Assembly: GCA_030390025.1 (NCBI GenBank)
Contig: CM059432.1
Coordinates: 62,498,001-62,562,000 of the forward strand
Length of the DNA: 64,000 bases
Source of the DNA: Squalus acanthias
Lineage: Eukaryota
Direction of reading: 5' to 3'
Positions 1 through 64,000 of the stretch are shown piece by piece (the first letter of the stretch is position 1; every line of letters starts with the position of its first letter). A program made the position numbers and the translations under genes. The notes beneath the pieces were generated by a model. That model was not told where the DNA came from. It did no database searches and worked only from the letters and a program-made list of their open reading frames with translations.

Positions 1-501
1 AGTGATGGGTGCATGAGTGCAGAGGTAAGTGTGTTTGGTGTGTGTAAAGTGTTTTAATAAGTTTTACTTACCTTTACTTTCTCCTCCAGGCTTCCTCCCT
101 TCAGTTCTCGGGAGTCCCTCAGCTCACCGGCACAGAAAGCAGAATGGCCGCTGAACTGTCAAAAGCTGCAGCCTCTGCTTTCTGGTCTGGAGAGCTCTCT
201 AACTGAGTCTGAGTAGAAGGACTCAAGTTAGAAGACAGATTGTCAGTGTTTGCCAGCTTCACAGAGCTGTCAAACGCTGATATTTCATCTGTCAAAAGCT
301 CTTGACAGATGAAATGTCAATTGCTGACGTCACCAGTATCCAGGTGTCCCTTAATTGGCCTGCTGAGCCCGCTGGGCGGGCTTAACAAGGTCAATCAAGG
401 GAAAGTAGCGTGGGTTGGCCACAAATCGATGGAGGCGGGACTACAACCCAAAAAGTGGGAGTCCCGCCTCCATCACGTCCCCATTGACAAAAATCGAGCC
501 C
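1..501 (-). mobile_element. End of a Harbinger-type DNA transposon
   Basis: Ends AAAATCGAGCCC; reverse complement of 320-501 shares blocks (TTTCCCTTGATTG..CTTGTTAA, CTGGTGACGTCA) with the left end of 34481-36232; interrupts a CR1. Confidence 0.5.
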
Positions 502-1985
502 AAAGTATTTGTTTAATTTCACTGATACTTCCTTATTCCCCATTATAATTTCTCCTGTCTCAGCCTATAAGGGACCCACATTTACTTTTCCTAAGCTTTT
601 TCTTTTTACATACCTATAGAAGCTTTTACAGTCTGTTTTTATGTCTCTCATATTCAATTTTCCCTTTCTTTATCAATTTCTTGGTCCTCCTTTGCTGAAT
701 TCTAAAATCCTCCCAATCCTCAGGCTTATTAATCTTTTTGGCAACATTATAAGCCTCTTCCTTTGATCTAATACTATCTTTAACTTCTCTTGTTAGCCAC
801 GGTTGGACCACTTTTCCTGTGGGGTTTTTGTGCCTTAAAGGAATGTATATTTGTTGTAAATTATGTATTAATTCTTTAAATGCTAGCCATTGCTTGTCTA
901 CCGTCATACCTTTTAATGTAGTTTCCCAATCTACCTTCGCCAACTCGCCCCGCATACCTACGTAGTTTGATTTGTTTAGATTTAAGACCCTAATTTCGGA
1001 TTTAACTAAATCACTTTCAAACTAAATATAAAAATCTATGACATTATGGTCACTCTTCCCTAAAGGCCCCTTTACTACAAGATTATTAACTAACCCTTTC
1101 TCAATGCACAATACTAGATCTGTTCCCTGGTTGGTTCCTCAACATACTGATCCAGACAACTATCTTGAATTCGTTCTCCACACTATTACTGCAAATTTGG
1201 TTTGCCCAGTCTATATGTAGATTAAAGTCCCCCATGATTACTGCATTACCCATGTTACATGCACTTCTAATTTCCTGATTTATACTCTGCCCAACATTAC
1301 AACTACTGTTTGGGGGCCGATAAACAACTCCCACCAATGTTTTCTGCCCCTTGCTGTTTCTTAGCTCCACCCAAACGGATTCTACTTCTTGATTTAGAAA
1401 CATAGCAAAATAGGAGCAGGAGTAGGCCATTCGGCCCTTCGAGCCTGCTCTGCCATTCAATATGATCATGGCTGATCCTCTATCTCAATACCATATTCCC
1501 GCTCTCTCCCCATTCCCCTTGATAACTTTTGTGTCTAGAAATCTATCTATCTCCTTCTTAAATATAATCAGTGACTTGGCCTCCACAGCCTTCTGTGGTA
1601 GAGAATTCCACAGGTTCACCACCCTGAGTGAAGAAATTTCTCCTCATCTCAGTCCTAAATGTCCTACCCCGTATCCTGAGACTGTGACCCCTCGTTCTAG
1701 ACCCCGCAGCCAGAGGAAACATCCTCCATGCATCCAGTCTGTCTAGCCCTGTCAGAATTTTATACGTTTCAATGAGATCCCCTCTCATTCTTCTAAACTC
1801 TAGTGAACACAGGCCTAGTCGACCCAATCTCTCCTCATACGACAGTCCTGCCATCCCAGGAATCAGTCTGGTGAACCTTCGCTGCACTCCCTCTATGGCA
1901 AGTATATCCTTTCTTAGGTAAGGAGACCAAAACTGCACACAGTACTCCAGGTGTGGTCTCACCAAGTCCCTGTATAACAATAGTA

Positions 1986-2245
1986 AAAATTGAGAGGTCG
2001 CACAACACCAGGTTATAGTCCAACAGTTTTATTTGAAATCACAAGCTTTCGGAGCTATCGATTGCTCCTTCCTCAGGTGAAGTAAATTAGATACAGAATT
2101 CTGTATCTAATTTACTTCACCTGAGGAAGGAGCAATCGATAGCTCCGAAAGCTTGTGATTTCAAATAAAACTGTTGGACTATAACCTGGTGTTGTGCGAC
2201 CTCTCAATTTTGTCCACCCCAGTCCAACACCGGCATCTCCGCATC
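1986..2245 (+). mobile_element. ORF-less Penelope-like insertion: perfect 226-bp palindrome + 34-nt tail
   Basis: Arms 1986-2098/2099-2211 are exact reverse complements; TSD ATAACAATAGTAA at 1974-1986 and 2246-2258. Confidence 0.8.
2117..2158 (+). ncRNA. Minimal hammerhead ribozyme motif (mirror copy 2039-2080 on minus)
   Basis: TCAC-CTGAGGA-A-GGAGC[AATCGATA]GCTCC-GAAA-GC-TT-GTGA: core, stem I, stem II, palindromic AGCT helix III. Confidence 0.7.
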
Positions 2246-5200
2246 ATAACAATAGTAAGACATCCTTGCTCCTGTACTCAAATCCTCTTGCAATGAAGGC
2301 CAACATACCATTTGCCTTCCTAACTGCTTGCTGCACCTGCATGTTTGCTTTCAGTGACTGGTGTACAAGGACACCCAGGTCCCTTTGTACATCAACATTT
2401 CCCAATCTATCACCATTTAAATAATACTCTGCCTTTCTGTTTTTCCTACCGAAGTGGATAACTTCACATTTATCCACATTATACTGCATCTGCCATGTAT
2501 TTGCCCACTCACTCAACTTGTCTAAATCGCCTTGAAGCCTCTTTGCATCCTCCTCACAACTCACAATCCCACCTACTGTCGTGTCGTCAGGAAACTTGGA
2601 AATATTACATTTGGTTCCCTCATCCAAATCATTGATATATATTGTGAATAGCTGGGGCCCAAGCACTGATCCCTGCAATACCCCACTAGTCACTGCCTGC
2701 CACCCTGAAAAAGACCCATTTATTCCTACTCTCTGTTAACCAATTTTCAATCCATGCCAGTATATTACCCCCAATCCCATGTGCTTTAATTTTGCACACT
2801 AACCTCTTATGTGGGACTTTATCAAAAGGTCTTCTGAAAATCCAAATACACCACATCCACTGGTTCTCCCTTATCTATTCTACCAGTCACATCCTCAAAA
2901 AGGTCCAGTAGGTTTGTCAACCACGATTTCCCTTTCATAAATCCATGTTGACCTTGTCTAATCCTGTTGATATTTTCTAAGTGTTCTGTTATCACATCCT
3001 TTATAATAGACTCTAGCATTTTCCCTACTACTGATGTTAGGCTAACCAGTCAATAGTTCCCTGTTTTCTCTCTCCCTCCTTTTTTAGATAGTGGGGTTAC
3101 ATTTGCCACCCTCCAATCTGCAGGAACTGTTCCATAATCTATAGAATTTTGGAAGATGACAACCAATGCATCCACTATTTCCATGGCTACCTCTTTTAGT
3201 ACTCTGGGATGCCGATTATCAGGCCCTGGGGATTTATCGGCTTTCAGTCCCATTAATTTCTCCAGCACTATTTTTTTTTTACTAATACTAATTCCCTTTA
3301 ATTCCACCTTCTCACTAGACCCTTGGTTCCCTAGCATTTCTAGGAAGTTATTTGTGTCCTCTTCCGTGAAGACAGAACCAAAGTATTTGTTTAATTGCTC
3401 TGCCATTTCCTTGTTCCCCATTATAAATTCTCCCGTTTCTGACTGTAAGAGCTAAGATCCTTTCTCTCTACTGTCTTTATCCCATCCTTTATCAGGGCTA
3501 CCCCTCCTCTTTTTCCATTTTGCCTATCTCTTCTAAAAGTTAAGTATCCTGGAATATTTAGTTCCCAACCTTGGCCACTTGGCAACCACTTCTCCATTAT
3601 GGCTATTAGATCAAACCTGTTAATTTCTTTCTGCGCTATTAATTTATCTATTTTGTTGTGAATGCTTCGCACAGATATAGTGCCTTTAGCTTTGACTTAT
3701 TTCTATTTTTCCCTGATGTCACCTTAGTCACTGATGCCTTATTACCTTTGTTACTCTCTCTGTCCCTTCCTGCTTATTTTTATCCAAAACTCTACTCTGC
3801 TCTACAGCCTTGACATTTCTCTCGCTGCTTTTAAATTTACTCTTTCCTGAATCCTCCCACCACCCCCCGCTTCATTAGTTTAAAGCCATGTCTACTGCCC
3901 TAGTTCGCCAGGACACTGGTCCCAGCCCGCTTTAAGTGGAGCCCGTCCCAATGGAACAGCTCCCTATTTCCCCAGTACTGGTGCCAGTGCCCCATGAACT
4001 GAAACCCATTCTCCCACACCACTCTCTGAGCCACGCATTTAAACGTCTAATCTGTTTGTCCCTATGCTAATTTGCGCGTGGCTCAGGTAACAATCCAGAG
4101 ATTATTACCTTTGAGGTTCTGCTTTTTGATTTGGATCCTAGCTCCTCAAACTCCCTCAGCAGAACCTCATTCCTAGTTCTACCTGCCATTGGTTCCGACG
4201 TGGACCACGACAACTGGATCCTCCCCCTCCCACTCCAAGTTCTTCTCGAGCTGCGAGGAGATGTCTTTAACCCTGGCACCAGGCAGGTAACACAACCTTC
4301 GGGACTCTCGGTCACGGCTGCAGAGAACAGTATCTATCCCCCGACTATACTGTCCCCTACCACAACTACATTCCTTTTCACTCCTCCCACTTGAATGGCC
4401 TCCTGCATCATGGTCAGCTTGCTCATCCATCCTGCAGGCTTTTCCCTCATCCACACAGGCAGCAAGAACCTCACACCTGTTGGACAAGGGCAAAGGCTGA
4501 GGCTCCTCCAGCACTTCACCTGGGGTCCCCTTACCTGCCTAAGTTGCAGTCACACCGTCCTGTCACTGACCACTAATCAGACCTGTACCACTACCTAACC
4601 TAAGGGGTGTGTCTGCCTCCTGGATCAAAGTCTCCCCATCCCTGATACCCCGCAATATCTGCACCCTAGACTCCAGCTCAAAAACTCTGAGCTGAAGTTC
4701 CTCAAGATGCAGGCACTTACTGCAAACGTGGTTGTCCGAGATCATAATGTTCTCCACAAACTCCCACATGCTGCAGTTGCGGCACACCACCTGCACTGCC
4801 ATCCCTATATGACCTTATTTTATTTAATTAAATGTGTTTTTAGGTAACTCAGTTTACAGTGTAGTTTCTTGACTACTTATTTGATCTAGATTAAGTTAAG
4901 GGTACTGAAATTAAATATCTACCTGTAACACAAAGCACTACAAGTAGTGTAGGCAAAAAGCAACAACTCCTTCCCCCATTTCTCCAAATTCCCACTCTTT
5001 CCAAATTCCCAAATAAAACACTCTGTTCAAGTCCACTCCATTTAATCCCACTCACATTTAGTGCATGAGAAGACACAGGGATAAATCTTAGTTTCACTGC
5101 CAAATCACAGAAATGTAAACAATTATCATTAAGATGTATGGGTTATTTAAGCGAATCAAGAAAAGAACAATTTAAGTAGCTTACTTAGAATGAGCATTTA

Positions 5201-5364
5201 GCTTAGTACTGTATTGTTTAATTGAGTGCCTATTATTATTTGTTCCACAGTGCTCTAACTTTTTTTTTAATTCATTTTTTAAATGGGATTTGAAAACAAG
5301 GTCAGCAAGCACAGGGGTGATAGGTGAACGGGACTTGGTGCGAGTTTGGACACGGGCAGCAGAG

Positions 5365-7963
5365 TTTTTTTTTAATTTGTTCATGAGATGTGGGCGTCGC
5401 TGGCAAGGCCAGCAGTTATTACCCATCCCTAATTGCCCTTGAGAAGGTGGTGGTGAGTCGCCTTCTTGAACCGCTACAGTTCGTGTGGTGAAGGTCCTCC
5501 CACAGTGCTGTTAGGGAGGGAGTTCCAGGAATTTGACCCAGCGACGATGAAGCATCGGCGATATACTTCTAAGTCAGGATGGTGTGTGACTTGGAGGGGA
5601 ACTTGGAGGTGGTGGCGTTCCCATGTGCCTGCTGCCCTTGTCCTTCTAGGTGGAAGAGGTTGCGGGTTTGGGAGGTGCTGTCGAAGAAGCCTTGGCGAGT
5701 TGCTGCAGTGCATCTTGTAGATAGTACACACTGCAGCCACGGTACGCCGGTGGTGGAGGGAGTGAATGTTTAAGGTGGTAGATGGGGTGCCAATCAAGCG
5801 GGCTTCTTTGTCCTGGATGGTGTCGAGCTTCTTGAGTGTGGTTGGAGCTGCACTCATCCAGGCAAGTGGAGAGTATTCCATCACACTCCTTACTTGTGCC
5901 TTGTAGATGGTGGAAAGGCTTTGGGGAGTCAGGAGGTGAGACACTCGCCGCAGAATGCCTAGCCTCTGACCTGCTCTTCTTGTCACAGTATTTATGTGGC
6001 TGGTCCAGTTAAGTTTCTGGTCAATGGTGACCCCCCCAGGATGTTGATGGTGGGGGATTCGGCAATGGTAATGCCATTGAATGTCAAGGGGCGGTGGTTA
6101 GACTCTCGCTTGTTGGAGATAGTCATTGCCTGGCACTTCTGTGGCGCAAATGTTACCTGCCACTTATCAGCCCAAGCCTGAACGTCGTCCAGGTCTTGTT
6201 GCATGTGGGCATGGACTGCTTCATTATCTGAGGAGTTGTGAATGGCACTGAACACTGTGCAGTCATCAGCGAACATCCCCATTTCTGACCTTATGTTGGA
6301 GGGAAGGTCATTGATGAAGCAGCTGAAGATGGTTGGGTCTAGGACACTGCCCTGAGGAACTCCTGCAGCGATGTCCTGGGGCTGTGATGATTGACCTTCA
6401 ACCACCACAACCATCTTCCTTTGTGCTAGGTAGGACTCCAGCCAGTGGAGAGTTTCCCCCCTGATTCCCATTAACTTCAGTTTTACTAGGGCTCTTTGAT
6501 GCCACACTCGGTCAAATGCTGCCTTGATGTCTAGGGCAGTCACTCTCACCTCACCTCTGGAATTCAGCTCCTTTGTCCATGTTTGGACCAAGGCTGTAAT
6601 GAGGTCGGGAGCCGAGTGTTCTTGGCGGAACCCAAGCTGGGCATCAGTGAGCAGGTTATTGGTGAGTAAGTGCCACTTGATAGCACGGTCGAAGACACCT
6701 TCCATCACTTTGCTGATGATTGCGAGTAGACAGATCAGGCGGCAATTGGCCGGATTGGATTTGTCCTACTTTTTGTGGACAGGCCATACCTGGGCAGTTT
6801 TCTACATTTTCGGATAGATGCCAGTGTTGTTGCTGTACTGGAACAGCTTAGCTAGAGGCGCGGCTAGTTCTGGAGCACAAGTCTTCAGCACGATAGCCGG
6901 GATGATGTCAGGGCCCATAGCCTTTGCTGTATCCAGTGCGCTCAGCCGTTTCTTGATTTCATGTGGAGTGAATCGAATTGGCTGAAGACTGGCTTCTGTG
7001 ATGGTGGGGATCTCAGGATTAGGCCGATATGGATCATCCACGAAGCACTTCTGGCTGAAGATGGTTGCAAAAGCTTCAGCCTTGTCTTTTGCACTCATGT
7101 GCTGGGCTCCACCATCATTGAGGATGGGGATATTCATGGAGCCTCCTCCTCCCGTTAGTTGTTTAATGGTCCACCACCATTCACAACTCGATGTGGCAGG
7201 ACTGCAGAGCTTTGATCTGATCCGTTGATTGTGGGATCGCTTAGCCCTGTCTATAGCATGCTGCTTCCGCTTTTTAGCATGCATGTAGTCCTGTGTTGCA
7301 GCTTCCCCAGGTTGGCACCTCATTTTTAGGTACGCCTGGTGCTGCTCCTGGCATGCTCTTCTACACTCCTTATTGAACCAGGATTGGTCCCCTGGCTTGA
7401 TGGTAATGGTAGAGTGAGTGATATGCCGGGCCATGAGGTTCCAGATTGTGGTGGAATATAATTCTGCTGCTGCTGATGGCCCACAGCGCCTCATGGATGC
7501 CCAGTTTTGAGCTGCTTGATCTGTTCTGAATCTATCCCATTTAGCACTGTGGTAGTGCCATACAACACGATGGAGGGTATCCTCAGTGTGAAGACTGACA
7601 GCTATGTCCTTCAGGACTCGGCCAGCTCGGTCAGTAGTGGTGCTACCGAGCCACTCTTGGTGATGGACATTGAAGTCCCCCACCCAGAGTACATTCTGTG
7701 CCCTTGCTACTCTCAGTGCTTCTTCCAAGTGGTGTTCAACATGGAGGAGCACTGATTCATCAGCTGAGGGAGGGCGGTAGGTGGTAATCAGCAGGAGGTT
7801 TCCTTGCCCATGCTTGACTTGAAGCCATGAGACTTCATGGGGTCCGGAGTCAATGTTGAGGACTCCCAGGGCCACTCCTTCCCGACTGTATACCACTGTG
7901 CCACCACCCCTGGTGGGTCTATCCTGCCGGTGGTGATGGAGGAGTTTGGGACATTGGCTGAAA
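5365..7963 (-). mobile_element. EN+RT LINE (CR1/L2 group, ORF1-less family), copy A, 5'-truncated
   Basis: ORFs 6802-7995 (TYRPP, GDFNVHH), 5992-6708 (LDIKAAFD, PQGS, FADD), 5474-5986; poly-T at 3' end. Confidence 0.9.
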
Positions 7964-8279
7964 TTCAGCTGTCTCTTGTAAATCATAATTTTCACTTTTC
8001 AGATACAAAAGACTCATAATCTGGATCAGCCAGATCACGGAGTTCTGACAATCTGCTTCTTTGCACCATAAAACAATTGCAATTAATATGAATAGTAAGT
8101 CGGGAAACTGATAGATACATTACCATTTTACCAGACCATTAACATTAAACTTAAGCCCAAAGTCCAGGTAAAACCTAGAACAAATACAATTACACAATAT
8201 CTGGCAGTCTTAAATTTCCATCTCTTATTGATTCTGTTTTCAGTCTGACTGACACACTTCCAACTGTCGTTTCACCCAC

Positions 8280-8370
8280 CTGTGACTAGACTTCGGTTGA
8301 TCTGCCCCCCGAGGGACCCGAGTAACCGCACCACTCTACGCCGCACAGCTGCAGCAGGGGACTCTTCACT
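8280..8370 (-). CDS. PRKDC: DNA-PKcs exon 23 (91 nt); gene continues beyond window start
   Basis: SEESPAAAVRRRVVRLLGSLGGQINRSLVT; exon 24 not found in 1-8279. Confidence 0.94.
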
Positions 8371-8487
8371 CTGTTTCATGAACAGAAAAATAAAAAAATG
8401 ATTTAAAAGCAGACTTGCATTATTCACCAATGGCTATATTTTGTAGATACAGGCTATAGGGCCAAATTTCAAATGATTGTCACATAC

Positions 8488-8591
8488 CATAGAAAGATCC
8501 CTTGCGTTTTTCAGGCGACGTATAAGAACCTTGTTTCCTCCTTTACTTGAAGTATTAATGCTCATCATTTCCCAGTTGTTTTCAAACTCAT
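8488..8591 (-). CDS. PRKDC: DNA-PKcs exon 22 (104 nt)
   Basis: NEFENNWEMMSINTSSKGGNKVLIRRLKNARDLSM, donor GTATGT. Confidence 0.92.
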
Positions 8592-8920
8592 CTAATAGGA
8601 AGTTAAAAAATGAAGTTCCCATAATTAAAACACTCGGTTTTATAATCATGGCATTTTTCTATCATAATGCATGTGTGCAGAGCTTTAAAACACAGTCAAA
8701 TCCTGGTCATTTTTTCACGTTAGTTGATGTCTTTAGAGAGGGTGTTTAAAGTTGTACAAAACGCAAGTGTGAGCTGTGGTTTAGCTGGCATCACTCACAT
8801 CCCTATGTCAGAAGATGATGGGTTCAACCCCACTCCAGAGGTTTGGGCAAATAATCCAGGCTGACACTGCAGGGATTACTGCAGGGGATCGGGGGAACAA
8901 GAGCTTGGAGAGAGAGGAGC

Positions 8921-9270
8921 TCAGAGAAGGTCGTCAGGAACTCGAGGGTCAGGGGAAGGTCGTCAGGAACTCGAGGGTCAGAGGAAGGTCGTCAGGAACT
9001 CGAGGGTCAGGGGAGGTCGTCAGGAACTCGAGGGGAGGGGGGTCAGGGGAAGGTCGTCAGGAACTCGAGGGGAGGGGGGTCAGGGGAAGGTCGTCAGGAA
9101 CTCGAGGGGAGGGGGGTCAGGGGAAGGTCGTCAGGAACTCAAGGGGGGGTAGGGGAAGGTCAGGAGCTCGGGGGGGGGGGGGGGGGGGTAGGGGAAGGTC
9201 AGGAGCTCGGGGGGGGGGGGGTGGTGGGGGGGAGAGGAGAGGCCGGGAACTCACAGGGTGGAGGGGGGGA
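8921..9270. repeat. G-rich minisatellite, core GAAGGTCGTCAGGAACTCGAGGG, ~29-37-bp period
   Basis: About 7 clear and 2 degenerate units, ending in poly-G tracts. Confidence 0.9.
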
Positions 9271-9579
9271 AAATGAGAGCAAGAACGTGATCCAGATGGG
9301 TAGATAGATCACGCTCTCCCGCCCCGTTAGGCCTAGATCATGCTCTTCCACTCCCATCCCCTTTACACCTACACCACATTCTCCCTCTCCTCCCCCCCAC
9401 CCCACCAGACTGCAGCGGTTCAAGGCGGCAGCTCATGACTACCCTCTCAAGGGAACCCACGCCGGCTTTTCAATACAAAACCGCGCATGCGTGGTATCTT
9501 AAAGGGGCCGCGCAGGGCCAAACAAGATTAGAGGGAACATTGATTCTGTGTTGTTCCTACAACATGCATAACATTGCAT

Positions 9580-9955
9580 TTATGTGTTATTTGCCGGACT
9601 CGACTATTCCAATGTTCTCCTGGCCAGGCTCCCATCTTCCACCCTCAGTGAACTTGAGCTCATCCAAAACTCTGCTGCACGAATCCTAACACGCACCAAG
9701 TTCCATTCACCCATCACCTCTGTACTTGTTGACCTACAGTGGCTCATGGTCCACCAACAACGTTCCCACTAAACTGCACGGCCACAAACTGTCTGGAGGT
9801 CCCGCGCAGGCCACTTACCGGCTTTTGAATGGGAGATTTTGCACATGTGCGAAATTTTGAATGGGCCATGCAGCCGAAAAAATTGAGAGAAACATTGTCC
9901 ACCAACAACTTGATTTTAAAATTCTCATCTTCATGTTAAAATCCCTCCATGGCTA
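9580..9955 (+). mobile_element. L2 LINE ORF2 C-terminal fragment
   Basis: LDYSNVLLA..LELIQNSAARILT..SPITSVLVDLQWL..FKIL. Confidence 0.8.
9758..9897. mobile_element. hAT-type MITE (140 bp) inside the L2 fragment
   Basis: 8-bp TSD TCCACCAA (9750-9757, 9898-9905); imperfect TIR CAACGTTCCCACTAA / TTGAGAGAAACATTG; related right end at ~9455-9542. Confidence 0.7.
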
Positions 9956-10554
9956 CCTGAAACTTTGAACTGCACTGTATTATCAAATGACATTTTAAAT
10001 AATCCTGGAATCCCTGTTCATCATTTCCACAAGTCCTTCTTCATCTGCTTACTTTACTTTTCACATTTTCTTTCTCAGGATACGGACATTCTGAAACTCT
10101 TCCCCCCTCCTGTTACCATCAGCAAGCTTTTAAAAGCCCAACTTGGATGTCACCTAATCACTATTTCAGGATTTATTTTGTTTCTCCACTACTCTTTTCA
10201 ACTTTGGTGGTGTTCTGCATTGTGAGTCCTAGCCCTTCACTCAGGCTTCTGAATAAAAAGACTTTACTGTGCACCTGACTATTACTATTCTCCAGCTGAT
10301 GTTCATCTGTTTTACAAGCCCGCTCAACCAGTAAACTAGATATAATACAACAGCGATGCATCATTTATTATTGAGTAATCACAACATGTGCCCAAGTGCT
10401 AGGTGGACAAGTCTAAACACTTTTGCAACATTCTAAAGCACAACCCTTTATTCCAGCCTTTTACACCATGCTGAACAATTTTATTTAATGGATGGAAAAA
10501 AGAGTGAGTTTATCGACTAGAGTGGAAAAACAGAGACAAACTGAAACTTCTTAC

Positions 10555-10711
10555 TCAAAGCTGCTGTTTTCAGGTAGCCATCCAGGTGTGGTAAAATGTC
10601 CTTGTAGTAAGGCTGAATGACATGCTTGGATATACGAGTAGACCAGTCCTCCAGAGCGTCCAATCCAGCATCAGCAAGTGGGATGTGGCTAAGGCCGAGT
10701 TTAAATGCTGT
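10555..10711 (-). CDS. PRKDC: DNA-PKcs exon 21 (157 nt)
   Basis: [24 protein letters not shown]...[20 protein letters not shown], donor GTAAGA. Confidence 0.95.
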
Positions 10712-10734
10712 CTGATTGGGGGCGGGGAAGAAAG

Positions 10735-13135
10735 TAATCATAGAATAATTTAATTTTATAGCAAATTCGGCGCATCGTGCCAACTCTCTGAAAGAATCAA
10801 CCACTTAGTCACATTCCCCTGCCCCATACCCTTTTAAGTTTTTCTCTCTTAAATATTTATCCCCTTTTTTTTTTAAAAGCAATTATAGATTCCTCTTCCA
10901 CCACTGTTGCTGATAGGGCATTCCTTATCTGAGCAACCCTCTTTGTAAAAAAAATTAATTCTCCTAGATTCTCACATTGCTCTTTTGGTGATAATCTTAG
11001 ATGAATACCCTCCAGTTACTGACTCAATGGCCAGTGGAAATACTTTTTTCCTTAACCCCTCACAATTTTGAATATCTCTACCAGATCTCATTTTAACCTT
11101 TGTTCCAATGAAAATAGCCCCAATTTCTCTAGTTTCTCCTCATAAGTAAAGCCTCTCCATCCCCAATATCATCATAGGAATCTCTTCTGTACGCTCTCTA
11201 CGACCTTGACATCTTTCTTAAAGTAAGCCATCCAAACCTGGGCACAATATTCTAACTTTGGCTTAACCAATGATTTGTATCTTAGCATTACCTCTTTGCT
11301 CTTGTACTATACATCCCCATTTATAAAACCTAGGATCCCATATGCTTGCTTTTTTTTTTTACAGCTTTATCAATTTGTCCTCCCACTTCTAAATATTTGT
11401 ATATCTGAATCCCTAATTATCTCCATTCCTCTACTCCTTTTAAATTTTCATCATTTAGTGTATATATTCCCTCTTCATCCCAAAATGTATCACCTCTCAA
11501 TTCTCTGGATTAAATTGCATCTGACATTTATCTACCCAATCTAATAACCTGTCCATGTCCTCCTGAAGTCGCTTAGTCAGTCCTCTGCAGTTCACCAGTG
11601 CCTATTTTGGTGTCATCTGCAAATTCTGATTTTTACCCCCATACCCAAGTCAAGATCATTTAAATATATGGACAAAAGCAATGGACTAACCACTGACCCC
11701 TGGAGGATTTTTAAAAAATTTTTATTCGTTTTATGGGATCTGGGCGTCGCTGGCAAGGCCAGCATTTATTGCCCATCCCTAGTTGCCCTTGAGATGGTGG
11801 TGGTGAGCCACCTTCTTGAACCGTTGCAGTCCGTATGGTGATGGTACTCCCACAGTGCTGTTAGGGAGGGAGTTCCAGGATTTTGACCCAGCGACGATGA
11901 AGGATCAGCGATATACTTCTAAATCAGGATGGTGTGTGACTTGGAGGGGAACTTGGTGGTGGTGGTGGTGGTCCCATGCGCCTGCTGCCCTTGTCCTTCT
12001 AGGTGGAAGAGGTCGCGGGTTTGGGAGGTGCTGCCGAAGAAGCCTTGACGAGTTGCTGCAGTGCATCTTGTAGATGGTACACACTGCAGCCACGGTACGC
12101 CGGTGGTGGAGGGAGTGAATGTTTAAGGTGGTGGATGGGGTGCCAATCAAGCGGGCTGCTTTGTCCTGGATGGTGTCGAGCTTCTTGAGTGTTGTTGGAG
12201 CTGCACTCATCCAGGCAAGTGGAAAGTATTCCATCACACTCCTTACTTGTGCTTTGTAGATGGTGGAAAGGCTTTGGGGAGTCAGGAGGTGAAACACTCG
12301 CCGCAGAATACCTAGCCTCTGACCTGCTCTTGTTGCCACAGTATTTATGTGGCTGGTCCAGTTAAGTTTCTGGTTAATGGTGACCCCCAGGATGTTGATA
12401 GTGGGGGATTCAGCGATGGTAATGCCATTGAATGTCAAGGGGAGGTGGTTAGACTCTCGCTTGTTGGAGATAGTCATTGCCTGGCACTTAAGTGGCAGGT
12501 AACATTCGCGCCACAGATCAGCCCAAGCCTGAATGTCGTCCGGGTCTTGTTGCATGTGGGCATGGACTGCTTCATTATCTGAGGAGTTGTGAATGGCGAT
12601 GAACACTGTGCAGTCATCAGCGAACATCCCCATTTCTGACCTTATGTTGGAGGGAAGGTCATTGATGAAGCAGCTGAAGATGGTTGGGCCTTGGACACTG
12701 CCCTGAGGAACTCCTGATTGACCTTCAACCACCACAACCATCTTCCTTTAGCTAGGTATGACTCCACTGTTTATATCCCTCCAGTCCTAAAAACACCCAT
12801 TAACCACTAATTTTTTTCCTGTCCTTTAACCAAGTTCCTATTCATGTTGCTACATTCTCCAATATCATATACCATAACTTTGTCAACAAGCCTCCTCTGT
12901 GGCACTTAATCATTTTGACAATCCATATACACAACATCCATTCCATAGCCTTAATCAATTCACTCTGTTCTTTTCTTAATAAACTCTTACATTTTTTAGA
13001 CATGATGTACTTTTTACAGAAACATGCTGGTTGTCTTTAATTAACCTATGTCTTTCTAAGCAAATATAAATTTTATCCCATATTATGGGTTCTATAAACT
13101 TACACACTACCTGTACTAATGGTCGGCTGACTGTT
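10735..13135 (-). mobile_element. Old CR1 fragment, interrupted by LINE copy B
   Basis: Degenerate CR1 RT/3' sequence at 10735-11705 resuming at ~12767. Confidence 0.6.
11715..12766 (-). mobile_element. EN+RT LINE copy B (3' part)
   Basis: ORF 11905-12741 with PQGS, FADD; near-identical to copy A. Confidence 0.9.
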
Positions 13136-13139
13136 CTTT

Positions 13140-14715
13140 ACATAGTATTTACAGCATAAAAAACGGCTATTCGGCCCAATAGGTCAATGCCGGTGTAGAT
13201 GCTCCACACGAGCCTCCTTCCACGCTTCTTCATCTAACCCCCTCAACATACCCTTCTATTTCTTTCTCCTTCGTGTTTGTCCAGCTTCCCCTTAAATCAT
13301 CTATGCTAGTCGCCTCAACTACTCCTTGTGCTAGGTAGCAAGTTCCACATTCTAACCACTCTCTGGGTAAAGAAGCTTCTCCTGAATTCCCTATTGGATT
13401 TATTAGTGACTTGTCTTATATTTATGACCTCTAGTTCTGGACTCCCCACACAAGTGGAAACATTTTCTCTAAATCTACCCTATCAAACCTTTTCATAATC
13501 TTAAAGACCTCCATCAGGTCACCCCTCAGTCTTCTCTTTTATAGAGAAAAGAGCCCCAGCCTGTTCAATCTTTCCTGATAGGTATAACCTCTCAGTTCTG
13601 GCATCATTCCAGTAAAAAAAAATTTACATCTTCTCCAGTGCCTCTATATCCTTGTTAGAATAGATCAGAACTGTTCACAGTATTCCAAGTGTGGTCTAAC
13701 CTAGGTTTGATACAAGTTTAACATAACTTCTCTGCTTTTCAATTCTATCCCTCTAGCAATGAACCCCAGTGCTTGATTTGCTTTTTTTTTAAATGGGCTT
13801 TTTAACATGCGTTGCTACTTTTCGTGATTTGTGTATCTGTACCCCAATATCCCTTTGCTCTTCAACCCTGTTTAGACTCTTAGGCCCCAATATTTATGGG
13901 GAGGTAGGGAGGGTATGTGTAAGGCCGAAAACAGCCGAAGAACCCAGCAAGGCCGGGGACGCGGAGGTCCTGCCAATTTTAATGGCAGGGCCTCAACATA
14001 TTGTAGCTCCTTCTCCTGCCCGGCAGCCAGCCAAATGGACAGCCTGGCCAGCGGGCAGGAGGAACACCTGCGGCTAAAGCCGCAGCCAAGGACCCTTACA
14101 AACAATCCCAAGCAATCGGTATGGGGGGGGGTGGGGGAGGGAGAAGGGTGCGGGGGAGTCTGGTGGGCTTCCTTGAAAGCCTGGGGGGAGCACTCCTGCT
14201 CCTCCTGGCCCACAAGGAGTGCTGAAACAACTTTGGGAGATGACAGCTCCTACCTCAGTTTCACCGCCGAGTTTCCTGACCCCTGGGAAATACATGCAGC
14301 AGTTGCAAAGTTCAAATTGGGCTCCCAATTGTACAGGGAGCCCAATTTAAATATGTTAATTATGCGTCCCTGCCTCGCCACGGCGGAACAGTCGGACGCC
14401 CCGGATTGGTGTCGCGTTCCGTGCATTTCATTTTTTAACCGCCGCACCCCCCCCACCGACCCTCTCCCACCCATCGTTGCGGGTGGGGTGGGGGGGGGCG
14501 GAGGAGGGGGGTGTTTATATTGAGGGGTCATTATCGAAGCAGTATATGCCCTCAATCTTCCGACTAAAATGCACACCTCACACTTTTCTATATTGAAATT
14601 AATTTGCCAAGTACACACCCATTCTGCAAGTTTATTAATGTCTTCATGTATTTTGTCGCAGTCTTCCTGAGTATTAACTATACCTCCCAATTTTGGTGGG
14701 GTCTGCAAATTTTGA
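13140..14715 (-). mobile_element. CR1 3' fragment interrupted by a MITE
   Basis: KLGGIVNT..LAEW..WQINFNIEKCEV; CR1 3' tail at 13140-13200. Confidence 0.8.
13883..14530. mobile_element. Harbinger-type non-autonomous element
   Basis: Starts GGCCCCAATATT after TTA, followed by TTA; interrupts CR1; internal similarity (inverted) to 16002-16794. Confidence 0.55.
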
Positions 14716-16001
14716 ACTTGATATTTCTTTAGATTTAATTGCAATATACTAATATCTCTCTCATCTGTAATTGTCTGGAGAAATAATTCTTAATACTGTA
14801 ACAAATCATTTTTTTATGTCATCTGTAAGAAACATGGGAGCTAAATGGCGAGATGGTGCTGTAGCAGCATTTCTAATCGCAATGTGTCACTCTAACTGCA
14901 ATTGATTTTAACTTACGGCCAATAAACCAGACTGTAGGACAAATCTCTGAACAAATAAATCGACGAAGAACCAGCAAAGAATGGAACAAGGAAAAAATAA
15001 AAATAAAATCAGCAACCAACAAGAGGAGAATAGGGATGCATAAAGAGCCGGATACAGGAATGTGGACACAGGAATTTTTAAACGGGACTGTAAATATATC
15101 GACAGAATGCATGACTTTAAAATGCAGACTGTGCACCCGGATCCAATTATTCCCGTCCTCTTAACCGGCTTCACCTGAAGACTACACTTGGTCTTGACTG
15201 CTTGTAATGCCACAGGAGATCGACTAAAAATATAAGAAAGCCTCCTCTTTTGACCCGCTATCCCATCTAACCCCTTCATCGCAGCTGGAACAACAGTTCA
15301 ACAGGCGAGCATGGCCGCTAAGTGGGATGGTCTGGGAAACAACAGGCTGCAAAGCCAAGGAAGTGGTGGACAACTGTAGATGGAGAATGGGGGTGGGTAG
15401 CAGCGATTGGGAGAACAGATGAGAGTCAACCTGTGACTGGCTGGCAGCAATGACAGTAATGAGAAGCGCAAAGGCTTCAAGTATGGTACTCGGACCACAG
15501 GAGGGAGGAGCCAAATTCTTCTAAGCATACAGGGGAAAAATCTTTTAAAAGCTGCAGGGGTTAAAAAAATCTAATAAATAAAAAAAAAAAAATCAACAAA
15601 TGGCAAATGAAAAAACCTCCAAGGAGAATTTGAGAATACCCAATATACATCCAAGAATATGCAGAGAAGATGTTTCCACTTGTGGGGAATCAAAAACTAG
15701 GGGCCATAAATAGAAAATAGTCACTGATGAATAGAATAAGGAATTCAGGTGAAACAACTTTATTCGGCGAGGGATGAGAATGTGGAACCTGTTACCAACG
15801 TGGAGTGGTTGATGCGATTAACAGAGATGCCTTTAAAGGGAAGCTAGATAAGCATGAGGAAGAAATGAACAGGATATATTGATGGCATCAGATGAAGTAA
15901 GGTGGGAGGAGACTCATGTGGAGCATAAACACTGGCATGGACCTGTTGGGCCAATTAGAATTTACAGCACAGAAACAGGCTATGTAAAGCTGGGAGAAAT
16001 A

Positions 16002-16794
16002 AGGGGGAATTTTAACCCCAAAAGTGGGTGGGGTTGGGTGGGAAATAAAAATATGCAAAATCTCAAACCCGCGCACTTCTGGTTTTAACACAGGCGGGAC
16101 GGGGGCTGGGTCGCTCATTTAAATATTTTAATGAGGCTGCGTGCCTCAGATTTTATTCTCTGTTCCTGCTTTAACAGTGGCCTGCCGAGTTTCCCAGGTC
16201 TCGGGAAACCCAGCAGCTATAGGGAGGCGAGGACTGCTGCATGGAACAGGCGAGTGCCTATACAGCACTGCTTGTGGGCAAGGAGGAGCAGGAGTGCTTC
16301 CCCCCCCCAGCCCCCCAAGCAAACCTGTTAATCTCGACAGCCTGCAATTTCCTCCCAAACTGTCCTCCACGGGCCCCCCCGCGATCTTCTCTCCTCCTCC
16401 TCCTCCTCCTCCTCCGATCTCTCCGGCACCTTCCACAATGTCCCCATCTCCCCCGATCTCTCCGGCACCTTCCACAATGTCCCCATCTCCCCCGATCTCT
16501 CCGGCACCTTCCACAATGTCCCCTCCTTCCCTGATCTCTCTGGCCCCTTCCACGATCTTTCCCGCTTCTCCCCCGATCTCTTCCGGCCCACCCCCCATCA
16601 ATGTCCCCCCCCCCAGCCCTCTCCCTCATTCCTCTCCACTCTCTGCTGCGGCCTGGTGCCGAAAGCCTTTCAATCTGGCTGGCTGCGACTGGGAAACGGT
16701 CCTGCTATTAAATTCAACATGACCCAATGAAACCCGTTCTTCCGGATATCCCAACCGCTAAACTGCCCCCCTCCTCATTGTTAATATCGGGGCC
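16002..16794. mobile_element. Harbinger-type non-autonomous element with internal 39-bp tandem repeat
   Basis: ATA on both sides; ends AGGGGGAATTTTAAC / GTTAATATCGGGGCC; repeats at 16414-16590. Confidence 0.6.
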
Positions 16795-17202
16795 ATAGTT
16801 CCCAAATTTGGCTCACAGCCACCCAGTGGCCAAATTGTGTGATTACAGTGGGGCCCATTAAAATGGCAGGCATCGGATTTATAATAGCAAAATGTGATGT
16901 CCAAAAGTTTAACAAAAACCTGACAACAGGAAGTCAAATGGTGCAGACAAAAAGTGTATGCAGAGAGATATATAGATATATTACAGAAATAGACACACAG
17001 ATACTGATCAAAATGAAATATTGGAAGCCAAGGCTGAAATAAGAGCTATCAACAGGTTCTTATAGATACAGAGCACTTTATTTTAAACATTCAAAAGCCG
17101 AACTCCAAAATATAAACTGCTAAAGCTGAGATTAAGGGTGCTAAAACATTGATCTGGAAAGTACCAAGTCAAAACAAGACTTAACTTGGGAAATATACTA
17201 AC

Positions 17203-17322
17203 CTGCAATGCAGGAATAAATGTCTTGATATCAAGTTCAATTATGTCATGAGGTAGAGAGAGCACAAAAGTCACACAGGAAGCCAGTAGCTCATCCTTGT
17301 ACTGTTTCATTCTGATCGCCAC
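17203..17322 (-). CDS. PRKDC: DNA-PKcs exon 20 (120 nt)
   Basis: [40 protein letters not shown]. Confidence 0.97.
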
Positions 17323-17463
17323 CTATAATAAATAACATGACAGTGTGAGTTCTAGGTCATTACGCAATAACTCCTTATTGGCATTTTATCAAGTTAAAAA
17401 TATACACATTAACAATTAGGAAAGGTTCATTTTAATATAACATTTCTTTCTAAAACACATTTT

Positions 17464-18594
17464 GACCCAGAAATTTGACTCGGAGGCTTGCCGCGGGGTT
17501 AAGGATCGCGCGCGATATCACACTCCGCGCCGGCCGTTGTGTTTTGGGCCCACAGGAACTTCGGGTCCTGGGCCTCTCCCTAGTGCCGGCGCGCAGTGTG
17601 TGCGTGTCCCAGGGGCGCAGTTAGTGCGATGCGACCTCTGGGATCACGTGGGCCATGGAGAGCCAATGGCAGCAGACTATCTTTCATTCATAGATTTGAC
17701 AGGAGACATGTCAAATCTGTGAATTGAAAGAGACCCCAAAAGAACAGCTAAACCGCAAATAAAAATTTTTTTTAAACCATTACATTAATAAAATAACTAT
17801 AGTTAAATAAATTAACCACTTTAAATAAAAATTTAAATTTTTTTAAAAATTAAAAAAAAAATTAAAAGTTATAAAAATAAACTTACAGGAAACTCTTTAT
17901 TAACCGGCACCGACGGGACCGGCGTGGTGCTGGTTAATCAAAAAGTCCGGATAACGGAGAGTTATATCTCCCAACGTACGAGAGCCCCGTACACATTGAC
18001 ATGCGCCTGCATTCGGAGCTCCGTCTCCCCAGGGACCGCCAGCTGACCATCTGTCGTGTCCGCTGCCTACCCGGGCTGCACATTCCCCTCCCAATCTACA
18101 CGCTCCGATACAAGGCAAACGCCTCGGGGTTTTTTTTAAAGTTAATTTTAAACGAGAGATGAAGGAAAACCCCGGTTACCTACTCAAGAATTTTGCCGGT
18201 TAAGAGAGATTTCCAGATATTTGGGTGCCGGTTAATAAAGAGTTTCCTGTACCTTTCTTTAAAGTCTCTAAAAAAGATAAACCTGTTGAAAAAAATTAAA
18301 AATTATACTTAATTAACTACTTACCTTGTTCAAAAGGGGTCTTACGCCTCCTTTTTATATGTGTAGAAGATTCAATACTTACCCTCGCGTTGAAACCTGA
18401 AAAAAAACCTAAGTGTGCTGCGTGCGCACAGCCTGTAGTGCGCACGCGGTTCACCTAGGAACCGCCCCCTTCGCCATAGCGGAAGTGCCGGTTTCCCGCG
18501 CATGCGCAGTGCATGCAGGAAACCGGCACTTCGGGATCTAATACGGGTGAGTACACAGTGCGTACTCTCCCGTATTAGGCCGAATTTTTGGGCC
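17464..18594. mobile_element. Harbinger-type non-autonomous element hosting a pogo-like MITE
   Basis: Ends GACCCAGAAATTTG / CGAATTTTTGGGCC; GC-rich flanks, AT-rich core. Confidence 0.6.
17886..18249. mobile_element. Tc1/mariner (pogo/Tigger-like) MITE, 364 bp, copy 1
   Basis: 26-bp TIR CAGGAAACTCTTTATTAACCGGCACC, TA TSD. Confidence 0.9.
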
Positions 18595-19275
18595 ATTATG
18601 AAGGTAACCTGATCTGAAGAATACCATCAATTAACAAGCATTTCACTTCTTTTTACTTAGTTAAAATCCCAGACGGTGCTTGAATTTTAACCAACCTACC
18701 AACACTGAAAGAAACATCTCTTCTAAGGTCACTCCGAACATTTGGTGAAATTGAGCTGAGCCACACTCAAGTAATTAAAGGTTTTCCCTTTTTTCTTATA
18801 TTAAAATTAAAAGTGTAATTCCTGCTGCTTTATATGGAAGACAGGAAATGTAGCTCATTGAACAAGAATATGTGGAATTTTCTCATTTTATAAGGAGCTC
18901 ATCCCTGACAAATTCATCTTGCCACCATATTGATGGATGACTTAATTTTCCCAAAGACTAATAACCTTTGAAAAATATAATTTTGGTTCCTGACCCCCCC
19001 CCCCCCAGTTATTCTACTTTAAGAATGTATAGCATGGAAATAAAATGGCATTTGGGTCCATCAAGCTACTGCTTCTAACAGACAACGTGCAATCTGCACC
19101 AAATATCTTGAAATTTCTTGGAGGAAAATTTCTGCTTCTACTTACAACTATGTTGTGTGGGGTCAAATGACCTAGACACTACCCAAGTTAACAACTGCAG
19201 CAGGAAAAGAGCTGATCTTAAGAGCTACTGATAACATACCGCTCAATTTTTCAACTCAACTTTTTTCCAGCTGTA

Positions 19276-19700
19276 TTTTTTTTTAATTCATTCACAGGAT
19301 GTGGGCGTCGCCGGCAATGCCTACATTTATTGCCCATCCCTAATTGCCCTCGAGAAGACGCCTTCTTGAATACAACCGAGAGGCTTGCTAAGGCATTTCA
19401 GAGGGCAGTTAATAGTCAACCACATTGCTGTGGGTCTGGAGTCACATATAGGCCAGACCAGGTAAGGACGGCAGATTTCCTTCCCTAAAAGGACATTAGT
19501 GAACCAATTGGGTTTTTACGACAATCCGATAGTTTCATAGTTGCCATTGCTGACACTAGGTTTTTATTCCAAATTTATTTAATTATTTTGAATTTAAATT
19601 CCGCTGCTGCCGTGGTGGGATTTGAACTTATGTCTCCAGATCATTAGTCCAGGCCTCTGGATTACTGGTCCAGATTATAACCACTAGGCTACTGTACCCC
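19276..19700 (-). mobile_element. tRNA-headed SINE-like element made of the 5' and 3' ends of the EN+RT LINE family
   Basis: A box TAGCCTAGTGG (19681-19691), B box GTTCAAATCCC (19617-19627); 19371-19700 matches 51945-52272; 19285-19370 matches the LINE 3' end. Confidence 0.85.
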
Positions 19701-19908
19701 TAAAGGACGTGTATTTATGCAAATACAGTCTCTATCTACTCTTAATTTAAAGGTGCTTAATTCAAATTATCTGATCATTCAACATTTTTAAGGACTAAAT
19801 TACTACTTTGCTACTACTTATTTGTTACTTAATGTTGATTTTCTTCAGTGGAAAAAAAACAATTTCTGCAGTTCAAAAATGTTCAAGAGCATTTGAGATA
19901 GTACTTAC

Positions 19909-19995
19909 CTCCTTTCCAAACTTCCCAAATAATGCAAAGCAGGCAAACTTTTCCGGGTTCGTGGGACACTGTTTTCGAGTCTTTGTGCCAACACC
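19909..19995 (-). CDS. PRKDC: DNA-PKcs exon 19 (87 nt)
   Basis: GVGTKTRKQCPTNPEKFACFALFGKFGKE. Confidence 0.95.
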
Positions 19996-20114
19996 CTGGC
20001 AAAACATAGTTTTCCCATTATAATTAGAAATCCAAGCAAAAATAAAAACACAAGAGCAGCATGCACATCAGTCACCTGCTTTCTTCTGCATAGTAGACTC
20101 ATGACTACGGTCAG

Positions 20115-21780
20115 AACATGTGAAGTCAGAGGACACGTAGCAAAATGGATAGCAAGCTGGCTACAAAACAGAAAACAGAGACTAGCTACTCAGACAGGCA
20201 AAAGGTGAGAAGTGGTGTTCCACAGGGATCGGTGCTGGGACCACTGTTGTTCACAATTTACATTAGCGATTTGGACTCGGGAGTTGGAAGTACAATTTCA
20301 AAATTTGATGACAACACCAAATTGGGAAGTGTAGTTAATACAAAGAAAAAAATGTGACAAAATACATTAATAAGCTTGGAGAATGGGTGTTGTAATTGAC
20401 AAATGAATTTCAATATAGATAAGTGTGATGTGGTGCGTTTTGGTAGGAAGAATAAGGAGACCACATACTGCTTGGATAATAAGAGTCTGAATGGGGGAGA
20501 GGAGCAAAGGGATCTAGGGGTACAGATATATTGGCCCAGAATTTGCGGTCGGAATGACGCCGAACTGGCAGCGTTCGCCATCATTCCGCCTTTGAAACTA
20601 ACTACAACTTCGGGATTTGGCGTATGCACATGCAGAAATCCCAAAGTTGCAGTCTGTCATTCACTGCTCCATAACAATCTGCGCTGTGTTCCTCCCCCCC
20701 ACTCCCCCACCAACAGAGCCGGCAATCAGTGTGATCAGCCAAATCATCGAAACTGACAAAAACTTCGGCTCTTCTGCAGTAATTACACTGTTAAATTCCC
20801 CACTAAAAGTTAGACCCAAAGGGATTAGGTGTAACTGGGGGTTTGACAGCGTTATTACTGCTAAACAAATGTTAAGGGCCTGGAAAACTAATTTTAATTT
20901 TGTGCAGTGTGAAATTTGTCCATTTTAATAAAAATTAAAATTTTTAAGAAACTTTTCGAAGTTTGTCCATCTTTATTTCAGGTTTGCCTTTTCCCCATGT
21001 GAGCGCTCCCATCTTTGTTTTGCTCTCTAACATTTTTAAAAAGTTAGAATTTTAAGAGCTTACTCACTTCCTTTTTCGTTGTCTGTGAGAATTCTGCCTT
21101 TTGATTGCCTGCTTAGACAGCCTGTTGATGTCACAGCAGTTCGCACAAGGGAATCCCCATGAACTTCTGTTGCTTTGAATTGAAGATCGGAAAACCCGAA
21201 GTTCTCGACACAGGGATCGCGAGATCCTTGTGCGAAGCGTACTTCGGGGCCAGGAGCAAACACCTTTGCTTCACTGCTGACCGCAAATTCAGGGCCAATA
21301 ATCACTAAAAATAGCGACGCAGGTTAATAAGGCCATAAAAAGAGCAAACCAAGCACTTGGGTTAATTTCTAGAGGGATAGAATTGAAAAACAGAGAAGTT
21401 ATGTTAAACTTGTATCGAACTTTGGTTAGACCACACTGAGTACTGCGCACAGTTCTGGTCTCCATATTATAAAATGGTGTATAGAGGTATTAGTGAAGGG
21501 TGCAAAAAAGATTTACAAGGATACCACCAGAACTGAGATGATATACTTATCAGGAAAGGTTGAATAGGCTAGGACTCTTTTCTCTAGAAAAGAGAAGGCT
21601 GAGGGGTAACCTGATAAAGGTCTTTAAGATTATGAAAAGGTTTGATAGGTTACATTTAGAGAAAATGTTTCCACTTGTGGGGGAGTCCAGAACTAGAGGT
21701 CATAAATATAAGACAAGTCACTAATAAATCCAATAGGGAATTCAGGAGAAACATCTTTACCCAAAGAGTGGTACAAAGAG
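20115..21780 (+). mobile_element. CR1 RT/3' fragment interrupted by a MITE
   Basis: SGVPQGSVLGPLLFTIYISDL, NFNIDKC. Confidence 0.85.
20533..21296. mobile_element. Harbinger-type non-autonomous element
   Basis: TIR GGCCCAGAATTTGCGGTC / GACCGCAAATTCAGGGCC; 3-bp target ATT/AAT. Confidence 0.75.
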
Positions 21781-22175
21781 TGCTGTACTTGATGTTACAG
21801 ATTTTACAAAAGTTAAAAGAATTTAAACATTCACAAAAATAGGTTAATTAAAATGTTACCTTGGCAGTGTTGGAGCTAAAGACTAGAGCAACAGCGAGAC
21901 CCATGTTTGCTTGCAGCAACTTCCTCAGTTTACTCATGCCCTCAGAGGGTCTGAGCAAAGATTAGGCTTTTCTCCCAAGACGAGAAGAAAACTGATGGGT
22001 CAGTCGCCCTAAATCGTTCTAACACATGATCCAGCAATAGGTTCCAATGCAACCTTGGCGGAGGTTTCTGAGCAAGTCACACATCTTCCCTCTCAGACAA
22101 GGAATAGTATTTTATGCAAAATGACAAAAATAAATGGAGGAGGAAGAAAATTAAAAGTGTATATAATTTCATTAC

Positions 22176-22335
22176 CTCAAAATATTTAATTTTTTTGGCG
22201 ATTTTCATCGTGACCGACAGAAGTTTGTAGAATCCACTGACGAGGGGAAATTGTGTTGATCGTAGAATGAGCTCATGTCCAAATCTATACACCCACTGTT
22301 CAAAGAAGTCTGTGTGCTTTTCTAACAACAATTCC
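22176..22335 (-). CDS. PRKDC: DNA-PKcs exon 18 (160 nt)
   Basis: [16 protein letters not shown]...SGFYKLLS...KKIKYFE. Confidence 0.97.
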
Positions 22336-22791
22336 CTAATTTAAAAGTTCAGACAATTTTTTTTGTTGAAGAAAAACTGAAAGAAGAAACTTCAAGTATT
22401 GCAAAAAAATAATGAATGCAAATAAAATTCTCCAGAGGTTTGACTCACAGACACAATTGTGCACCTGTGCTTTGAAGTCACCACTCTGGGATAAATTAAT
22501 TTAAATATTGAGTATGTTTCAAAGTCAGAAGGTAGATATGCATCGCTCATAATGGGTTTTGGATCCTGTACATTGCGCCACCCTTTATGATCAATCAATG
22601 TTAGAGTGATATGAAATTTGACCATGAAATACATACCGTCATGCAATCAACTTGGCCCAATTAAACTTTACTGCTCACAGATCCATTTCAAATTATGGTG
22701 CAGAGACAGGCATAGAGCAGTTTCAATAGTCAGTTCAGATGGTTGACTTCTCATGTCATATTTAAGCTTAGTTCTATAGTTAAGGTTCTTT

Positions 22792-23666
22792 GGGGGAAAA
22801 ATTCAGTTGGTTGCGCCTCCCGTTAGCGCCTTAAGAGGGCGCTAATGGGGCGCAAAGCAACTCGCGCCCGGGCGCGGCGATGTTTGCGCCGCTCGAGAAA
22901 TTAACTAGACATTTTGCGGCGACACTAAACACTACCGCCACGATCTGTGCCGGCAGATCGTGACGTCATTCGAGTGCACAACGCCCCGGAGTGGCTATTG
23001 AGTAGCGCCCCCTGCCTTACCGCCTGCAGCTAGCAACGACAGGTTGAGGGGAGCGTTTTGCAGTCAGGAAGGGACTGGGGGAGCGCTATTTAAAGGCGAC
23101 CGCTTCCTGCCTTTTTTTGTTTGTGACGTTTTTGAACCACGCATTCTGAGAGAGAGAGGGACTTCTGGAGAGATTCAACGCTGTGTGAAGGAGTTTTGGG
23201 TACTGAGCAGCACTTTGCAGGTTCATTTTGATTTGCCCTTCCTTGTATCGATTTAGAAGAGACTGTGGGGGTTGCACTCTGAGCTCTTTCCCTGGTTGTC
23301 TCTATTGTTCTTTCCAGCAGATTTGATGTACAGGTCTCTCCAGGCCAAGATTCAAGGCTGCAATGAGCAGGATGTGGATGGAAAGCAAGATCAACCCTCC
23401 CCTTTAAGAACTAGCCAGCACCATTGTGTCTGTGTTCCATTGCTGACTGACATCACACGAGCTTCGCCAGCGCTCTGAGTTAGCGCCTCGCTCCTCGGTC
23501 TTTGCGCCTTAAGACAGATGTGTAGCGCCTGATTTAGCGCTCCACTCAGCTCCAGGGGCGATAAAAGTCAAGTTTGCAGTCGGAGGCGATAATTAGCGCC
23601 AGGCACTAATCTTTGCGCCCGGCCGATAATTGCACCCCAAACGGGGCGATACTGAATTTTTCCCCC
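22792..23666. mobile_element. Harbinger-type non-autonomous element (875 bp)
   Basis: Perfect 16-bp TIR GGGGGAAAAATTCAGT; TTT TSD; many subterminal (A)GCGCC motifs. Confidence 0.8.
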
Positions 23667-24030
23667 TTTGTTCTTCTCACTTTGAACAATGTGGACCTAG
23701 TATACTTCACCCAGGGACATGAAGGAATATATTTGTGCTTGTAGTAGCTTGCTTACCAGACCAGACAGATGGCTAAGATTGATCATAAAGATCGGCACAA
23801 TGTACAGTATCCAAAAGCCACCGCTAGCAATGTATATCTATCACTTGATTTTGAAACATATTCAATATTTAAAGAGAAATGACTTCAAAGCACAGATGCA
23901 ATTGTAATGAAGTCCACAGCTACAGAGAAAGATATTGTAGGTCACAGTAACTTATCGGATAGAATTTTTATTTAAAAATAATTAAACTGACTTCTTTTGT
24001 ACTGTTTCATTAAGCAGTTTTCACACTCAC

Positions 24031-24146
24031 CCACAGAATTCTACTAAATTGATGAAGGCAGTAAAATCTTTTGGTTTAGTTGGCTGCAGTTTTGCTGCTG
24101 GATCAGACGTAGGAATTACAATACTACTGTTGATGTCACCTGAACC
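24031..24146 (-). CDS. PRKDC: DNA-PKcs exon 17 (116 nt)
   Basis: [38 protein letters not shown]. Confidence 0.96.
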
Positions 24147-24864
24147 CTGCAAAGCAAATAGGAACTTCACTTCATGACAGATCTTTCAATAAATTCTTTC
24201 AAACTTCTGAACTAGTTTCTGCAGTTAAACCATCTCATGATTTTTAACTAGACAATTATTAATCAAATTAAAATACATTTTTATGCATCATTTATGGGAT
24301 TACATTTTTAAGAGTTTGTATATGTATATCCTATATATAACTGCTAAACTGATGGCACTTCACATTTTAGAAAGTGGTGTGAAACCACCTTGAGAAGCTA
24401 GTCTCGCACTGCTTTTGCTTCTCAGCGGCTGCACTATATTTGTAACCAGCACAAAGAGAGGTTTTAAAGGTTCTATTTTAAGCTTTTCAATGTTAGCAGA
24501 CAGGTGCTCCATTTCCTCTTTGCAGGAATTAAAATTTAACTGGCACTTAGACACCAGTAAGTGTCAAGTTGAACAGATATATGGAGCTGCTGATGGAACT
24601 TGGGTCTACAAGCTCTGCATCACTGCAAGCAGGCACTGGACTCAAACAGCCATCTATACTGTAACTCTGCCCTTCTTTAAACCACACAGTGATAATGCAA
24701 ATTAACACTAATCTCCAACGCTCTTCTGTGGACGATGAGATCAAAGAAATGTAGTTTTAGCTACTTTGCAAAAAACAGTTCAAAGAGTCTGAGAATATAC
24801 CAGATTACATTCCACTGATCAAATATCAGGACACAGAAATCACATAGAAAAAGCAGAAAAATAC

Positions 24865-25017
24865 CCCTTCTTCATTCTGGTTTTGCTTGTCCACTGTCAG
24901 ATCCAACTTCTCAATAATCTTGAGCACTGATTTAATAAACTCATCATACAGCAGCCGATTTAAAGATTTCAGAGGTGACTCAACCATCTGGAATGTCTCA
25001 GCAACCAATCCAAACTC
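24865..25017 (-). CDS. PRKDC: DNA-PKcs exon 16 (153 nt)
   Basis: EFGLVAETF...SLNRLLYDEFIKSVLKIIEKLDLT..EEG. Confidence 0.95.
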
Positions 25018-25742
25018 CTTAAAAAATAAAATATGCAAAACTTCATATATTTTTCCCCAGAACAGCAGATCCTGGTTCTTTGAGCATGCTGTGCATTATG
25101 CTTCACAATTTCAACCATGACTATTTGGCAGATTGCAGTTATATTTCTCACAGTTTTACGATCATTTTACTTTTAACCGTAATTGTAATAAAAAATCCTG
25201 CGGCTTTGTGGTGATTCTTTTTATTTCTGTCTAACTGAACAGCCAAAACTATTGTCCAGGATATCACCAAGATTAAACAGAGTAGGAGAGAAGACAAGAT
25301 CAATCAAGATGTAGTGATTAGATGATTCGTAAGTTTGCATTTTAGAAGCCAGTGAACTATAATGAGAAGCATGAGGTATTCTGGGAACGAGCGAGCAGGA
25401 CAAGGTAAAGAAGCATTCAGTATTTGAAGCTTGGGAGAAATGAGAGTGAAGCAATGACAACAGTCGCACTGTTAAAATAAAAGCAAGAAAGACGGGAGCT
25501 AAAAGGGGAAGGTTTAAGGATAGAGATAACAGATGGATCACCTATACGGCAACAAACTTCTGCTTGTCCAGCAGTGAGCGAGCTCCTAGAACAGCTTCTC
25601 CATAGTAGCAATATTCAAGCCTTGAACAGATTGCGGGGTTTGGGGGGGGGGGGGGGGGGGGGGGGGAGTATTTTGCACAAAAGAAACCAAGTTCCTTGGA
25701 GGCAGCTTTAGCAATGGAGGGGGTGTGGGAGGCACAAGTTTC

Positions 25743-26091
25743 ACAGAATCCCCACAGTGCAGATAGAGGCCATTTTGGCCCATCGAGCCTGCACCGACAC
25801 ATATCCCACCCTATCCCTGTAACCCCACGTATTTAATTCCCCCTAACATATCCCACCCTATCCCCGTAACCCCACGTATTTAATCCCCCCTAACACTAAG
25901 GGTCAATTTATCATAGCCAAATCAACTTAACCCGCACATCTTTGGACTGTGGGAGGAAACCGGAGCACCCGGAGGAAACCCACGCAGACACGGGGAGAAT
26001 GTGCAAACTCCACACAGACAGTCACCCGAGGCCGGATTCGAACCCGGGTCCCTGGCGCTGTGAGGCAACAGTGCTAACCACTATGCCACCG
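25743..26091 (-). mobile_element. tRNA-derived V-SINE (HE1-like)
   Basis: Head GGTGGCATAGTGGTTAGCAC..GGTTCGAATCC; V-domain GTGGGTTTCCTCCGGGTGCTCCGGTTTCCTCCCAC; CR1-type tail; 47-bp internal duplication 25799-25892. Confidence 0.85.
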
Positions 26092-26797
26092 TGTTGCATA
26101 TGCATAAGTTTAATATGTTTTTGAAGACCAAACTGATACCATTAATGTTTTCCCTATCATGGTGCAGTTTAGCTTTAATGATTTCCGAAATTCAGAAGGT
26201 GAGTCAACCCAAGCTCTTGCACATCTCTTAGTGCCAGTCACAAAGTGGCAGACACAGGGACCATGTTGCCTACTAACTCTCTTGGCCCGAGATGGCTTTA
26301 CCTGGAAAGGTGGAGATTTTATTACAACGGCTTTGCCCTTGCATTTATTTACCTCAAAAATATACTACAACGGATATATTTAAAATATATATATATATTT
26401 TTTTTTAAGTGAATTTTTTTTTTTAACTCTCCTCACTGTCTCAAGATCAGGGCCATCATTCTCACTATGTTTCTGAAAAAAGACAAGCCAAGTAGTACGG
26501 AGTGTTGCGAGCTAAGGCTAAGCAAAGCAGTTTCAAGCTTTCTCGCCAAGCCTCAGAAACAGAGGGGAAATGGGGGAACCATGATCATAATATTTTTCTT
26601 TTTAATTTCACCTGTAAGTAATTTTATGGTTTTTTTTTTAAAAAGAGACAACGTTATATTTTGAAATGAGTGCCCTAATATAAAGCCACTGCAGGGCCTC
26701 ATTCTGAAGTATTCTTTTTTGAAAAAGAAAGATTATAGAATATACCAAACTCGAATGAGATGAGGTGTTAGAGGTGTACACTATAACCCTAACTCAC

Positions 26798-26941
26798 CTT
26801 CATTTTCCCACAGTCCAGCAGGCTTCTGAATAAGTCCAAATAATCTTTATAAGAAGGGACTCTCCATTTCCCTGTTGCCATGCTACCATTGCCGAGTGAC
26901 TGTTGTCCATCAGATCCTGGCCCATTTTTCCCCGTTCCTTC
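26798..26941 (-). CDS. PRKDC: DNA-PKcs exon 15 (144 nt)
   Basis: EGTGKNGPGSDGQQSLGNGSMATGKWRVPSYKDYLDLFRSLLDCGKMK; ttcctcag acceptor, GTGAGT donor. Confidence 0.9.
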
Positions 26942-27044
26942 CTGAGGAATTGATCATCATTAAGATTTACAGTGGTTACAATATTATATACCAACACACA
27001 ATGAAGAAATATGCTTAGTAAAGATAGAAGAAAGAAAACACAAA

Positions 27045-27120
27045 TTCTGAAATAAAAACAAAAATTGCAGGGAATTTATAACAGGTTAGTCAGCATCTGA
27101 AAGAGAAAGGCACATTAACA
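27045..27120 (-). mobile_element. Degenerate PLE terminal fragment
   Basis: Resembles the reverse complement of 31985-32085. Confidence 0.45.
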
Positions 27121-27389
27121 TAAGCAACAGCTATTTTGCAGACGATAAGATCTCGCAAGTAGCAATGAGATGAATCTGAGCAAAACAAGCAACAGTGTTC
27201 TGATTCCGAAGTTTCGGGGAGCCAGCTCTACATGGTTACAATGCTAAATCCAGCTCCCTTATCCTGCCAGTGGAATCATAAACCCACAGAAAACTAGCTC
27301 TATGACTCTGCTATAGGGATAAGAAAGCCTGGTTTATAGTGTAAACATGGATTCCAGTCTCCCAGAATCTGAACTAAACAAGTGATAAT

Positions 27390-27682
27390 ATGAAAATGCT
27401 TTTAATCTGTGGTAAGGGTAGAGAGAGGAATGTTGATCAGGACACTGGGCAAACTCCCTGCTCTAGAGGAGTTGCAAAGGATCTTTTAGGCCCTCTTGAA
27501 CAACTGGAACAGGCAGATGGGGTCTCCAACAGTTTAACGTCTCGTCTGAATGACGGCACTCAGCACTCCTTCAGTCTTGGCGTGCCAGCCTAGATTATTT
27601 ACTCAAGTCCTAAAGAGGAGCTTGAATCCACAATGTCCTGACTCAGAGGCACAAATCCTACCAACAGAGCCTAGCTGACACT
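27390..27682 (-). mobile_element. Degenerate DeuSINE (SacSINE1-like)
   Basis: Reverse-complement similarity to 53295-53550. Confidence 0.55.
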
Positions 27683-28352
27683 TTGAGTCAGCTATTAATG
27701 GTTTCAATAGCCTGCAAATGGATTAAGACACAGGATAAAGTCTGTGCAATTCATCTCAGTTAGGTATGTGAGAAGGCATTTGAAAGGTGAGTTAAAGAGC
27801 TACAAAATGGAAAGGAAAGCAATGGAATGTGAATGGGAGAATCTGTTTGGAAAGTCAGGGAGACAGCAGAGATCTGAAACTGTTTAAGCCAAGCAGCTGA
27901 AGTACTGTCAAAGTTTGCATTGGGCTTGTTTGGAGCATTGTAGGGCAATGATAGCAACACCAGAGAAAGAATGGTAGCAGCAGTTAAAGGGGCAAGCCAC
28001 AGGAAGTCCAGGATCAGCTAATTAAGCCGTTTAGCATTTTCAGGTTAGAAAACAAGGAAATTGACTATATATTTTTTAATACAGCATACAACAGCTATTG
28101 TCCCTGTGCTGTGTTAATATTAGCATATGAATACTTAACACATTAGCATGAAATTCCTTTCCCTGATATTTTAACATAGGCATTGACTCCTGTTAAAAAT
28201 ATATCATTCAATGTCTCAGTTTAATTGTGTACAAAGGAATTTCATATTAATGCGTTAAGTATTTGTGTGCTAATATTCACACAGCCTGATTTCAATGCAA
28301 CAGTCGATGCTTGTTGTTGAATGAAGCAGAATGTTAAGTAGATTTTTCTTAC

Positions 28353-28402
28353 CCCAGGAAGCAGAACTGGCTTTGAACAGACACGAATCAGACCCTGATG
28401 GA
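28353..28402 (-). CDS. PRKDC: DNA-PKcs exon 14 (50 nt)
   Basis: VHQGLIRVCSKPVLLPG. Confidence 0.95.
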
Positions 28403-29115
28403 CTGAAACAGAATGTTTTGTTTTTTAAAACTTAAAAATAAAACAATAGTTCACAAACTGTAAGAGCATAATTGATTACCAAACTTATTTGGGCAATTTC
28501 AATACTTCTGTCATACAATAGTTGGAAAAATGGATTTTATGCAGACATTTGATGCAGTTTAATAAGTCACCCACACAGCAGCAATTAATTTGTTTTGTCA
28601 TTACATCAGCAGCTCTATTATATTAATTGTGCCTATGTAAGTTCTAAATTTTCTTGCTCCCAATCTGAACAGCAAAATTTCCCACCTTCACAATTCAGCT
28701 TCAATTTAGCTTTGCAGCAATGGTAACAATTTAGTAATACTAAATCAAAACATTAAACTCTCGAGTACTTCTCATGAAAATAATCCCAACAGTTCTTATA
28801 GATTTTGCACAAAATGGATTTGAACAATGTTCTCACACGTAGCTGGCCTTCTGAAGGGAGCAATCATTTCCAGAAATGCCAATTTCTCAGCATCTAGCTG
28901 AAGACTGCCAGTAACCCCTGCTGTTCATATTATTTAAATTGAACATCTTTCGAATACTTCGCCAATCTGGTCGTGGTCCTCCCCAATGTTGGCAGAAGGT
29001 CCACACAACCCAGCAATGCTGAAAGGATACAAGTTAAATCCGCAATGCTGAAAGTGCACTGCTGGCAGGGGGATTGACAGTTCAATATATTTGTACACTG
29101 AGGTTTGGTACTGAC

Positions 29116-29284
29116 CTACAGTGCTAATAAAGCTCCAGAGAACAGGGCCCTTTCCTGCAAGGGCAATGAACAGTTTAACTATGGAACGACAACAAACTGG
29201 TTGCATTCTCGCACTGTACTGTGGGAAGCCGTCTATCTGAACCACCAGCAGACGTTCTAGCACAGAAGTATAAACTCCAGGGAT
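29116..29284 (-). CDS. PRKDC: DNA-PKcs exon 13 (169 nt)
   Basis: [24 protein letters not shown]...[12 protein letters not shown]. Confidence 0.97.
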
Positions 29285-29942
29285 CTGAAGAGAAAAACAA
29301 TTCCAGTGATGCATATAAATTATTTAATATGTAAACTTTTCAATAAATTATTCCTTCAGAATATTTTGTTCAATGTTATTACCATTAGAGTAACTGCAGT
29401 TTAATTTCCATTGTATCATTTTAAAATCACAAGATTACAGAAAGTATCAGTTTATCTAGGGTTTAAAGAGCATATTCACCAATAAAATTCGGCACTTTAG
29501 TGCCGAAAATTTTAATTCTACCTATACTAGGCAGTGCACTGGTGCCCCAATATTCCAAGGCACAGACTAGTAGGACATAGGCTACATCTGCAATTCCCCA
29601 TGTGGTAAGCCATACTGAGTGAACTGGGGTTCTGCAATCACAGAGGAGGCGTGAAAATCAAAGACTGGTTCACCTTCTAGTGACTGAATCCAGAGTGGCA
29701 ATGGAGATTTTTTTTTAATTAATCTTACTCATTGAGTTTACTTAAGCTCACCAATAATATAGGAGCCATGCAACTTTTGCCATTAAAATACAATTTAAAA
29801 TCAACTTATTATAAAAGTCTATTGATGCAAATGAAACTTGAAACTGGTACATTCTCAAAACACAGGAATCCTATTTAAAAAAGGAGACAAACACAGGATG
29901 GTTATGAAATTTCCCAAAGCAACTAACACAGGGTGCACTTAC

Positions 29943-30107
29943 TTTGTCTATGTGAAAGATGACACTCGCAATAGAGTCTAGGAAACTGGGGAGCTGATAA
30001 ACACTGTCATCTTCTGTGTCTGCCTCCGTGAGATACATCTGTTTACAACGCTGAATCAGCTCCGTGTACATGAAGTCAACATACTGTGAGTTCACAGCCT
30101 TACAGGG
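29943..30107 (-). CDS. PRKDC: DNA-PKcs exon 12 (165 nt)
   Basis: [27 protein letters not shown]...HIDK. Confidence 0.97.
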
Positions 30108-30732
30108 CTAAAATCATAGAACAGGGAAATAAAATAAAATAATTGAGTCTGCTTTGGGACTGTAGTATTGTTGGTGAATTAATTGCAAAAGTAAAAAAGT
30201 ACATAAATATACTTTCAAAATGTATTGTAGGATATACTGATCTTACATTATGCATATTCAACATTATTTCTGGTTAATTTCTGGTTAAGTTTACAGTACA
30301 TAAGGAGACCACTCTGTGCATCCAGACTGTGCCAGCTCTTTCCTCACGCAATCCAAAACTAATCCCACTGTCCCACCCTCTCCCTCTAGCCCTGTATCTT
30401 CCTGTGCATCAAATATTTAACCAATTTTCCTTTAAAAGATGCAATGGTGTCTGTCTCAACTGCTCCTTGTTGCAACAACTTGTACAGAACCTTGGTTAAG
30501 CCACACTTGGAGTACTGTCAACAGTTCTGGTCTCCATATTCTAAAAAGGATATAGAGGCACTGGAGAAGGTGCAAAAACGATTTACTGGAATGATACCAG
30601 AACAGAGAGGTTATACCTACCAGGAAAGATTGAACAGGCTGGGGCTCTTTTCTCTAGAAAAAAAAAGTCTGAGGGGTGACCCGATAGAGGTCCTTAGATT
30701 ATGAAAGGGTTTGATAGGGTAAACGTAGAGAA

Positions 30733-32087
30733 TAGGTTATTGACTAACATTCACTACAAGCCCACTGACTCCCACAGCTACCTGGACTACACTTCCTCCC
30801 ACCCCGCCTCCTGTAAGGACTCTATTCCATTCTCCCAGTTTCTCCGTCTCCACCGCATCTGCTCCGACGATGCCACCTTCCATACCAGTGCTTCCGACAT
30901 GTCTTCCTTTTTCCTCAACCAAGGATTCCCCTCTACTGTGGTTGACACGGCCCTCGACCGTGTCCGTTCTATCTCCCGCACTTCCACCCTCACCCCTGCC
31001 CCTCCCTCCCGGAACCACGATAGAGTTCCCCTTGTCCTCACCTTTCACCCCACCAGCCTCCACATTCAACGGATCATCCTCCGCCATTTCCGCCACCTCC
31101 AGCGTGATCCCACCACCAAACGCATCTTCCCCACACCTCCCCTTTCAGCATTCCGCAGAGACCGCTCCCTCCGCGACACCCTAGTCCACTCCTCTACCAC
31201 CCCCAGCACCCCTTCCCCTTCGCCCGGCACCTTCCCGTGCAAGCGCAGGAGATGCAACACATGCCCTTATACCTCCCCTCTCCCCCCTGTCCAGGGCCCC
31301 AAATACCCCTTCCAGGTGAAACAGCAATTTACTTGTACTTCCTGCAATTTAGTATACTGTATTCGCTGCTCACGATGTGGTCTCCTCTACATTGGGGAGA
31401 CCAAACGCAGATTGGGTGACCGCTTTGCAGAACACCTCCGTTCAGTCCGTAAGGGGGACCCCGAGCTCCCGGTGGCCTGTCACTTTAATTCTCCGCTCCA
31501 CTCCCACTCTGACCTCACCGTCCTCGGCCTCTTGCATTGTTCCACAGAAGCTCAGCGTAAGCTCGAGGAACAGCACCTCATCTTTCGTTTAGGCACCCTA
31601 CAGCCCTCTGGACTCAACATCGAGTTCAACAATTTCAGATCATAACCTTGGCCCCGATCACATATATATATATATATCTTTTTATTTTATTTTTTCATCC
31701 ACCCTTTTGTTTGGCCTTTTTTTTCCCCTCCCAGAAGCTGGCAGCTGTCCTTCATTCTGCCAGCGCAGTTCACACTTCATCCAGCCTCTACCTGTCACAT
31801 TACCACCTCCTCTTGCCTTGATTATCTCTTTATGTCTCTTAATCTCTCCTGCTTTCTATCCCACCACTGACCTTGCCTTTTGTTCTTTCATCCCCTCCCC
31901 CTTTTCCCAGCATTATACTTGCTTTAAATCTATTTCATTTCTTGCTTTTTTCCAATTCTGACGAAAGGTCTTCGACCTGAAACGTTAACGCTGTTTCTCT
32001 CTCCACGGATGCTGCCTGGCCTGCTGAGTTTTTCCAGCGTTTTCTGTTGTTATTTCGGATTTCCAGCATCCGCAGTATTTTGCTATC
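30733..32087 (+). mobile_element. 5'-truncated Penelope-like retroelement (RT C-terminus + GIY-YIG endonuclease + terminal repeat region)
   Basis: Open frame to 31645: YKPTD..YL..SSHP..K.SIPFSQFLR; CxxxxCxxC; NLVYCIRC..C.LLYIGETKRRL..RF.EH; GLN; 14-bp TSD GTAAACGTAGAGAA (30719-30732, 32088-32101). Confidence 0.93.
31955..31989 (+). ncRNA. Minimal hammerhead ribozyme motif in the PLE terminal region
   Basis: CTGACGA-A-AGGTC[TTC]GACCT-GAAA-CG-TT; palindromic ACGT helix III; stem I weak in this copy. Confidence 0.6.
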
Positions 32088-33180
32088 GTAAACGTAGAGA
32101 AGATGTTTCCACTTTGACAAGACCAGAACTAGAGGCCATTAATACAAGATACTAATAAATCCAATAGGGAATTCAGGAGAAAGCTGCTTACCTAGAGAGT
32201 GGTTAGAATGTGGAACTCGCTACCACAAGTAGTCAAGACGACTAGCATAGATGCATTTAAGGGGAAGCTAGATAAACACATGAGGGAGAAAGGAAGAGGG
32301 ATATGTTGATGGAGTTAGATGAAGAAGGGTGGGAGGAGGCTCCTGTGGAGCATAAACATCGGTATGGACCTGTTGGGCAGAATGGCCTGTAGCCTGTTTC
32401 TGTGCTGTAAATATTATGTAATACCATGTAACCCTCTACAGACATTCTCCTAATCCCCTTCGTACTTTTTAAGTGAAGATTTTAAATTGATAACCGCTTG
32501 TCGCCGACTCCCTAATCAGAGAAAATAGTGTTTCCCTATTTACCTTATTAAAACCCTTCACAATTTTTAAAACCGCTTTTAAATGTCCTCTGAGCGTTCT
32601 CTACTCTAGTAGAAATTGTCCCAGTATCTCAAGTCTCTCCTCATAACTAGCTTCACAAGCCTGGCATCATCCTGGTGAATCTATGGTGTGTGCTCTCTAT
32701 GGCTTTAATGTCCTTTCTATAATGGGGTGCAAAATCTACACAGAGTAGTCTTAACTATGGTCTAACCAATGTTTTGTTCAAATTTATCATTACTTCTTGA
32801 CACTTGTACTCTATGCCCGTATTTATAAAACCTAAAATGCTATAAGGGATGTAAATGTACGACTGGATGGTGTAAGATGGGGAACAGTTCAGAGTGCTGG
32901 ACATTGGGACCAGTTCTGGGAGAGAAGCAACCTGTACAAGATAGACAGGCCTCATCTGAATAATTTGTGACGTGGGAGTGGAGGAGCTGTGGAGGGGGAA
33001 TGGCATTTAAACTAATATAGCAAAGGGAGATAATTTTAAAAATGAAGAAGCTGAAAGGGAAGCAAAAGAGACAAGGCATATAGGAAAGAATAAAGAGAAA
33101 ACAGGAAATTAAAAAACAGATCAAGAGGAGAGATTAAAAGAGTAAAATTGCCAAACAGACAGAGGCAGACTTGAGTTATT

Positions 33181-33870
33181 GGCCCTGAATCTGCGGTCGG
33201 AGGCTTCCCGGGGGCGGATGCCGCCAACCAGCAAAAAATTTACAAACTTACCTGATGGTCCCGGAGGTTCGGAGACTCACGCTCCTGGGCCTCTATGCGT
33301 AGAGGCCCACGTATCCCAGGGACACAGACGGTTCGCAAGCACCCCTGGGATCACATGGGCCAGCCCAACCAATGAAAGAAAGGGATCCGCATTCATACTT
33401 ATGGAGATTCCGTACGTACAAAATCCCCATAAGTGTGAATGGGGATACCCCCAAAAGTACACGTACACTTCAAATACATTTTTTTTTTAAATCACATATT
33501 TAAAATTAATCAAAATGGCATTTAATATTTAAAACAAAAATTTAATTTTTTGAAAAATAAATTTACATATTTTAAAGGGGCTAAAAATAAACTTACCTTA
33601 TTTCACAGGTTTTTAAATGTATAAATTATTGAAAAAAAATTATTTTGTCATTTAAAAGTCTTACGTTTTTACCAGGTGTAAGAATTTCACGGGCATTCGC
33701 TGGGCAGAAGTTGGGCAAATCTCCGCCCACAGACGCCCTTTTCCCGGGGATGCGGATGATCTGGCAAGAAGATTCTTGACAGATCGCAAGTTCCGGGTTT
33801 TAGCGCATGCCTAGACCCAGAACTTGCGCGGCCCCTATGGGTACGGGTGCACCTCATACGCATTACAGCC
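33181..33870. mobile_element. Harbinger-type non-autonomous element, right end degraded
   Basis: Starts GGCCCTGAATCTGCGGTC after ATT, as in 20533-21296. Confidence 0.6.
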
Positions 33871-34480
33871 CACAGTTACATAAATGCATAGCACAAAAAT
33901 TCATGGTTAAGAGATTTTTTTTGGATTAGAGTGGAAGGACGTAAACAGTGATGGTCCTCAGCAGTCAGTGCTGGAACCATTCTTCATCTCTGAAAATTAT
34001 CTGGACTCCTGTGTTTACAAATATAGGGAGCGCAGTTAACTGTGAAGAGGACTGTGAACAACTTCTGAGGGACACAGACAAGACAGTACATTGGACAGAT
34101 AGATACTGAATTAAATTTAATGCAATTATGTGATGTGATAGAATCTTACAGTACAGAAGGCGGCCATTCGGCCCATCGTGCCTGTGCACGTTCTTTGAAA
34201 GAGCTACCCAATTTGTCCCACTGCCCCTGCTCTTTCTTCATACCCCTGCAAATTTTTCCTTTTCAAGCATATATCCAATTCCCTTCTGAAAGTTACTATT
34301 GAATCTGCTTTCAGGCAGAGCATTCCAGATCATAACTCATTGCATAAAAAGAATTCTCCTCATCCACCCCCCCAACCCCAGTTCTTTTGCCATGTATGTA
34401 AATCAATGGTTTCCATTTCACTTAATGGTTAGTGTATATATCAGCACATTGGAATTTTTATGCTATTTTACAACCACTAA

Positions 34481-36232
34481 AGCTGCGATTTTGCTAACTT
34501 CGGTGGGTCCATGGCGGGCAATGTCAGTGGCGGGTCCCGACCCCGCTGCTGGCTCCATCCCACTGTGTAGAATGAATTTCCCTTGATTGGGCTTGTTAAA
34601 CCCACCCAGCGCATTTCCCAGTCAATTAGAGGAAGCGGGTCTGGTGACGTCATTTGATGACACGTCATCAGCCGGTTTCCTTAAAGGGACCATGGCCAAA
34701 TTTACTTTGACATTTGTGCTGTCAGTGTTCTACAGCATTGAGGTGCTGCAAACACTGACAAGCACTGCACAAAGGAACAGGGCTGCACCCAGGCTCTCCC
34801 ATGACTCCCTCCATATCCTTATGGAGAGAGTCACAGCACGCAGGGAGGTCCCTCTTCCCTCCCCATGGCGAAGACACCTCCCCAGGAGATCAACACAGCC
34901 TGGTTGCACAATGCAGAGGAGGGCACAAGCAGGGATGTGGTCAGCAGTGCCGCAAACGTTTCAATGATCTCAGTAGATCATGAAACGTTAGTACAAAACC
35001 ACACTCAACCGCATCCTGCTGTGCCTCTCATCACATCCCCATCACTCTGCCTTCCCTACCCTACTCCTGCACATTCTTACTCACACCAACTTACCTTGCA
35101 CCTCCACCCATCCTCTCTATCTACATTATCACATCCCCATCTCACTAGCCACCCCTCACACTCACCCTCACCCTCATCTTAGTGCAATCATACCAACTAA
35201 CAACACACAAGGGTAGGCACTTGGGTGTTTTAAGCAATGTTCATGTAAAGTTTATGTTAATGTGGTGTCAAACATTGAAACCTTTATTTTCAACACTTTG
35301 CGTTCTTGGACAAATTTGTGTGCACCTTTGGAAGTGGCTTAGTGAGTTGCAGTGAATGGTGAGACAGAACGGTACCCCCCGCAATGGTGATGAGTGTGAA
35401 AGGAATGGCTTGGGTATTGTTGGGATGTTTATGGTATTGGTGCCAACCTGGCGCATCATGTGGCAGCCAGAGTGTACAGCGTCAAGTGAAGTAAATCTGG
35501 CTATAGTGAGGCCATCCCTGGCTTCCCGGGTAGCAACGTGGTCAGGTGCTGATGCCCTCTGTCCTGTGCAGCGTCAGTTGATTGCGGAGAAGACTAGTGT
35601 TGTTGTTGGTGCTGCTGGTGTGCCTGGTGCTGCTGGTGTTGGGGCTGATCGTGGTGAGATTCTGAGGACCAAGGTGAGAGAGTATAAAGGGCACCCATGC
35701 TGCTGGAATAGATGGTAGATGAAGTAGAGATGACAGAAGCAATCTGTTAATGGTGAGAGAGGTAATGTGGTCAGACTGGATGGAGACTTGTGTAATGACT
35801 TGCAGCATGGTGAATGTGTTGTGGAAATGCAGTGAGGAAGAGCTTGTGGCTCAGGGAAGATATCTCTGTAAGGTGGGAGCTTTTACTGTACTTTTGAAGC
35901 TGTCAACTCAACAGCTGATTCAATGGCCATTGAATTCCAGCCTTAGCTTGACAATCGTGGTCGGCAACCAGCGTGGACCCCATGGGAGAGCACATAAAGT
36001 CAAAAGGTGAGCTCAACCGTGTTCTTAATGATCTCTAAACAAGGTCATAATTACCTGAATTGGGTCCCCCGCTGCTGTGTGTTGGGTCTGCTCAGCACCC
36101 ACAGACCCGACATTTGGTAAAGGCATGTGGCGGCGGGTTCGCAGCAGGGTCCCAACCCGCTGGGGAAAAGAACTACTTTCCCAGCCGACCCGCCACCGAT
36201 CACACCCGCTGACCCCCTGGAAAATCTCAGCC
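34481..36232. mobile_element. Internally deleted Harbinger/PIF transposon with Myb/SANT-like gene remnant
   Basis: TAA TSD; ends AGCTGCGATTTT / AAAATCTCAGCC; frameshifted APRLSHDSLHILME.V.ARREV / INTAWL..AEE / QCRKRFNDL at ~34770-34975. Confidence 0.75.
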
Positions 36233-36239
36233 TAAGCTT

Positions 36240-36760
36240 TTGTAGAGGAGAGTGCAGAGGGAAGTAGGTGATGTTGATACATTTTGAGGAAGAATAAGGA
36301 GAAGACATATACACAAAATAGTAAAACTAACTGGTAGAAGGTTTACAAAACCAGAGAGAATTAGGGCTCGAGATAAACAAATCTTTAACAATGGGAGGAC
36401 AAATTGATACTGATTAAAAAAGCATATGGGATCCTAGGTTTTGTAAATAAGAGCATAGAGCACTAAAGCAGAGGTAATGTTGAATCTATTCAAATCATTG
36501 GTTAGGCTGCAGTAGGAATACGGTGTTCAGTTTGGACTTTAGGAAGGAAATCAAGGCCACAGAGAAGGTACAGAAGAGACTCACTAAGATGATGCCAGGG
36601 ATGAGTATCTCACTAGCTACGAGGAGAGTCAAAAGAAATTGGAGAGACAAGAGAAATTAGGCCTCTTTTCATTAGAACAAAGAAAGTTAAAAGGAGATGT
36701 GATAGAGATATTCAAAATTATGAGGAATTTTGATGAGGTAAATAAGGAAAAACTTTATGA
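36240..36760 (+). mobile_element. Old CR1 fragment
   Basis: Degenerate CR1 ORF2 C-terminal sequence, probably continuous with ~33890-34135. Confidence 0.55.
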
Positions 36761-37618
36761 TGTTGCTTGTGTTATAACCTACGTAGTGCAACTGTATTCT
36801 TCTATAAGCCAGTACTGAGGAATCAGCTGAACAACTATATACTGCAAGAGGAAACCAGGAGAAAAGGATCGCAATGTAGTGCTAATTATTTTTAAATTCT
36901 GGGGAATGGGCTGGGATTGAAATTACAGATGTCACCAATTATAGCAAAAAAAAACATGTATTTTAAATATAATACTCCTGCTAATGTTCTGCCAAAATTA
37001 GCAAAGATATGATTTTTTTTCTTATTGGAATTGAGTTTGAGCCGTCTCAACCCAATTCATGATTGGTATGTGCCCAAAGGGGGGGAAAATCTACCTGCAA
37101 TTTGGCACAATATGTTGTCTAGACTCAGAATGAATATATTCTTGTTTTTAGAAAAATATTTTTATTTCTTTTATTTGGTACGATTGGTTGGTGCCACTGT
37201 TAATATCAAGCACTACCAGTCATTGTGTACCACACTAGAAATGGAGTAAATTTTCTCTTCCCCAACAGTGTCCCAATCTTAGTAAATCATAATCTGCCCT
37301 GATATTCACATCAATCACTCCTTTGGCATCTGAGTAAGTCTGCAGTTTAACGCAGGTACATTTTACTCGTGGGATCACACACCACTGGCATTATCCAAAT
37401 CATTTTCAGTTCAACTAATGCAACCATCAGAGAGGCAACTTATATTCCATCACTACTCACTAACGCAGAATGGCATCCAGACTACTAGGGCTTACATTTT
37501 TGTGTGTTACTAGAAAATGTAGTAATGTTTATGTAAACACTTCTCTCGCTTCTATACTTTGTTATGTTATACATACAAAGTAATTGCTTATATAACAAGT
37601 TAAAAAAGTGAAACATAC

Positions 37619-37765
37619 AGCTGCAAAAAGTCCATATCCTCGTATGGCGATGGACAGCTCTTTAGTGCTCGATTCCGTTGTCCGGATAATGTCATAAAAC
37701 TGTTGCATAAAGTACTGCAATTTATCTTTGTGCAAATGAGCATTTTCTGCCACTTGTAATGCAAT
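37619..37765 (-). CDS. PRKDC: DNA-PKcs exon 11 (147 nt)
   Basis: [24 protein letters not shown]...[15 protein letters not shown]. Confidence 0.97.
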
Positions 37766-38279
37766 CTGTGCATGGGAAAGATAAAAGAGTATGGGTTAAC
37801 AGTTTCACCTGTTTTCAAGTACACTGCAGAAGTCTAGAAGGAGTTGCTATATCTTATAAATACAACTACTGGCGGCCATAATGTCCCATTTACATTCATG
37901 CAGCCAAACAAAATGTTCCATCCCTGCAAAACTGGATTTGGGATTCATCTGAAGCTGCTCTAATGTCAGGAACCTTAAGAATTTTTTAAAAAACTAACAC
38001 TGGCTCCAATCGAAAGGAAAATCAGGCAGTGTTTATAATGGGCAGCTGATCTGATATTGCCCATTTTAGACCCCGCCAACGTTGAAAGTTCTGCCCATTA
38101 TCTGAAAATGGGGCAAGATCATACAGACCTCAAAAACTCTGGCACTGATTGAACAAATTTTTTTTTTTTTTTTAAAGATACACTTAAAGCCAATACCACA
38201 ATAACCAGAACATTGTGCTGCATCAAGAATTTCTATATCATCACAATTGACCAATGAAAGTTAACACAAAAATAGTAGA

Positions 38280-39118
38280 CTAATTTTGCGTGTAATTGGT
38301 AAATTAACTTCAATATAGATAAGTGTGAGGTGGTACATTTTGGTAGGAAGAATAAGGAGGCCACATACTCCTTGGAAAATAAGTGTCTAAATGAGGTAGA
38401 GTAGGAGAGGGATCTGGGCGTACAGATATACAAATCACTAAAAGTAGCGACACAGGTCAATAAGGCCATAAAAAAGCAAACAAAGCATTGGGGTTCATTT
38501 CTAGAGGGATAGAATTGAAAAGCAGAGAAGTTATGCTAAATATGTATAGAAACTTGGTTAGACCACACTTGGAGTACTGTCAACCGTTCTGGTCTCCATA
38601 TTCTAAAAAGGATATAGAGGCACTGGAGAAGGTGCAAAAATGATTTATTGGAATGATACCAGAACTGAGGTTATACGTATCAGGAAAGATTGAACAGGCT
38701 GGGGCTCTTTTCTCTAGAAAAGAGAAGACTGAGAAGTGACCTATTAGAGTTCCTTAAGATTATGAAAGGGTTTGATAGGGTAGACATAGAAACGACGTTT
38801 TCACTTGCGGGGGAGACCAGAAGTAGGGGCCATAAATATAAGATAGTCACTAATAAATCCAATAGGGAATTCAGGAGAAACTTCTTTGCCCAGAGTGTGG
38901 TTAGAATGTGGAACTCTCTGCCACAATGAGTAGTTCTGATGACTAGCATAGATGCATTTAAGGGAAGCTAGATAAACACATGAGGGAGAAAGGAATCGAA
39001 GCATATGTTAATGGAATCAGATAAAGAAGGGAGAGAGGAGGTTAGCGTGGAGCATAAACACCGACCGGCATGGACCTGTTGGGCGGAATGACCTGTTTCT
39101 GTGCTGTAAATACTATGT
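38280..39118 (+). mobile_element. CR1 3' fragment
   Basis: LGLFSLEKRRLR..RRNFF.Q.VVRMWNSLP; TATGTAA-type tail split by a MITE. Confidence 0.88.
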
Positions 39119-39119
39119 A

Positions 39120-39483
39120 CAGGAAACTCTTTATTAACCGGCACCCAAATATCCGGAAATCTCTCTTAACCGGCAAAATTCTTGAGTAGGTAACCGGGGT
39201 TTTCCTTCATCTCTCGTTTAAAATTAACTTTAAAAAAAACCCCGAGGCGTTTGCCTTGTATCGGAGCGTGTAGATTGGGAGGGGAATGTGCAGCCCGGGT
39301 AGGCAGCGGACACGACAGATGGTCAGCTGGCGGTCCCCGGGGAGACGGAGCTCCGAATGCAGGCGCATGTCAATGTGTACAGGGCTCTCGTACGTTGGGA
39401 GATATAACTCTCCGTTATCCGGACTTTTTGATTAACCGGCACCACGCCGGTCCCGTCGGTGCCAGTTAATAAAGAGTTTCCTG
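39120..39483. mobile_element. pogo/Tigger-like MITE, 364 bp, copy 2 (inverted relative to copy 1)
   Basis: Same TIR, TA TSD, near-identical to 17886-18249. Confidence 0.9.
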
Positions 39484-39750
39484 TAATATTATGTAATAAT
39501 TGTGTAGGACACTCCGTATCATATTTTTTATTATATTCAAATGAAACAATGCCTCTCCACTTCTTGTAATGTATTATAATAACGTTTGCTGAAGAAACCA
39601 AGCTATGTGACCAGCTGGTGAGTACCCTGGCGTGACTCTGCAGCTTTTGGAGAGAGAAAATTAGATGGAAAATGTTTTTATCAATTTATGGCAAATATGT
39701 ATTATTTCAAACACTCGATTAGAATACTGCAGTGATTAAAGGAGAATTAC

Positions 39751-39908
39751 CTCTTTAAGGAAACTTTCAAGAGCAGCATTGCCAGCTTTTTTCATATCAG
39801 CGTTTGTATGGCCACACCATTTCGACATTGTTTCAAACAGTGTTTGGTAGCTGTCCATGAGGCAGGTGCTGAATTGGCTCGAGTGCAATGTGAACAAGCG
39901 CAACCCAG
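39751..39908 (-). CDS. PRKDC: DNA-PKcs exon 10 (158 nt)
   Basis: [26 protein letters not shown]...ALESFLKE. Confidence 0.96.
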
Positions 39909-40736
39909 CTGTACCAAAAATACAAAAAGAAGTTGAACTCTTGAGCATCCCCACAGGGATTTTTATTAGATTTCCTCTTCACAACCAGTTACAACTGTAG
40001 CGACTGCTTAATCCACAAATTTGCAAGCACATCTCAAAACAACCTTAAGTTGAATAGAGGGAGAAATCGATGGTCAGATAGAAAATATACTCTGTGGCGT
40101 GGTCTTGAACCATACAGGACATGAAGGTCCCAGATTCAATCCTTGGTATGTGCTAAGTTGGCAAATATCAGCCAGGGTGGTAACTGAGATGCTACAATCA
40201 ACTTCACATCCAGCGCAAGAGAATAATCGGCAAGGTATTCACTCCTGATCACTATCAAGTGACTCTTGCTGGAAATGAGTATGCATGAATATCCAGTGAG
40301 GACAGGATCAATTGTGATGGGCTCGATACTTCAATAGCTGGCCAATACCCAATGGTCAACCTCACACATTAAGAATGGTCACCTGGGCAAGTTACCAAAA
40401 GGGCTGCCAACCTCTTTGAATTTGTTGCCCAGCATGCATCAACACCTTCAAATGAAAAGCCAGAAGGGGAAGCGACAAGTATCTTTGCAGATTTAAACAA
40501 TGTACATAATTACTAGTTTGCAATAATTTTTTCCTGTATTTACTGTCATTAAAATCTCCTTCACTTTCACATCCTGCGTCCTAATTACATAAGGTGCAGT
40601 TTTAGATTCTTTGTGTCCACTTCCATAAATGGATGAATATTGAACCCTTTCACCTCTGCAATTACAAGAGTTTGAATTTCAAATGGTTTTTGTATCAATT
40701 TTGAAAGGTGATGTAAATTAATCAAATATATCTTAC

Positions 40737-40767
40737 CCAAAGGAACAGCATATCTCTTTATGTCAAT
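40737..40767 (-). CDS. PRKDC: DNA-PKcs exon 9 (31 nt)
   Basis: cag|IDIKRYAVPL|gtaaga. Confidence 0.93.
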
Positions 40768-41539
40768 CTGTTAAAAGAAACACAAATATATGAACAGAGC
40801 ATGCCACCCTATATTGTTATTGATTGGTAACAGTCTTCTTCAGTGCCCAGTAGCACGAGGCAGCCCATTTCTTCCACTTTTACATCCAGATGATCATGTA
40901 CCAAGTTGTTTCCATAATAAGGACCCCTTTTTATGTGAACAGGTTGTTAGCCTGACCAGGGAGAACTGGCTCGATGCAACAGGGTGGCTTGCCATTCCAC
41001 TCCCGTCAGACACAAGTTTGGATGTTTGGAGTGGGGCTCAAACCCGTAACAGTCTGATTCAGACGTGGGAATGGTATGAGTGAGCTACTCCAACTGGAAA
41101 CAGTAAATTAGGATAATAAGTGAGGTGCTGCTGTGCATGATGTTTTACCAAGCCAATGCTCATTTTAGCATTCACCTTTTCCTTGCACCAAAACGATCAC
41201 TAGCTTAGTAAAACCACCAATATCTGTGCACCTTTTGCTTATTACTACCATCAGATCTGATATCATAGCCCATTCATTAATCTGTAGGCAAAAACCAATT
41301 ACAGTAGACAGAATCTTTAAGCAGAGAGAACACAATTAAAATTATAAAAACATCCTGAATAACCATTCAAGAGGTATTACAAAGTTGGGATAGTCAAATC
41401 GCAGCATTGATGAGTCCACAGTAATCAAATTAAGGCAAGAGCACGAGATTAAGTGCTTCCAAATACTGTGTTTGAAACTCCACTTTGGAAAAAGTCATGT
41501 CTTCAGATGTCAGCTACTTGTTACATATGGTCTCCAATT

Positions 41540-44500
41540 ATTTATTTTTTTATATTCGTTCATGGGATGTGGGCGTCGCTGGCAAGACCAGCATTTATTG
41601 CCCATCCCTAGTTTCCCTCGAGAAGGTGCTGGTGAGCTGCCTTCTTGAACGGCTGCAGTCCGTGTGGTGAAGGTACTCCCACAGTGCTGTTAGGGAGGGA
41701 GTTCCAGGATTTTGACCCAGCGACGATGAAGGATCGGCGATAGACTTCTAAATCAGGATGGTGTGTGACTTGGAGGTGGTGGTGTTCACATGTGTCTGCT
41801 ACCCTTGTCCTTCTAGGTGGAAGAGGTCGCAGGTTTGGGAGGTGCTGCCGAAGAAGCCTTGGCGAGTTGCTGCAGTGCATCTTGTAGATGGTACACACTG
41901 CAGCCACGGTACGCCGGTGGTGGAGGGAGTGAATGTTTAAGGTGGTGGATGGGGTGCCAATCAAGCGGGCTGCTTTGTCCTGGATGGTGTCGAACTTGTT
42001 GTGTGCTGTTGGAGCTGCACTCATCCGGGCAAGTGGAAAGTATTCCATCACCCTCCTTACTTGTGCCTTGTAGATGGTGGAAAGGCTTTGGGGAGTCAGG
42101 AGGGGAGACACTCGCCGCAGAATACCTAGCCTCTGACCTGCTCTTGTTGCCACAGTATTTATGTGGCTGGTACAGTTAAGTTTCTGGTCAATAGTGACCC
42201 CCCAGGATGTTGATGGTGGGGGATTCAGCAATGGTAATGCCGTTGAATGTCATGGGGCGGTGGTTAGACTCTCGCTTGTTGGAGATAGTCATTGCCTGGC
42301 ACTTGTGTGGCACGAATGTTACCTGCTACTTATCAGCCCAAGCCTGAACGTCCTCCAGGTCTTGTTGCATGCGGGCATGGACTGCTTCATTATCTGAGGA
42401 GTTGTGAATGGCACTGAACACTGTGCAGTCATCAGCAAACATCCCCATTTCTGACCTTATGTTGGAGGGAAGGTCATTGATGAAGCAGCTAAAGATGGTT
42501 GGGCCTTGGACACTGCCCTGAGGAACTCCTGCAGCAATGTCCTGGGGCTGTGATGATTGACCTTCAACCACCACAACCATTTTCCTTTGTGCTCGGTATG
42601 ACTCAAGCCAGTGGAGAGTTTTCCCCCCCCGATTCCCATTGACTTCAGTTTTACTAGGGCTCCTTGATGCCACACTCGGCCTTGATGTCAAGGGCAGTCA
42701 CTCTCACCTCACCTCTGGAATTCAGCTCCTTTGTCCATGTTTGGACCAAAGCTGGAATGAGGTCAGGAGCCTAGTTGTCTTGGTGGAACCCAAACTGGGC
42801 ATCAGTGAGCAGGTTATTGGTGAGTAAGTGCCGCTTGATAACGCTGTCGATGACACCTTCCATCACTTTGCTGATGATTGAGAGTAGACTGATGGGGCGG
42901 TAATTGGCCGGATTGGATTTGTCCTGCTTTTTGTGGGCAGTTTACCACATTATCGGATAAATGCCTGCATTGTAGCTGTACTGGAACAGCTTGGTTAGAG
43001 GCGCAACTAGTTCTGGAGCACAAGTCTTCAGCACGACAGCCGGGATGTTGTCGGGGCCCACAGCCTTTGCTGTATCCAGTGCGTTCAGCCGTTTCTTGAT
43101 ATCACGTGGAGTGAATCGAATTGGCTGAAGACTGGCTTCTGTGATGATGGAAGCAGATATGGATCATCCACTCGGCACTTCTGGCTGAAGATGGTTGCAA
43201 ACGCTTCAGCCTTGTCTTTTGCACTCATGTGCTGAGCTCCACCATCATTGAGGATGGGGATATTCATGGAGCCTTCTCCTCTTGTTAGTTGTTTAATGGT
43301 CCACCACCATTCACGACTCGATGTGGCAGGACTGCAAAGCCTTGATCTGATCCGTTGGTTGTGGGATCGCTTAGCCCTGTCTATAGCATGCTGCTTCTGC
43401 TTTTTAGCATGCATGTAGTCCTGTGTTGCAGCTTCCCCAGGTTGGCACCTCATTTTTAGGTATGCCTGGTGCTGCTCCTGGCATGCTCTTCTACACTCCT
43501 TACTGAACCAGGGTTGGTCCCCTGGCTTGATGGTAATGGTAGAGTGAGGGATATGCCAGGCCATGAGGTTACAGATTGTGGTGGAATACAATTCTGCTGC
43601 TGCTGATGGCCCACAGCACCTCTTGGATGCCCAGTTTTGAGCTGCTAGATCTGTTCTGAATCTATCCCATTTAGCACGGTGGTAGTGCCACACAACATGA
43701 TGGAGGGTGTCCTCAGTGTGAAGACGTGACTTGGTCTCCACAATGACTGTGCGTCACTGCTACCAATGGACAGATGCAGCTGCAACAGTTAGATTGGGGA
43801 GGACGAGGTCAAGTAGGTTTTTCCCTCGTGTTGGTTCTCTCACCACCTGTCGCAGGCCCAGACTGGCAGCCATGTCCTTCAGGACTTGGCCAGCTCGGTC
43901 ACTAGTGGTGCGACCGAGCCACTTTTGGTGATGGACATTGAAGTCCCCCACCCAGAGTACATTTTGTGCCCTTGCTACTTTCAGTGCTTCTTCCAAGTGG
44001 TGTTCAACATGGAGCAGTACTGATTCATCAGCTGAGGGAGGGCGTTAGGTGGTAATCAGCAGGAGGTTTCCTTGCCCATACTTGACCTGAAGCCATGAGA
44101 CTTCATGGGGTCTGGAGTCAATATGAGGACTCCCAGGGCCACTCCTTCCCGACTGTATACCACTGTGCCACCACCCCTGCTGGATCTGTCCTGCCGGTGG
44201 AACAGGACATAGCCAAGGATGGTGGAGGTATTTGGGACATTGGCTGAAAGGTATGATTCTGTGAGTATGACTATGTCAGGCTGTTGCTTGACTCGTCTGT
44301 GGGACAGCTCTCCCAATTTTGGCACAAGTCCCCAGATGATGGTGAGGAGGACTTTACAGGGTTGACTGGGCTGGGTGTGCCGTTGCCGTGTCCATAGCCG
44401 GTGCCGAGGTTGATGCCGGGTGGTCCGTCCGGTTTTATTCTTATTGTGTTTCGTAGCGGTTTCTTACAACTGAGTGGCTTGCTAGGCCATTTCAGAGGGC

Positions 44501-44680
44501 AGTTAAGAGTCAAACACAGTGCTGTGGGTCTGGAGTCACATATAAACCAGACCAGGTAAGGACGGCAGATTTCCTTCCCGAGGACATTAGTGAACCAGAT
44601 GGGTTTTACGACAATCCGATAGTTTCAAGGTTACCATTACTGATACAAGCTTTTAATTCTAGATTTATTTAATTATTTAA
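41540..44680 (-). mobile_element. EN+RT LINE copy C, near full length, frameshifted
   Basis: PKLGELSHR..QQPDIVILTESYL through RT and 3' end; 5' UTR present but head missing. Confidence 0.9.
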
Positions 44681-44858
44681 TGTCGCTCTACCACCTCTGT
44701 ACTTCCTAAACTTCAAATTATGGATCAAATTATGTCTGAATCGATATTGATATTTCTGCTCCAAGATTTCTCAATTCCCCCAAGGCAATATTTAATCAGT
44801 TATCCTTCCAGTTGACAGGCATTTATCTACACATAACGTCCAGCAATTTAGAACTAAC

Positions 44859-44914
44859 CTGCAGATTTATGGCTTTCACTGCATAGTCAAAAATATCCCT
44901 TGATGTTCTTGGAT
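44859..44914 (-). CDS. PRKDC: DNA-PKcs exon 8 (56 nt)
   Basis: DPRTSRDIFDYAVKAINLQ. Confidence 0.95.
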
Positions 44915-45008
44915 CTAAAAAGTATATTTGCAAATTGTTATTTTTTTTCCACATGGCTGGAGTGCATTAAGCATTTATATCTCAATATAATTTAAACAAG
45001 AAACCCAC

Positions 45009-45108
45009 CTTCCTCTACAGATTTCGTGAAGTTTACCATAAGTGCTATTAACCCTCTAAGGCATCCCGATACCACTAGAAGCTTTGGCTCTCTTGTTGCA
45101 GAGGTCAT
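45009..45108 (-). CDS. PRKDC: DNA-PKcs exon 7 (100 nt)
   Basis: [33 protein letters not shown]. Confidence 0.96.
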
Positions 45109-46250
45109 CTGAGGAATTAGAAATAGTAAACACATTTATAAAGAATGGCTTAACAATTTTACAACACAAAAGGAACCAAGAACATCTTCCCCAGTGAGCT
45201 GCTTTCTTAAAACACTTGTTTACAGAACACTGCCACAATTCCTTCCACCTTAGCAGCAGATTGACTGTGAACTACATATCACTCCTGTCCTTATAAAACA
45301 ATGTATCCTCCAACTTACCTTGGGCAAATCTATGGGAGATTGGCAATGCATTGAAAAAAGTGAGTAAACAGATCACTTTCAAATTTGTTTTTCTATGAGA
45401 TAATCAACAAAAAGGCAATTTCCTATCAGCACCAAGAAAGGACAGATGGTAGGCAATTACTGCAGAGGACAAGGAAAGCACAGAACAAATTACCGCAGAC
45501 CATTTTCACACACTTGTTTTTATAATTGAGAAATTTAGGTTAAGGACCAACGTCTATAGTACAGAACACTGCCAAATCTGATGCCAAGCCTGGGTTATTA
45601 AAAAGTCTTAAAATTGTAAAAGGAAGGAAAGATTGAAGGAAGTAAGGAGTTTCACAGTTTTGAAGCCATTGGAAAGAACAGGGGAATGAGGTGATAAGTC
45701 TTCCATAGTGAGGATGCAAGGAGAGGGAAGCCATTGTATTTGGAGTCCAGAAGGCACAGGCGATTTTATCCTATTGGACAGAATGGAAAAAGCCTGGAAG
45801 CATGCTGCTTGCCCACCCTCTTGGACAGAGAATGGTTCCGGTGTATTCAAGATTTTAAAGGGTACAGACAAGATAAATGTCAATATTAACATCGTCACAG
45901 ATCCTACAAGACAGGACAGCATCAAACGTAGAAGAGGAAGGGTGAAATTATAGTTTAGATTTAACTAGATTATGTAGAGAGTGGTGAATGTATGGATGGA
46001 ATGGACTGGCAAGGGAGTGAATAGGCAAGAGAGTGTTCAGTAAGTACCTGGAGGGAAAAAAAATGATAGAGGATTTTGAACGTTCCTAAATATTGGGACC
46101 AGTCAGATGGACTGCTATGGTCTTTTCCAGTTCTGTAAATTCTTATATCTGGTGCAAAGAAGACTTAGAGGAGAGGTAAAACAATAAACTAAGCAATGGT
46201 TGAAAACAAAATCTTACATAAAACAACAAAGGGGAGGATTTCAAACTCAC

Positions 46251-46363
46251 CTGTGTTTTCAACTCACTTAAGTAAGCACGAAAGAGTTTTTCTGAATTAT
46301 CAAGCATCTCAGTCGGCTGTACTTCTGCTAAAACCCCCAACAGCTCATATACCTTCTCCAACA
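46251..46363 (-). CDS. PRKDC: DNA-PKcs exon 6 (113 nt)
   Basis: [38 protein letters not shown]. Confidence 0.96.
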
Positions 46364-47229
46364 CTATGAAGACAAATAAATATTAATGCAATTATATAAA
46401 TGTTTTATATAAATAATGTAACTGTTAGGTATCTTAAACAGTTGTAAACAGATGGGGGCCAGATTAAGTAAACAGATAAAGTACCTATACCCACTCGAGA
46501 CCAAAGAGATTGCTGTTCCATCAAATCTTGCTCAGCAAGGTGAGGGATGTTTTAGTGCTGGAATGGAAGGCTTTCCAATGCACCACTGTATCATTTTTTT
46601 CTATTTCCCATGCCAAACACCCCATTCCCTCTCTGAGTAACATTGCCAGTCTGACAGCAATAAACATTCCTAAATCAACGACAGCACTGATGAATTACAA
46701 CACGGACCTCCACTACATTACATGCATTAACCAAAGCTCTGCTCTGCATACCCCTCCACCTTCACCCACTGCACTGGCAGGTCACCTCCTTTTCCCACAG
46801 TCTGTCTTTATTGACCTCTGAGAGGAAGACTTGATAGTTCTCACTGTTTCGGTCAAGGAATTGTGACCAACATACATCGCTTTGAGTGCCAGTTACACTG
46901 CATTCCACTTTACAGTGCAGAGACCTAGGGGGAGGTTTCCACTGTTTAATGGCAGCAGAGGCAGAAACAGACACTAAAACTGTCAGAATACAGGAGATAA
47001 GCTGAAACTGCCACATTTTGTGTTTTTTCCATAATTATAGTTTTCCTAAACTATAATGGGCATAAACTGGCATAAAACATTATTTTTTAAATCTGCTGTT
47101 GCTTTCTAAGGCCTTGTTAGCATGATTATTCACAGCGTGAGAAAAAAAGTACAGGTATATGGATCAGAAATTTGTTACCTTTTGTGCTTCACAGGAAATA
47201 TGTTTAAAAAGCAACAAAAACAAACTCAC

Positions 47230-47329
47230 CTGTGTCTGGAAGTTTGCTCTTCTGTGCCAATTCCCCATAGAATTTGTTGAACATTTCTCCGATTTTAAAT
47301 TCTTGAAGACAGGTTTTACTGCGCAACAG
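47230..47329 (-). CDS. PRKDC: DNA-PKcs exon 5 (100 nt)
   Basis: [33 protein letters not shown]; donor GTGAGT; acceptor is the only nearby in-frame AG. Confidence 0.88.
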
Positions 47330-48224
47330 CTGAAATTTCAACATAATGTTACTTCACCTTTTTTTTAATTAATAAAAATAGCAAATAACATGACATGCTT
47401 CAGTTGTTAAAAGTGCTACATTTATATCTCACGTTAGTTTTTGGCATTATTAGACTTACCTTAGAAAACAAGATTACAACCCATCACTTCAATGGCACAA
47501 CATGATCATAATGTTTTTGCACTGGAGCTGAATGCCAAATCTCACTGCCAAAGCACAATACCAGTGGAGTATTTTTCACCTAATGTTACGTGACAGGCAT
47601 TTAACACTGTAAATACCTGTCACAGCACCATCTACAGGTGTAACAAGTATTACAGCTAAATGCTTGCACTTTTAAAATTAGTTTTCCCACTGATGAAGCC
47701 TGACTGACATAGCTTTCACTGCATTTTGAGATGGAATATTACAGCCCATTCAATATATTTAATATATAATAGGTATATTTATTTCTAACTAATGTATTCA
47801 ATTTTAAGTTATTTTTTCCTTGCTCGTTTTTCCTGGTCTTCCACTGTCCATTTTACAGGTGGAAGCTATATTAATGGAAATGAACCTATCAGAGCATGTT
47901 TTAAAACATCAAAAGCACAAACACCTCATCACGTTTCAAAACTCTTCACAGACAATTATTTTAAAGTGCAATCACTGTGCTTATGTTGGCAAATGTGACA
48001 GCCACTTTTCCCTCCTTTTTTAGTTTTACACTCCTCAAGATGAAGGATGTTAGTGCTGATGAACGGAACAAATTTTCATTTCAGGCATCCATGGTCAGGT
48101 ACAGTAAAGCCAAATACAGGTAAAGCTCTCTCTACTCAGCCCCAACTTTCATCAGTTGCACAAACTACGATGAGATGACTGAGAAGTTGATCTGTTTAAG
48201 TGGTATTGTTTAAGGGGAGAACAT

Positions 48225-48478
48225 GAGCTAGGAAACGGGAAGAAGTCACTGCTCTTCTCTGAATACTGCCATGGGAAATTTACTGTACAACTGAAATTAG
48301 TAGACCAGGCCTCGATTTAACATTTTATCCTAAGGACGGCACCTCCAACAATGTAATATTCTCTGAGTACTGCACTGAAGTGTCAGCCTAGATTATGTGC
48401 TCAAACCTGAGAGTGGGAATTGAATGCACAACCTTCTGCCCCAGAAGCAAAAGAGCCACCAACTTAACCAAACTGACA
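48225..48478 (-). mobile_element. Degenerate DeuSINE (SacSINE1-like)
   Basis: Reverse-complement similarity to 53295-53540. Confidence 0.6.
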
Positions 48479-48695
48479 CAAATACTAGAAGATAAATTAT
48501 CTCACCCACAACATACCGAGATGAGATAATGCATATATAGCACTCAAAGGATTAACATTCATTCCTGAATTGTAATCCATAAATACTTTTTTAAAAACCA
48601 TCTATTTTTTTAAAAACATAGTGACTGCACTTAGAGAAAATTAATTGCCTGTGAAACACTCCCACACTGAATGCAATGAGGCAAAAGGATCTTAC

Positions 48696-48770
48696 CACAA
48701 GAAGAAGGTCTAAGGCAGCAGCCTTACATTTTGCGGCCCTTTCTTTGGTGTACACCACAAGACACATGTC
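48696..48770 (-). CDS. PRKDC: DNA-PKcs exon 4 (75 nt)
   Basis: DMCLVVYTKERAAKCKAAALDLLLV, AG/GT flanks. Confidence 0.95.
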
Positions 48771-49049
48771 CTAAGAAAATATAGAAAGGTATTATACGTA
48801 CATATTGTTCTCTTTCACACAGAGTTTGTCATAATAATCCAGTAAATTTATTCAAGAATATGACAGCAGCTCAAAACTTTGCTTCAGTTTTTCCTACGTT
48901 AAAGAAATTTCAAGAGCAAGTCTGCATGATATCCAGTACATTTTACCACATGAAAAATGCAGTTACTGTTCTTTCCCTCAACAACATTTTGGTAACTAAA
49001 TTCTACCAGACTATCATGCTTCAAACAATACGTAAAATAATCTAGTACT

Positions 49050-52000
49050 ATTCATTCCTGGGATGTAGGCGCTGCATTTATTGCCCATCCCCAATTGCCC
49101 TTGAGGAGGTGGTGGTGAGCCGTCTTCTTGAACCACTGCAGTCCGTGCGATGAAGGTACTCCCACAGTGCTGTTAGGGAGGGAGTTCCAGGATTTTGACC
49201 CAGCGACAATGAAGGATCGGCGATATATTTCCAAGTCAGGATAGTGTGTGACTTGAAGGGGAACTTGGAGGTGGCGGTGTTCCCATGCGCCTGCTGCCCT
49301 TGTCCTTCTAGATGGTAGAGGTCGCGGGTTTGGGAGATGCTGCTGAAGAAGCCTTGGTGAGTTGCTGCAGTGCATCTTGTAGATGGTACACACTGCAGCC
49401 ACGGTACGCTGGTGGTGGAGGGAGTGAATGTTTAAGGCGGTGAATGGGGTACCAATCAAGCGGGCTGCTTTGTCTTGGATGGTGTCGAGCTTCTTGAGTG
49501 TTGTTGGAGCTGCACTCATCCAGGTGCGTGGAGAGTATTCCATCACACTCCTGATTTGTGCCTTGTAGATGATGAGTAAGGAGGTGAGACACTCGCCACA
49601 GAATACCTAGCCTCTGACCTGCTCTTGTAGCCACTGTATTTAAGTGGCTGGTGCAGTTAAGTTTCTGGTCAATGGTGACCCCCCCAGGACGTTGATCTTG
49701 GGGGATTCGGCGATGGTAATGCCGTTGAATGTCATGGGGCAGTGGTTAGACTCTCGCTTGTTGGAGATTGGCATTGCCTGGCACTTGGGTGGCACGAATG
49801 TTACTTGCCACTTATTAGCCCAAGCGTGAATGTCATCTAGGTCTTGCTGCATGTGGACATGGACTGCTCCATTATCTGAGGAGTTGCGAATGGAACTGAA
49901 CACTGTGCAATCATCAGTGAACATCCCCACTTGTGACCTTAAGATGGAGGGAAGATCACCGATGAAGCAGCTGAAGATGGTTGGGCCTAGGACACTGCTC
50001 TGAGGAACTCCTGCAGCGATGTCCTGGGGCTGAGATGATTGACCTCCAACAACCACAACCATATTCCTTTGTGCTAGGTATGACTCGAGCCAGTGGAGAG
50101 TTTTCCCCGATTCCCATTGACTTCAATTTTACTGGGGCTCCTAGATGCCACATTTGGGCAAATGCTGCCTTGATATCAAGGGCAGTCACTCTCACCTCAC
50201 CTCTGGAATTCAGCTCTTTTGTCCATGTTTGAACCAAGGCTGCAATGAGGTCTGGAGCCGAGTGGTCCTGGTGGAACCCAAACTGAACATCGATGAGCAG
50301 GTTATTGGTGAGTAAGTGCCGCTTAATAACACTGTCGATGACACCTTCCATCACTTTGCTGATGATTGAGAGTAGACTGATGGAGCGATAATTGGCTGGA
50401 TTGGATATTGGATTTGTCCTGCTGTTTGTGGAGAGGACATACCTGGACAGTTTTCCACATTGTCAAGTAGATGCCAGTGTTGTAACTGTACTGGAACAGC
50501 TTGGCTAGAGGTGCGGCTAGTTCTGGAGCACAAGTCTTCAGCACGACAGCCGGGATGTTGCCGGGGCCCATAGCCTTTGCTGTATCCAGTGCGCTCAGCC
50601 ATTTCTTGATATCACATGAAGTAAATCGAAGTGGCTGAAGACTGGCTTCTGTGATGGTGGGGACCTCAGGAGGAGGCAGAGTTGGATCATCCACTCGGCA
50701 TTTCGGGCTGAAGATGGTTGCAAACGCTTCAGCCTTGTCTTTTGCACTCATGTGTTGGGCTCCGCCATCATTGAGGATGGGGATATTCATGAAGCCTCCT
50801 CCTCCCGTTAGTTGGTTAATGGTCCACCACCATTCACGACTGGATGTGACAGGACTGCAGAGCTTTGATCTGATCCGTTGGTTGTGGGACCACTTAGCCC
50901 TGTCTATAGCATGCTGCTTCCGCTGCTTAGCGTGCATGTAGTCCTGTGTTGCAGCTTCCCCAGGTTAGCACCTCATTTTTAGGTACGCCTGGTGCTGCTA
51001 CTGGCATGCTCTTCTACACTGCTCATTGAACCAGGGTTGGTCCCCTGGCTTGATGGTAATGGTAGAGTAACGGATATGCTGGGCCATGAGGTTACAGATT
51101 GTGGCGGAATACAATTCTGCTGCTGCTGATGGCCCACAGCGCCTCATGGATGCCCAGTTTTGAGCTGCTAGATCTGTTCTGAATCTATCCCATTTAGCAC
51201 GGTGGTAGTGCCACACAACACGATGGAGGGTGTCCTCAGTGTGTAGATCGGACTTCGTCTCCACAGGGACTGCACAGTGGTCTCTGCTACCAATACTGTC
51301 ATGGACAGATGCATCTGCGACAGGTAGATTGGTGAGGACGAGGTCAAGTAGGTTTTTCCCTCATGTTGGTTCTCTCACCACCTGTCGCAGGCCCAGTCTG
51401 GCAGCTGTGTCTTCAGGACTTGGCCAGCTCAGTAGGTAGTGGTGCTACCGAGCCACTCTTGGTTGAAGTCCCCCACCCAGAGTACATTCTGTGCCCTTGG
51501 TACTCTCAGTGCTTCTTCCAAGTGGTGTTCAACATGGAGGAGTACTGATTCATCAACTGAGGGAAGGCGGTAGGTGGTAATCAGCAGGAGGTTTCCTTGC
51601 CTATGCTTGACCTGAAGCCATGAGACTTCAGTCAATGTTGAGGACTCCCAGGGCCACTCCCTCCCGATTGTATACCACTGAGCCGCCACCCAGGTGGGTC
51701 TGTCCTGTCCTGTGGGATGGTGATGGAGGAGTTTGGGACATTGGCTGAGAGGTATGATTCTGTGAGTATGAATATGTCAGGTTGTTGCTTGACTAGTCTG
51801 TGTGACAGCTCTCCCAATTTAGGCACAAGTCCCCAGATGTTGGTGAGGAGGACTTTGCAGGGTCGACTGGGCTGGGTGTGCCGTTGTCGTGTCCAGTGCT
51901 CCATCCAATTTTATTCTTATTATTGTGTTTCGTAGCGGTTAGTTACAACTGAGTGGCTTGCTAGGCCATTTCAGAGGGCAGTTAAGAGTCAACCACATTG

Positions 52001-52272
52001 CTGTGGGTCTGGAGTCACATATAGGCCAGACCAAGTAAAGACAGCAGATTTCCTTCCCTAAAGGACATTAGTGAACCAGATTCTGTTTTTACGACAATCT
52101 GATAGTTGCATGGTTACCATTACTGATACTAGCTTTTTATTCCAGATTTATTTAATTAACTGAATTTAAATTCCCCAGCTGCCGTGGTGGGATTTGAACT
52201 CACGTTCCTGGATCATTGGTCCAGGCCACTGGATTACTAGCCCAGTAACATTACCGCTATGCTACTGTTTCC
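49050..52272 (-). mobile_element. EN+RT LINE copy D, apparently full length, with tRNA-like head
   Basis: VLLTNIWGLVPKLGEL..EN, RT and C-terminal fragments; A box 52254-52264, B box 52189-52199. Confidence 0.9.
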
Positions 52273-53124
52273 AATTTGATTATGCCTCTGAAGTGCATTG
52301 GAACATCTTTCTACATTAAGGGCGCTATATAAATGCAAGCTGTTGTTGTAGAATTCCAAGGCCAAAGATGCATTTTGGTTTTAGCATGAGGAAGCTCATG
52401 CTAATTATCAATTCCAGTCACCTATTTAAAATCTAATGCCATCACTCAGGACATTTTCACGGCAACTGCACCAAAATATCTTCAGAGGGTCTAAGCATTT
52501 TAATGAGGTGCATTGAACCCTTTAAAGCACAAATACAGCAGAACAAGAGTCATATTGCCCTCTAAAAACAGCAAGACAGGAAGAAAAAAATTCAAGAAGA
52601 AAAAACATGAAACATTGACATTCTGCTTTAGTACAGAGGTGATATATGAGCCAACCATATATTCCTGAAATTCCTGTATTTACAAAATCTAATTATCTAG
52701 GAAACAGTACTTTGATCCAATTCAAAATCTGTAATTTTACAGATACAAATTTCCAGAACTATGAACTGTGAGTCACTTCACAATCAACTAAATTGATGCT
52801 TCCCATGTCAGAACTGAGGTGACCAGGTAGTAGGTCATTACTTTGCCTCACAATTCACCAGAAGGTGACACTTTGTGCATTAAAATGTCATTTATTAGCC
52901 TTAAGGTCATCGGTACACTCTGAACCCTGCTTACAGTTACACCACAGAGCGCTCCCGCAGAAAATTCCCAGTGAAAATAAGGGGTGTTTGACCAGGAGAA
53001 TCGGTAGCTGAGCTGATTGCTTTCTTTCTCTTAGCAGGCTGCTGAGCTGCAGATGTCCTATTATGTTTAATTTTGAGTGTATTTGCTCAGGTTTATTTAG
53101 AAATTAAAACACAAAATTCCTTAC

Positions 53125-53217
53125 CTTGATTTCACAGGCATATGGTCCAACTGCCTCTTTAATCTTTTCAACAAATGCAGCAACTAACTTTAAAATGTCT
53201 TCTCTACAGTCCCGAAA
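53125..53217 (-). CDS. PRKDC: DNA-PKcs exon 3 (93 nt)
   Basis: FRDCREDILKLVAAFVEKIKEAVGPYACEIK, AG/GT flanks. Confidence 0.95.
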
Positions 53218-53286
53218 CTGGAAATCAAAATATGACAGATTTTCTATTAAATATATTACATAATAAAGCTTCAAAACACAATCAGC

Positions 53287-53750
53287 TGTTGCGGTGTCAG
53301 CCTTGGCTCAGTGGTAGAATTCTCATTTCTGAGTCAGAAGAATGTGGACTCAAGTCCCACTCCAGAGACTTGAGCACAAAATCTAGGTAGACACTCCAGT
53401 GCAGTACGGAGGGAGTGCTGCACTGTCAGAGGTGCTATCTTTGGGATGAGGCGTTAAACCAAGCCTCGTCTGTTTTCTCAGATGGACGTAAAAGATCCCA
53501 TGGCACTATTTTGAAGAAGTGCAGGGGAGTTCTCCCTAATATTTGTCTGGCTAATATTTATCCCTCATCACTGAAACAGATTATCTGGTCATTATCACTT
53601 TGCTGTTTGCGGGACCTTGCTGTGCGCAAATTGGCTGCCGCATTTCCTACATTACAATACTGACCACACTTCAAAAGTACTTCATTGGCTGTGAAGCGCT
53701 TTGGGACATCCTGCGGTCGTGAAAGAAGCTACATAAATACAAGTCTTTCT
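53287..53750 (+). mobile_element. Full-length DeuSINE (SacSINE1-like) in PRKDC intron 2
   Basis: tRNA-like head TGGCTCAGTGGTAG..CAAGTCCC; Deu-like core GCTGTGCGCAAATTGGCTGCCG; L2-type tail; a 5' fragment also at ~8770-8875. Confidence 0.8.
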
Positions 53751-53766
53751 TTGATGGAGAACTTAC

Positions 53767-53843
53767 ATCTTCATTGCTGAGTGATTTTCGAAGGAAGATC
53801 AGTAACCCTTCATCCTTGGAGAACACCAATGAGCTGTGTAGAG
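53767..53843 (-). CDS. PRKDC: DNA-PKcs exon 2 (77 nt)
   Basis: cag|..ALHSSLVFSKDEGLLIFLRKSLSNED|gtaagt. Confidence 0.95.
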
Positions 53844-54231
53844 CTGCATATAAACAATAGAAATGTGATAATAAACTAACACAAGAAACAAAATTTAGGC
53901 CACAAAGAGCCCAACGCAAAAACACTTAAATTAATTTGGAAAAATGAAACAAGAGTTTTTGGAGAAAAATGTAAAAGCAAGAGGGGTACTTATTGTAATT
54001 TTATTTGATAAATTCAATCAAGTTGCTCAATACAATTTACTCACTATTGTAACAGCGAGTTTGGGCTTAAGAAGAATCTTAAACTATCAGTGCAGCTATA
54101 GATAGGTCAGCCAGACGTAGTGACAAACTGTAGTTGCATCTAGTATCACTGTAGTCTTTTGTAGTACTGTTTGTGGGGTATCAAATGTTTACTTTTCTTT
54201 AGTCACCTTCAGTTGCCCCAGGCTACACACA

Positions 54232-54520
54232 AGAGTCTCAGGATACGGGGTACGACATTTAGCACTGAGATGAGGAGAAATTTCTTCAGAGGGTGGTGAA
54301 CCTGTGGAATTCTCTACCACAGAAGGCTGTGGAGGCCAAGTCACTGAATATATTTAAGAAGGAGAGATAGATTTCTAGACACAAAAGGCATCAAGGTATG
54401 GGGAGAGAGCGGGAATATGGTATTGAGATCGAGGATCAGCCATGATCATATTGAATGGAGGAGCAGGCTTGAAGGGCTGAATGGCCTACTCCTGCTCCTA
54501 TTTTTCTATGCTTCTATGTG
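54232..54520 (+). mobile_element. CR1 3' end
   Basis: Reverse complement of 1395-1690. Confidence 0.88.
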
Positions 54521-55094
54521 ACCAAGACCTGCTGCCAGCTGGTTGTTGGAAGTTTCTTTGAACCAGCCATTGCCAAAAACACAACAGCAACCGAGGACAA
54601 CAGGCCAAACCTCAGGGAGCGTACGGAAAAGAAAAACTCAATAGAATAGGGATCAAATCTGCTGTCACTTCAAAGCCCCACCACACTCCTACCTACAAGC
54701 ATACCAACATTTCTCGCATTCTCCATTTTTGTTTCACTTCAACAACTAATACTTAAAATGTACTCGGAATATAAACTGGCTGTTGGATCGCTCACTATCT
54801 GAAATGAATGTAATGAGCTTACTGAACATGACATTACTGCAGAAAACATCAGATGCCACAAATGCACATCCAACCTGAACCAATAGCTTCTGTCATGCAA
54901 TGAAATAACAAGTTAGAACCCATAATTCCCCACAGACTGAATTCTTGGCTTCAGAGACAGTGAGAGGAATATACTGAGTGACTTGAAGACAGCAGGAGGG
55001 AAAATCCGTGTCAGGTCATACCACTCTTGCATCTCCCAGTGGCCTGTTGCCAAGCAAAATAGGCATGAGACAGATGGGAGCAAACGCAACAGTG

Positions 55095-56780
55095 TGCATT
55101 AATATAGATTCTTTAATGAAGTAAACCTCCCATGGTGCTTCACAAAGGAGAAATTGACCCCAACAGTAGTAAAGATGATCAAATACATGACAAAAAGATG
55201 GGTTTTGAAGAGGTTTTTAAAAGGAGAGAAGTAGCAAGGTAGTGGGGGTGGGAGTGGGTTCCCGAAGGTAGGAGTGACACGGCTATAGGCTCTGCCACCG
55301 ATGAAGGAATGAGCACCTGTGGACGAGGATGGTGTCAGGAGTAAGGGTACAGTTTCCAATGGAACCAAACAAGATCGATTCAGTCTTGGCAACATTATGT
55401 TGAAGAGGTGGCTCATCCACAACTTGATGTCCACAAGTGGTCTGACAACACAGAAGCAATGGTGAAACTGAGGGTGGCAATGAAGGTTTGAGCTGCATAT
55501 CATCAGCTTACAGGTGGAAGCTGAGTAAAGGAAGAAGCGAAGGATCAAAACTTCGGGTACTCCAGAGGTGATCATGTGGAAGCAGGAAGAGGAGAAAAGA
55601 TATTGCTGGCAAAACACTGGTTACATTAGAGCAGATAAGAATCAAACAAGTGAGGGTGGTCATGTGCAGGTGGACCATGGATGAGAATGGAGTGGTTAAC
55701 CGAGTCAAACATGGTGCAGAGTTCGAGGACATTGAAGGATACTTCGCCACGGTCACAACCATTGGTGACTTTGACCAGGTCAATCTCAGTTCTGTGAGCA
55801 CAGTGAAAGCCAGACTGAAGGAATTCAAGCAGGGAACTGTTGGAGAGATGAATAGAACTAGGTGGTGATAAAGCATTCAAGTGTCTTAGTTACAACAGGA
55901 TGACTGTTAAAAAGATGGAGGAATCGAAGACAGGCTTTAAGAAGAGTTAAGTGATGAAGGCAGTTTTGAAGTGGAGGGGAATACTGCCTGTGTTATGGGA
56001 ATTATTTACAATGTTACTGAGCATTATGACAAGGGTAATTCGGTGGTCAAGAATTGAGTGGGGAAGGGATCAATGAACAAAGAAGTGGGTCTCAGATAAG
56101 CATGGCTGTGGAAGATGTAACTTAAGTGATATGGAGTCTGGGCTGGGATGAATGAAACAATGAAGGATCAGGCACGTGTGTGAAAGAGGAAGAGTCAGTG
56201 GCTGAGGCAGCTGTGTGGATCATTTCCATCTTTGAGATGAAGTCGATAAACTCCTCACACTTTGTGTTGGAGATCAGGATCGAGGGGTGCAATAGGGAGT
56301 TTTGGAGGAGGCAGTTGGTCATTCAGTCTGGGATGGCCTTTATCTTCAAGGATAAACCTGAAGTGGAAGTTGGCTGTGGAAAGGGAGATGTGGTATTGGT
56401 TGAGGTGGTCAAAACAGACCCAATGGCCAGTTGAGAGTCAGGTGCATTCAAGCCTTTGGCTTCCAGGCATGGATGTTGAAATGAAAACTGCACTAGCAGA
56501 ACAGAGACCATGAGAAACTGTGTGTGGACAAGGTCAGCAAAATCAGAATCAGGGAGTTGTTGAGTAGGTAGACAATGGCAGCAGGGTCAAAATAAGAGTA
56601 CCAGAGAAAGGGTACTTGGGGGTTAGAGAATGTATTGGCCAGTAAGCTAGGTTTGGGGAGCATTGTGGGTATGTGGAGGGTATAAAGACAAGGAAGTATT
56701 TGTTGGTGGCCTTGTGACTGATCTAATAATGAGATAAGATGAAATCAAATTTTAAAAACACTATGGACACAAACTATTCC
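55095..56780 (-). mobile_element. Old L2 LINE fragment
   Basis: LQSGF..AHRTE..LVKVTN, FDSVNHSIL, GGRAYS. Confidence 0.65.
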
Positions 56781-57435
56781 TATTTTTATAATCTTTTATT
56801 TCCAAAATAGAAATGAAAATTTTCAAGTCATAACATCTTTCCTTTCCAGATTTCCACCCCCACCCCCACTGACATTTGTTAAATTCCACTATTTAGCCTT
56901 CAAAGCCACATATGACCGACTTTCAAGCCCACACAAATGTCATCCTGAGCCGAATGCCATCAGGAACATGAAAGTAGATGGGGAACAGGCCTTTGATTTT
57001 CCATCTCCACTTCGTAGCGGTGTCTGGCTTTCACTTGGCACCTCTCTACATCAGCAGAGTAGAGATCAAGGTTGCCCAACATGATAGTGCGATAAAACTG
57101 CACATCTGTTTACATAGAATTGCAACATGGAAACAGGCTGTTAGGGCTAACCGATCCATATTTGTATTTAAGTTCCACATGTTTTCACAAAGCATGCGAG
57201 AAATAATTTTATAGGGCAGGATTAAAGAAATGCACAAAACCACATGCAATTTCTTAAACTTTGAAAAGAGGTAACAAAACTGTTTATTATTTTGGTGTAG
57301 CAATCCCACTCAAGTCCTCACTGGGTTAACATACAAGAACACAAAATAATTCAAGATTACTAAAACAACTTATTGGCATAGCCCTGGCCCAAACAAAAAA
57401 CGGACAGACAGACATAGTCTACTCCTCTTAATTCA

Positions 57436-57664
57436 TGATGCGGAGATGCCGGTGTTGGACTGGGGTGGACAAAAATGAGAAGTCGCACAACACCAGGTTA
57501 TAGTCCAACAGATTTATTTAAAATTACAAGCTTTCGGAGCTGTCGCCCCTTCGACAGGTAAAGGTACCTTTACCTGACGAAGGGGCGACAGCTCCGAAAG
57601 CTTGTAATTTTAAATAAATCTGTTGGACTATAACCTGGTGTTGTGCGACTTCTCATTTTTGTCC
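57436..57664 (-). mobile_element. Second ORF-less Penelope-like palindromic insertion (198-bp palindrome + tail)
   Basis: Arms 57467-57565/57566-57664 with one mismatch; tail 57436-57466; TSD TCCTCTTAATTCA at 57423-57435 and 57662-57674. Confidence 0.8.
57570..57607 (+). ncRNA. Minimal hammerhead ribozyme motif (mirror 57524-57561 on minus has a core substitution)
   Basis: TTAC-CTGACGA-A-GGGGC[GACA]GCTCC-GAAA-GC-TT-GTAA. Confidence 0.7.
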
Positions 57665-58859
57665 TCTTAATTCAAAACTGCTTAATTTAAGTTTTTAGCA
57701 CCAAGTTCCCTATTTGCTGCTATTTATGTTACTTAATTCATTGGGTAATTTAAAAGTTATTACCCCAAAATAACTGAATCAGGAGTAATATATATATATA
57801 TATATACACACACACTTTTAATAAGATGCCTCAGACATAAATTGCATTTTTTTGTTTAGTCAAAACATTACAATTGCAAAACATTTAATAAAATACTGAT
57901 AAAGATGCAGTTATGCTGTGCTATAAAGTGGTAGGACAAGGGACCATGTCCATAATTTCAACTACACACATGGAACCAGGAGAGATGCCAAAAATTAGAT
58001 ACTTTCCCAATAAGAAAGTAAAGAAAGTCACTACTCTCACACACCTAGTGACTGGTTACAGAACGGTTTAGGTAGTGGCCAGGAAATAGTTGGGCTCAGT
58101 CTGATGCTTTGTGTGGACAGAACCTAAAAGAGCAGAAAGATACACTTTAAAGGGTGTGTTCAGAAAAATCCAATAGCCCAATTATTTGGCAAAACCTTCA
58201 AAAAACAAGTTTGAGTGCCAGAGCTTTAGTTGGTTTGTTTTAAGCCAGATGTCATAAGATGCAATATCACACAATATTAAATCGTTCAATCAGAAAAGGA
58301 GAAAGAAAGGGAGCGCTATGACTGGTAGAACTTAACATTCTGTTTCCAAATCACACTTGTTAGCTGCCCTGCTTCAAATACATCAAGAGCCAAGGCTATC
58401 GCGTACTCCTTGTTGGAGTGTTTTTGTTAAGGGCGGGGGGTGGTGGCGGCAACCTGAAGCAGAAGAGACAAAGAAATATAAATAAAATCCAGTTAAGACC
58501 ATAAATCTTCGTTATAAATTGGGGGGCGGGGGGGGGGGGGTGCGGTCATACACTAAACTGCTGCTGGATAGATGATAAAATGCTTATAATACTAAGGTAC
58601 TGTTTTCAATCCAAGTGTCTCTTGAGCATGGGTATTTGTTTAGGTTAACAGAAATAGTTTAAGCCTGTACTTATTAACTAGGTTATGATGATAATAGTAG
58701 TCAAGTTTATTGCTAATATGAATCAATCAATTCTTTTACATCAATAATTGGTAATGTAATGGAATCAATCATTGGGAATAAACCCAGATTAATTGTATGA
58801 TAACTTGATTAACGGCAGGCAAGATGACCCAAGAGAAAGATCCTCCTTGGCTTTTCTCA

Positions 58860-59930
58860 GGAAGTGACATCCCAGTGGGACTGTAGAAAGCTTTACAACA
58901 TGATAAACCCAAACACCCAAAGCGCCTTTGACAAAGTGCTGCATGAAAAGCTGTTACTTAATCTTAATGGGACTTCAATGTAAAACCAGAGAATGAATAA
59001 GAAACTGGCTGATGGGTAGGAAGCATCAGGCACTGGGGGAGTGAATGAAGACAAGAATAAAAGTGCCAAGTGAATGAAGGGAAGAAGTAGTGCCAAGTAT
59101 TCCAGGGATTGGTATGTTCTAATTGACATTACCAACTTGGATTAAGATGCTCAATGCAAACTTGTCACTTTAATAAAAGGGGATGGGGAAGAAAGAGGTA
59201 AATCAATCTAATAATGGCTGTCAAAGAGCTACAAAACAAGTTAAACATAATGGGACAATCAGTGGCAGATGAAATTCTATGTAGATTAGTGTAAAGTATT
59301 GCACAGGGAAGGAGGATTGGATGATATTCATACTCGGACTGCTCTCAAGCTAGCTAAGCGTGAAGATGAAAAATGTGGGGGTATTAATAGATTTGGCACT
59401 TAACTTGTTCAATCACTGCAGAACACCAAAGAAAACAGAATGCTGAACGAAACAGCCAGAACAAGAGTACAATCGGGAGGAAGTCATGCTTAAACTGTAG
59501 AGTTCTGATCCACACCTCATGTATTCTGCACAGGTTTGGTCACCAAGACACAAGGGAGACATTCAAGCTCTGCAGGCAGGGCACTGAACAGTAATGAGGC
59601 TGCTCGCAAAGAAAGACTGGAAAAACTTGAACTATTCAGCCTTGAAGCAACTAAGAGGGTACCATACAAGAAATATAAAAGATACTAAATAGGCTAGAAG
59701 TGGTAAATCCAGAACACTACTTCAACCAAAACAGTGACATTAGGACAAGGGGGCATAGACTGAACCAGAGCAAGATAAGTGTAGGACTGATGTTTTTCAC
59801 ACAAAGTGATCAACATTTAGAATAGTTATCCAGGTAAGGTAGTACAGACAAAAACCCTGGAATGGTCCTGTCGCTTCTTTCTGGATGGCTGAGATAAAGT
59901 GGAGCTGAGCTTTTTCATCTGTACCAATCT
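58860..59930 (+). mobile_element. Highly degenerate CR1 fragment
   Basis: Remnants of AFDKV.H, WQMKF, LFSLE, RTRGH motifs. Confidence 0.55.
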
Positions 59931-61038
59931 TAAGACCTATATTCATGTCAATTAAAAGAATTTTCTGAGAAAGACTCTCTTGCTTTTCCTATTTACCAGT
60001 TACGGGACTCCATGCAAGACTTCTCTTTCAAAATCCCTAAAAATATCTTTCCTCCCCAACTACCATACCCGAACCTACCAACGTATTTAAAATTGAAAAA
60101 CATAGTGCAAACATCATACTCAGCTACAGTTTGCTAAACTTTAATTTGGGAGTTTTCCCAAAGTCTCCGGTTTCCAGCTGACTCGGATAAAGCTTTGGAG
60201 CAGCTTGAGGGGAATTGAAATCGCTGTTTATGCAACACAACATCGATAAAATATCGAAAATACCTTAGCAGCCACCACTTGCACCTTTCTTGATAACAAG
60301 ATCGATGTTCACGGCAACACTCGGATCCCCGCTATCTAGAGCAACATAAGGCTGGTTTTCCCCTTCTGTTTCGCCCCAAATCATCTACAACGGAGGTATT
60401 GGCAAACTGGCCCATTCAGCATTTTTAAAACGCCATAAAAACGGAAAGGAACGGGAAAAAACTAGGATTTTAGTGCAATCAGAATAACTAAAATACCAAA
60501 GGTTCCAAGCACAACTTAAATTGGGGAACTTGGTCACAATTGTACTTAAATCAATGAAGCAGCCACTGCTTTTTATTCTGCTGGCATCTATGAATTGCAA
60601 TACATGCAGTTTACAAAGTCGATGTTTTGCCTCAGATATCCAATGTTCTTTCTTGAATGCGAGTTTGTTTACTATACAGGCTTTTCTGCATCTAGACCAA
60701 TTGCACAAGATACTTTTTTCAATATTCCAGAATCTGATCACTTATTTTGCAAGTACCGGGGTATAAAACTAGCAATTCCTAATGTGCTCTGAACTCGGCT
60801 CTTATTGCCGGAAGTGCAACGGTATCCCGGCGCTTAACACTTGTTTAAGGTGCCGATGGATTGACAACTGATGCCCGGGGGCGCTTCATTTCCTCGTCCA
60901 GTCGTGAATGAAGAGTGGCCCCGGGGGGTTCTGCATACCTGGCCCGGGAACTGAAATTCATGTCTTAGCTCTGCAACCCAATAGATACAAATTCAACTTT
61001 CGGTGCCTCTGATCAGCGGCCTTACTGTAGATACCCAC

Positions 61039-61183
61039 CCAGCCGGCTTTCATTACTGGTATCCAGAAAGTCGTGGCTGAGGTTGGTGATGACATTGTGG
61101 GACTCCGCGGACGCGCTCTTGCTGTCTTTGGCTGACAGCAAGCTGTGCAACTTATGGAGCCGTCGCTGCATTCCAGCCGCCAT
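61039..61183 (-). CDS. PRKDC: DNA-PKcs coding exon 1
   Basis: ATG at 61183; MAAGMQRRLHKLHSLLSAKD...NESRL resembles the DNA-PKcs N-terminus; phase-1 donor G|GTGGGT joins exon 2 in frame. Confidence 0.85.
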
Positions 61184-61563
61184 TGTCCCGGCTCGAGACA
61201 CAACTCCAGCCGCCAGCACCGCGTTCTCAACACTCCCACTCCCGGGCCGCGTGGGAGGGGGGAAGGAGGTGGGGGCGTGCACTCTTCACATTGAGCAACA
61301 TTGTTCCTATCGTGATTTTCTTACATACGCAGATGATAAATATCACTATTCTACTAGAATTAGAATTCTCATAAAAACAATTTCCGGCGATGTGACTGAT
61401 TTATAACCATCAATTCCACACATATCCCCTCTTCCGCTTGGAATGGATCCTTCCCTGTTATTCGAGCGCCAGCGGTGATTGGCCGGCAAAGCGCGCGCAG
61501 CAGAGGTCAGCTGACGGATTCCGCGCGAAATCCAGCCTGCAGTGTGGGGGGAGAATCAATAAG
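61184..61563. promoter_or_regulatory. PRKDC/MCM4 bidirectional CpG-rich promoter, including probable non-coding MCM4 exon 1 ending at 61563
   Basis: CpG-rich; reverse CCAAT (ATTGG 61478-61482); E2F consensus TTTCGCGC on minus strand (61523-61530); + strand donor AAG|GTGGGT at 61563/61564. TSSs not determinable. Confidence 0.7.
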
Positions 61564-62049
61564 GTGGGTATTGGTGAATGAGAAAATATTACCGCTTAGA
61601 AGTAAATAACCTGCATTGTACTTGTAGTACTGTGGTGTTTGTGTTTGATGTGTTATGTTTGCACTCATAGTCGTGTAAATAAATTGAAATAGTAAACAAA
61701 AAATAGGAAATAGACAGCAGCTCAGTCGTCAGGCTTCTCTTTAGGCCAACGGATTAGTGGTAAATCCGAACGGAATTGGTTCTGTTGTTTTAAAAATCAA
61801 AATCTGTTTTTCCGACTTTATTCTAAAACAATTTCAAACAAGTTTTTGGCAGGAAAACAAGTGAGGGACCCGAGTACAGCAAAAGTGATGTTACTTTGAT
61901 AATGTTTAACGTGCGAGATTTCATTTAAAATATTGTTTTGAATTTCTGATGGTAAATTTATCGCGTCTGCCAGATCTTTTTACTTGTCTTGAAGTTTCCT
62001 CACCACCCCCCCCCCCCCCCCCCATCGCGAAAATAAGTAGGACGTTTAC

Positions 62050-62460
62050 ACAAGATGGTTACAGATGAAAGCCATTCGGTCCACCTTTCTTCCATCCAGA
62101 AAGACCCTACTATCAACTTAATGTTAAATGATTCCATAGATTTTCCTTCACAGCACTGTCCAGGAATCCATTCCATGAATTGAACACTCCTTGTGTAAAG
62201 CATCGCCTAAGATCAGTCCTAAATTTGCCTTTTACTAATTTGAATCTGTTCCCACTTATCCTATTGTCACAGTTTATTTTAAATGAGTATTCAGGATTAG
62301 CCTTTTCTATACTCTTAACTATCTTGTACACCACTGTAAGATCACCACTGAGATGCCACCTTTCCACTCAGAAGAGCCCATGTTTCTCGACTCTCCTCAG
62401 AATTCTAGCACTGGGAATCAGCTTTGTGGGGCTTCTCTACAGAGCTTCACTGTCTCCCTT
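62050..62460 (-). mobile_element. Old CR1 3' fragment in MCM4 intron 1
   Basis: LSGDLTVVYKIVK..GNRFKL.KGKFRTDLR..FTQ.V.NSWN. Confidence 0.7.
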
Positions 62461-63005
62461 GTTTCTCAACCACCAGAAGGGGAAGACCAGATTAGCTTTT
62501 TATCATCACAACTCCAGACTACCTGTGAGCAACACTAGGAGAGATCTGCTATTTAAAAAAAAAATTAAAATTACTGATTTTAAGCAGCCTACAAATTACC
62601 TGTAATCAGAACCATTCTCCTTTAATAAAATCTCAGGGTTGTGACAAAATATAGGCTTACTATTACAGCTTGATCTTCTTGGAGGAGGAGGAGAGAATAA
62701 TGAGTGTACCGGAGTAACTAAATAAGTATTATTTTTCATAATTCTGCTCTTGGAAGAAATTGAGAGTTGGAGTGCCAGCAAGAAATGAGAGGTGTTGAAA
62801 GTTGCACATTCTTTCTTGTGAATATATAAATTAATTTTTTGCTATAAATGTCAAATTATTTAAATGTTTTAAGGCAAGGAATTTGTGTTATGAATGTTAG
62901 TAAAGTGATATTGGTATTTTGACTCTACTCCACATTAAAATCTGTCAAACATGTTTGAATGCATAGCTCAATGTTTATGTATTTTTTCCCATCCTAGTGC
63001 TAAAG

Positions 63006-63075
63006 ATGTCGTCGCCAACATCTACACCTAGTCGTAAAGGAAGCAAGCGTGGAAGAGGCAGTAACCCTCCCACAC
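63006..63075 (+). CDS. MCM4: MCM4 first coding exon (exon begins 62998)
   Basis: cctag|tgctaaagATG; MSSPTSTPSRKGSKRGRGSNPPT; donor GTAAGT; Ser/Thr-Pro-rich MCM4 N-terminus. Confidence 0.93.
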
Positions 63076-63783
63076 GTAAGTCCTATTGTTCACCGCAGCA
63101 TCCATGTACATCAAGAGCTCTTGAAGCCTTTAAAATTTTTCTTTAAAGCCATTCCAGTTCATTGGGTACAAAATATTCTACTGAAATATTCACATTTTTG
63201 GACATTGTTTCTGTACAAAAATAGTTTTGTTGAATATTTTAGTTTTAATTAGATAAATACATGTGACCATTTAGATATTCTTAATTTTAAATGTCGTCTA
63301 AAGAACTGAAATGCTATCCACTAAATATCCAGCCAGTTAGTTCACCATGTTCCCAGGCCTGCTCTGCCCTTCCCCCTCAAAATATGTTACACAATATACT
63401 TAGTTCACTTCCATACAGATATTCACTTTAGTGATCGTGCAGCAAATCCTACATCAAGTTACCAGCTGGACAAGAGGGAAAAAGTTATTTGTTTCCAATA
63501 ACTGACTGCTCTAAAATGTTAAGAGATTCAACTTGATAAACTATTCATCTTGTATTTACAGTACAGCTGTATAAAACGTTTACAGATCTTAAAGAGGGCT
63601 GTCCAAACAAGTTTCAAGTTATGTCACTGATGGTTTTAACTTGGAACAGCTTGCCTAATTGTTGTAGTTCATGTCCATATGAGGCCAGAATTATGTTGTC
63701 ACTTGCATTTAAAAAAAAATATTAACTATGAAGACTAGAAAATGTGGTTAACACGTTAATAACAATAAGTCAACCTCTTGCAG

Positions 63784-63951
63784 CTCGTAGTGATGGAGTA
63801 CAATCTCCACCTTCGCAAAGGCAGCGGATGGATGATTCAACATCCACTGGGGAGCTGCAGCCGATGCCAACTTCTCCAGCAGCAGATGTTCGGAGCCCAC
63901 ATGTGCAGGAGTCATCCTTCTTATCCAGCCCAGCACGGTCACGCCATTCAG
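63784..63951 (+). CDS. MCM4: MCM4 second coding exon (168 nt); gene continues beyond window
   Basis: [35 protein letters not shown]...; [14 protein letters not shown] is diagnostic of MCM4. Confidence 0.94.
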
Positions 63952-64000
63952 GTTTGCTGTTTGTCATTTTAGAGCAAACTCTGCAGCAATTCGGACATTT

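Follow-up and report, generated by a model that had tools for sequence, protein, structure and literature searches.

A palindromic stub, most likely of a Penelope-like element, with a hammerhead motif near PRKDC exons of Squalus acanthias, probably formed by fold-back at insertion

Inverted terminal copies have been described for Penelope-like elements (PLEs) that bear an endonuclease (EN+). In Adineta vaga the elements Pen2a, Pen2 and Pen3a show an inverted pseudo-LTR (pLTR), a palindrome at the junction, a 31-bp tail and a TSD of 8-10 bp, and self-priming on an antisense template was proposed for the inversion (Arkhipova et al. 2013, PMC3846280, in its available text). The general PLE scheme likewise includes an inverted 5'-truncated copy and a tail of 30-40 bp, and the formation of the inverted repeats is still called undefined in the accessible part of that account (Craig et al. 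2021, PMC8557442). Dual minimal hammerheads (min-HHRs) are found 100-700 bp apart on opposite strands, most of the motifs being isolated and derived from truncated PLEs (PMC4209133, available sections). The hammerhead dimer result is that of Lunse et al., as cited in the accessible text of PMC6765202. For PAc, a Poseidon element of Anolis carolinensis, the available text of Frangieh et al. (2024, PMC11167929) reports that both strands are cut and extended and that two RT start sites enclose the tail; hammerhead mutants still insert, so that cleavage by the hammerhead is dispensable.

The insert described here, copy A, lies in a 64-kb window of Squalus acanthias contig CM059432.1, the window being the whole stretch of DNA that was analysed. 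It resembles the complex insertions of EN+ PLEs in its head-to-head inversion, junction palindrome, one-sided tail in the 30-40-nt range, TSD and AT-rich target, and this pattern of inverted ends is already published for EN+ PLEs (PMC3846280, PMC8557442 and PMC4209133, in the parts available). It differs from the rotifer elements in that only ~147 nt of the element's end are left and in its TSD, of 13 bp as against 8-10 bp. As a result of this extreme truncation the whole insert is one hairpin and has no ORF.

With PAc, copy A shares a hammerhead shortly upstream of an A/C-rich tail, two fixed tail boundaries, an AT-rich target and a hammerhead that is uncut in inserted copies. The PAc ORF begins at helix II, whereas the sense arm and tail of copy A are without ATG. 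The animal non-LTR retrozymes are also short and non-coding, with a type I hammerhead and kinship to PLE pLTRs (bioRxiv 10.64898/2026.07.22.740005, available text). They are, however, arrayed head to tail in tandem, all the hammerheads lying on the same strand, and as a class they are marked by abundant linear and circular monomer RNAs. Copy A is a head-to-head pair with a tail and a TSD. Classification of copy A as a non-LTR retrozyme was therefore rejected, a head-to-head pair being found in place of tandem same-strand repeats.

The insert and its surroundings

Copy A is bounded by a TSD of 13 bp and 85% A+T, ATAACAATAGTAA, the two copies of which (1974-1986 and 2246-2258) are exact; by a rough estimate, a 13-mer would match by chance no more than 5 nt from each end of the insert with a probability of ~4e-6. 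Between them are two arms of 113 nt each, 100% complementary, with a spacer of 0 nt and GAATTC at the centre. The first (1986-2098, base 1986 being common to the TSD and the arm) carries the PLE end in inverted form and without the tail, its hammerhead core lying on the minus strand from 2076, and the second (2099-2211) is a direct copy on the plus strand, 5'-truncated at the palindrome centre. The next-longest perfect palindrome in the window, the core of copy B aside, has arms of 10 nt only. The direct arm is followed on the plus strand by an unpaired tail, the same in copy B, which measures 34 nt (2212-2245) and perhaps up to 36 nt (2212-2247), as the first two TSD bases equal the element end in copy B. 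The fold energy of arm plus tail is not below that of shuffles (z -0.27), so no special tail structure is claimed. The plus strand of the insert has no ATG, and stop-free stretches in all six frames are of at most 43 codons. Arm divergence is below 2.6% at 95%, and the insertion is, on this sequence evidence, young. The first-pass annotation had described exact 113-bp inverted arms on GAATTC, a 34-nt tail, a 13-bp TSD and the lack of an ORF; all were recovered, the arms with 0 mismatches and the tail now given as 34-36 nt.

The insert splits a decayed LINE with APE and RT domains on the minus strand (626-3451; Exo_endo_phos_2 at 1101-1484, RVT_1 at 2244-2735). On removal of the insert and one TSD copy, the LINE frame is open across the empty site. 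Insertion into a CR1 had been proposed, and the two domains and the rejoined frame bear this out for a LINE, which we take to be CR1-type from a C-terminal motif, not from a repeat library.

Coding exons of PRKDC (DNA-PKcs) were mapped on the minus strand at 8437-53925 from their profile order, with 13 DNA-PKcs_N matches in order on that strand; the mapping drew on 154 of 251 candidate segments. Copy A is ~6 kb past the last exon found and, from this position, probably sits in a PRKDC intron. The PRKDC setting given earlier was thus upheld, the intron position being a probable one. A candidate for exon 1 at 61183-61040 gained no confirmation in PDB searches. A transcript over the palindrome is predicted to form a hairpin of -217 kcal/mol, in agreement with the long dsRNA hairpin anticipated in the annotation.

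The hammerhead motif

Each arm contains a minimal type I hammerhead motif, identified by descriptor match and fold, whose shape is as in the available text of PMC4209133. In the direct arm it occupies 2117-2158 on the plus strand, with a predicted cut after 2154. Helix I is formed by TCAC (2117-2120) and GTGA (2155-2158), 4 bp; CTGAGGA (2121-2127) is followed by a bulged A (2128), by helix II (2129-2133 with 2142-2146, 5 bp, 8-nt loop), and by GAAA (2147-2150) and GCTT (2151-2154), and there is a palindromic AGCU and no helix III. This is the anatomy that had been read in each strand at the outset, and the presence of the hammerhead on both strands is a mere consequence of the palindrome. A relaxed descriptor gave three matches in the window (both arms of copy A and one of copy B), against 0.01 matches per shuffled window in 200 shuffles.

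All the features of the min-HHRs in that source are present: CUGANGA and GAAA, a 4-bp helix I, a helix II, the bulged extra nucleotide between 9 and 10.1, the G10.1-C11.1 pair, and a palindromic 15.2-16.2 in the absence of helix III. Helix II is shorter than the 7-8 bp of the Schistosoma families (PMC4209133, available sections), N7 is G, N17 is U, and the two cores of this putative ribozyme are ~45 nt apart.

In a single arm the hammerhead helices form with a predicted probability of 0.64-0.98, and inside the full palindrome transcript their predicted pair probability is 0.0. As the palindrome duplex excludes these helices, no ribozyme activity is expected at this locus. When two units were co-folded, the predicted dimer was held by the helix II loop and was not the AGCU-paired active form. 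The search with hammerhead covariance models that had been suggested as a check gave no support: Rfam hammerhead models produced no match at E<=10 in 1500-2800 or 2099-2200, and none of these families reaches its gathering score anywhere in the 64-kb window. Rfam miRNA models also matched, but with scores well short of the gathering cut-offs and owing to nothing more than the hairpin.

Related copies and public reads

A second palindromic copy of the same family, copy B, is present in the window and had been overlooked in the first sequence reading. It lies on the minus strand at 57423-57674, with a TSD of 13 bp and 69% A+T (57423-57435 and 57662-57674), a tail and arms of 99 nt. The arms have a single mismatch, sited in one hammerhead core, and the centre, at 57565/57566, is displaced by 14 nt in the 3' direction relative to copy A. 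The two copies, on which the full comparison of the family rests, are 91-92% identical over their common span. Their outer ends agree within 1-2 nt and their inner ends within about 1-5 nt, and microhomology between TSD and element amounts to 1 nt at the inner end of A, 3 nt at the inner end of B and 1-2 nt at the outer end of A. In the hammerhead, a C-G pair of helix I is replaced by a compensatory U-A, and an A-U pair of helix II by G-U, pairing being kept in both.

The arms differ from each other at 0 of 113 positions in A and 1 of 99 in B, and the two copies by 8-9%; near-identical arms despite this difference fit the copying of one arm from the other. The equal outer ends of copy B, together with its own TSD and its other centre, point to a mirror arm made anew. 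These sequence comparisons make it most likely that every insertion generates its own mirror arm and that what moves is not the 226-bp unit.

Copy C (30719-32101, plus strand) belongs to a different PLE family and has a 5'-truncated ORF ending in GIY-YIG. At its 3' end it has a hammerhead-like core at 31958 and a 14-bp TSD, with no inversion. Its end aligns with those of A and B at the hammerhead core only, which rules it out as their autonomous partner, and no RT/GIY-YIG ORF sharing their end was found in the 64-kb window. A conserved 21-nt word of the family was absent from the metagenome and viral contigs scanned (0 loci). A 19-nt word from the tail gave eight loci in a collection scan, all eight of them chance matches (51-67% G+C, similarity over only 19-26 nt).

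Four of 24 listed public runs were aligned, at 88% likeness, and paralogues swamped the signal. In three of them (X1, X2 and X6) the arm is a very abundant repeat, and summed arm depth falls from the peak to the centre bin ~24-, 22- and 57-fold, respectively, which is a drop of ~20- to 60-fold from arm ends to centre. The same three runs contain fold-back joints at other arm positions too. Of the four internal joints among the 15 listed of 205, three coincide with short hairpins (2115-2129, 2129-2146, which is helix II, and 2147-2162), of which the arm has seven in all. Neither A nor B shows any offset between its arms, and in these four joints the offset is 0-16 nt. Read joints are weak evidence, with 15 of 205 rows seen and short sides of 18-26 letters, and library preparation yields chimeric reads at inverted repeats (PMC10908179, available text). 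The joint 1973>2246, the exact empty site, is present in X1, X2 and X6, and it was not taken as a polymorphism because it may stem from other LINE copies. In the raw-read run X22, none of 41 reads covers 2064-2129.

Origin of the mirrored arm

Copy A is very likely a PLE fold-back product formed at its own insertion, and most likely an insertion, dead on arrival and truncated at the 5' end to an extreme degree, of an abundant PLE that bears an endonuclease. Like EN+ PLEs, A and B each have an inverted 5'-truncated head-to-head copy, a 34-36-nt tail at one end, a 13-bp TSD at an AT-rich site and a terminal-repeat hammerhead motif. The first-pass annotation had offered two readings. A minimal fold-back PLE product is supported by a copy B that shares the outer ends and differs in centre and TSD, and by the published layout. 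A non-autonomous palindromic ribozyme family gained no support, given the differing centres, the lack of tandem direct repeats and the loss of read depth at the centre.

In the proposed mechanism a PLE RT/GIY-YIG protein, presumably supplied in trans from elsewhere, would cut both strands of an AT-rich target 13 nt apart. Reverse transcription, primed at the tail's outer end, would copy only ~147 nt of uncleaved RNA, hammerhead included. The short antisense cDNA may then fold back on a few self-complementary bases and copy itself (snap-back), and this copy would halt or be cut at the fixed inner tail boundary. The other target end would be joined through 1-3 nt of microhomology, giving the order TSD, inverted arm, direct arm, tail, TSD. 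The hammerhead would be a passenger from the pseudo-LTR. Snap-back is a roughly even prospect as the route to copy A.

The route may, though less probably, have been two-sided priming: a protein dimer would prime from both target ends, using the outer start site on one RNA copy and the inner one on another, and the antisense cDNAs would be joined head-to-head via short inverted microhomology. PAc is a predicted dimer for which cutting and extension of both strands are reported, and its tail is delimited by two RT start sites (PMC11167929, available text); the inner boundary is kept in A and B with 1-3 nt of target microhomology, as for a primed junction. Independent cDNAs need not end alike, yet the offset is 0 in both copies and 0-16 nt in the four joints listed, and near-identical arms against a family divergence of 8-9% fit this route only if the templates came from one locus.

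An extension of snap-back appears doubtful, namely that the stubs record PLE inversion as such, the cDNA snapping back at short hairpins, those of the hammerhead helices among them, and so supplying the 'antisense template' called for by the self-priming proposal of 2013, and that some stubs, where the centre is a favoured one, are amplified again as units and make up a non-autonomous palindromic class separate from the tandem retrozymes.

It is quite unlikely that a dedicated non-autonomous family is involved, in which the 226-bp hairpin and tail would be transcribed and re-inserted as a unit, retrozyme- or MITE-like. Non-autonomous PLE derivatives are known and retrozymes are tandem direct repeats (PMC8557442 and bioRxiv 10.64898/2026.07.22.740005, accessible text), whereas the unit here is not directly repeated. 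Some fold-back joints reach a depth of 280-520 in one to four contigs and could mean recurring centres, but these are also expected from hot spots or library chimeras (PMC10908179, available text). Both family copies in the window (2/2) are palindromic and tiny; their centres differ, however, in this comparison of two, read depth collapses at the centre, and the transcript of the unit would be a predicted duplex of -209 to -217 kcal/mol without hammerhead helices. MITEs have terminal inverted repeats, to which the one-sided tail is ill suited, and A and B lack a uniform length and centre.

An exapted host element, acting as regulatory dsRNA or as an active ribozyme in PRKDC pre-mRNA, is very improbable: copy A lies past the PRKDC exons found, in the direction of transcription, where it is probably intronic, and is predicted to fold into a 110-bp duplex, but it is young, interrupts a decayed LINE, is one copy of a very abundant repeat and holds a hammerhead predicted to be unable to fold within the duplex. 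An assembly or sequencing fold-back artefact is scarcely credible. Artefacts in the form of perfect palindromes with no spacer are known from the accessible literature, and none of 24 contig pieces listed (74051 further pieces) spans the locus or its junctions, but an exact 13-bp TSD bounds the palindrome, the flanks rejoin into an open LINE frame, the tail is one-sided where an artefact would mirror the flank too, and the independent copy B has a like layout, its own TSD and an arm mismatch.

A search outside most subscription literature, Repbase/Dfam and supplements turned up no publication describing palindromic PLE stubs from sharks or other vertebrates, and the family of A and B may already be catalogued. 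As a locus, copy A is of small importance, being a young non-coding stub in a decayed LINE and a probable PRKDC intron. Such tiny stubs hold the two outer junctions and the point of fold-back within 270 bp, which makes them good material for testing models; if the genome is indeed rich in them, snap-back and two-sided priming would be separable by sequence comparison. They place long perfect dsRNA hairpins in introns, where these could attract A-to-I editing or give small RNAs. They are also easily mis-annotated as MITEs or, as the sub-threshold Rfam matches illustrate, as miRNA precursors.

Structure of the palindromic insert and of a second copy

Copy A, the palindromic insert with a hammerhead motif, is real and most likely a hairpin-shaped stub of the end of a Penelope-like element (PLE), of a kind already described. 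Its two arms (1986-2098 and 2099-2211) are 113 nt each, fully complementary and without a spacer, and the second is directly followed by an unpaired 34-nt tail (2212-2245). An exact 13-bp target-site duplication (TSD; 1974-1986 and 2246-2258) encloses the whole insert, which contains no ORF. All of this agrees with the first-pass annotation. That annotation also placed the insertion in a CR1: the flanks are indeed a decayed minus-strand LINE (RVT_1 and Exo_endo_phos_2 matches), in which removal of the insert and one TSD copy restores an uninterrupted frame through the insertion point. By a C-terminal motif, this LINE is presumably a CR1. A 289-bp piece of the LINE's 3' region (1395-1683) recurs in opposite orientation at 54234-54516 with 93% identity. 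Divergence between the arms of copy A is below 2.6% at 95%; the arms are young, and gene conversion between them could mimic youth.

A second palindromic member of the family, copy B, lies in reverse orientation at 57423-57674. Its arms are 99 nt long and differ at a single position; it shares the tail of copy A but has a 13-bp TSD of its own, and the two copies are 91-92% identical across their common span. The mismatch (57554), inside the hammerhead core of one arm, most plausibly arose later by mutation. The outer ends of the two copies agree to 1-2 nt and their inner ends to about 1-5 nt, but the centre of copy B is 14 nt further 3'. That the copies agree in their ends and not in their centres speaks for a mirror arm built anew at each insertion.

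The hammerhead motif

The hammerhead was found where first annotated, with a predicted cut after 2154. A relaxed descriptor gave three matches in the window versus 0.01 per shuffled window. The Rfam hammerhead models, which had been proposed as a check, gave no match in the copy A region even at E ≤ 10, probably because minimal variants lack helix III. Pairing survives the differences between copies A and B: helix I carries a single compensatory change, and in helix II one A-U pair is replaced by G-U.

Folding computations gave helices I and II of a single arm a pairing probability of 0.64-0.98. For RNA spanning both arms this probability was 0.0, because the long duplex (-209 to -217 kcal/mol) takes over, so that no ribozyme activity would be expected at this locus from transcripts of either strand. 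The long dsRNA hairpin suggested earlier is likewise predicted. When two units were co-folded the best structure was other than the AGCU-paired dimer. Because position 17 is U, the self-complementary stretch that follows the GAAA core (2149-2154) reaches six bases; A14-U17 pairing in the dimer could perhaps hinder cleavage.

Origin of the mirrored arm

Published descriptions define the same hammerhead shape in PLE ends, with dual motifs on opposite strands 100-700 bp apart, most motifs isolated and probably remnants of truncated PLEs, and minimal hammerhead activity low and confined to multimers (Cervera and De la Pena 2014, PMC4209133). Inverted pLTRs (pseudo-LTRs), palindromes at junctions, a 31-bp tail and TSDs were reported by Arkhipova et al. 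(2013, PMC3846280), who proposed self-priming with an antisense template. An inverted truncated copy and a 30-40-bp tail are general features of undefined origin (Craig et al. 2021, PMC8557442). Both strands are cut and extended at AT-rich DNA, the tail is bounded by two RT start sites and hammerhead cleavage is dispensable (Frangieh et al. 2024, PMC11167929). A search of article texts found no work on such stubs in sharks.

Four of the five testable features of an endonuclease-bearing PLE insertion product were found in copy A, the fifth being a link to an autonomous ORF. Together with the equal ends and different centres of the two copies, this upholds the earlier reading of a fold-back PLE integration product. 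The alternative offered with it, a non-autonomous ribozyme retroelement family, is not supported: animal retrozymes are tandem direct repeats (bioRxiv 10.64898/2026.07.22.740005), whereas copy A has no such arrangement, and the different centres of the two copies compared speak against a fixed palindromic unit.

The most likely mechanism is snap-back, the folding of cDNA on itself. A PLE protein acting in trans would most likely cut both target strands 13 nt apart; from a primer at the tail's outer end, some 147 nt of RNA still uncut would be reverse-transcribed. This cDNA would fold back and copy itself as far as the tail's inner boundary. Its end would then join the other target end through microhomology, of which 1-3 nt is seen between TSD and element end. 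As this cDNA would be the antisense strand, it would supply the antisense template of the 2013 proposal (PMC3846280). The main rival is two-sided priming, in which both target ends would prime at two start sites and the products join head-to-head; the conserved inner ends, with microhomology, speak for it, but the zero or small arm offsets and identical arms favour snap-back. A self-propagating hairpin family is unlikely, and exaptation of copy A more unlikely still.

An assembly artefact is the least credible reading of all: copies A and B repeat one layout at separate sites, and in both cases a TSD is present and the flanks are not mirrored, which argues strongly against it.

Of 24 public sequencing runs, 15 contain at least half of the sampled words and four were compared with the window. 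In three of them (X1, X2 and X6) the arm behaves as a repeat of very high abundance, and its summed depth, which does not equal copy number, drops about 24-, 22- and 57-fold from the arm peak to the centre bin, as expected from 5' truncation. Four joints inside the palindrome are among the 15 of 205 rows listed, and their arms are offset by 0-16 nt; three lie on short hairpins (2115-2129, helix II and 2147-2162), of which the arm has seven. These positions fit snap-back at micro-hairpins, but little weight is placed on them because the short sides are 18-26 letters and inverted repeats also give rise to chimeric reads during library preparation (PMC10908179). None of the run pieces listed spans the copy A locus.

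PRKDC setting and other repeats

The PRKDC setting noted earlier was recovered: 13 of 154 segments tested (251 candidates in all) matched DNA-PKcs_N on the minus strand, collinearly, the first at 53.9 kb starting at profile position 1 and the last, at 8.4 kb, reaching position 792 of 810. About 6 kb separates copy A from the last of these exons, with no exon detected downstream of it within the window. As DNA-PKcs continues far past this domain, copy A is probably in a PRKDC intron. Copy B is 5' of the first exon with a Pfam match and may lie in intron 1. A candidate exon 1 (61183-61040, minus strand) has an ATG, 48 codons, a GT donor and a G+C-rich upstream region; PDB searches gave no confirmation of it.

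A third PLE, copy C (30719-32101), is a simple insertion truncated at its 5' end, with a 14-bp TSD, a hammerhead-like core at 31958 and the end of a GIY-YIG ORF (E 2.3e-4, just under Pfam's cut-off). Its 3' end belongs to another family, so that it shows PLE mobility here but is ruled out as the autonomous partner of copy A. It sits in a CR1-like fragment, a LINE target as with copy A.

Two copies of what looks like a young MITE (17875-18260 and 39118-39485) are 98% identical over 376 bp, with terminal inverted repeats of 28-37 nt, 312 nt apart. An imperfect inverted repeat (28108-28285; 53-nt arms, 87% complementary, 72-nt spacer) lies near a PRKDC exon. A second LINE family has four copies of 86-92% identity, all on the minus strand (5357-7998, 11719-12770, 41545-44680 and 49050-52270).

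Follow-up and report, generated by a model that had tools for sequence, protein, structure and literature searches.

A head-to-head palindromic insertion in the Squalus acanthias genome, probably copied from the hammerhead-bearing end of a Penelope-like element

A 226-nt palindromic insert at positions 57436-57661 of a 64,000-nt stretch of Squalus acanthias contig CM059432.1 (the whole of this stretch is called the window below) is very probably a strongly 5'-truncated Penelope-like retroelement (PLE) insertion of the endonuclease-bearing type, of which only the pLTR end was copied, twice and head to head. The insert holds no open reading frame and is bounded by exact 13-bp target-site duplications. 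As a PLE insertion, its palindromic pattern is not new but has been in print since 2013-2014: an inverted 5'-truncated copy with a 30- to 40-bp tail at one end is described as frequent among PLE insertions (PMC8557442), rotifer PLE copies with an inverted pLTR, tail, duplication and junction palindromes led their authors to propose self-priming in 2013 (PMC3846280), and opposite-strand pairs of minimal hammerheads have been ascribed to truncated PLEs (PMC4209133). The rotifer elements Adineta Pen2a/Pen3a come closest, with a head-to-head, inverted 5'-truncated pLTR, a junction palindrome, a 30- to 40-bp tail at one end and a short duplication. They differ in that their duplications are 8-10 bp long as against 13 bp in the shark inserts, in which just the last 125-150 nt were copied and no ORF is left (PMC3846280; PMC8557442, as far as these describe the copies).

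Anatomy of the insert and of its sister copy

The window holds a second complete insertion of the same family, here called the sister copy. The features that the argument needs are as follows.

1974..2258, plus strand: sister copy, with insert 1987-2245, 13-bp duplication 1974-1986/2246-2258 and tail 2212-2245
57423..57435: left target-site duplication, 13 bp, the last 2 bases of which also fit the element end
57436..57565, minus strand: long arm, 130 nt, probable 3' part of a PLE pLTR (hammerhead, body and tail)
57436..57469, minus strand: tail, about 34 nt, on the long arm only, identical to 2212-2245
57524..57561, minus strand: candidate hammerhead of the long arm, minimal type I, core broken at 57554 (A6 to U)
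57563..57568: palindrome centre, GGT/ACC with zero spacer, between 57565 and 57566, 8 nt before the core
57566..57661, plus strand: short arm, 96 nt (99 with the 3 bases common to the duplication), tailless
57570..57607, plus strand: candidate hammerhead of the short arm, intact minimal type I
57570-57573/57604-57607, plus strand: its putative stem I, 4 bp
57574-57580, plus strand: its core, CUGANGA, with an extra A at 57581
57582-57586/57591-57595, plus strand: its putative stem II, 5 bp, closed by G-C
57596-57599, plus strand: its 3' part, GAAA, then palindromic GC and UU, with a predicted cut after 57603
57662..57674: right target-site duplication, 13 bp, the first 3 bases of which also fit the element continuation

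The 13-mers at 57423-57435 and 57662-57674 are identical and have only these two occurrences in the window; the chance of such a duplicated 13-mer is about 5e-5 over 40 x 40 placements. On read contigs, the family match begins at 57434, inside the left duplication. The two arms agree at 98 of 99 positions. Their sole mismatch, 57554, changes A6 of the core to U in the tailed arm (minus strand), so that the core is intact in the short arm only. In both inserts the palindrome is asymmetric, with a 34-nt tail on one arm that is identical between the two copies.

The sister copy interrupts a LINE reverse-transcriptase frame that is open up to the duplication on both sides, which supports its boundaries independently. 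Its arms are identical at 113 of 113 positions and meet between 2098 and 2099 (GAA/TTC), 22 nt before the core, and its tailed arm lies on the plus strand, whereas that of the insert at 57436-57661 lies on the minus strand. Between the two copies, which are both from the 64-kb window and are the complete insertions compared (n=2), 10 of 127 compared positions differ, in addition to a 4-nt loop insertion. Stem I reads TTAC/GTAA in the insert and TCAC/GTGA in the sister copy, stem II reads GGGGC/GCTCC versus GGAGC/GCTCC, loop II is GACA versus AATCGATA, and core N7 is C versus G. The initial annotation had described the opposite orientation, the separate 13-bp duplication, the different centre (GGTACC, 8 nt rather than 22 nt upstream of the core), the compensatory change in stem I, the stem II change, the free loop II and the variable N7, all of which are present. 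Its further claim that the arms share the copy-specific variants is borne out by the identities within each copy as against the 10/127 differences between copies, but it overlooked the core mutation at 57554; it also passed over the one-arm tail and named no element class.

Perfect fold-backs are a known library artefact, and no read contig spans the whole stretch, two points in favour of a chimeric fold-back read that entered the assembly or arose during amplification. We regard such an artefact as extremely improbable: exact 13-bp duplications flank both copies, one position differs between the arms, and the sister copy splits a LINE frame that is open on both sides. Moreover, in two runs of different samples, both from organism A, a 2968-nt contig extends from the left flank into the element by 22 nt, although this entry stays below the 31-letter bar for bridging. 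Contigs on 57222-57581 were compared from 4 of the 24 runs listed. These four are public and of DNA type, two being from different samples of organism A, one from B and one from G. The family is very abundant in such reads, with a summed depth that peaks at 8.8 million in run X1 as against 19.4 in the flank, a ratio that does not equal copy number. The small shares seen in RNA-labelled runs do not count as evidence that the family is expressed.

The hammerhead motif and its Penelope-like relatives

All of the diagnostic features of metazoan PLE minimal hammerheads that are given in the available text of Cervera and De la Pena (2014, PMC4209133) are present in the sequence of the insert, which supports its assignment to this minimal type. 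These are a type I form with a 4-bp helix I, G10.1-C11.1, an extra base between 9 and 10.1, a palindromic 15.2-16.2 and no loop 3. The published motifs are likewise highly variable with compensatory changes and occur as opposite-strand pairs, which lie 100-700 bp apart in print but only 16-44 nt apart here, and helix II has 5 bp here as against 7-8 bp in Schistosoma. The hosts named in that text are fishes, coelacanth, Xenopus, turtle and snakes; cartilaginous fishes are not among them. A literature search whose scope excluded subscription journals, Repbase, Dfam and supplements found no account of this family in cartilaginous fishes.

The core CUGANGA ... GAAA ... UH is intact in three of the four arms of the two copies, the fourth being broken at 57554. 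At H17, C makes up 3-15% of the read-contig depth at 57528, and A is found in a marine relative (L003, see below). A relaxed scan for minimal hammerheads on both strands gave three matches in the window, all inside the two insertions, and a mean of 0.0 matches in 50 shuffles. Rfam at gathering thresholds returned no match in the window, a result that says little because the motif is the minimal form without helix III.

The initial annotation had taken the stem changes as the pattern expected of a selected hammerhead fold. As regards the motif, which is of the minimal PLE type, this reading stands; the covariation is less telling. The comparison of the two copies offers a single compensatory pair (P about 0.03). 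When the 10 substitutions are placed randomly, a compensatory pair arises with P 0.028, an intact core with intact stems with P 0.136, and both together with P 0.006. With the marine loci L002 and L003 added, helix I shows one more compensatory pair (A-U to U-A). In a five-row alignment over 17 pairs (two of the rows being one insertion, and L001 being left out because it is 99.6% identical to L003 over 677 nt), 98.7% of the cells pair, a level reached by 4 of 500 shuffles and compared with 26-43% when slid, and 2 of the 17 pairs are changed on both sides, a count that is not significant, as 76 of 500 shuffles match it. This count used a named structure, not RNAalifold; the output of the latter on four rows was set aside, as it misaligned L003 and picked a different 3' helix. 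Read contigs give no covariation count, because the differences reported for them at 2% do not include the matching G-to-A change in stem I (57525). As far as the sequences go, the comparison thus supports a hammerhead fold that rests on motif identity more than on covariation.

Where such selection could have acted is suggested by folding predictions. The RNA of the whole insert is predicted to fold as one hairpin (-178.5 kcal/mol), and in a predicted read-through transcript the bases of stem II find their partners in the opposite arm with a probability of at least 0.999. Under this model, selection on the hammerhead cannot act in these inserts, and since the transcript would fold as one hairpin, the covariation would reflect selection in source elements. 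The folds also contain a predicted 8- to 9-bp stem on the minus strand (span 57454..57509; MFE folds), which pairs body positions 57502-57509 with tail positions 57454-57461 and in the loop of which the end point of the short arm falls. This predicted stem recurs in both copies, in L002 and L003 and in a second PLE family of the window; it is not significant (z -0.5 to -1.8; -1.4 at the locus) and has no pair changed on both sides. We treat it as a weak lead.

The PLE assignment draws on relatives in which a similar hammerhead follows an endonuclease frame. Three loci with the family DNA patterns, L001, L002 and L003, were found on marine contigs in the second of the metagenome contig scans; the first such scan gave none, nor did viral contigs or prokaryote genomes (0 and 0). 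In L002 and L003, the hammerhead is 79-80% identical over 44-53 nt and lies downstream of a GIY-YIG-type frame. The L003 frame matches the window's GIY-YIG frame with 31% over 133 aa (E 6e-13), where the former is without a Pfam match and the latter matches Pfam just below the curated cut-off. L002 also shares the body, with 77% over 71 nt of hammerhead and body, behind the end of a similar frame, and it looks chimeric, with bacterial-type sequence on either side. In viral contigs, the window's GIY-YIG piece has no relative (0 of 101 candidates). An autonomous parent element with precisely this pLTR did not turn up in the viral contigs or prokaryote genomes, which counts against the PLE reading. 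L001 carries an inverted reverse-transcriptase piece upstream of the related end; this piece lies on the opposite strand at L001:102-449 (minus), and a 109-nt inverted copy (94%) is found at L003:1-109.

The GIY-YIG frame of the window (30731-31642) belongs to the second PLE family just mentioned, a 5'-truncated plus-strand insertion at 30719-32101 (insert 30733-32087) within a LINE fragment. It is bounded by an exact 14-bp duplication (30719-30732/32088-32101), has a decayed hammerhead at 31958, and shows no inverted copy. The distance from core to 3' end is 130 nt in this family versus 124-127 nt in the palindromic one. An ATG ends both the family end (57434-57440, minus strand) and the two marine relatives (L002:1002-1009 and L003:1464-1470), 124-137 nt after the core, and is perhaps the start codon of the parent element.

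Two known systems invite comparison. The Poseidon PLE PAc of Anolis carolinensis (Frangieh et al. 2024, PMC11167929) resembles the insert in that its hammerhead lies about 120-150 nt from the outer end and is kept uncut in insertions, its tail is bounded by two start sites, its 3' region is A/C-rich and its targets are A/T-rich; its ORF, however, starts at stem II, whereas here no start codon precedes the tail-end ATG. Non-LTR retrozymes (PMC7229834; bioRxiv 10.64898/2026.07.22.740005) are, from what these sources give, also short, non-coding, of PLE pLTR origin and equipped with a type I hammerhead, but consist of head-to-tail tandem units, each with a hammerhead. Such units are absent from the insert, which has a head-to-head pair with a target duplication.

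Centres, outer ends and the making of the palindrome

Across three cases, the centre of the palindrome is never the same, lying 22, 8 and 5 nt upstream of the core. The third was found in run X16, where one contig folds back 5 nt before the core and stops 15 letters beyond its centre, an early stop that would be expected of a 31-letter assembly at a perfect hairpin. Just past the centre between 57565 and 57566, the summed depth drops to 0.2%, 1.3%, 0.2% and 0% of the preceding bin in the four runs. One fixed family centre is excluded, and with it the case against which the initial annotation had set its own reading, an ordinary MITE with terminal inverted repeats and a single centre. More generally, a MITE or fold-back DNA transposon whose hammerhead look is incidental would account for the long inverted repeats and the target duplication, and inserts of this kind are easily misfiled as MITEs. 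That they are MITEs seems highly improbable, given that the ends are asymmetric (34-nt tail), that the centres differ, and that the motif, absent from 50 shuffles, stands behind PLE endonuclease frames in L002 and L003.

The centres also bear on whether the palindrome could be inherited from a few palindromic sources, such as a non-autonomous PLE derivative that moved whole and had its arms kept alike by conversion. Some other loci do continue like the insert, since the summed depth past the centre in run X4 is 1267 as against 7 for the single-copy flank; the hexamer GAATTC stands at two of the three centres; and the 5' ends of rotifer pLTRs hold palindromes of 18 and 38 bp that are inherited (PMC3846280). 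In those pLTRs, as described there, the palindrome is at the element's own 5' end, whereas the centre varies between the shark copies. Against inheritance, which we judge improbable, stand three centres in three cases, a tail on one arm only, and an RNA predicted to form one hairpin of about -179 kcal/mol. In such a hairpin the hammerhead cannot form, so that a palindromic source would not be maintainable by selection. The proposal that the palindrome is probably made at each integration has thus gained support, from the three centres as well as from the arms, which differ less within a copy than between the copies.

How it is made is suggested by the outer ends. Among the 13 flank-side loose ends listed, six lie at 57431-57435 (tail end), six at 57466-57476 (tailless end) and one at 57489; these rows, at least 13 in number, are unphased and do not tie tailed and tailless ends to the same insertions. 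In addition, element and duplication share bases at each of the four junctions in the two copies (2, 3, 2 and 1). The sum of 8 has a P of 0.001-0.004, and dropping a base inferred from read contigs gives a sum of 7 with a P of 0.004-0.011. Because the outer ends fall at two sites and the four junctions overlap the target, we favour double priming over fold-back: both cut target ends would prime on the same RNA, a reading to which we give about an even chance.

From these observations we infer the enzymatic steps, the 5' end of the RNA and the parent element. The PLE protein would make a staggered cut, 13 nt apart, and each target 3' end would anneal by 1-3 bases to the element RNA and prime reverse transcription. 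An outer start site would give the tailed arm and an inner site, about 35 nt upstream, the tailless arm, such that cDNA begun at the tail end would extend the 3' end of the duplication's top strand, and cDNA begun at the inner site that of its bottom strand. Both cDNAs would copy the same RNA, or a sister transcript, which would make all variants common to the arms, and would run off a common 5' end shortly before hammerhead stem I. The two would then be joined as one cDNA continues onto the 3' end of the other, leaving a spacerless palindrome, and gap filling would produce the duplication. The hammerhead would be carried along uncut, and its pairing with the opposite arm would keep it silent in the insert. 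A comparable event is known from L1 elements, whose 5' inversions arise by twin priming: both target ends prime, which leaves an inverted piece within the duplication. In that case the cDNAs copy different parts of the RNA, whereas here both would copy the same 90-110 nt, hence the palindrome.

The PLE protein of Anolis has several of the properties that double priming calls for. It cuts and extends both target strands, it uses two RNA start sites that bound the tail, and it is a predicted dimer (PMC11167929). The same work reports initiation at an RNA site non-homologous to the cut DNA, which counts against double priming; inverted insertions and duplications are not discussed in the available text. 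Other points weigh on double priming as well. A fold-back strand that annealed to the target overhang would leave overlaps at the junctions as well, the unphased outer-end rows do not place tailed and tailless ends in the same insertions, and there are only two complete insertions. Moreover, the AC beside the centre between 57565 and 57566 mismatches the upstream sequence of other family copies, and symmetric non-family bases are easier to obtain by copying a first arm than by two independent primings.

These last points lead to self-priming, in which one cDNA from one target end would fold back at its 3' end and copy itself, until it stops or is cut about 35 nt before reaching its start. This alternative, a serious one that we nevertheless consider somewhat doubtful, would explain the zero-spacer centres, arms identical at 113/113 and 98/99 positions, and centre bases that are unlike those of other family copies yet mirrored in both arms. 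It is also how inverted-junction palindromes are read in PMC3846280, and the tail has been attributed to endonuclease resolution of an intermediate (PMC8557442). However, self-priming needs a seed hairpin, and the upstream family sequence is not self-complementary 5 or 8 nt before the core, subfamily variation aside. A further step would also be required to halt synthesis at the tail boundary, a position that serves as a primary start site in vitro (PMC11167929). Finally, run X4 contains two opposite-strand joints with unequal arms, 57515/57567 and 57494/57533, that share 0 and 1 bases, although later deletions at the centre could give the same. The self-templated synthesis put forward in the initial annotation is thus possible and has a precedent from 2013 (PMC3846280), but double priming fits the tail asymmetry and the overlaps at least equally well. 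The literature search, with the same limits (no subscription journals or supplements), found no proposal of double priming, twin priming or template switching for PLE palindromes.

Run X4 also shows, at 57432-57475, that compound or nested insertions exist: in one of its contigs a tail end is fused to a tailless end of the opposite strand, and in another the tail occurs twice, 15 letters apart.

For these copies, hammerhead cleavage was rejected as the source of the centre. The cut site is on the 3' side of the core and every one of the three centres is on its 5' side, which means that the centres are not set by the cutting of the ribozyme. In vitro, hammerhead mutants leave insertion by the Anolis PLE protein unchanged (PMC11167929). 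It is tempting to speculate, though on balance unlikely, that the hammerhead is mainly a structural module and not a cutter. Its palindromic helix III would pair two element RNAs, so that a dimeric PLE protein could prime both target ends at once; the body-tail stem would set the start sites, the inner one in its loop and the outer one past its 3' strand; and synthesis would end just past stem I. If this were true, the abundant mini-palindromes would be a natural read-out of double priming and would answer how PLE inverted repeats and tails arise.

Genomic setting and use as a class

The locus itself is ordinary, and its use is as a member of a class. The origin of the inverted repeats and tails of PLEs has been called undefined (PMC8557442), and within some 250 bp each, the very abundant short, intact palindromes flanked by duplications preserve the centre together with the two primer junctions. 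A survey of these palindromes could tell double priming from self-priming, with no need for an enzyme assay.

As judged from a sequence match, the window is probably in or near the PRKDC gene: positions 28934-29323 (minus strand) match the N-terminal domain of DNA-PKcs over the length of an exon (PF20500, E 2.6e-24). The inserts may therefore be intronic, and such inserts, if transcribed within introns, would yield long double-stranded RNA. Elsewhere in the window, LINE endonuclease and reverse-transcriptase fragments lie on the minus strand at 1101-7998, 11905-12747, 44056-44463 and 49640-50122, with the longest open pieces at 5992-7998. An inverted pair of 376 nt, 98% complementary and 20.9 kb apart (17877-18252 and 39117-39492), consists of two young repeat copies.
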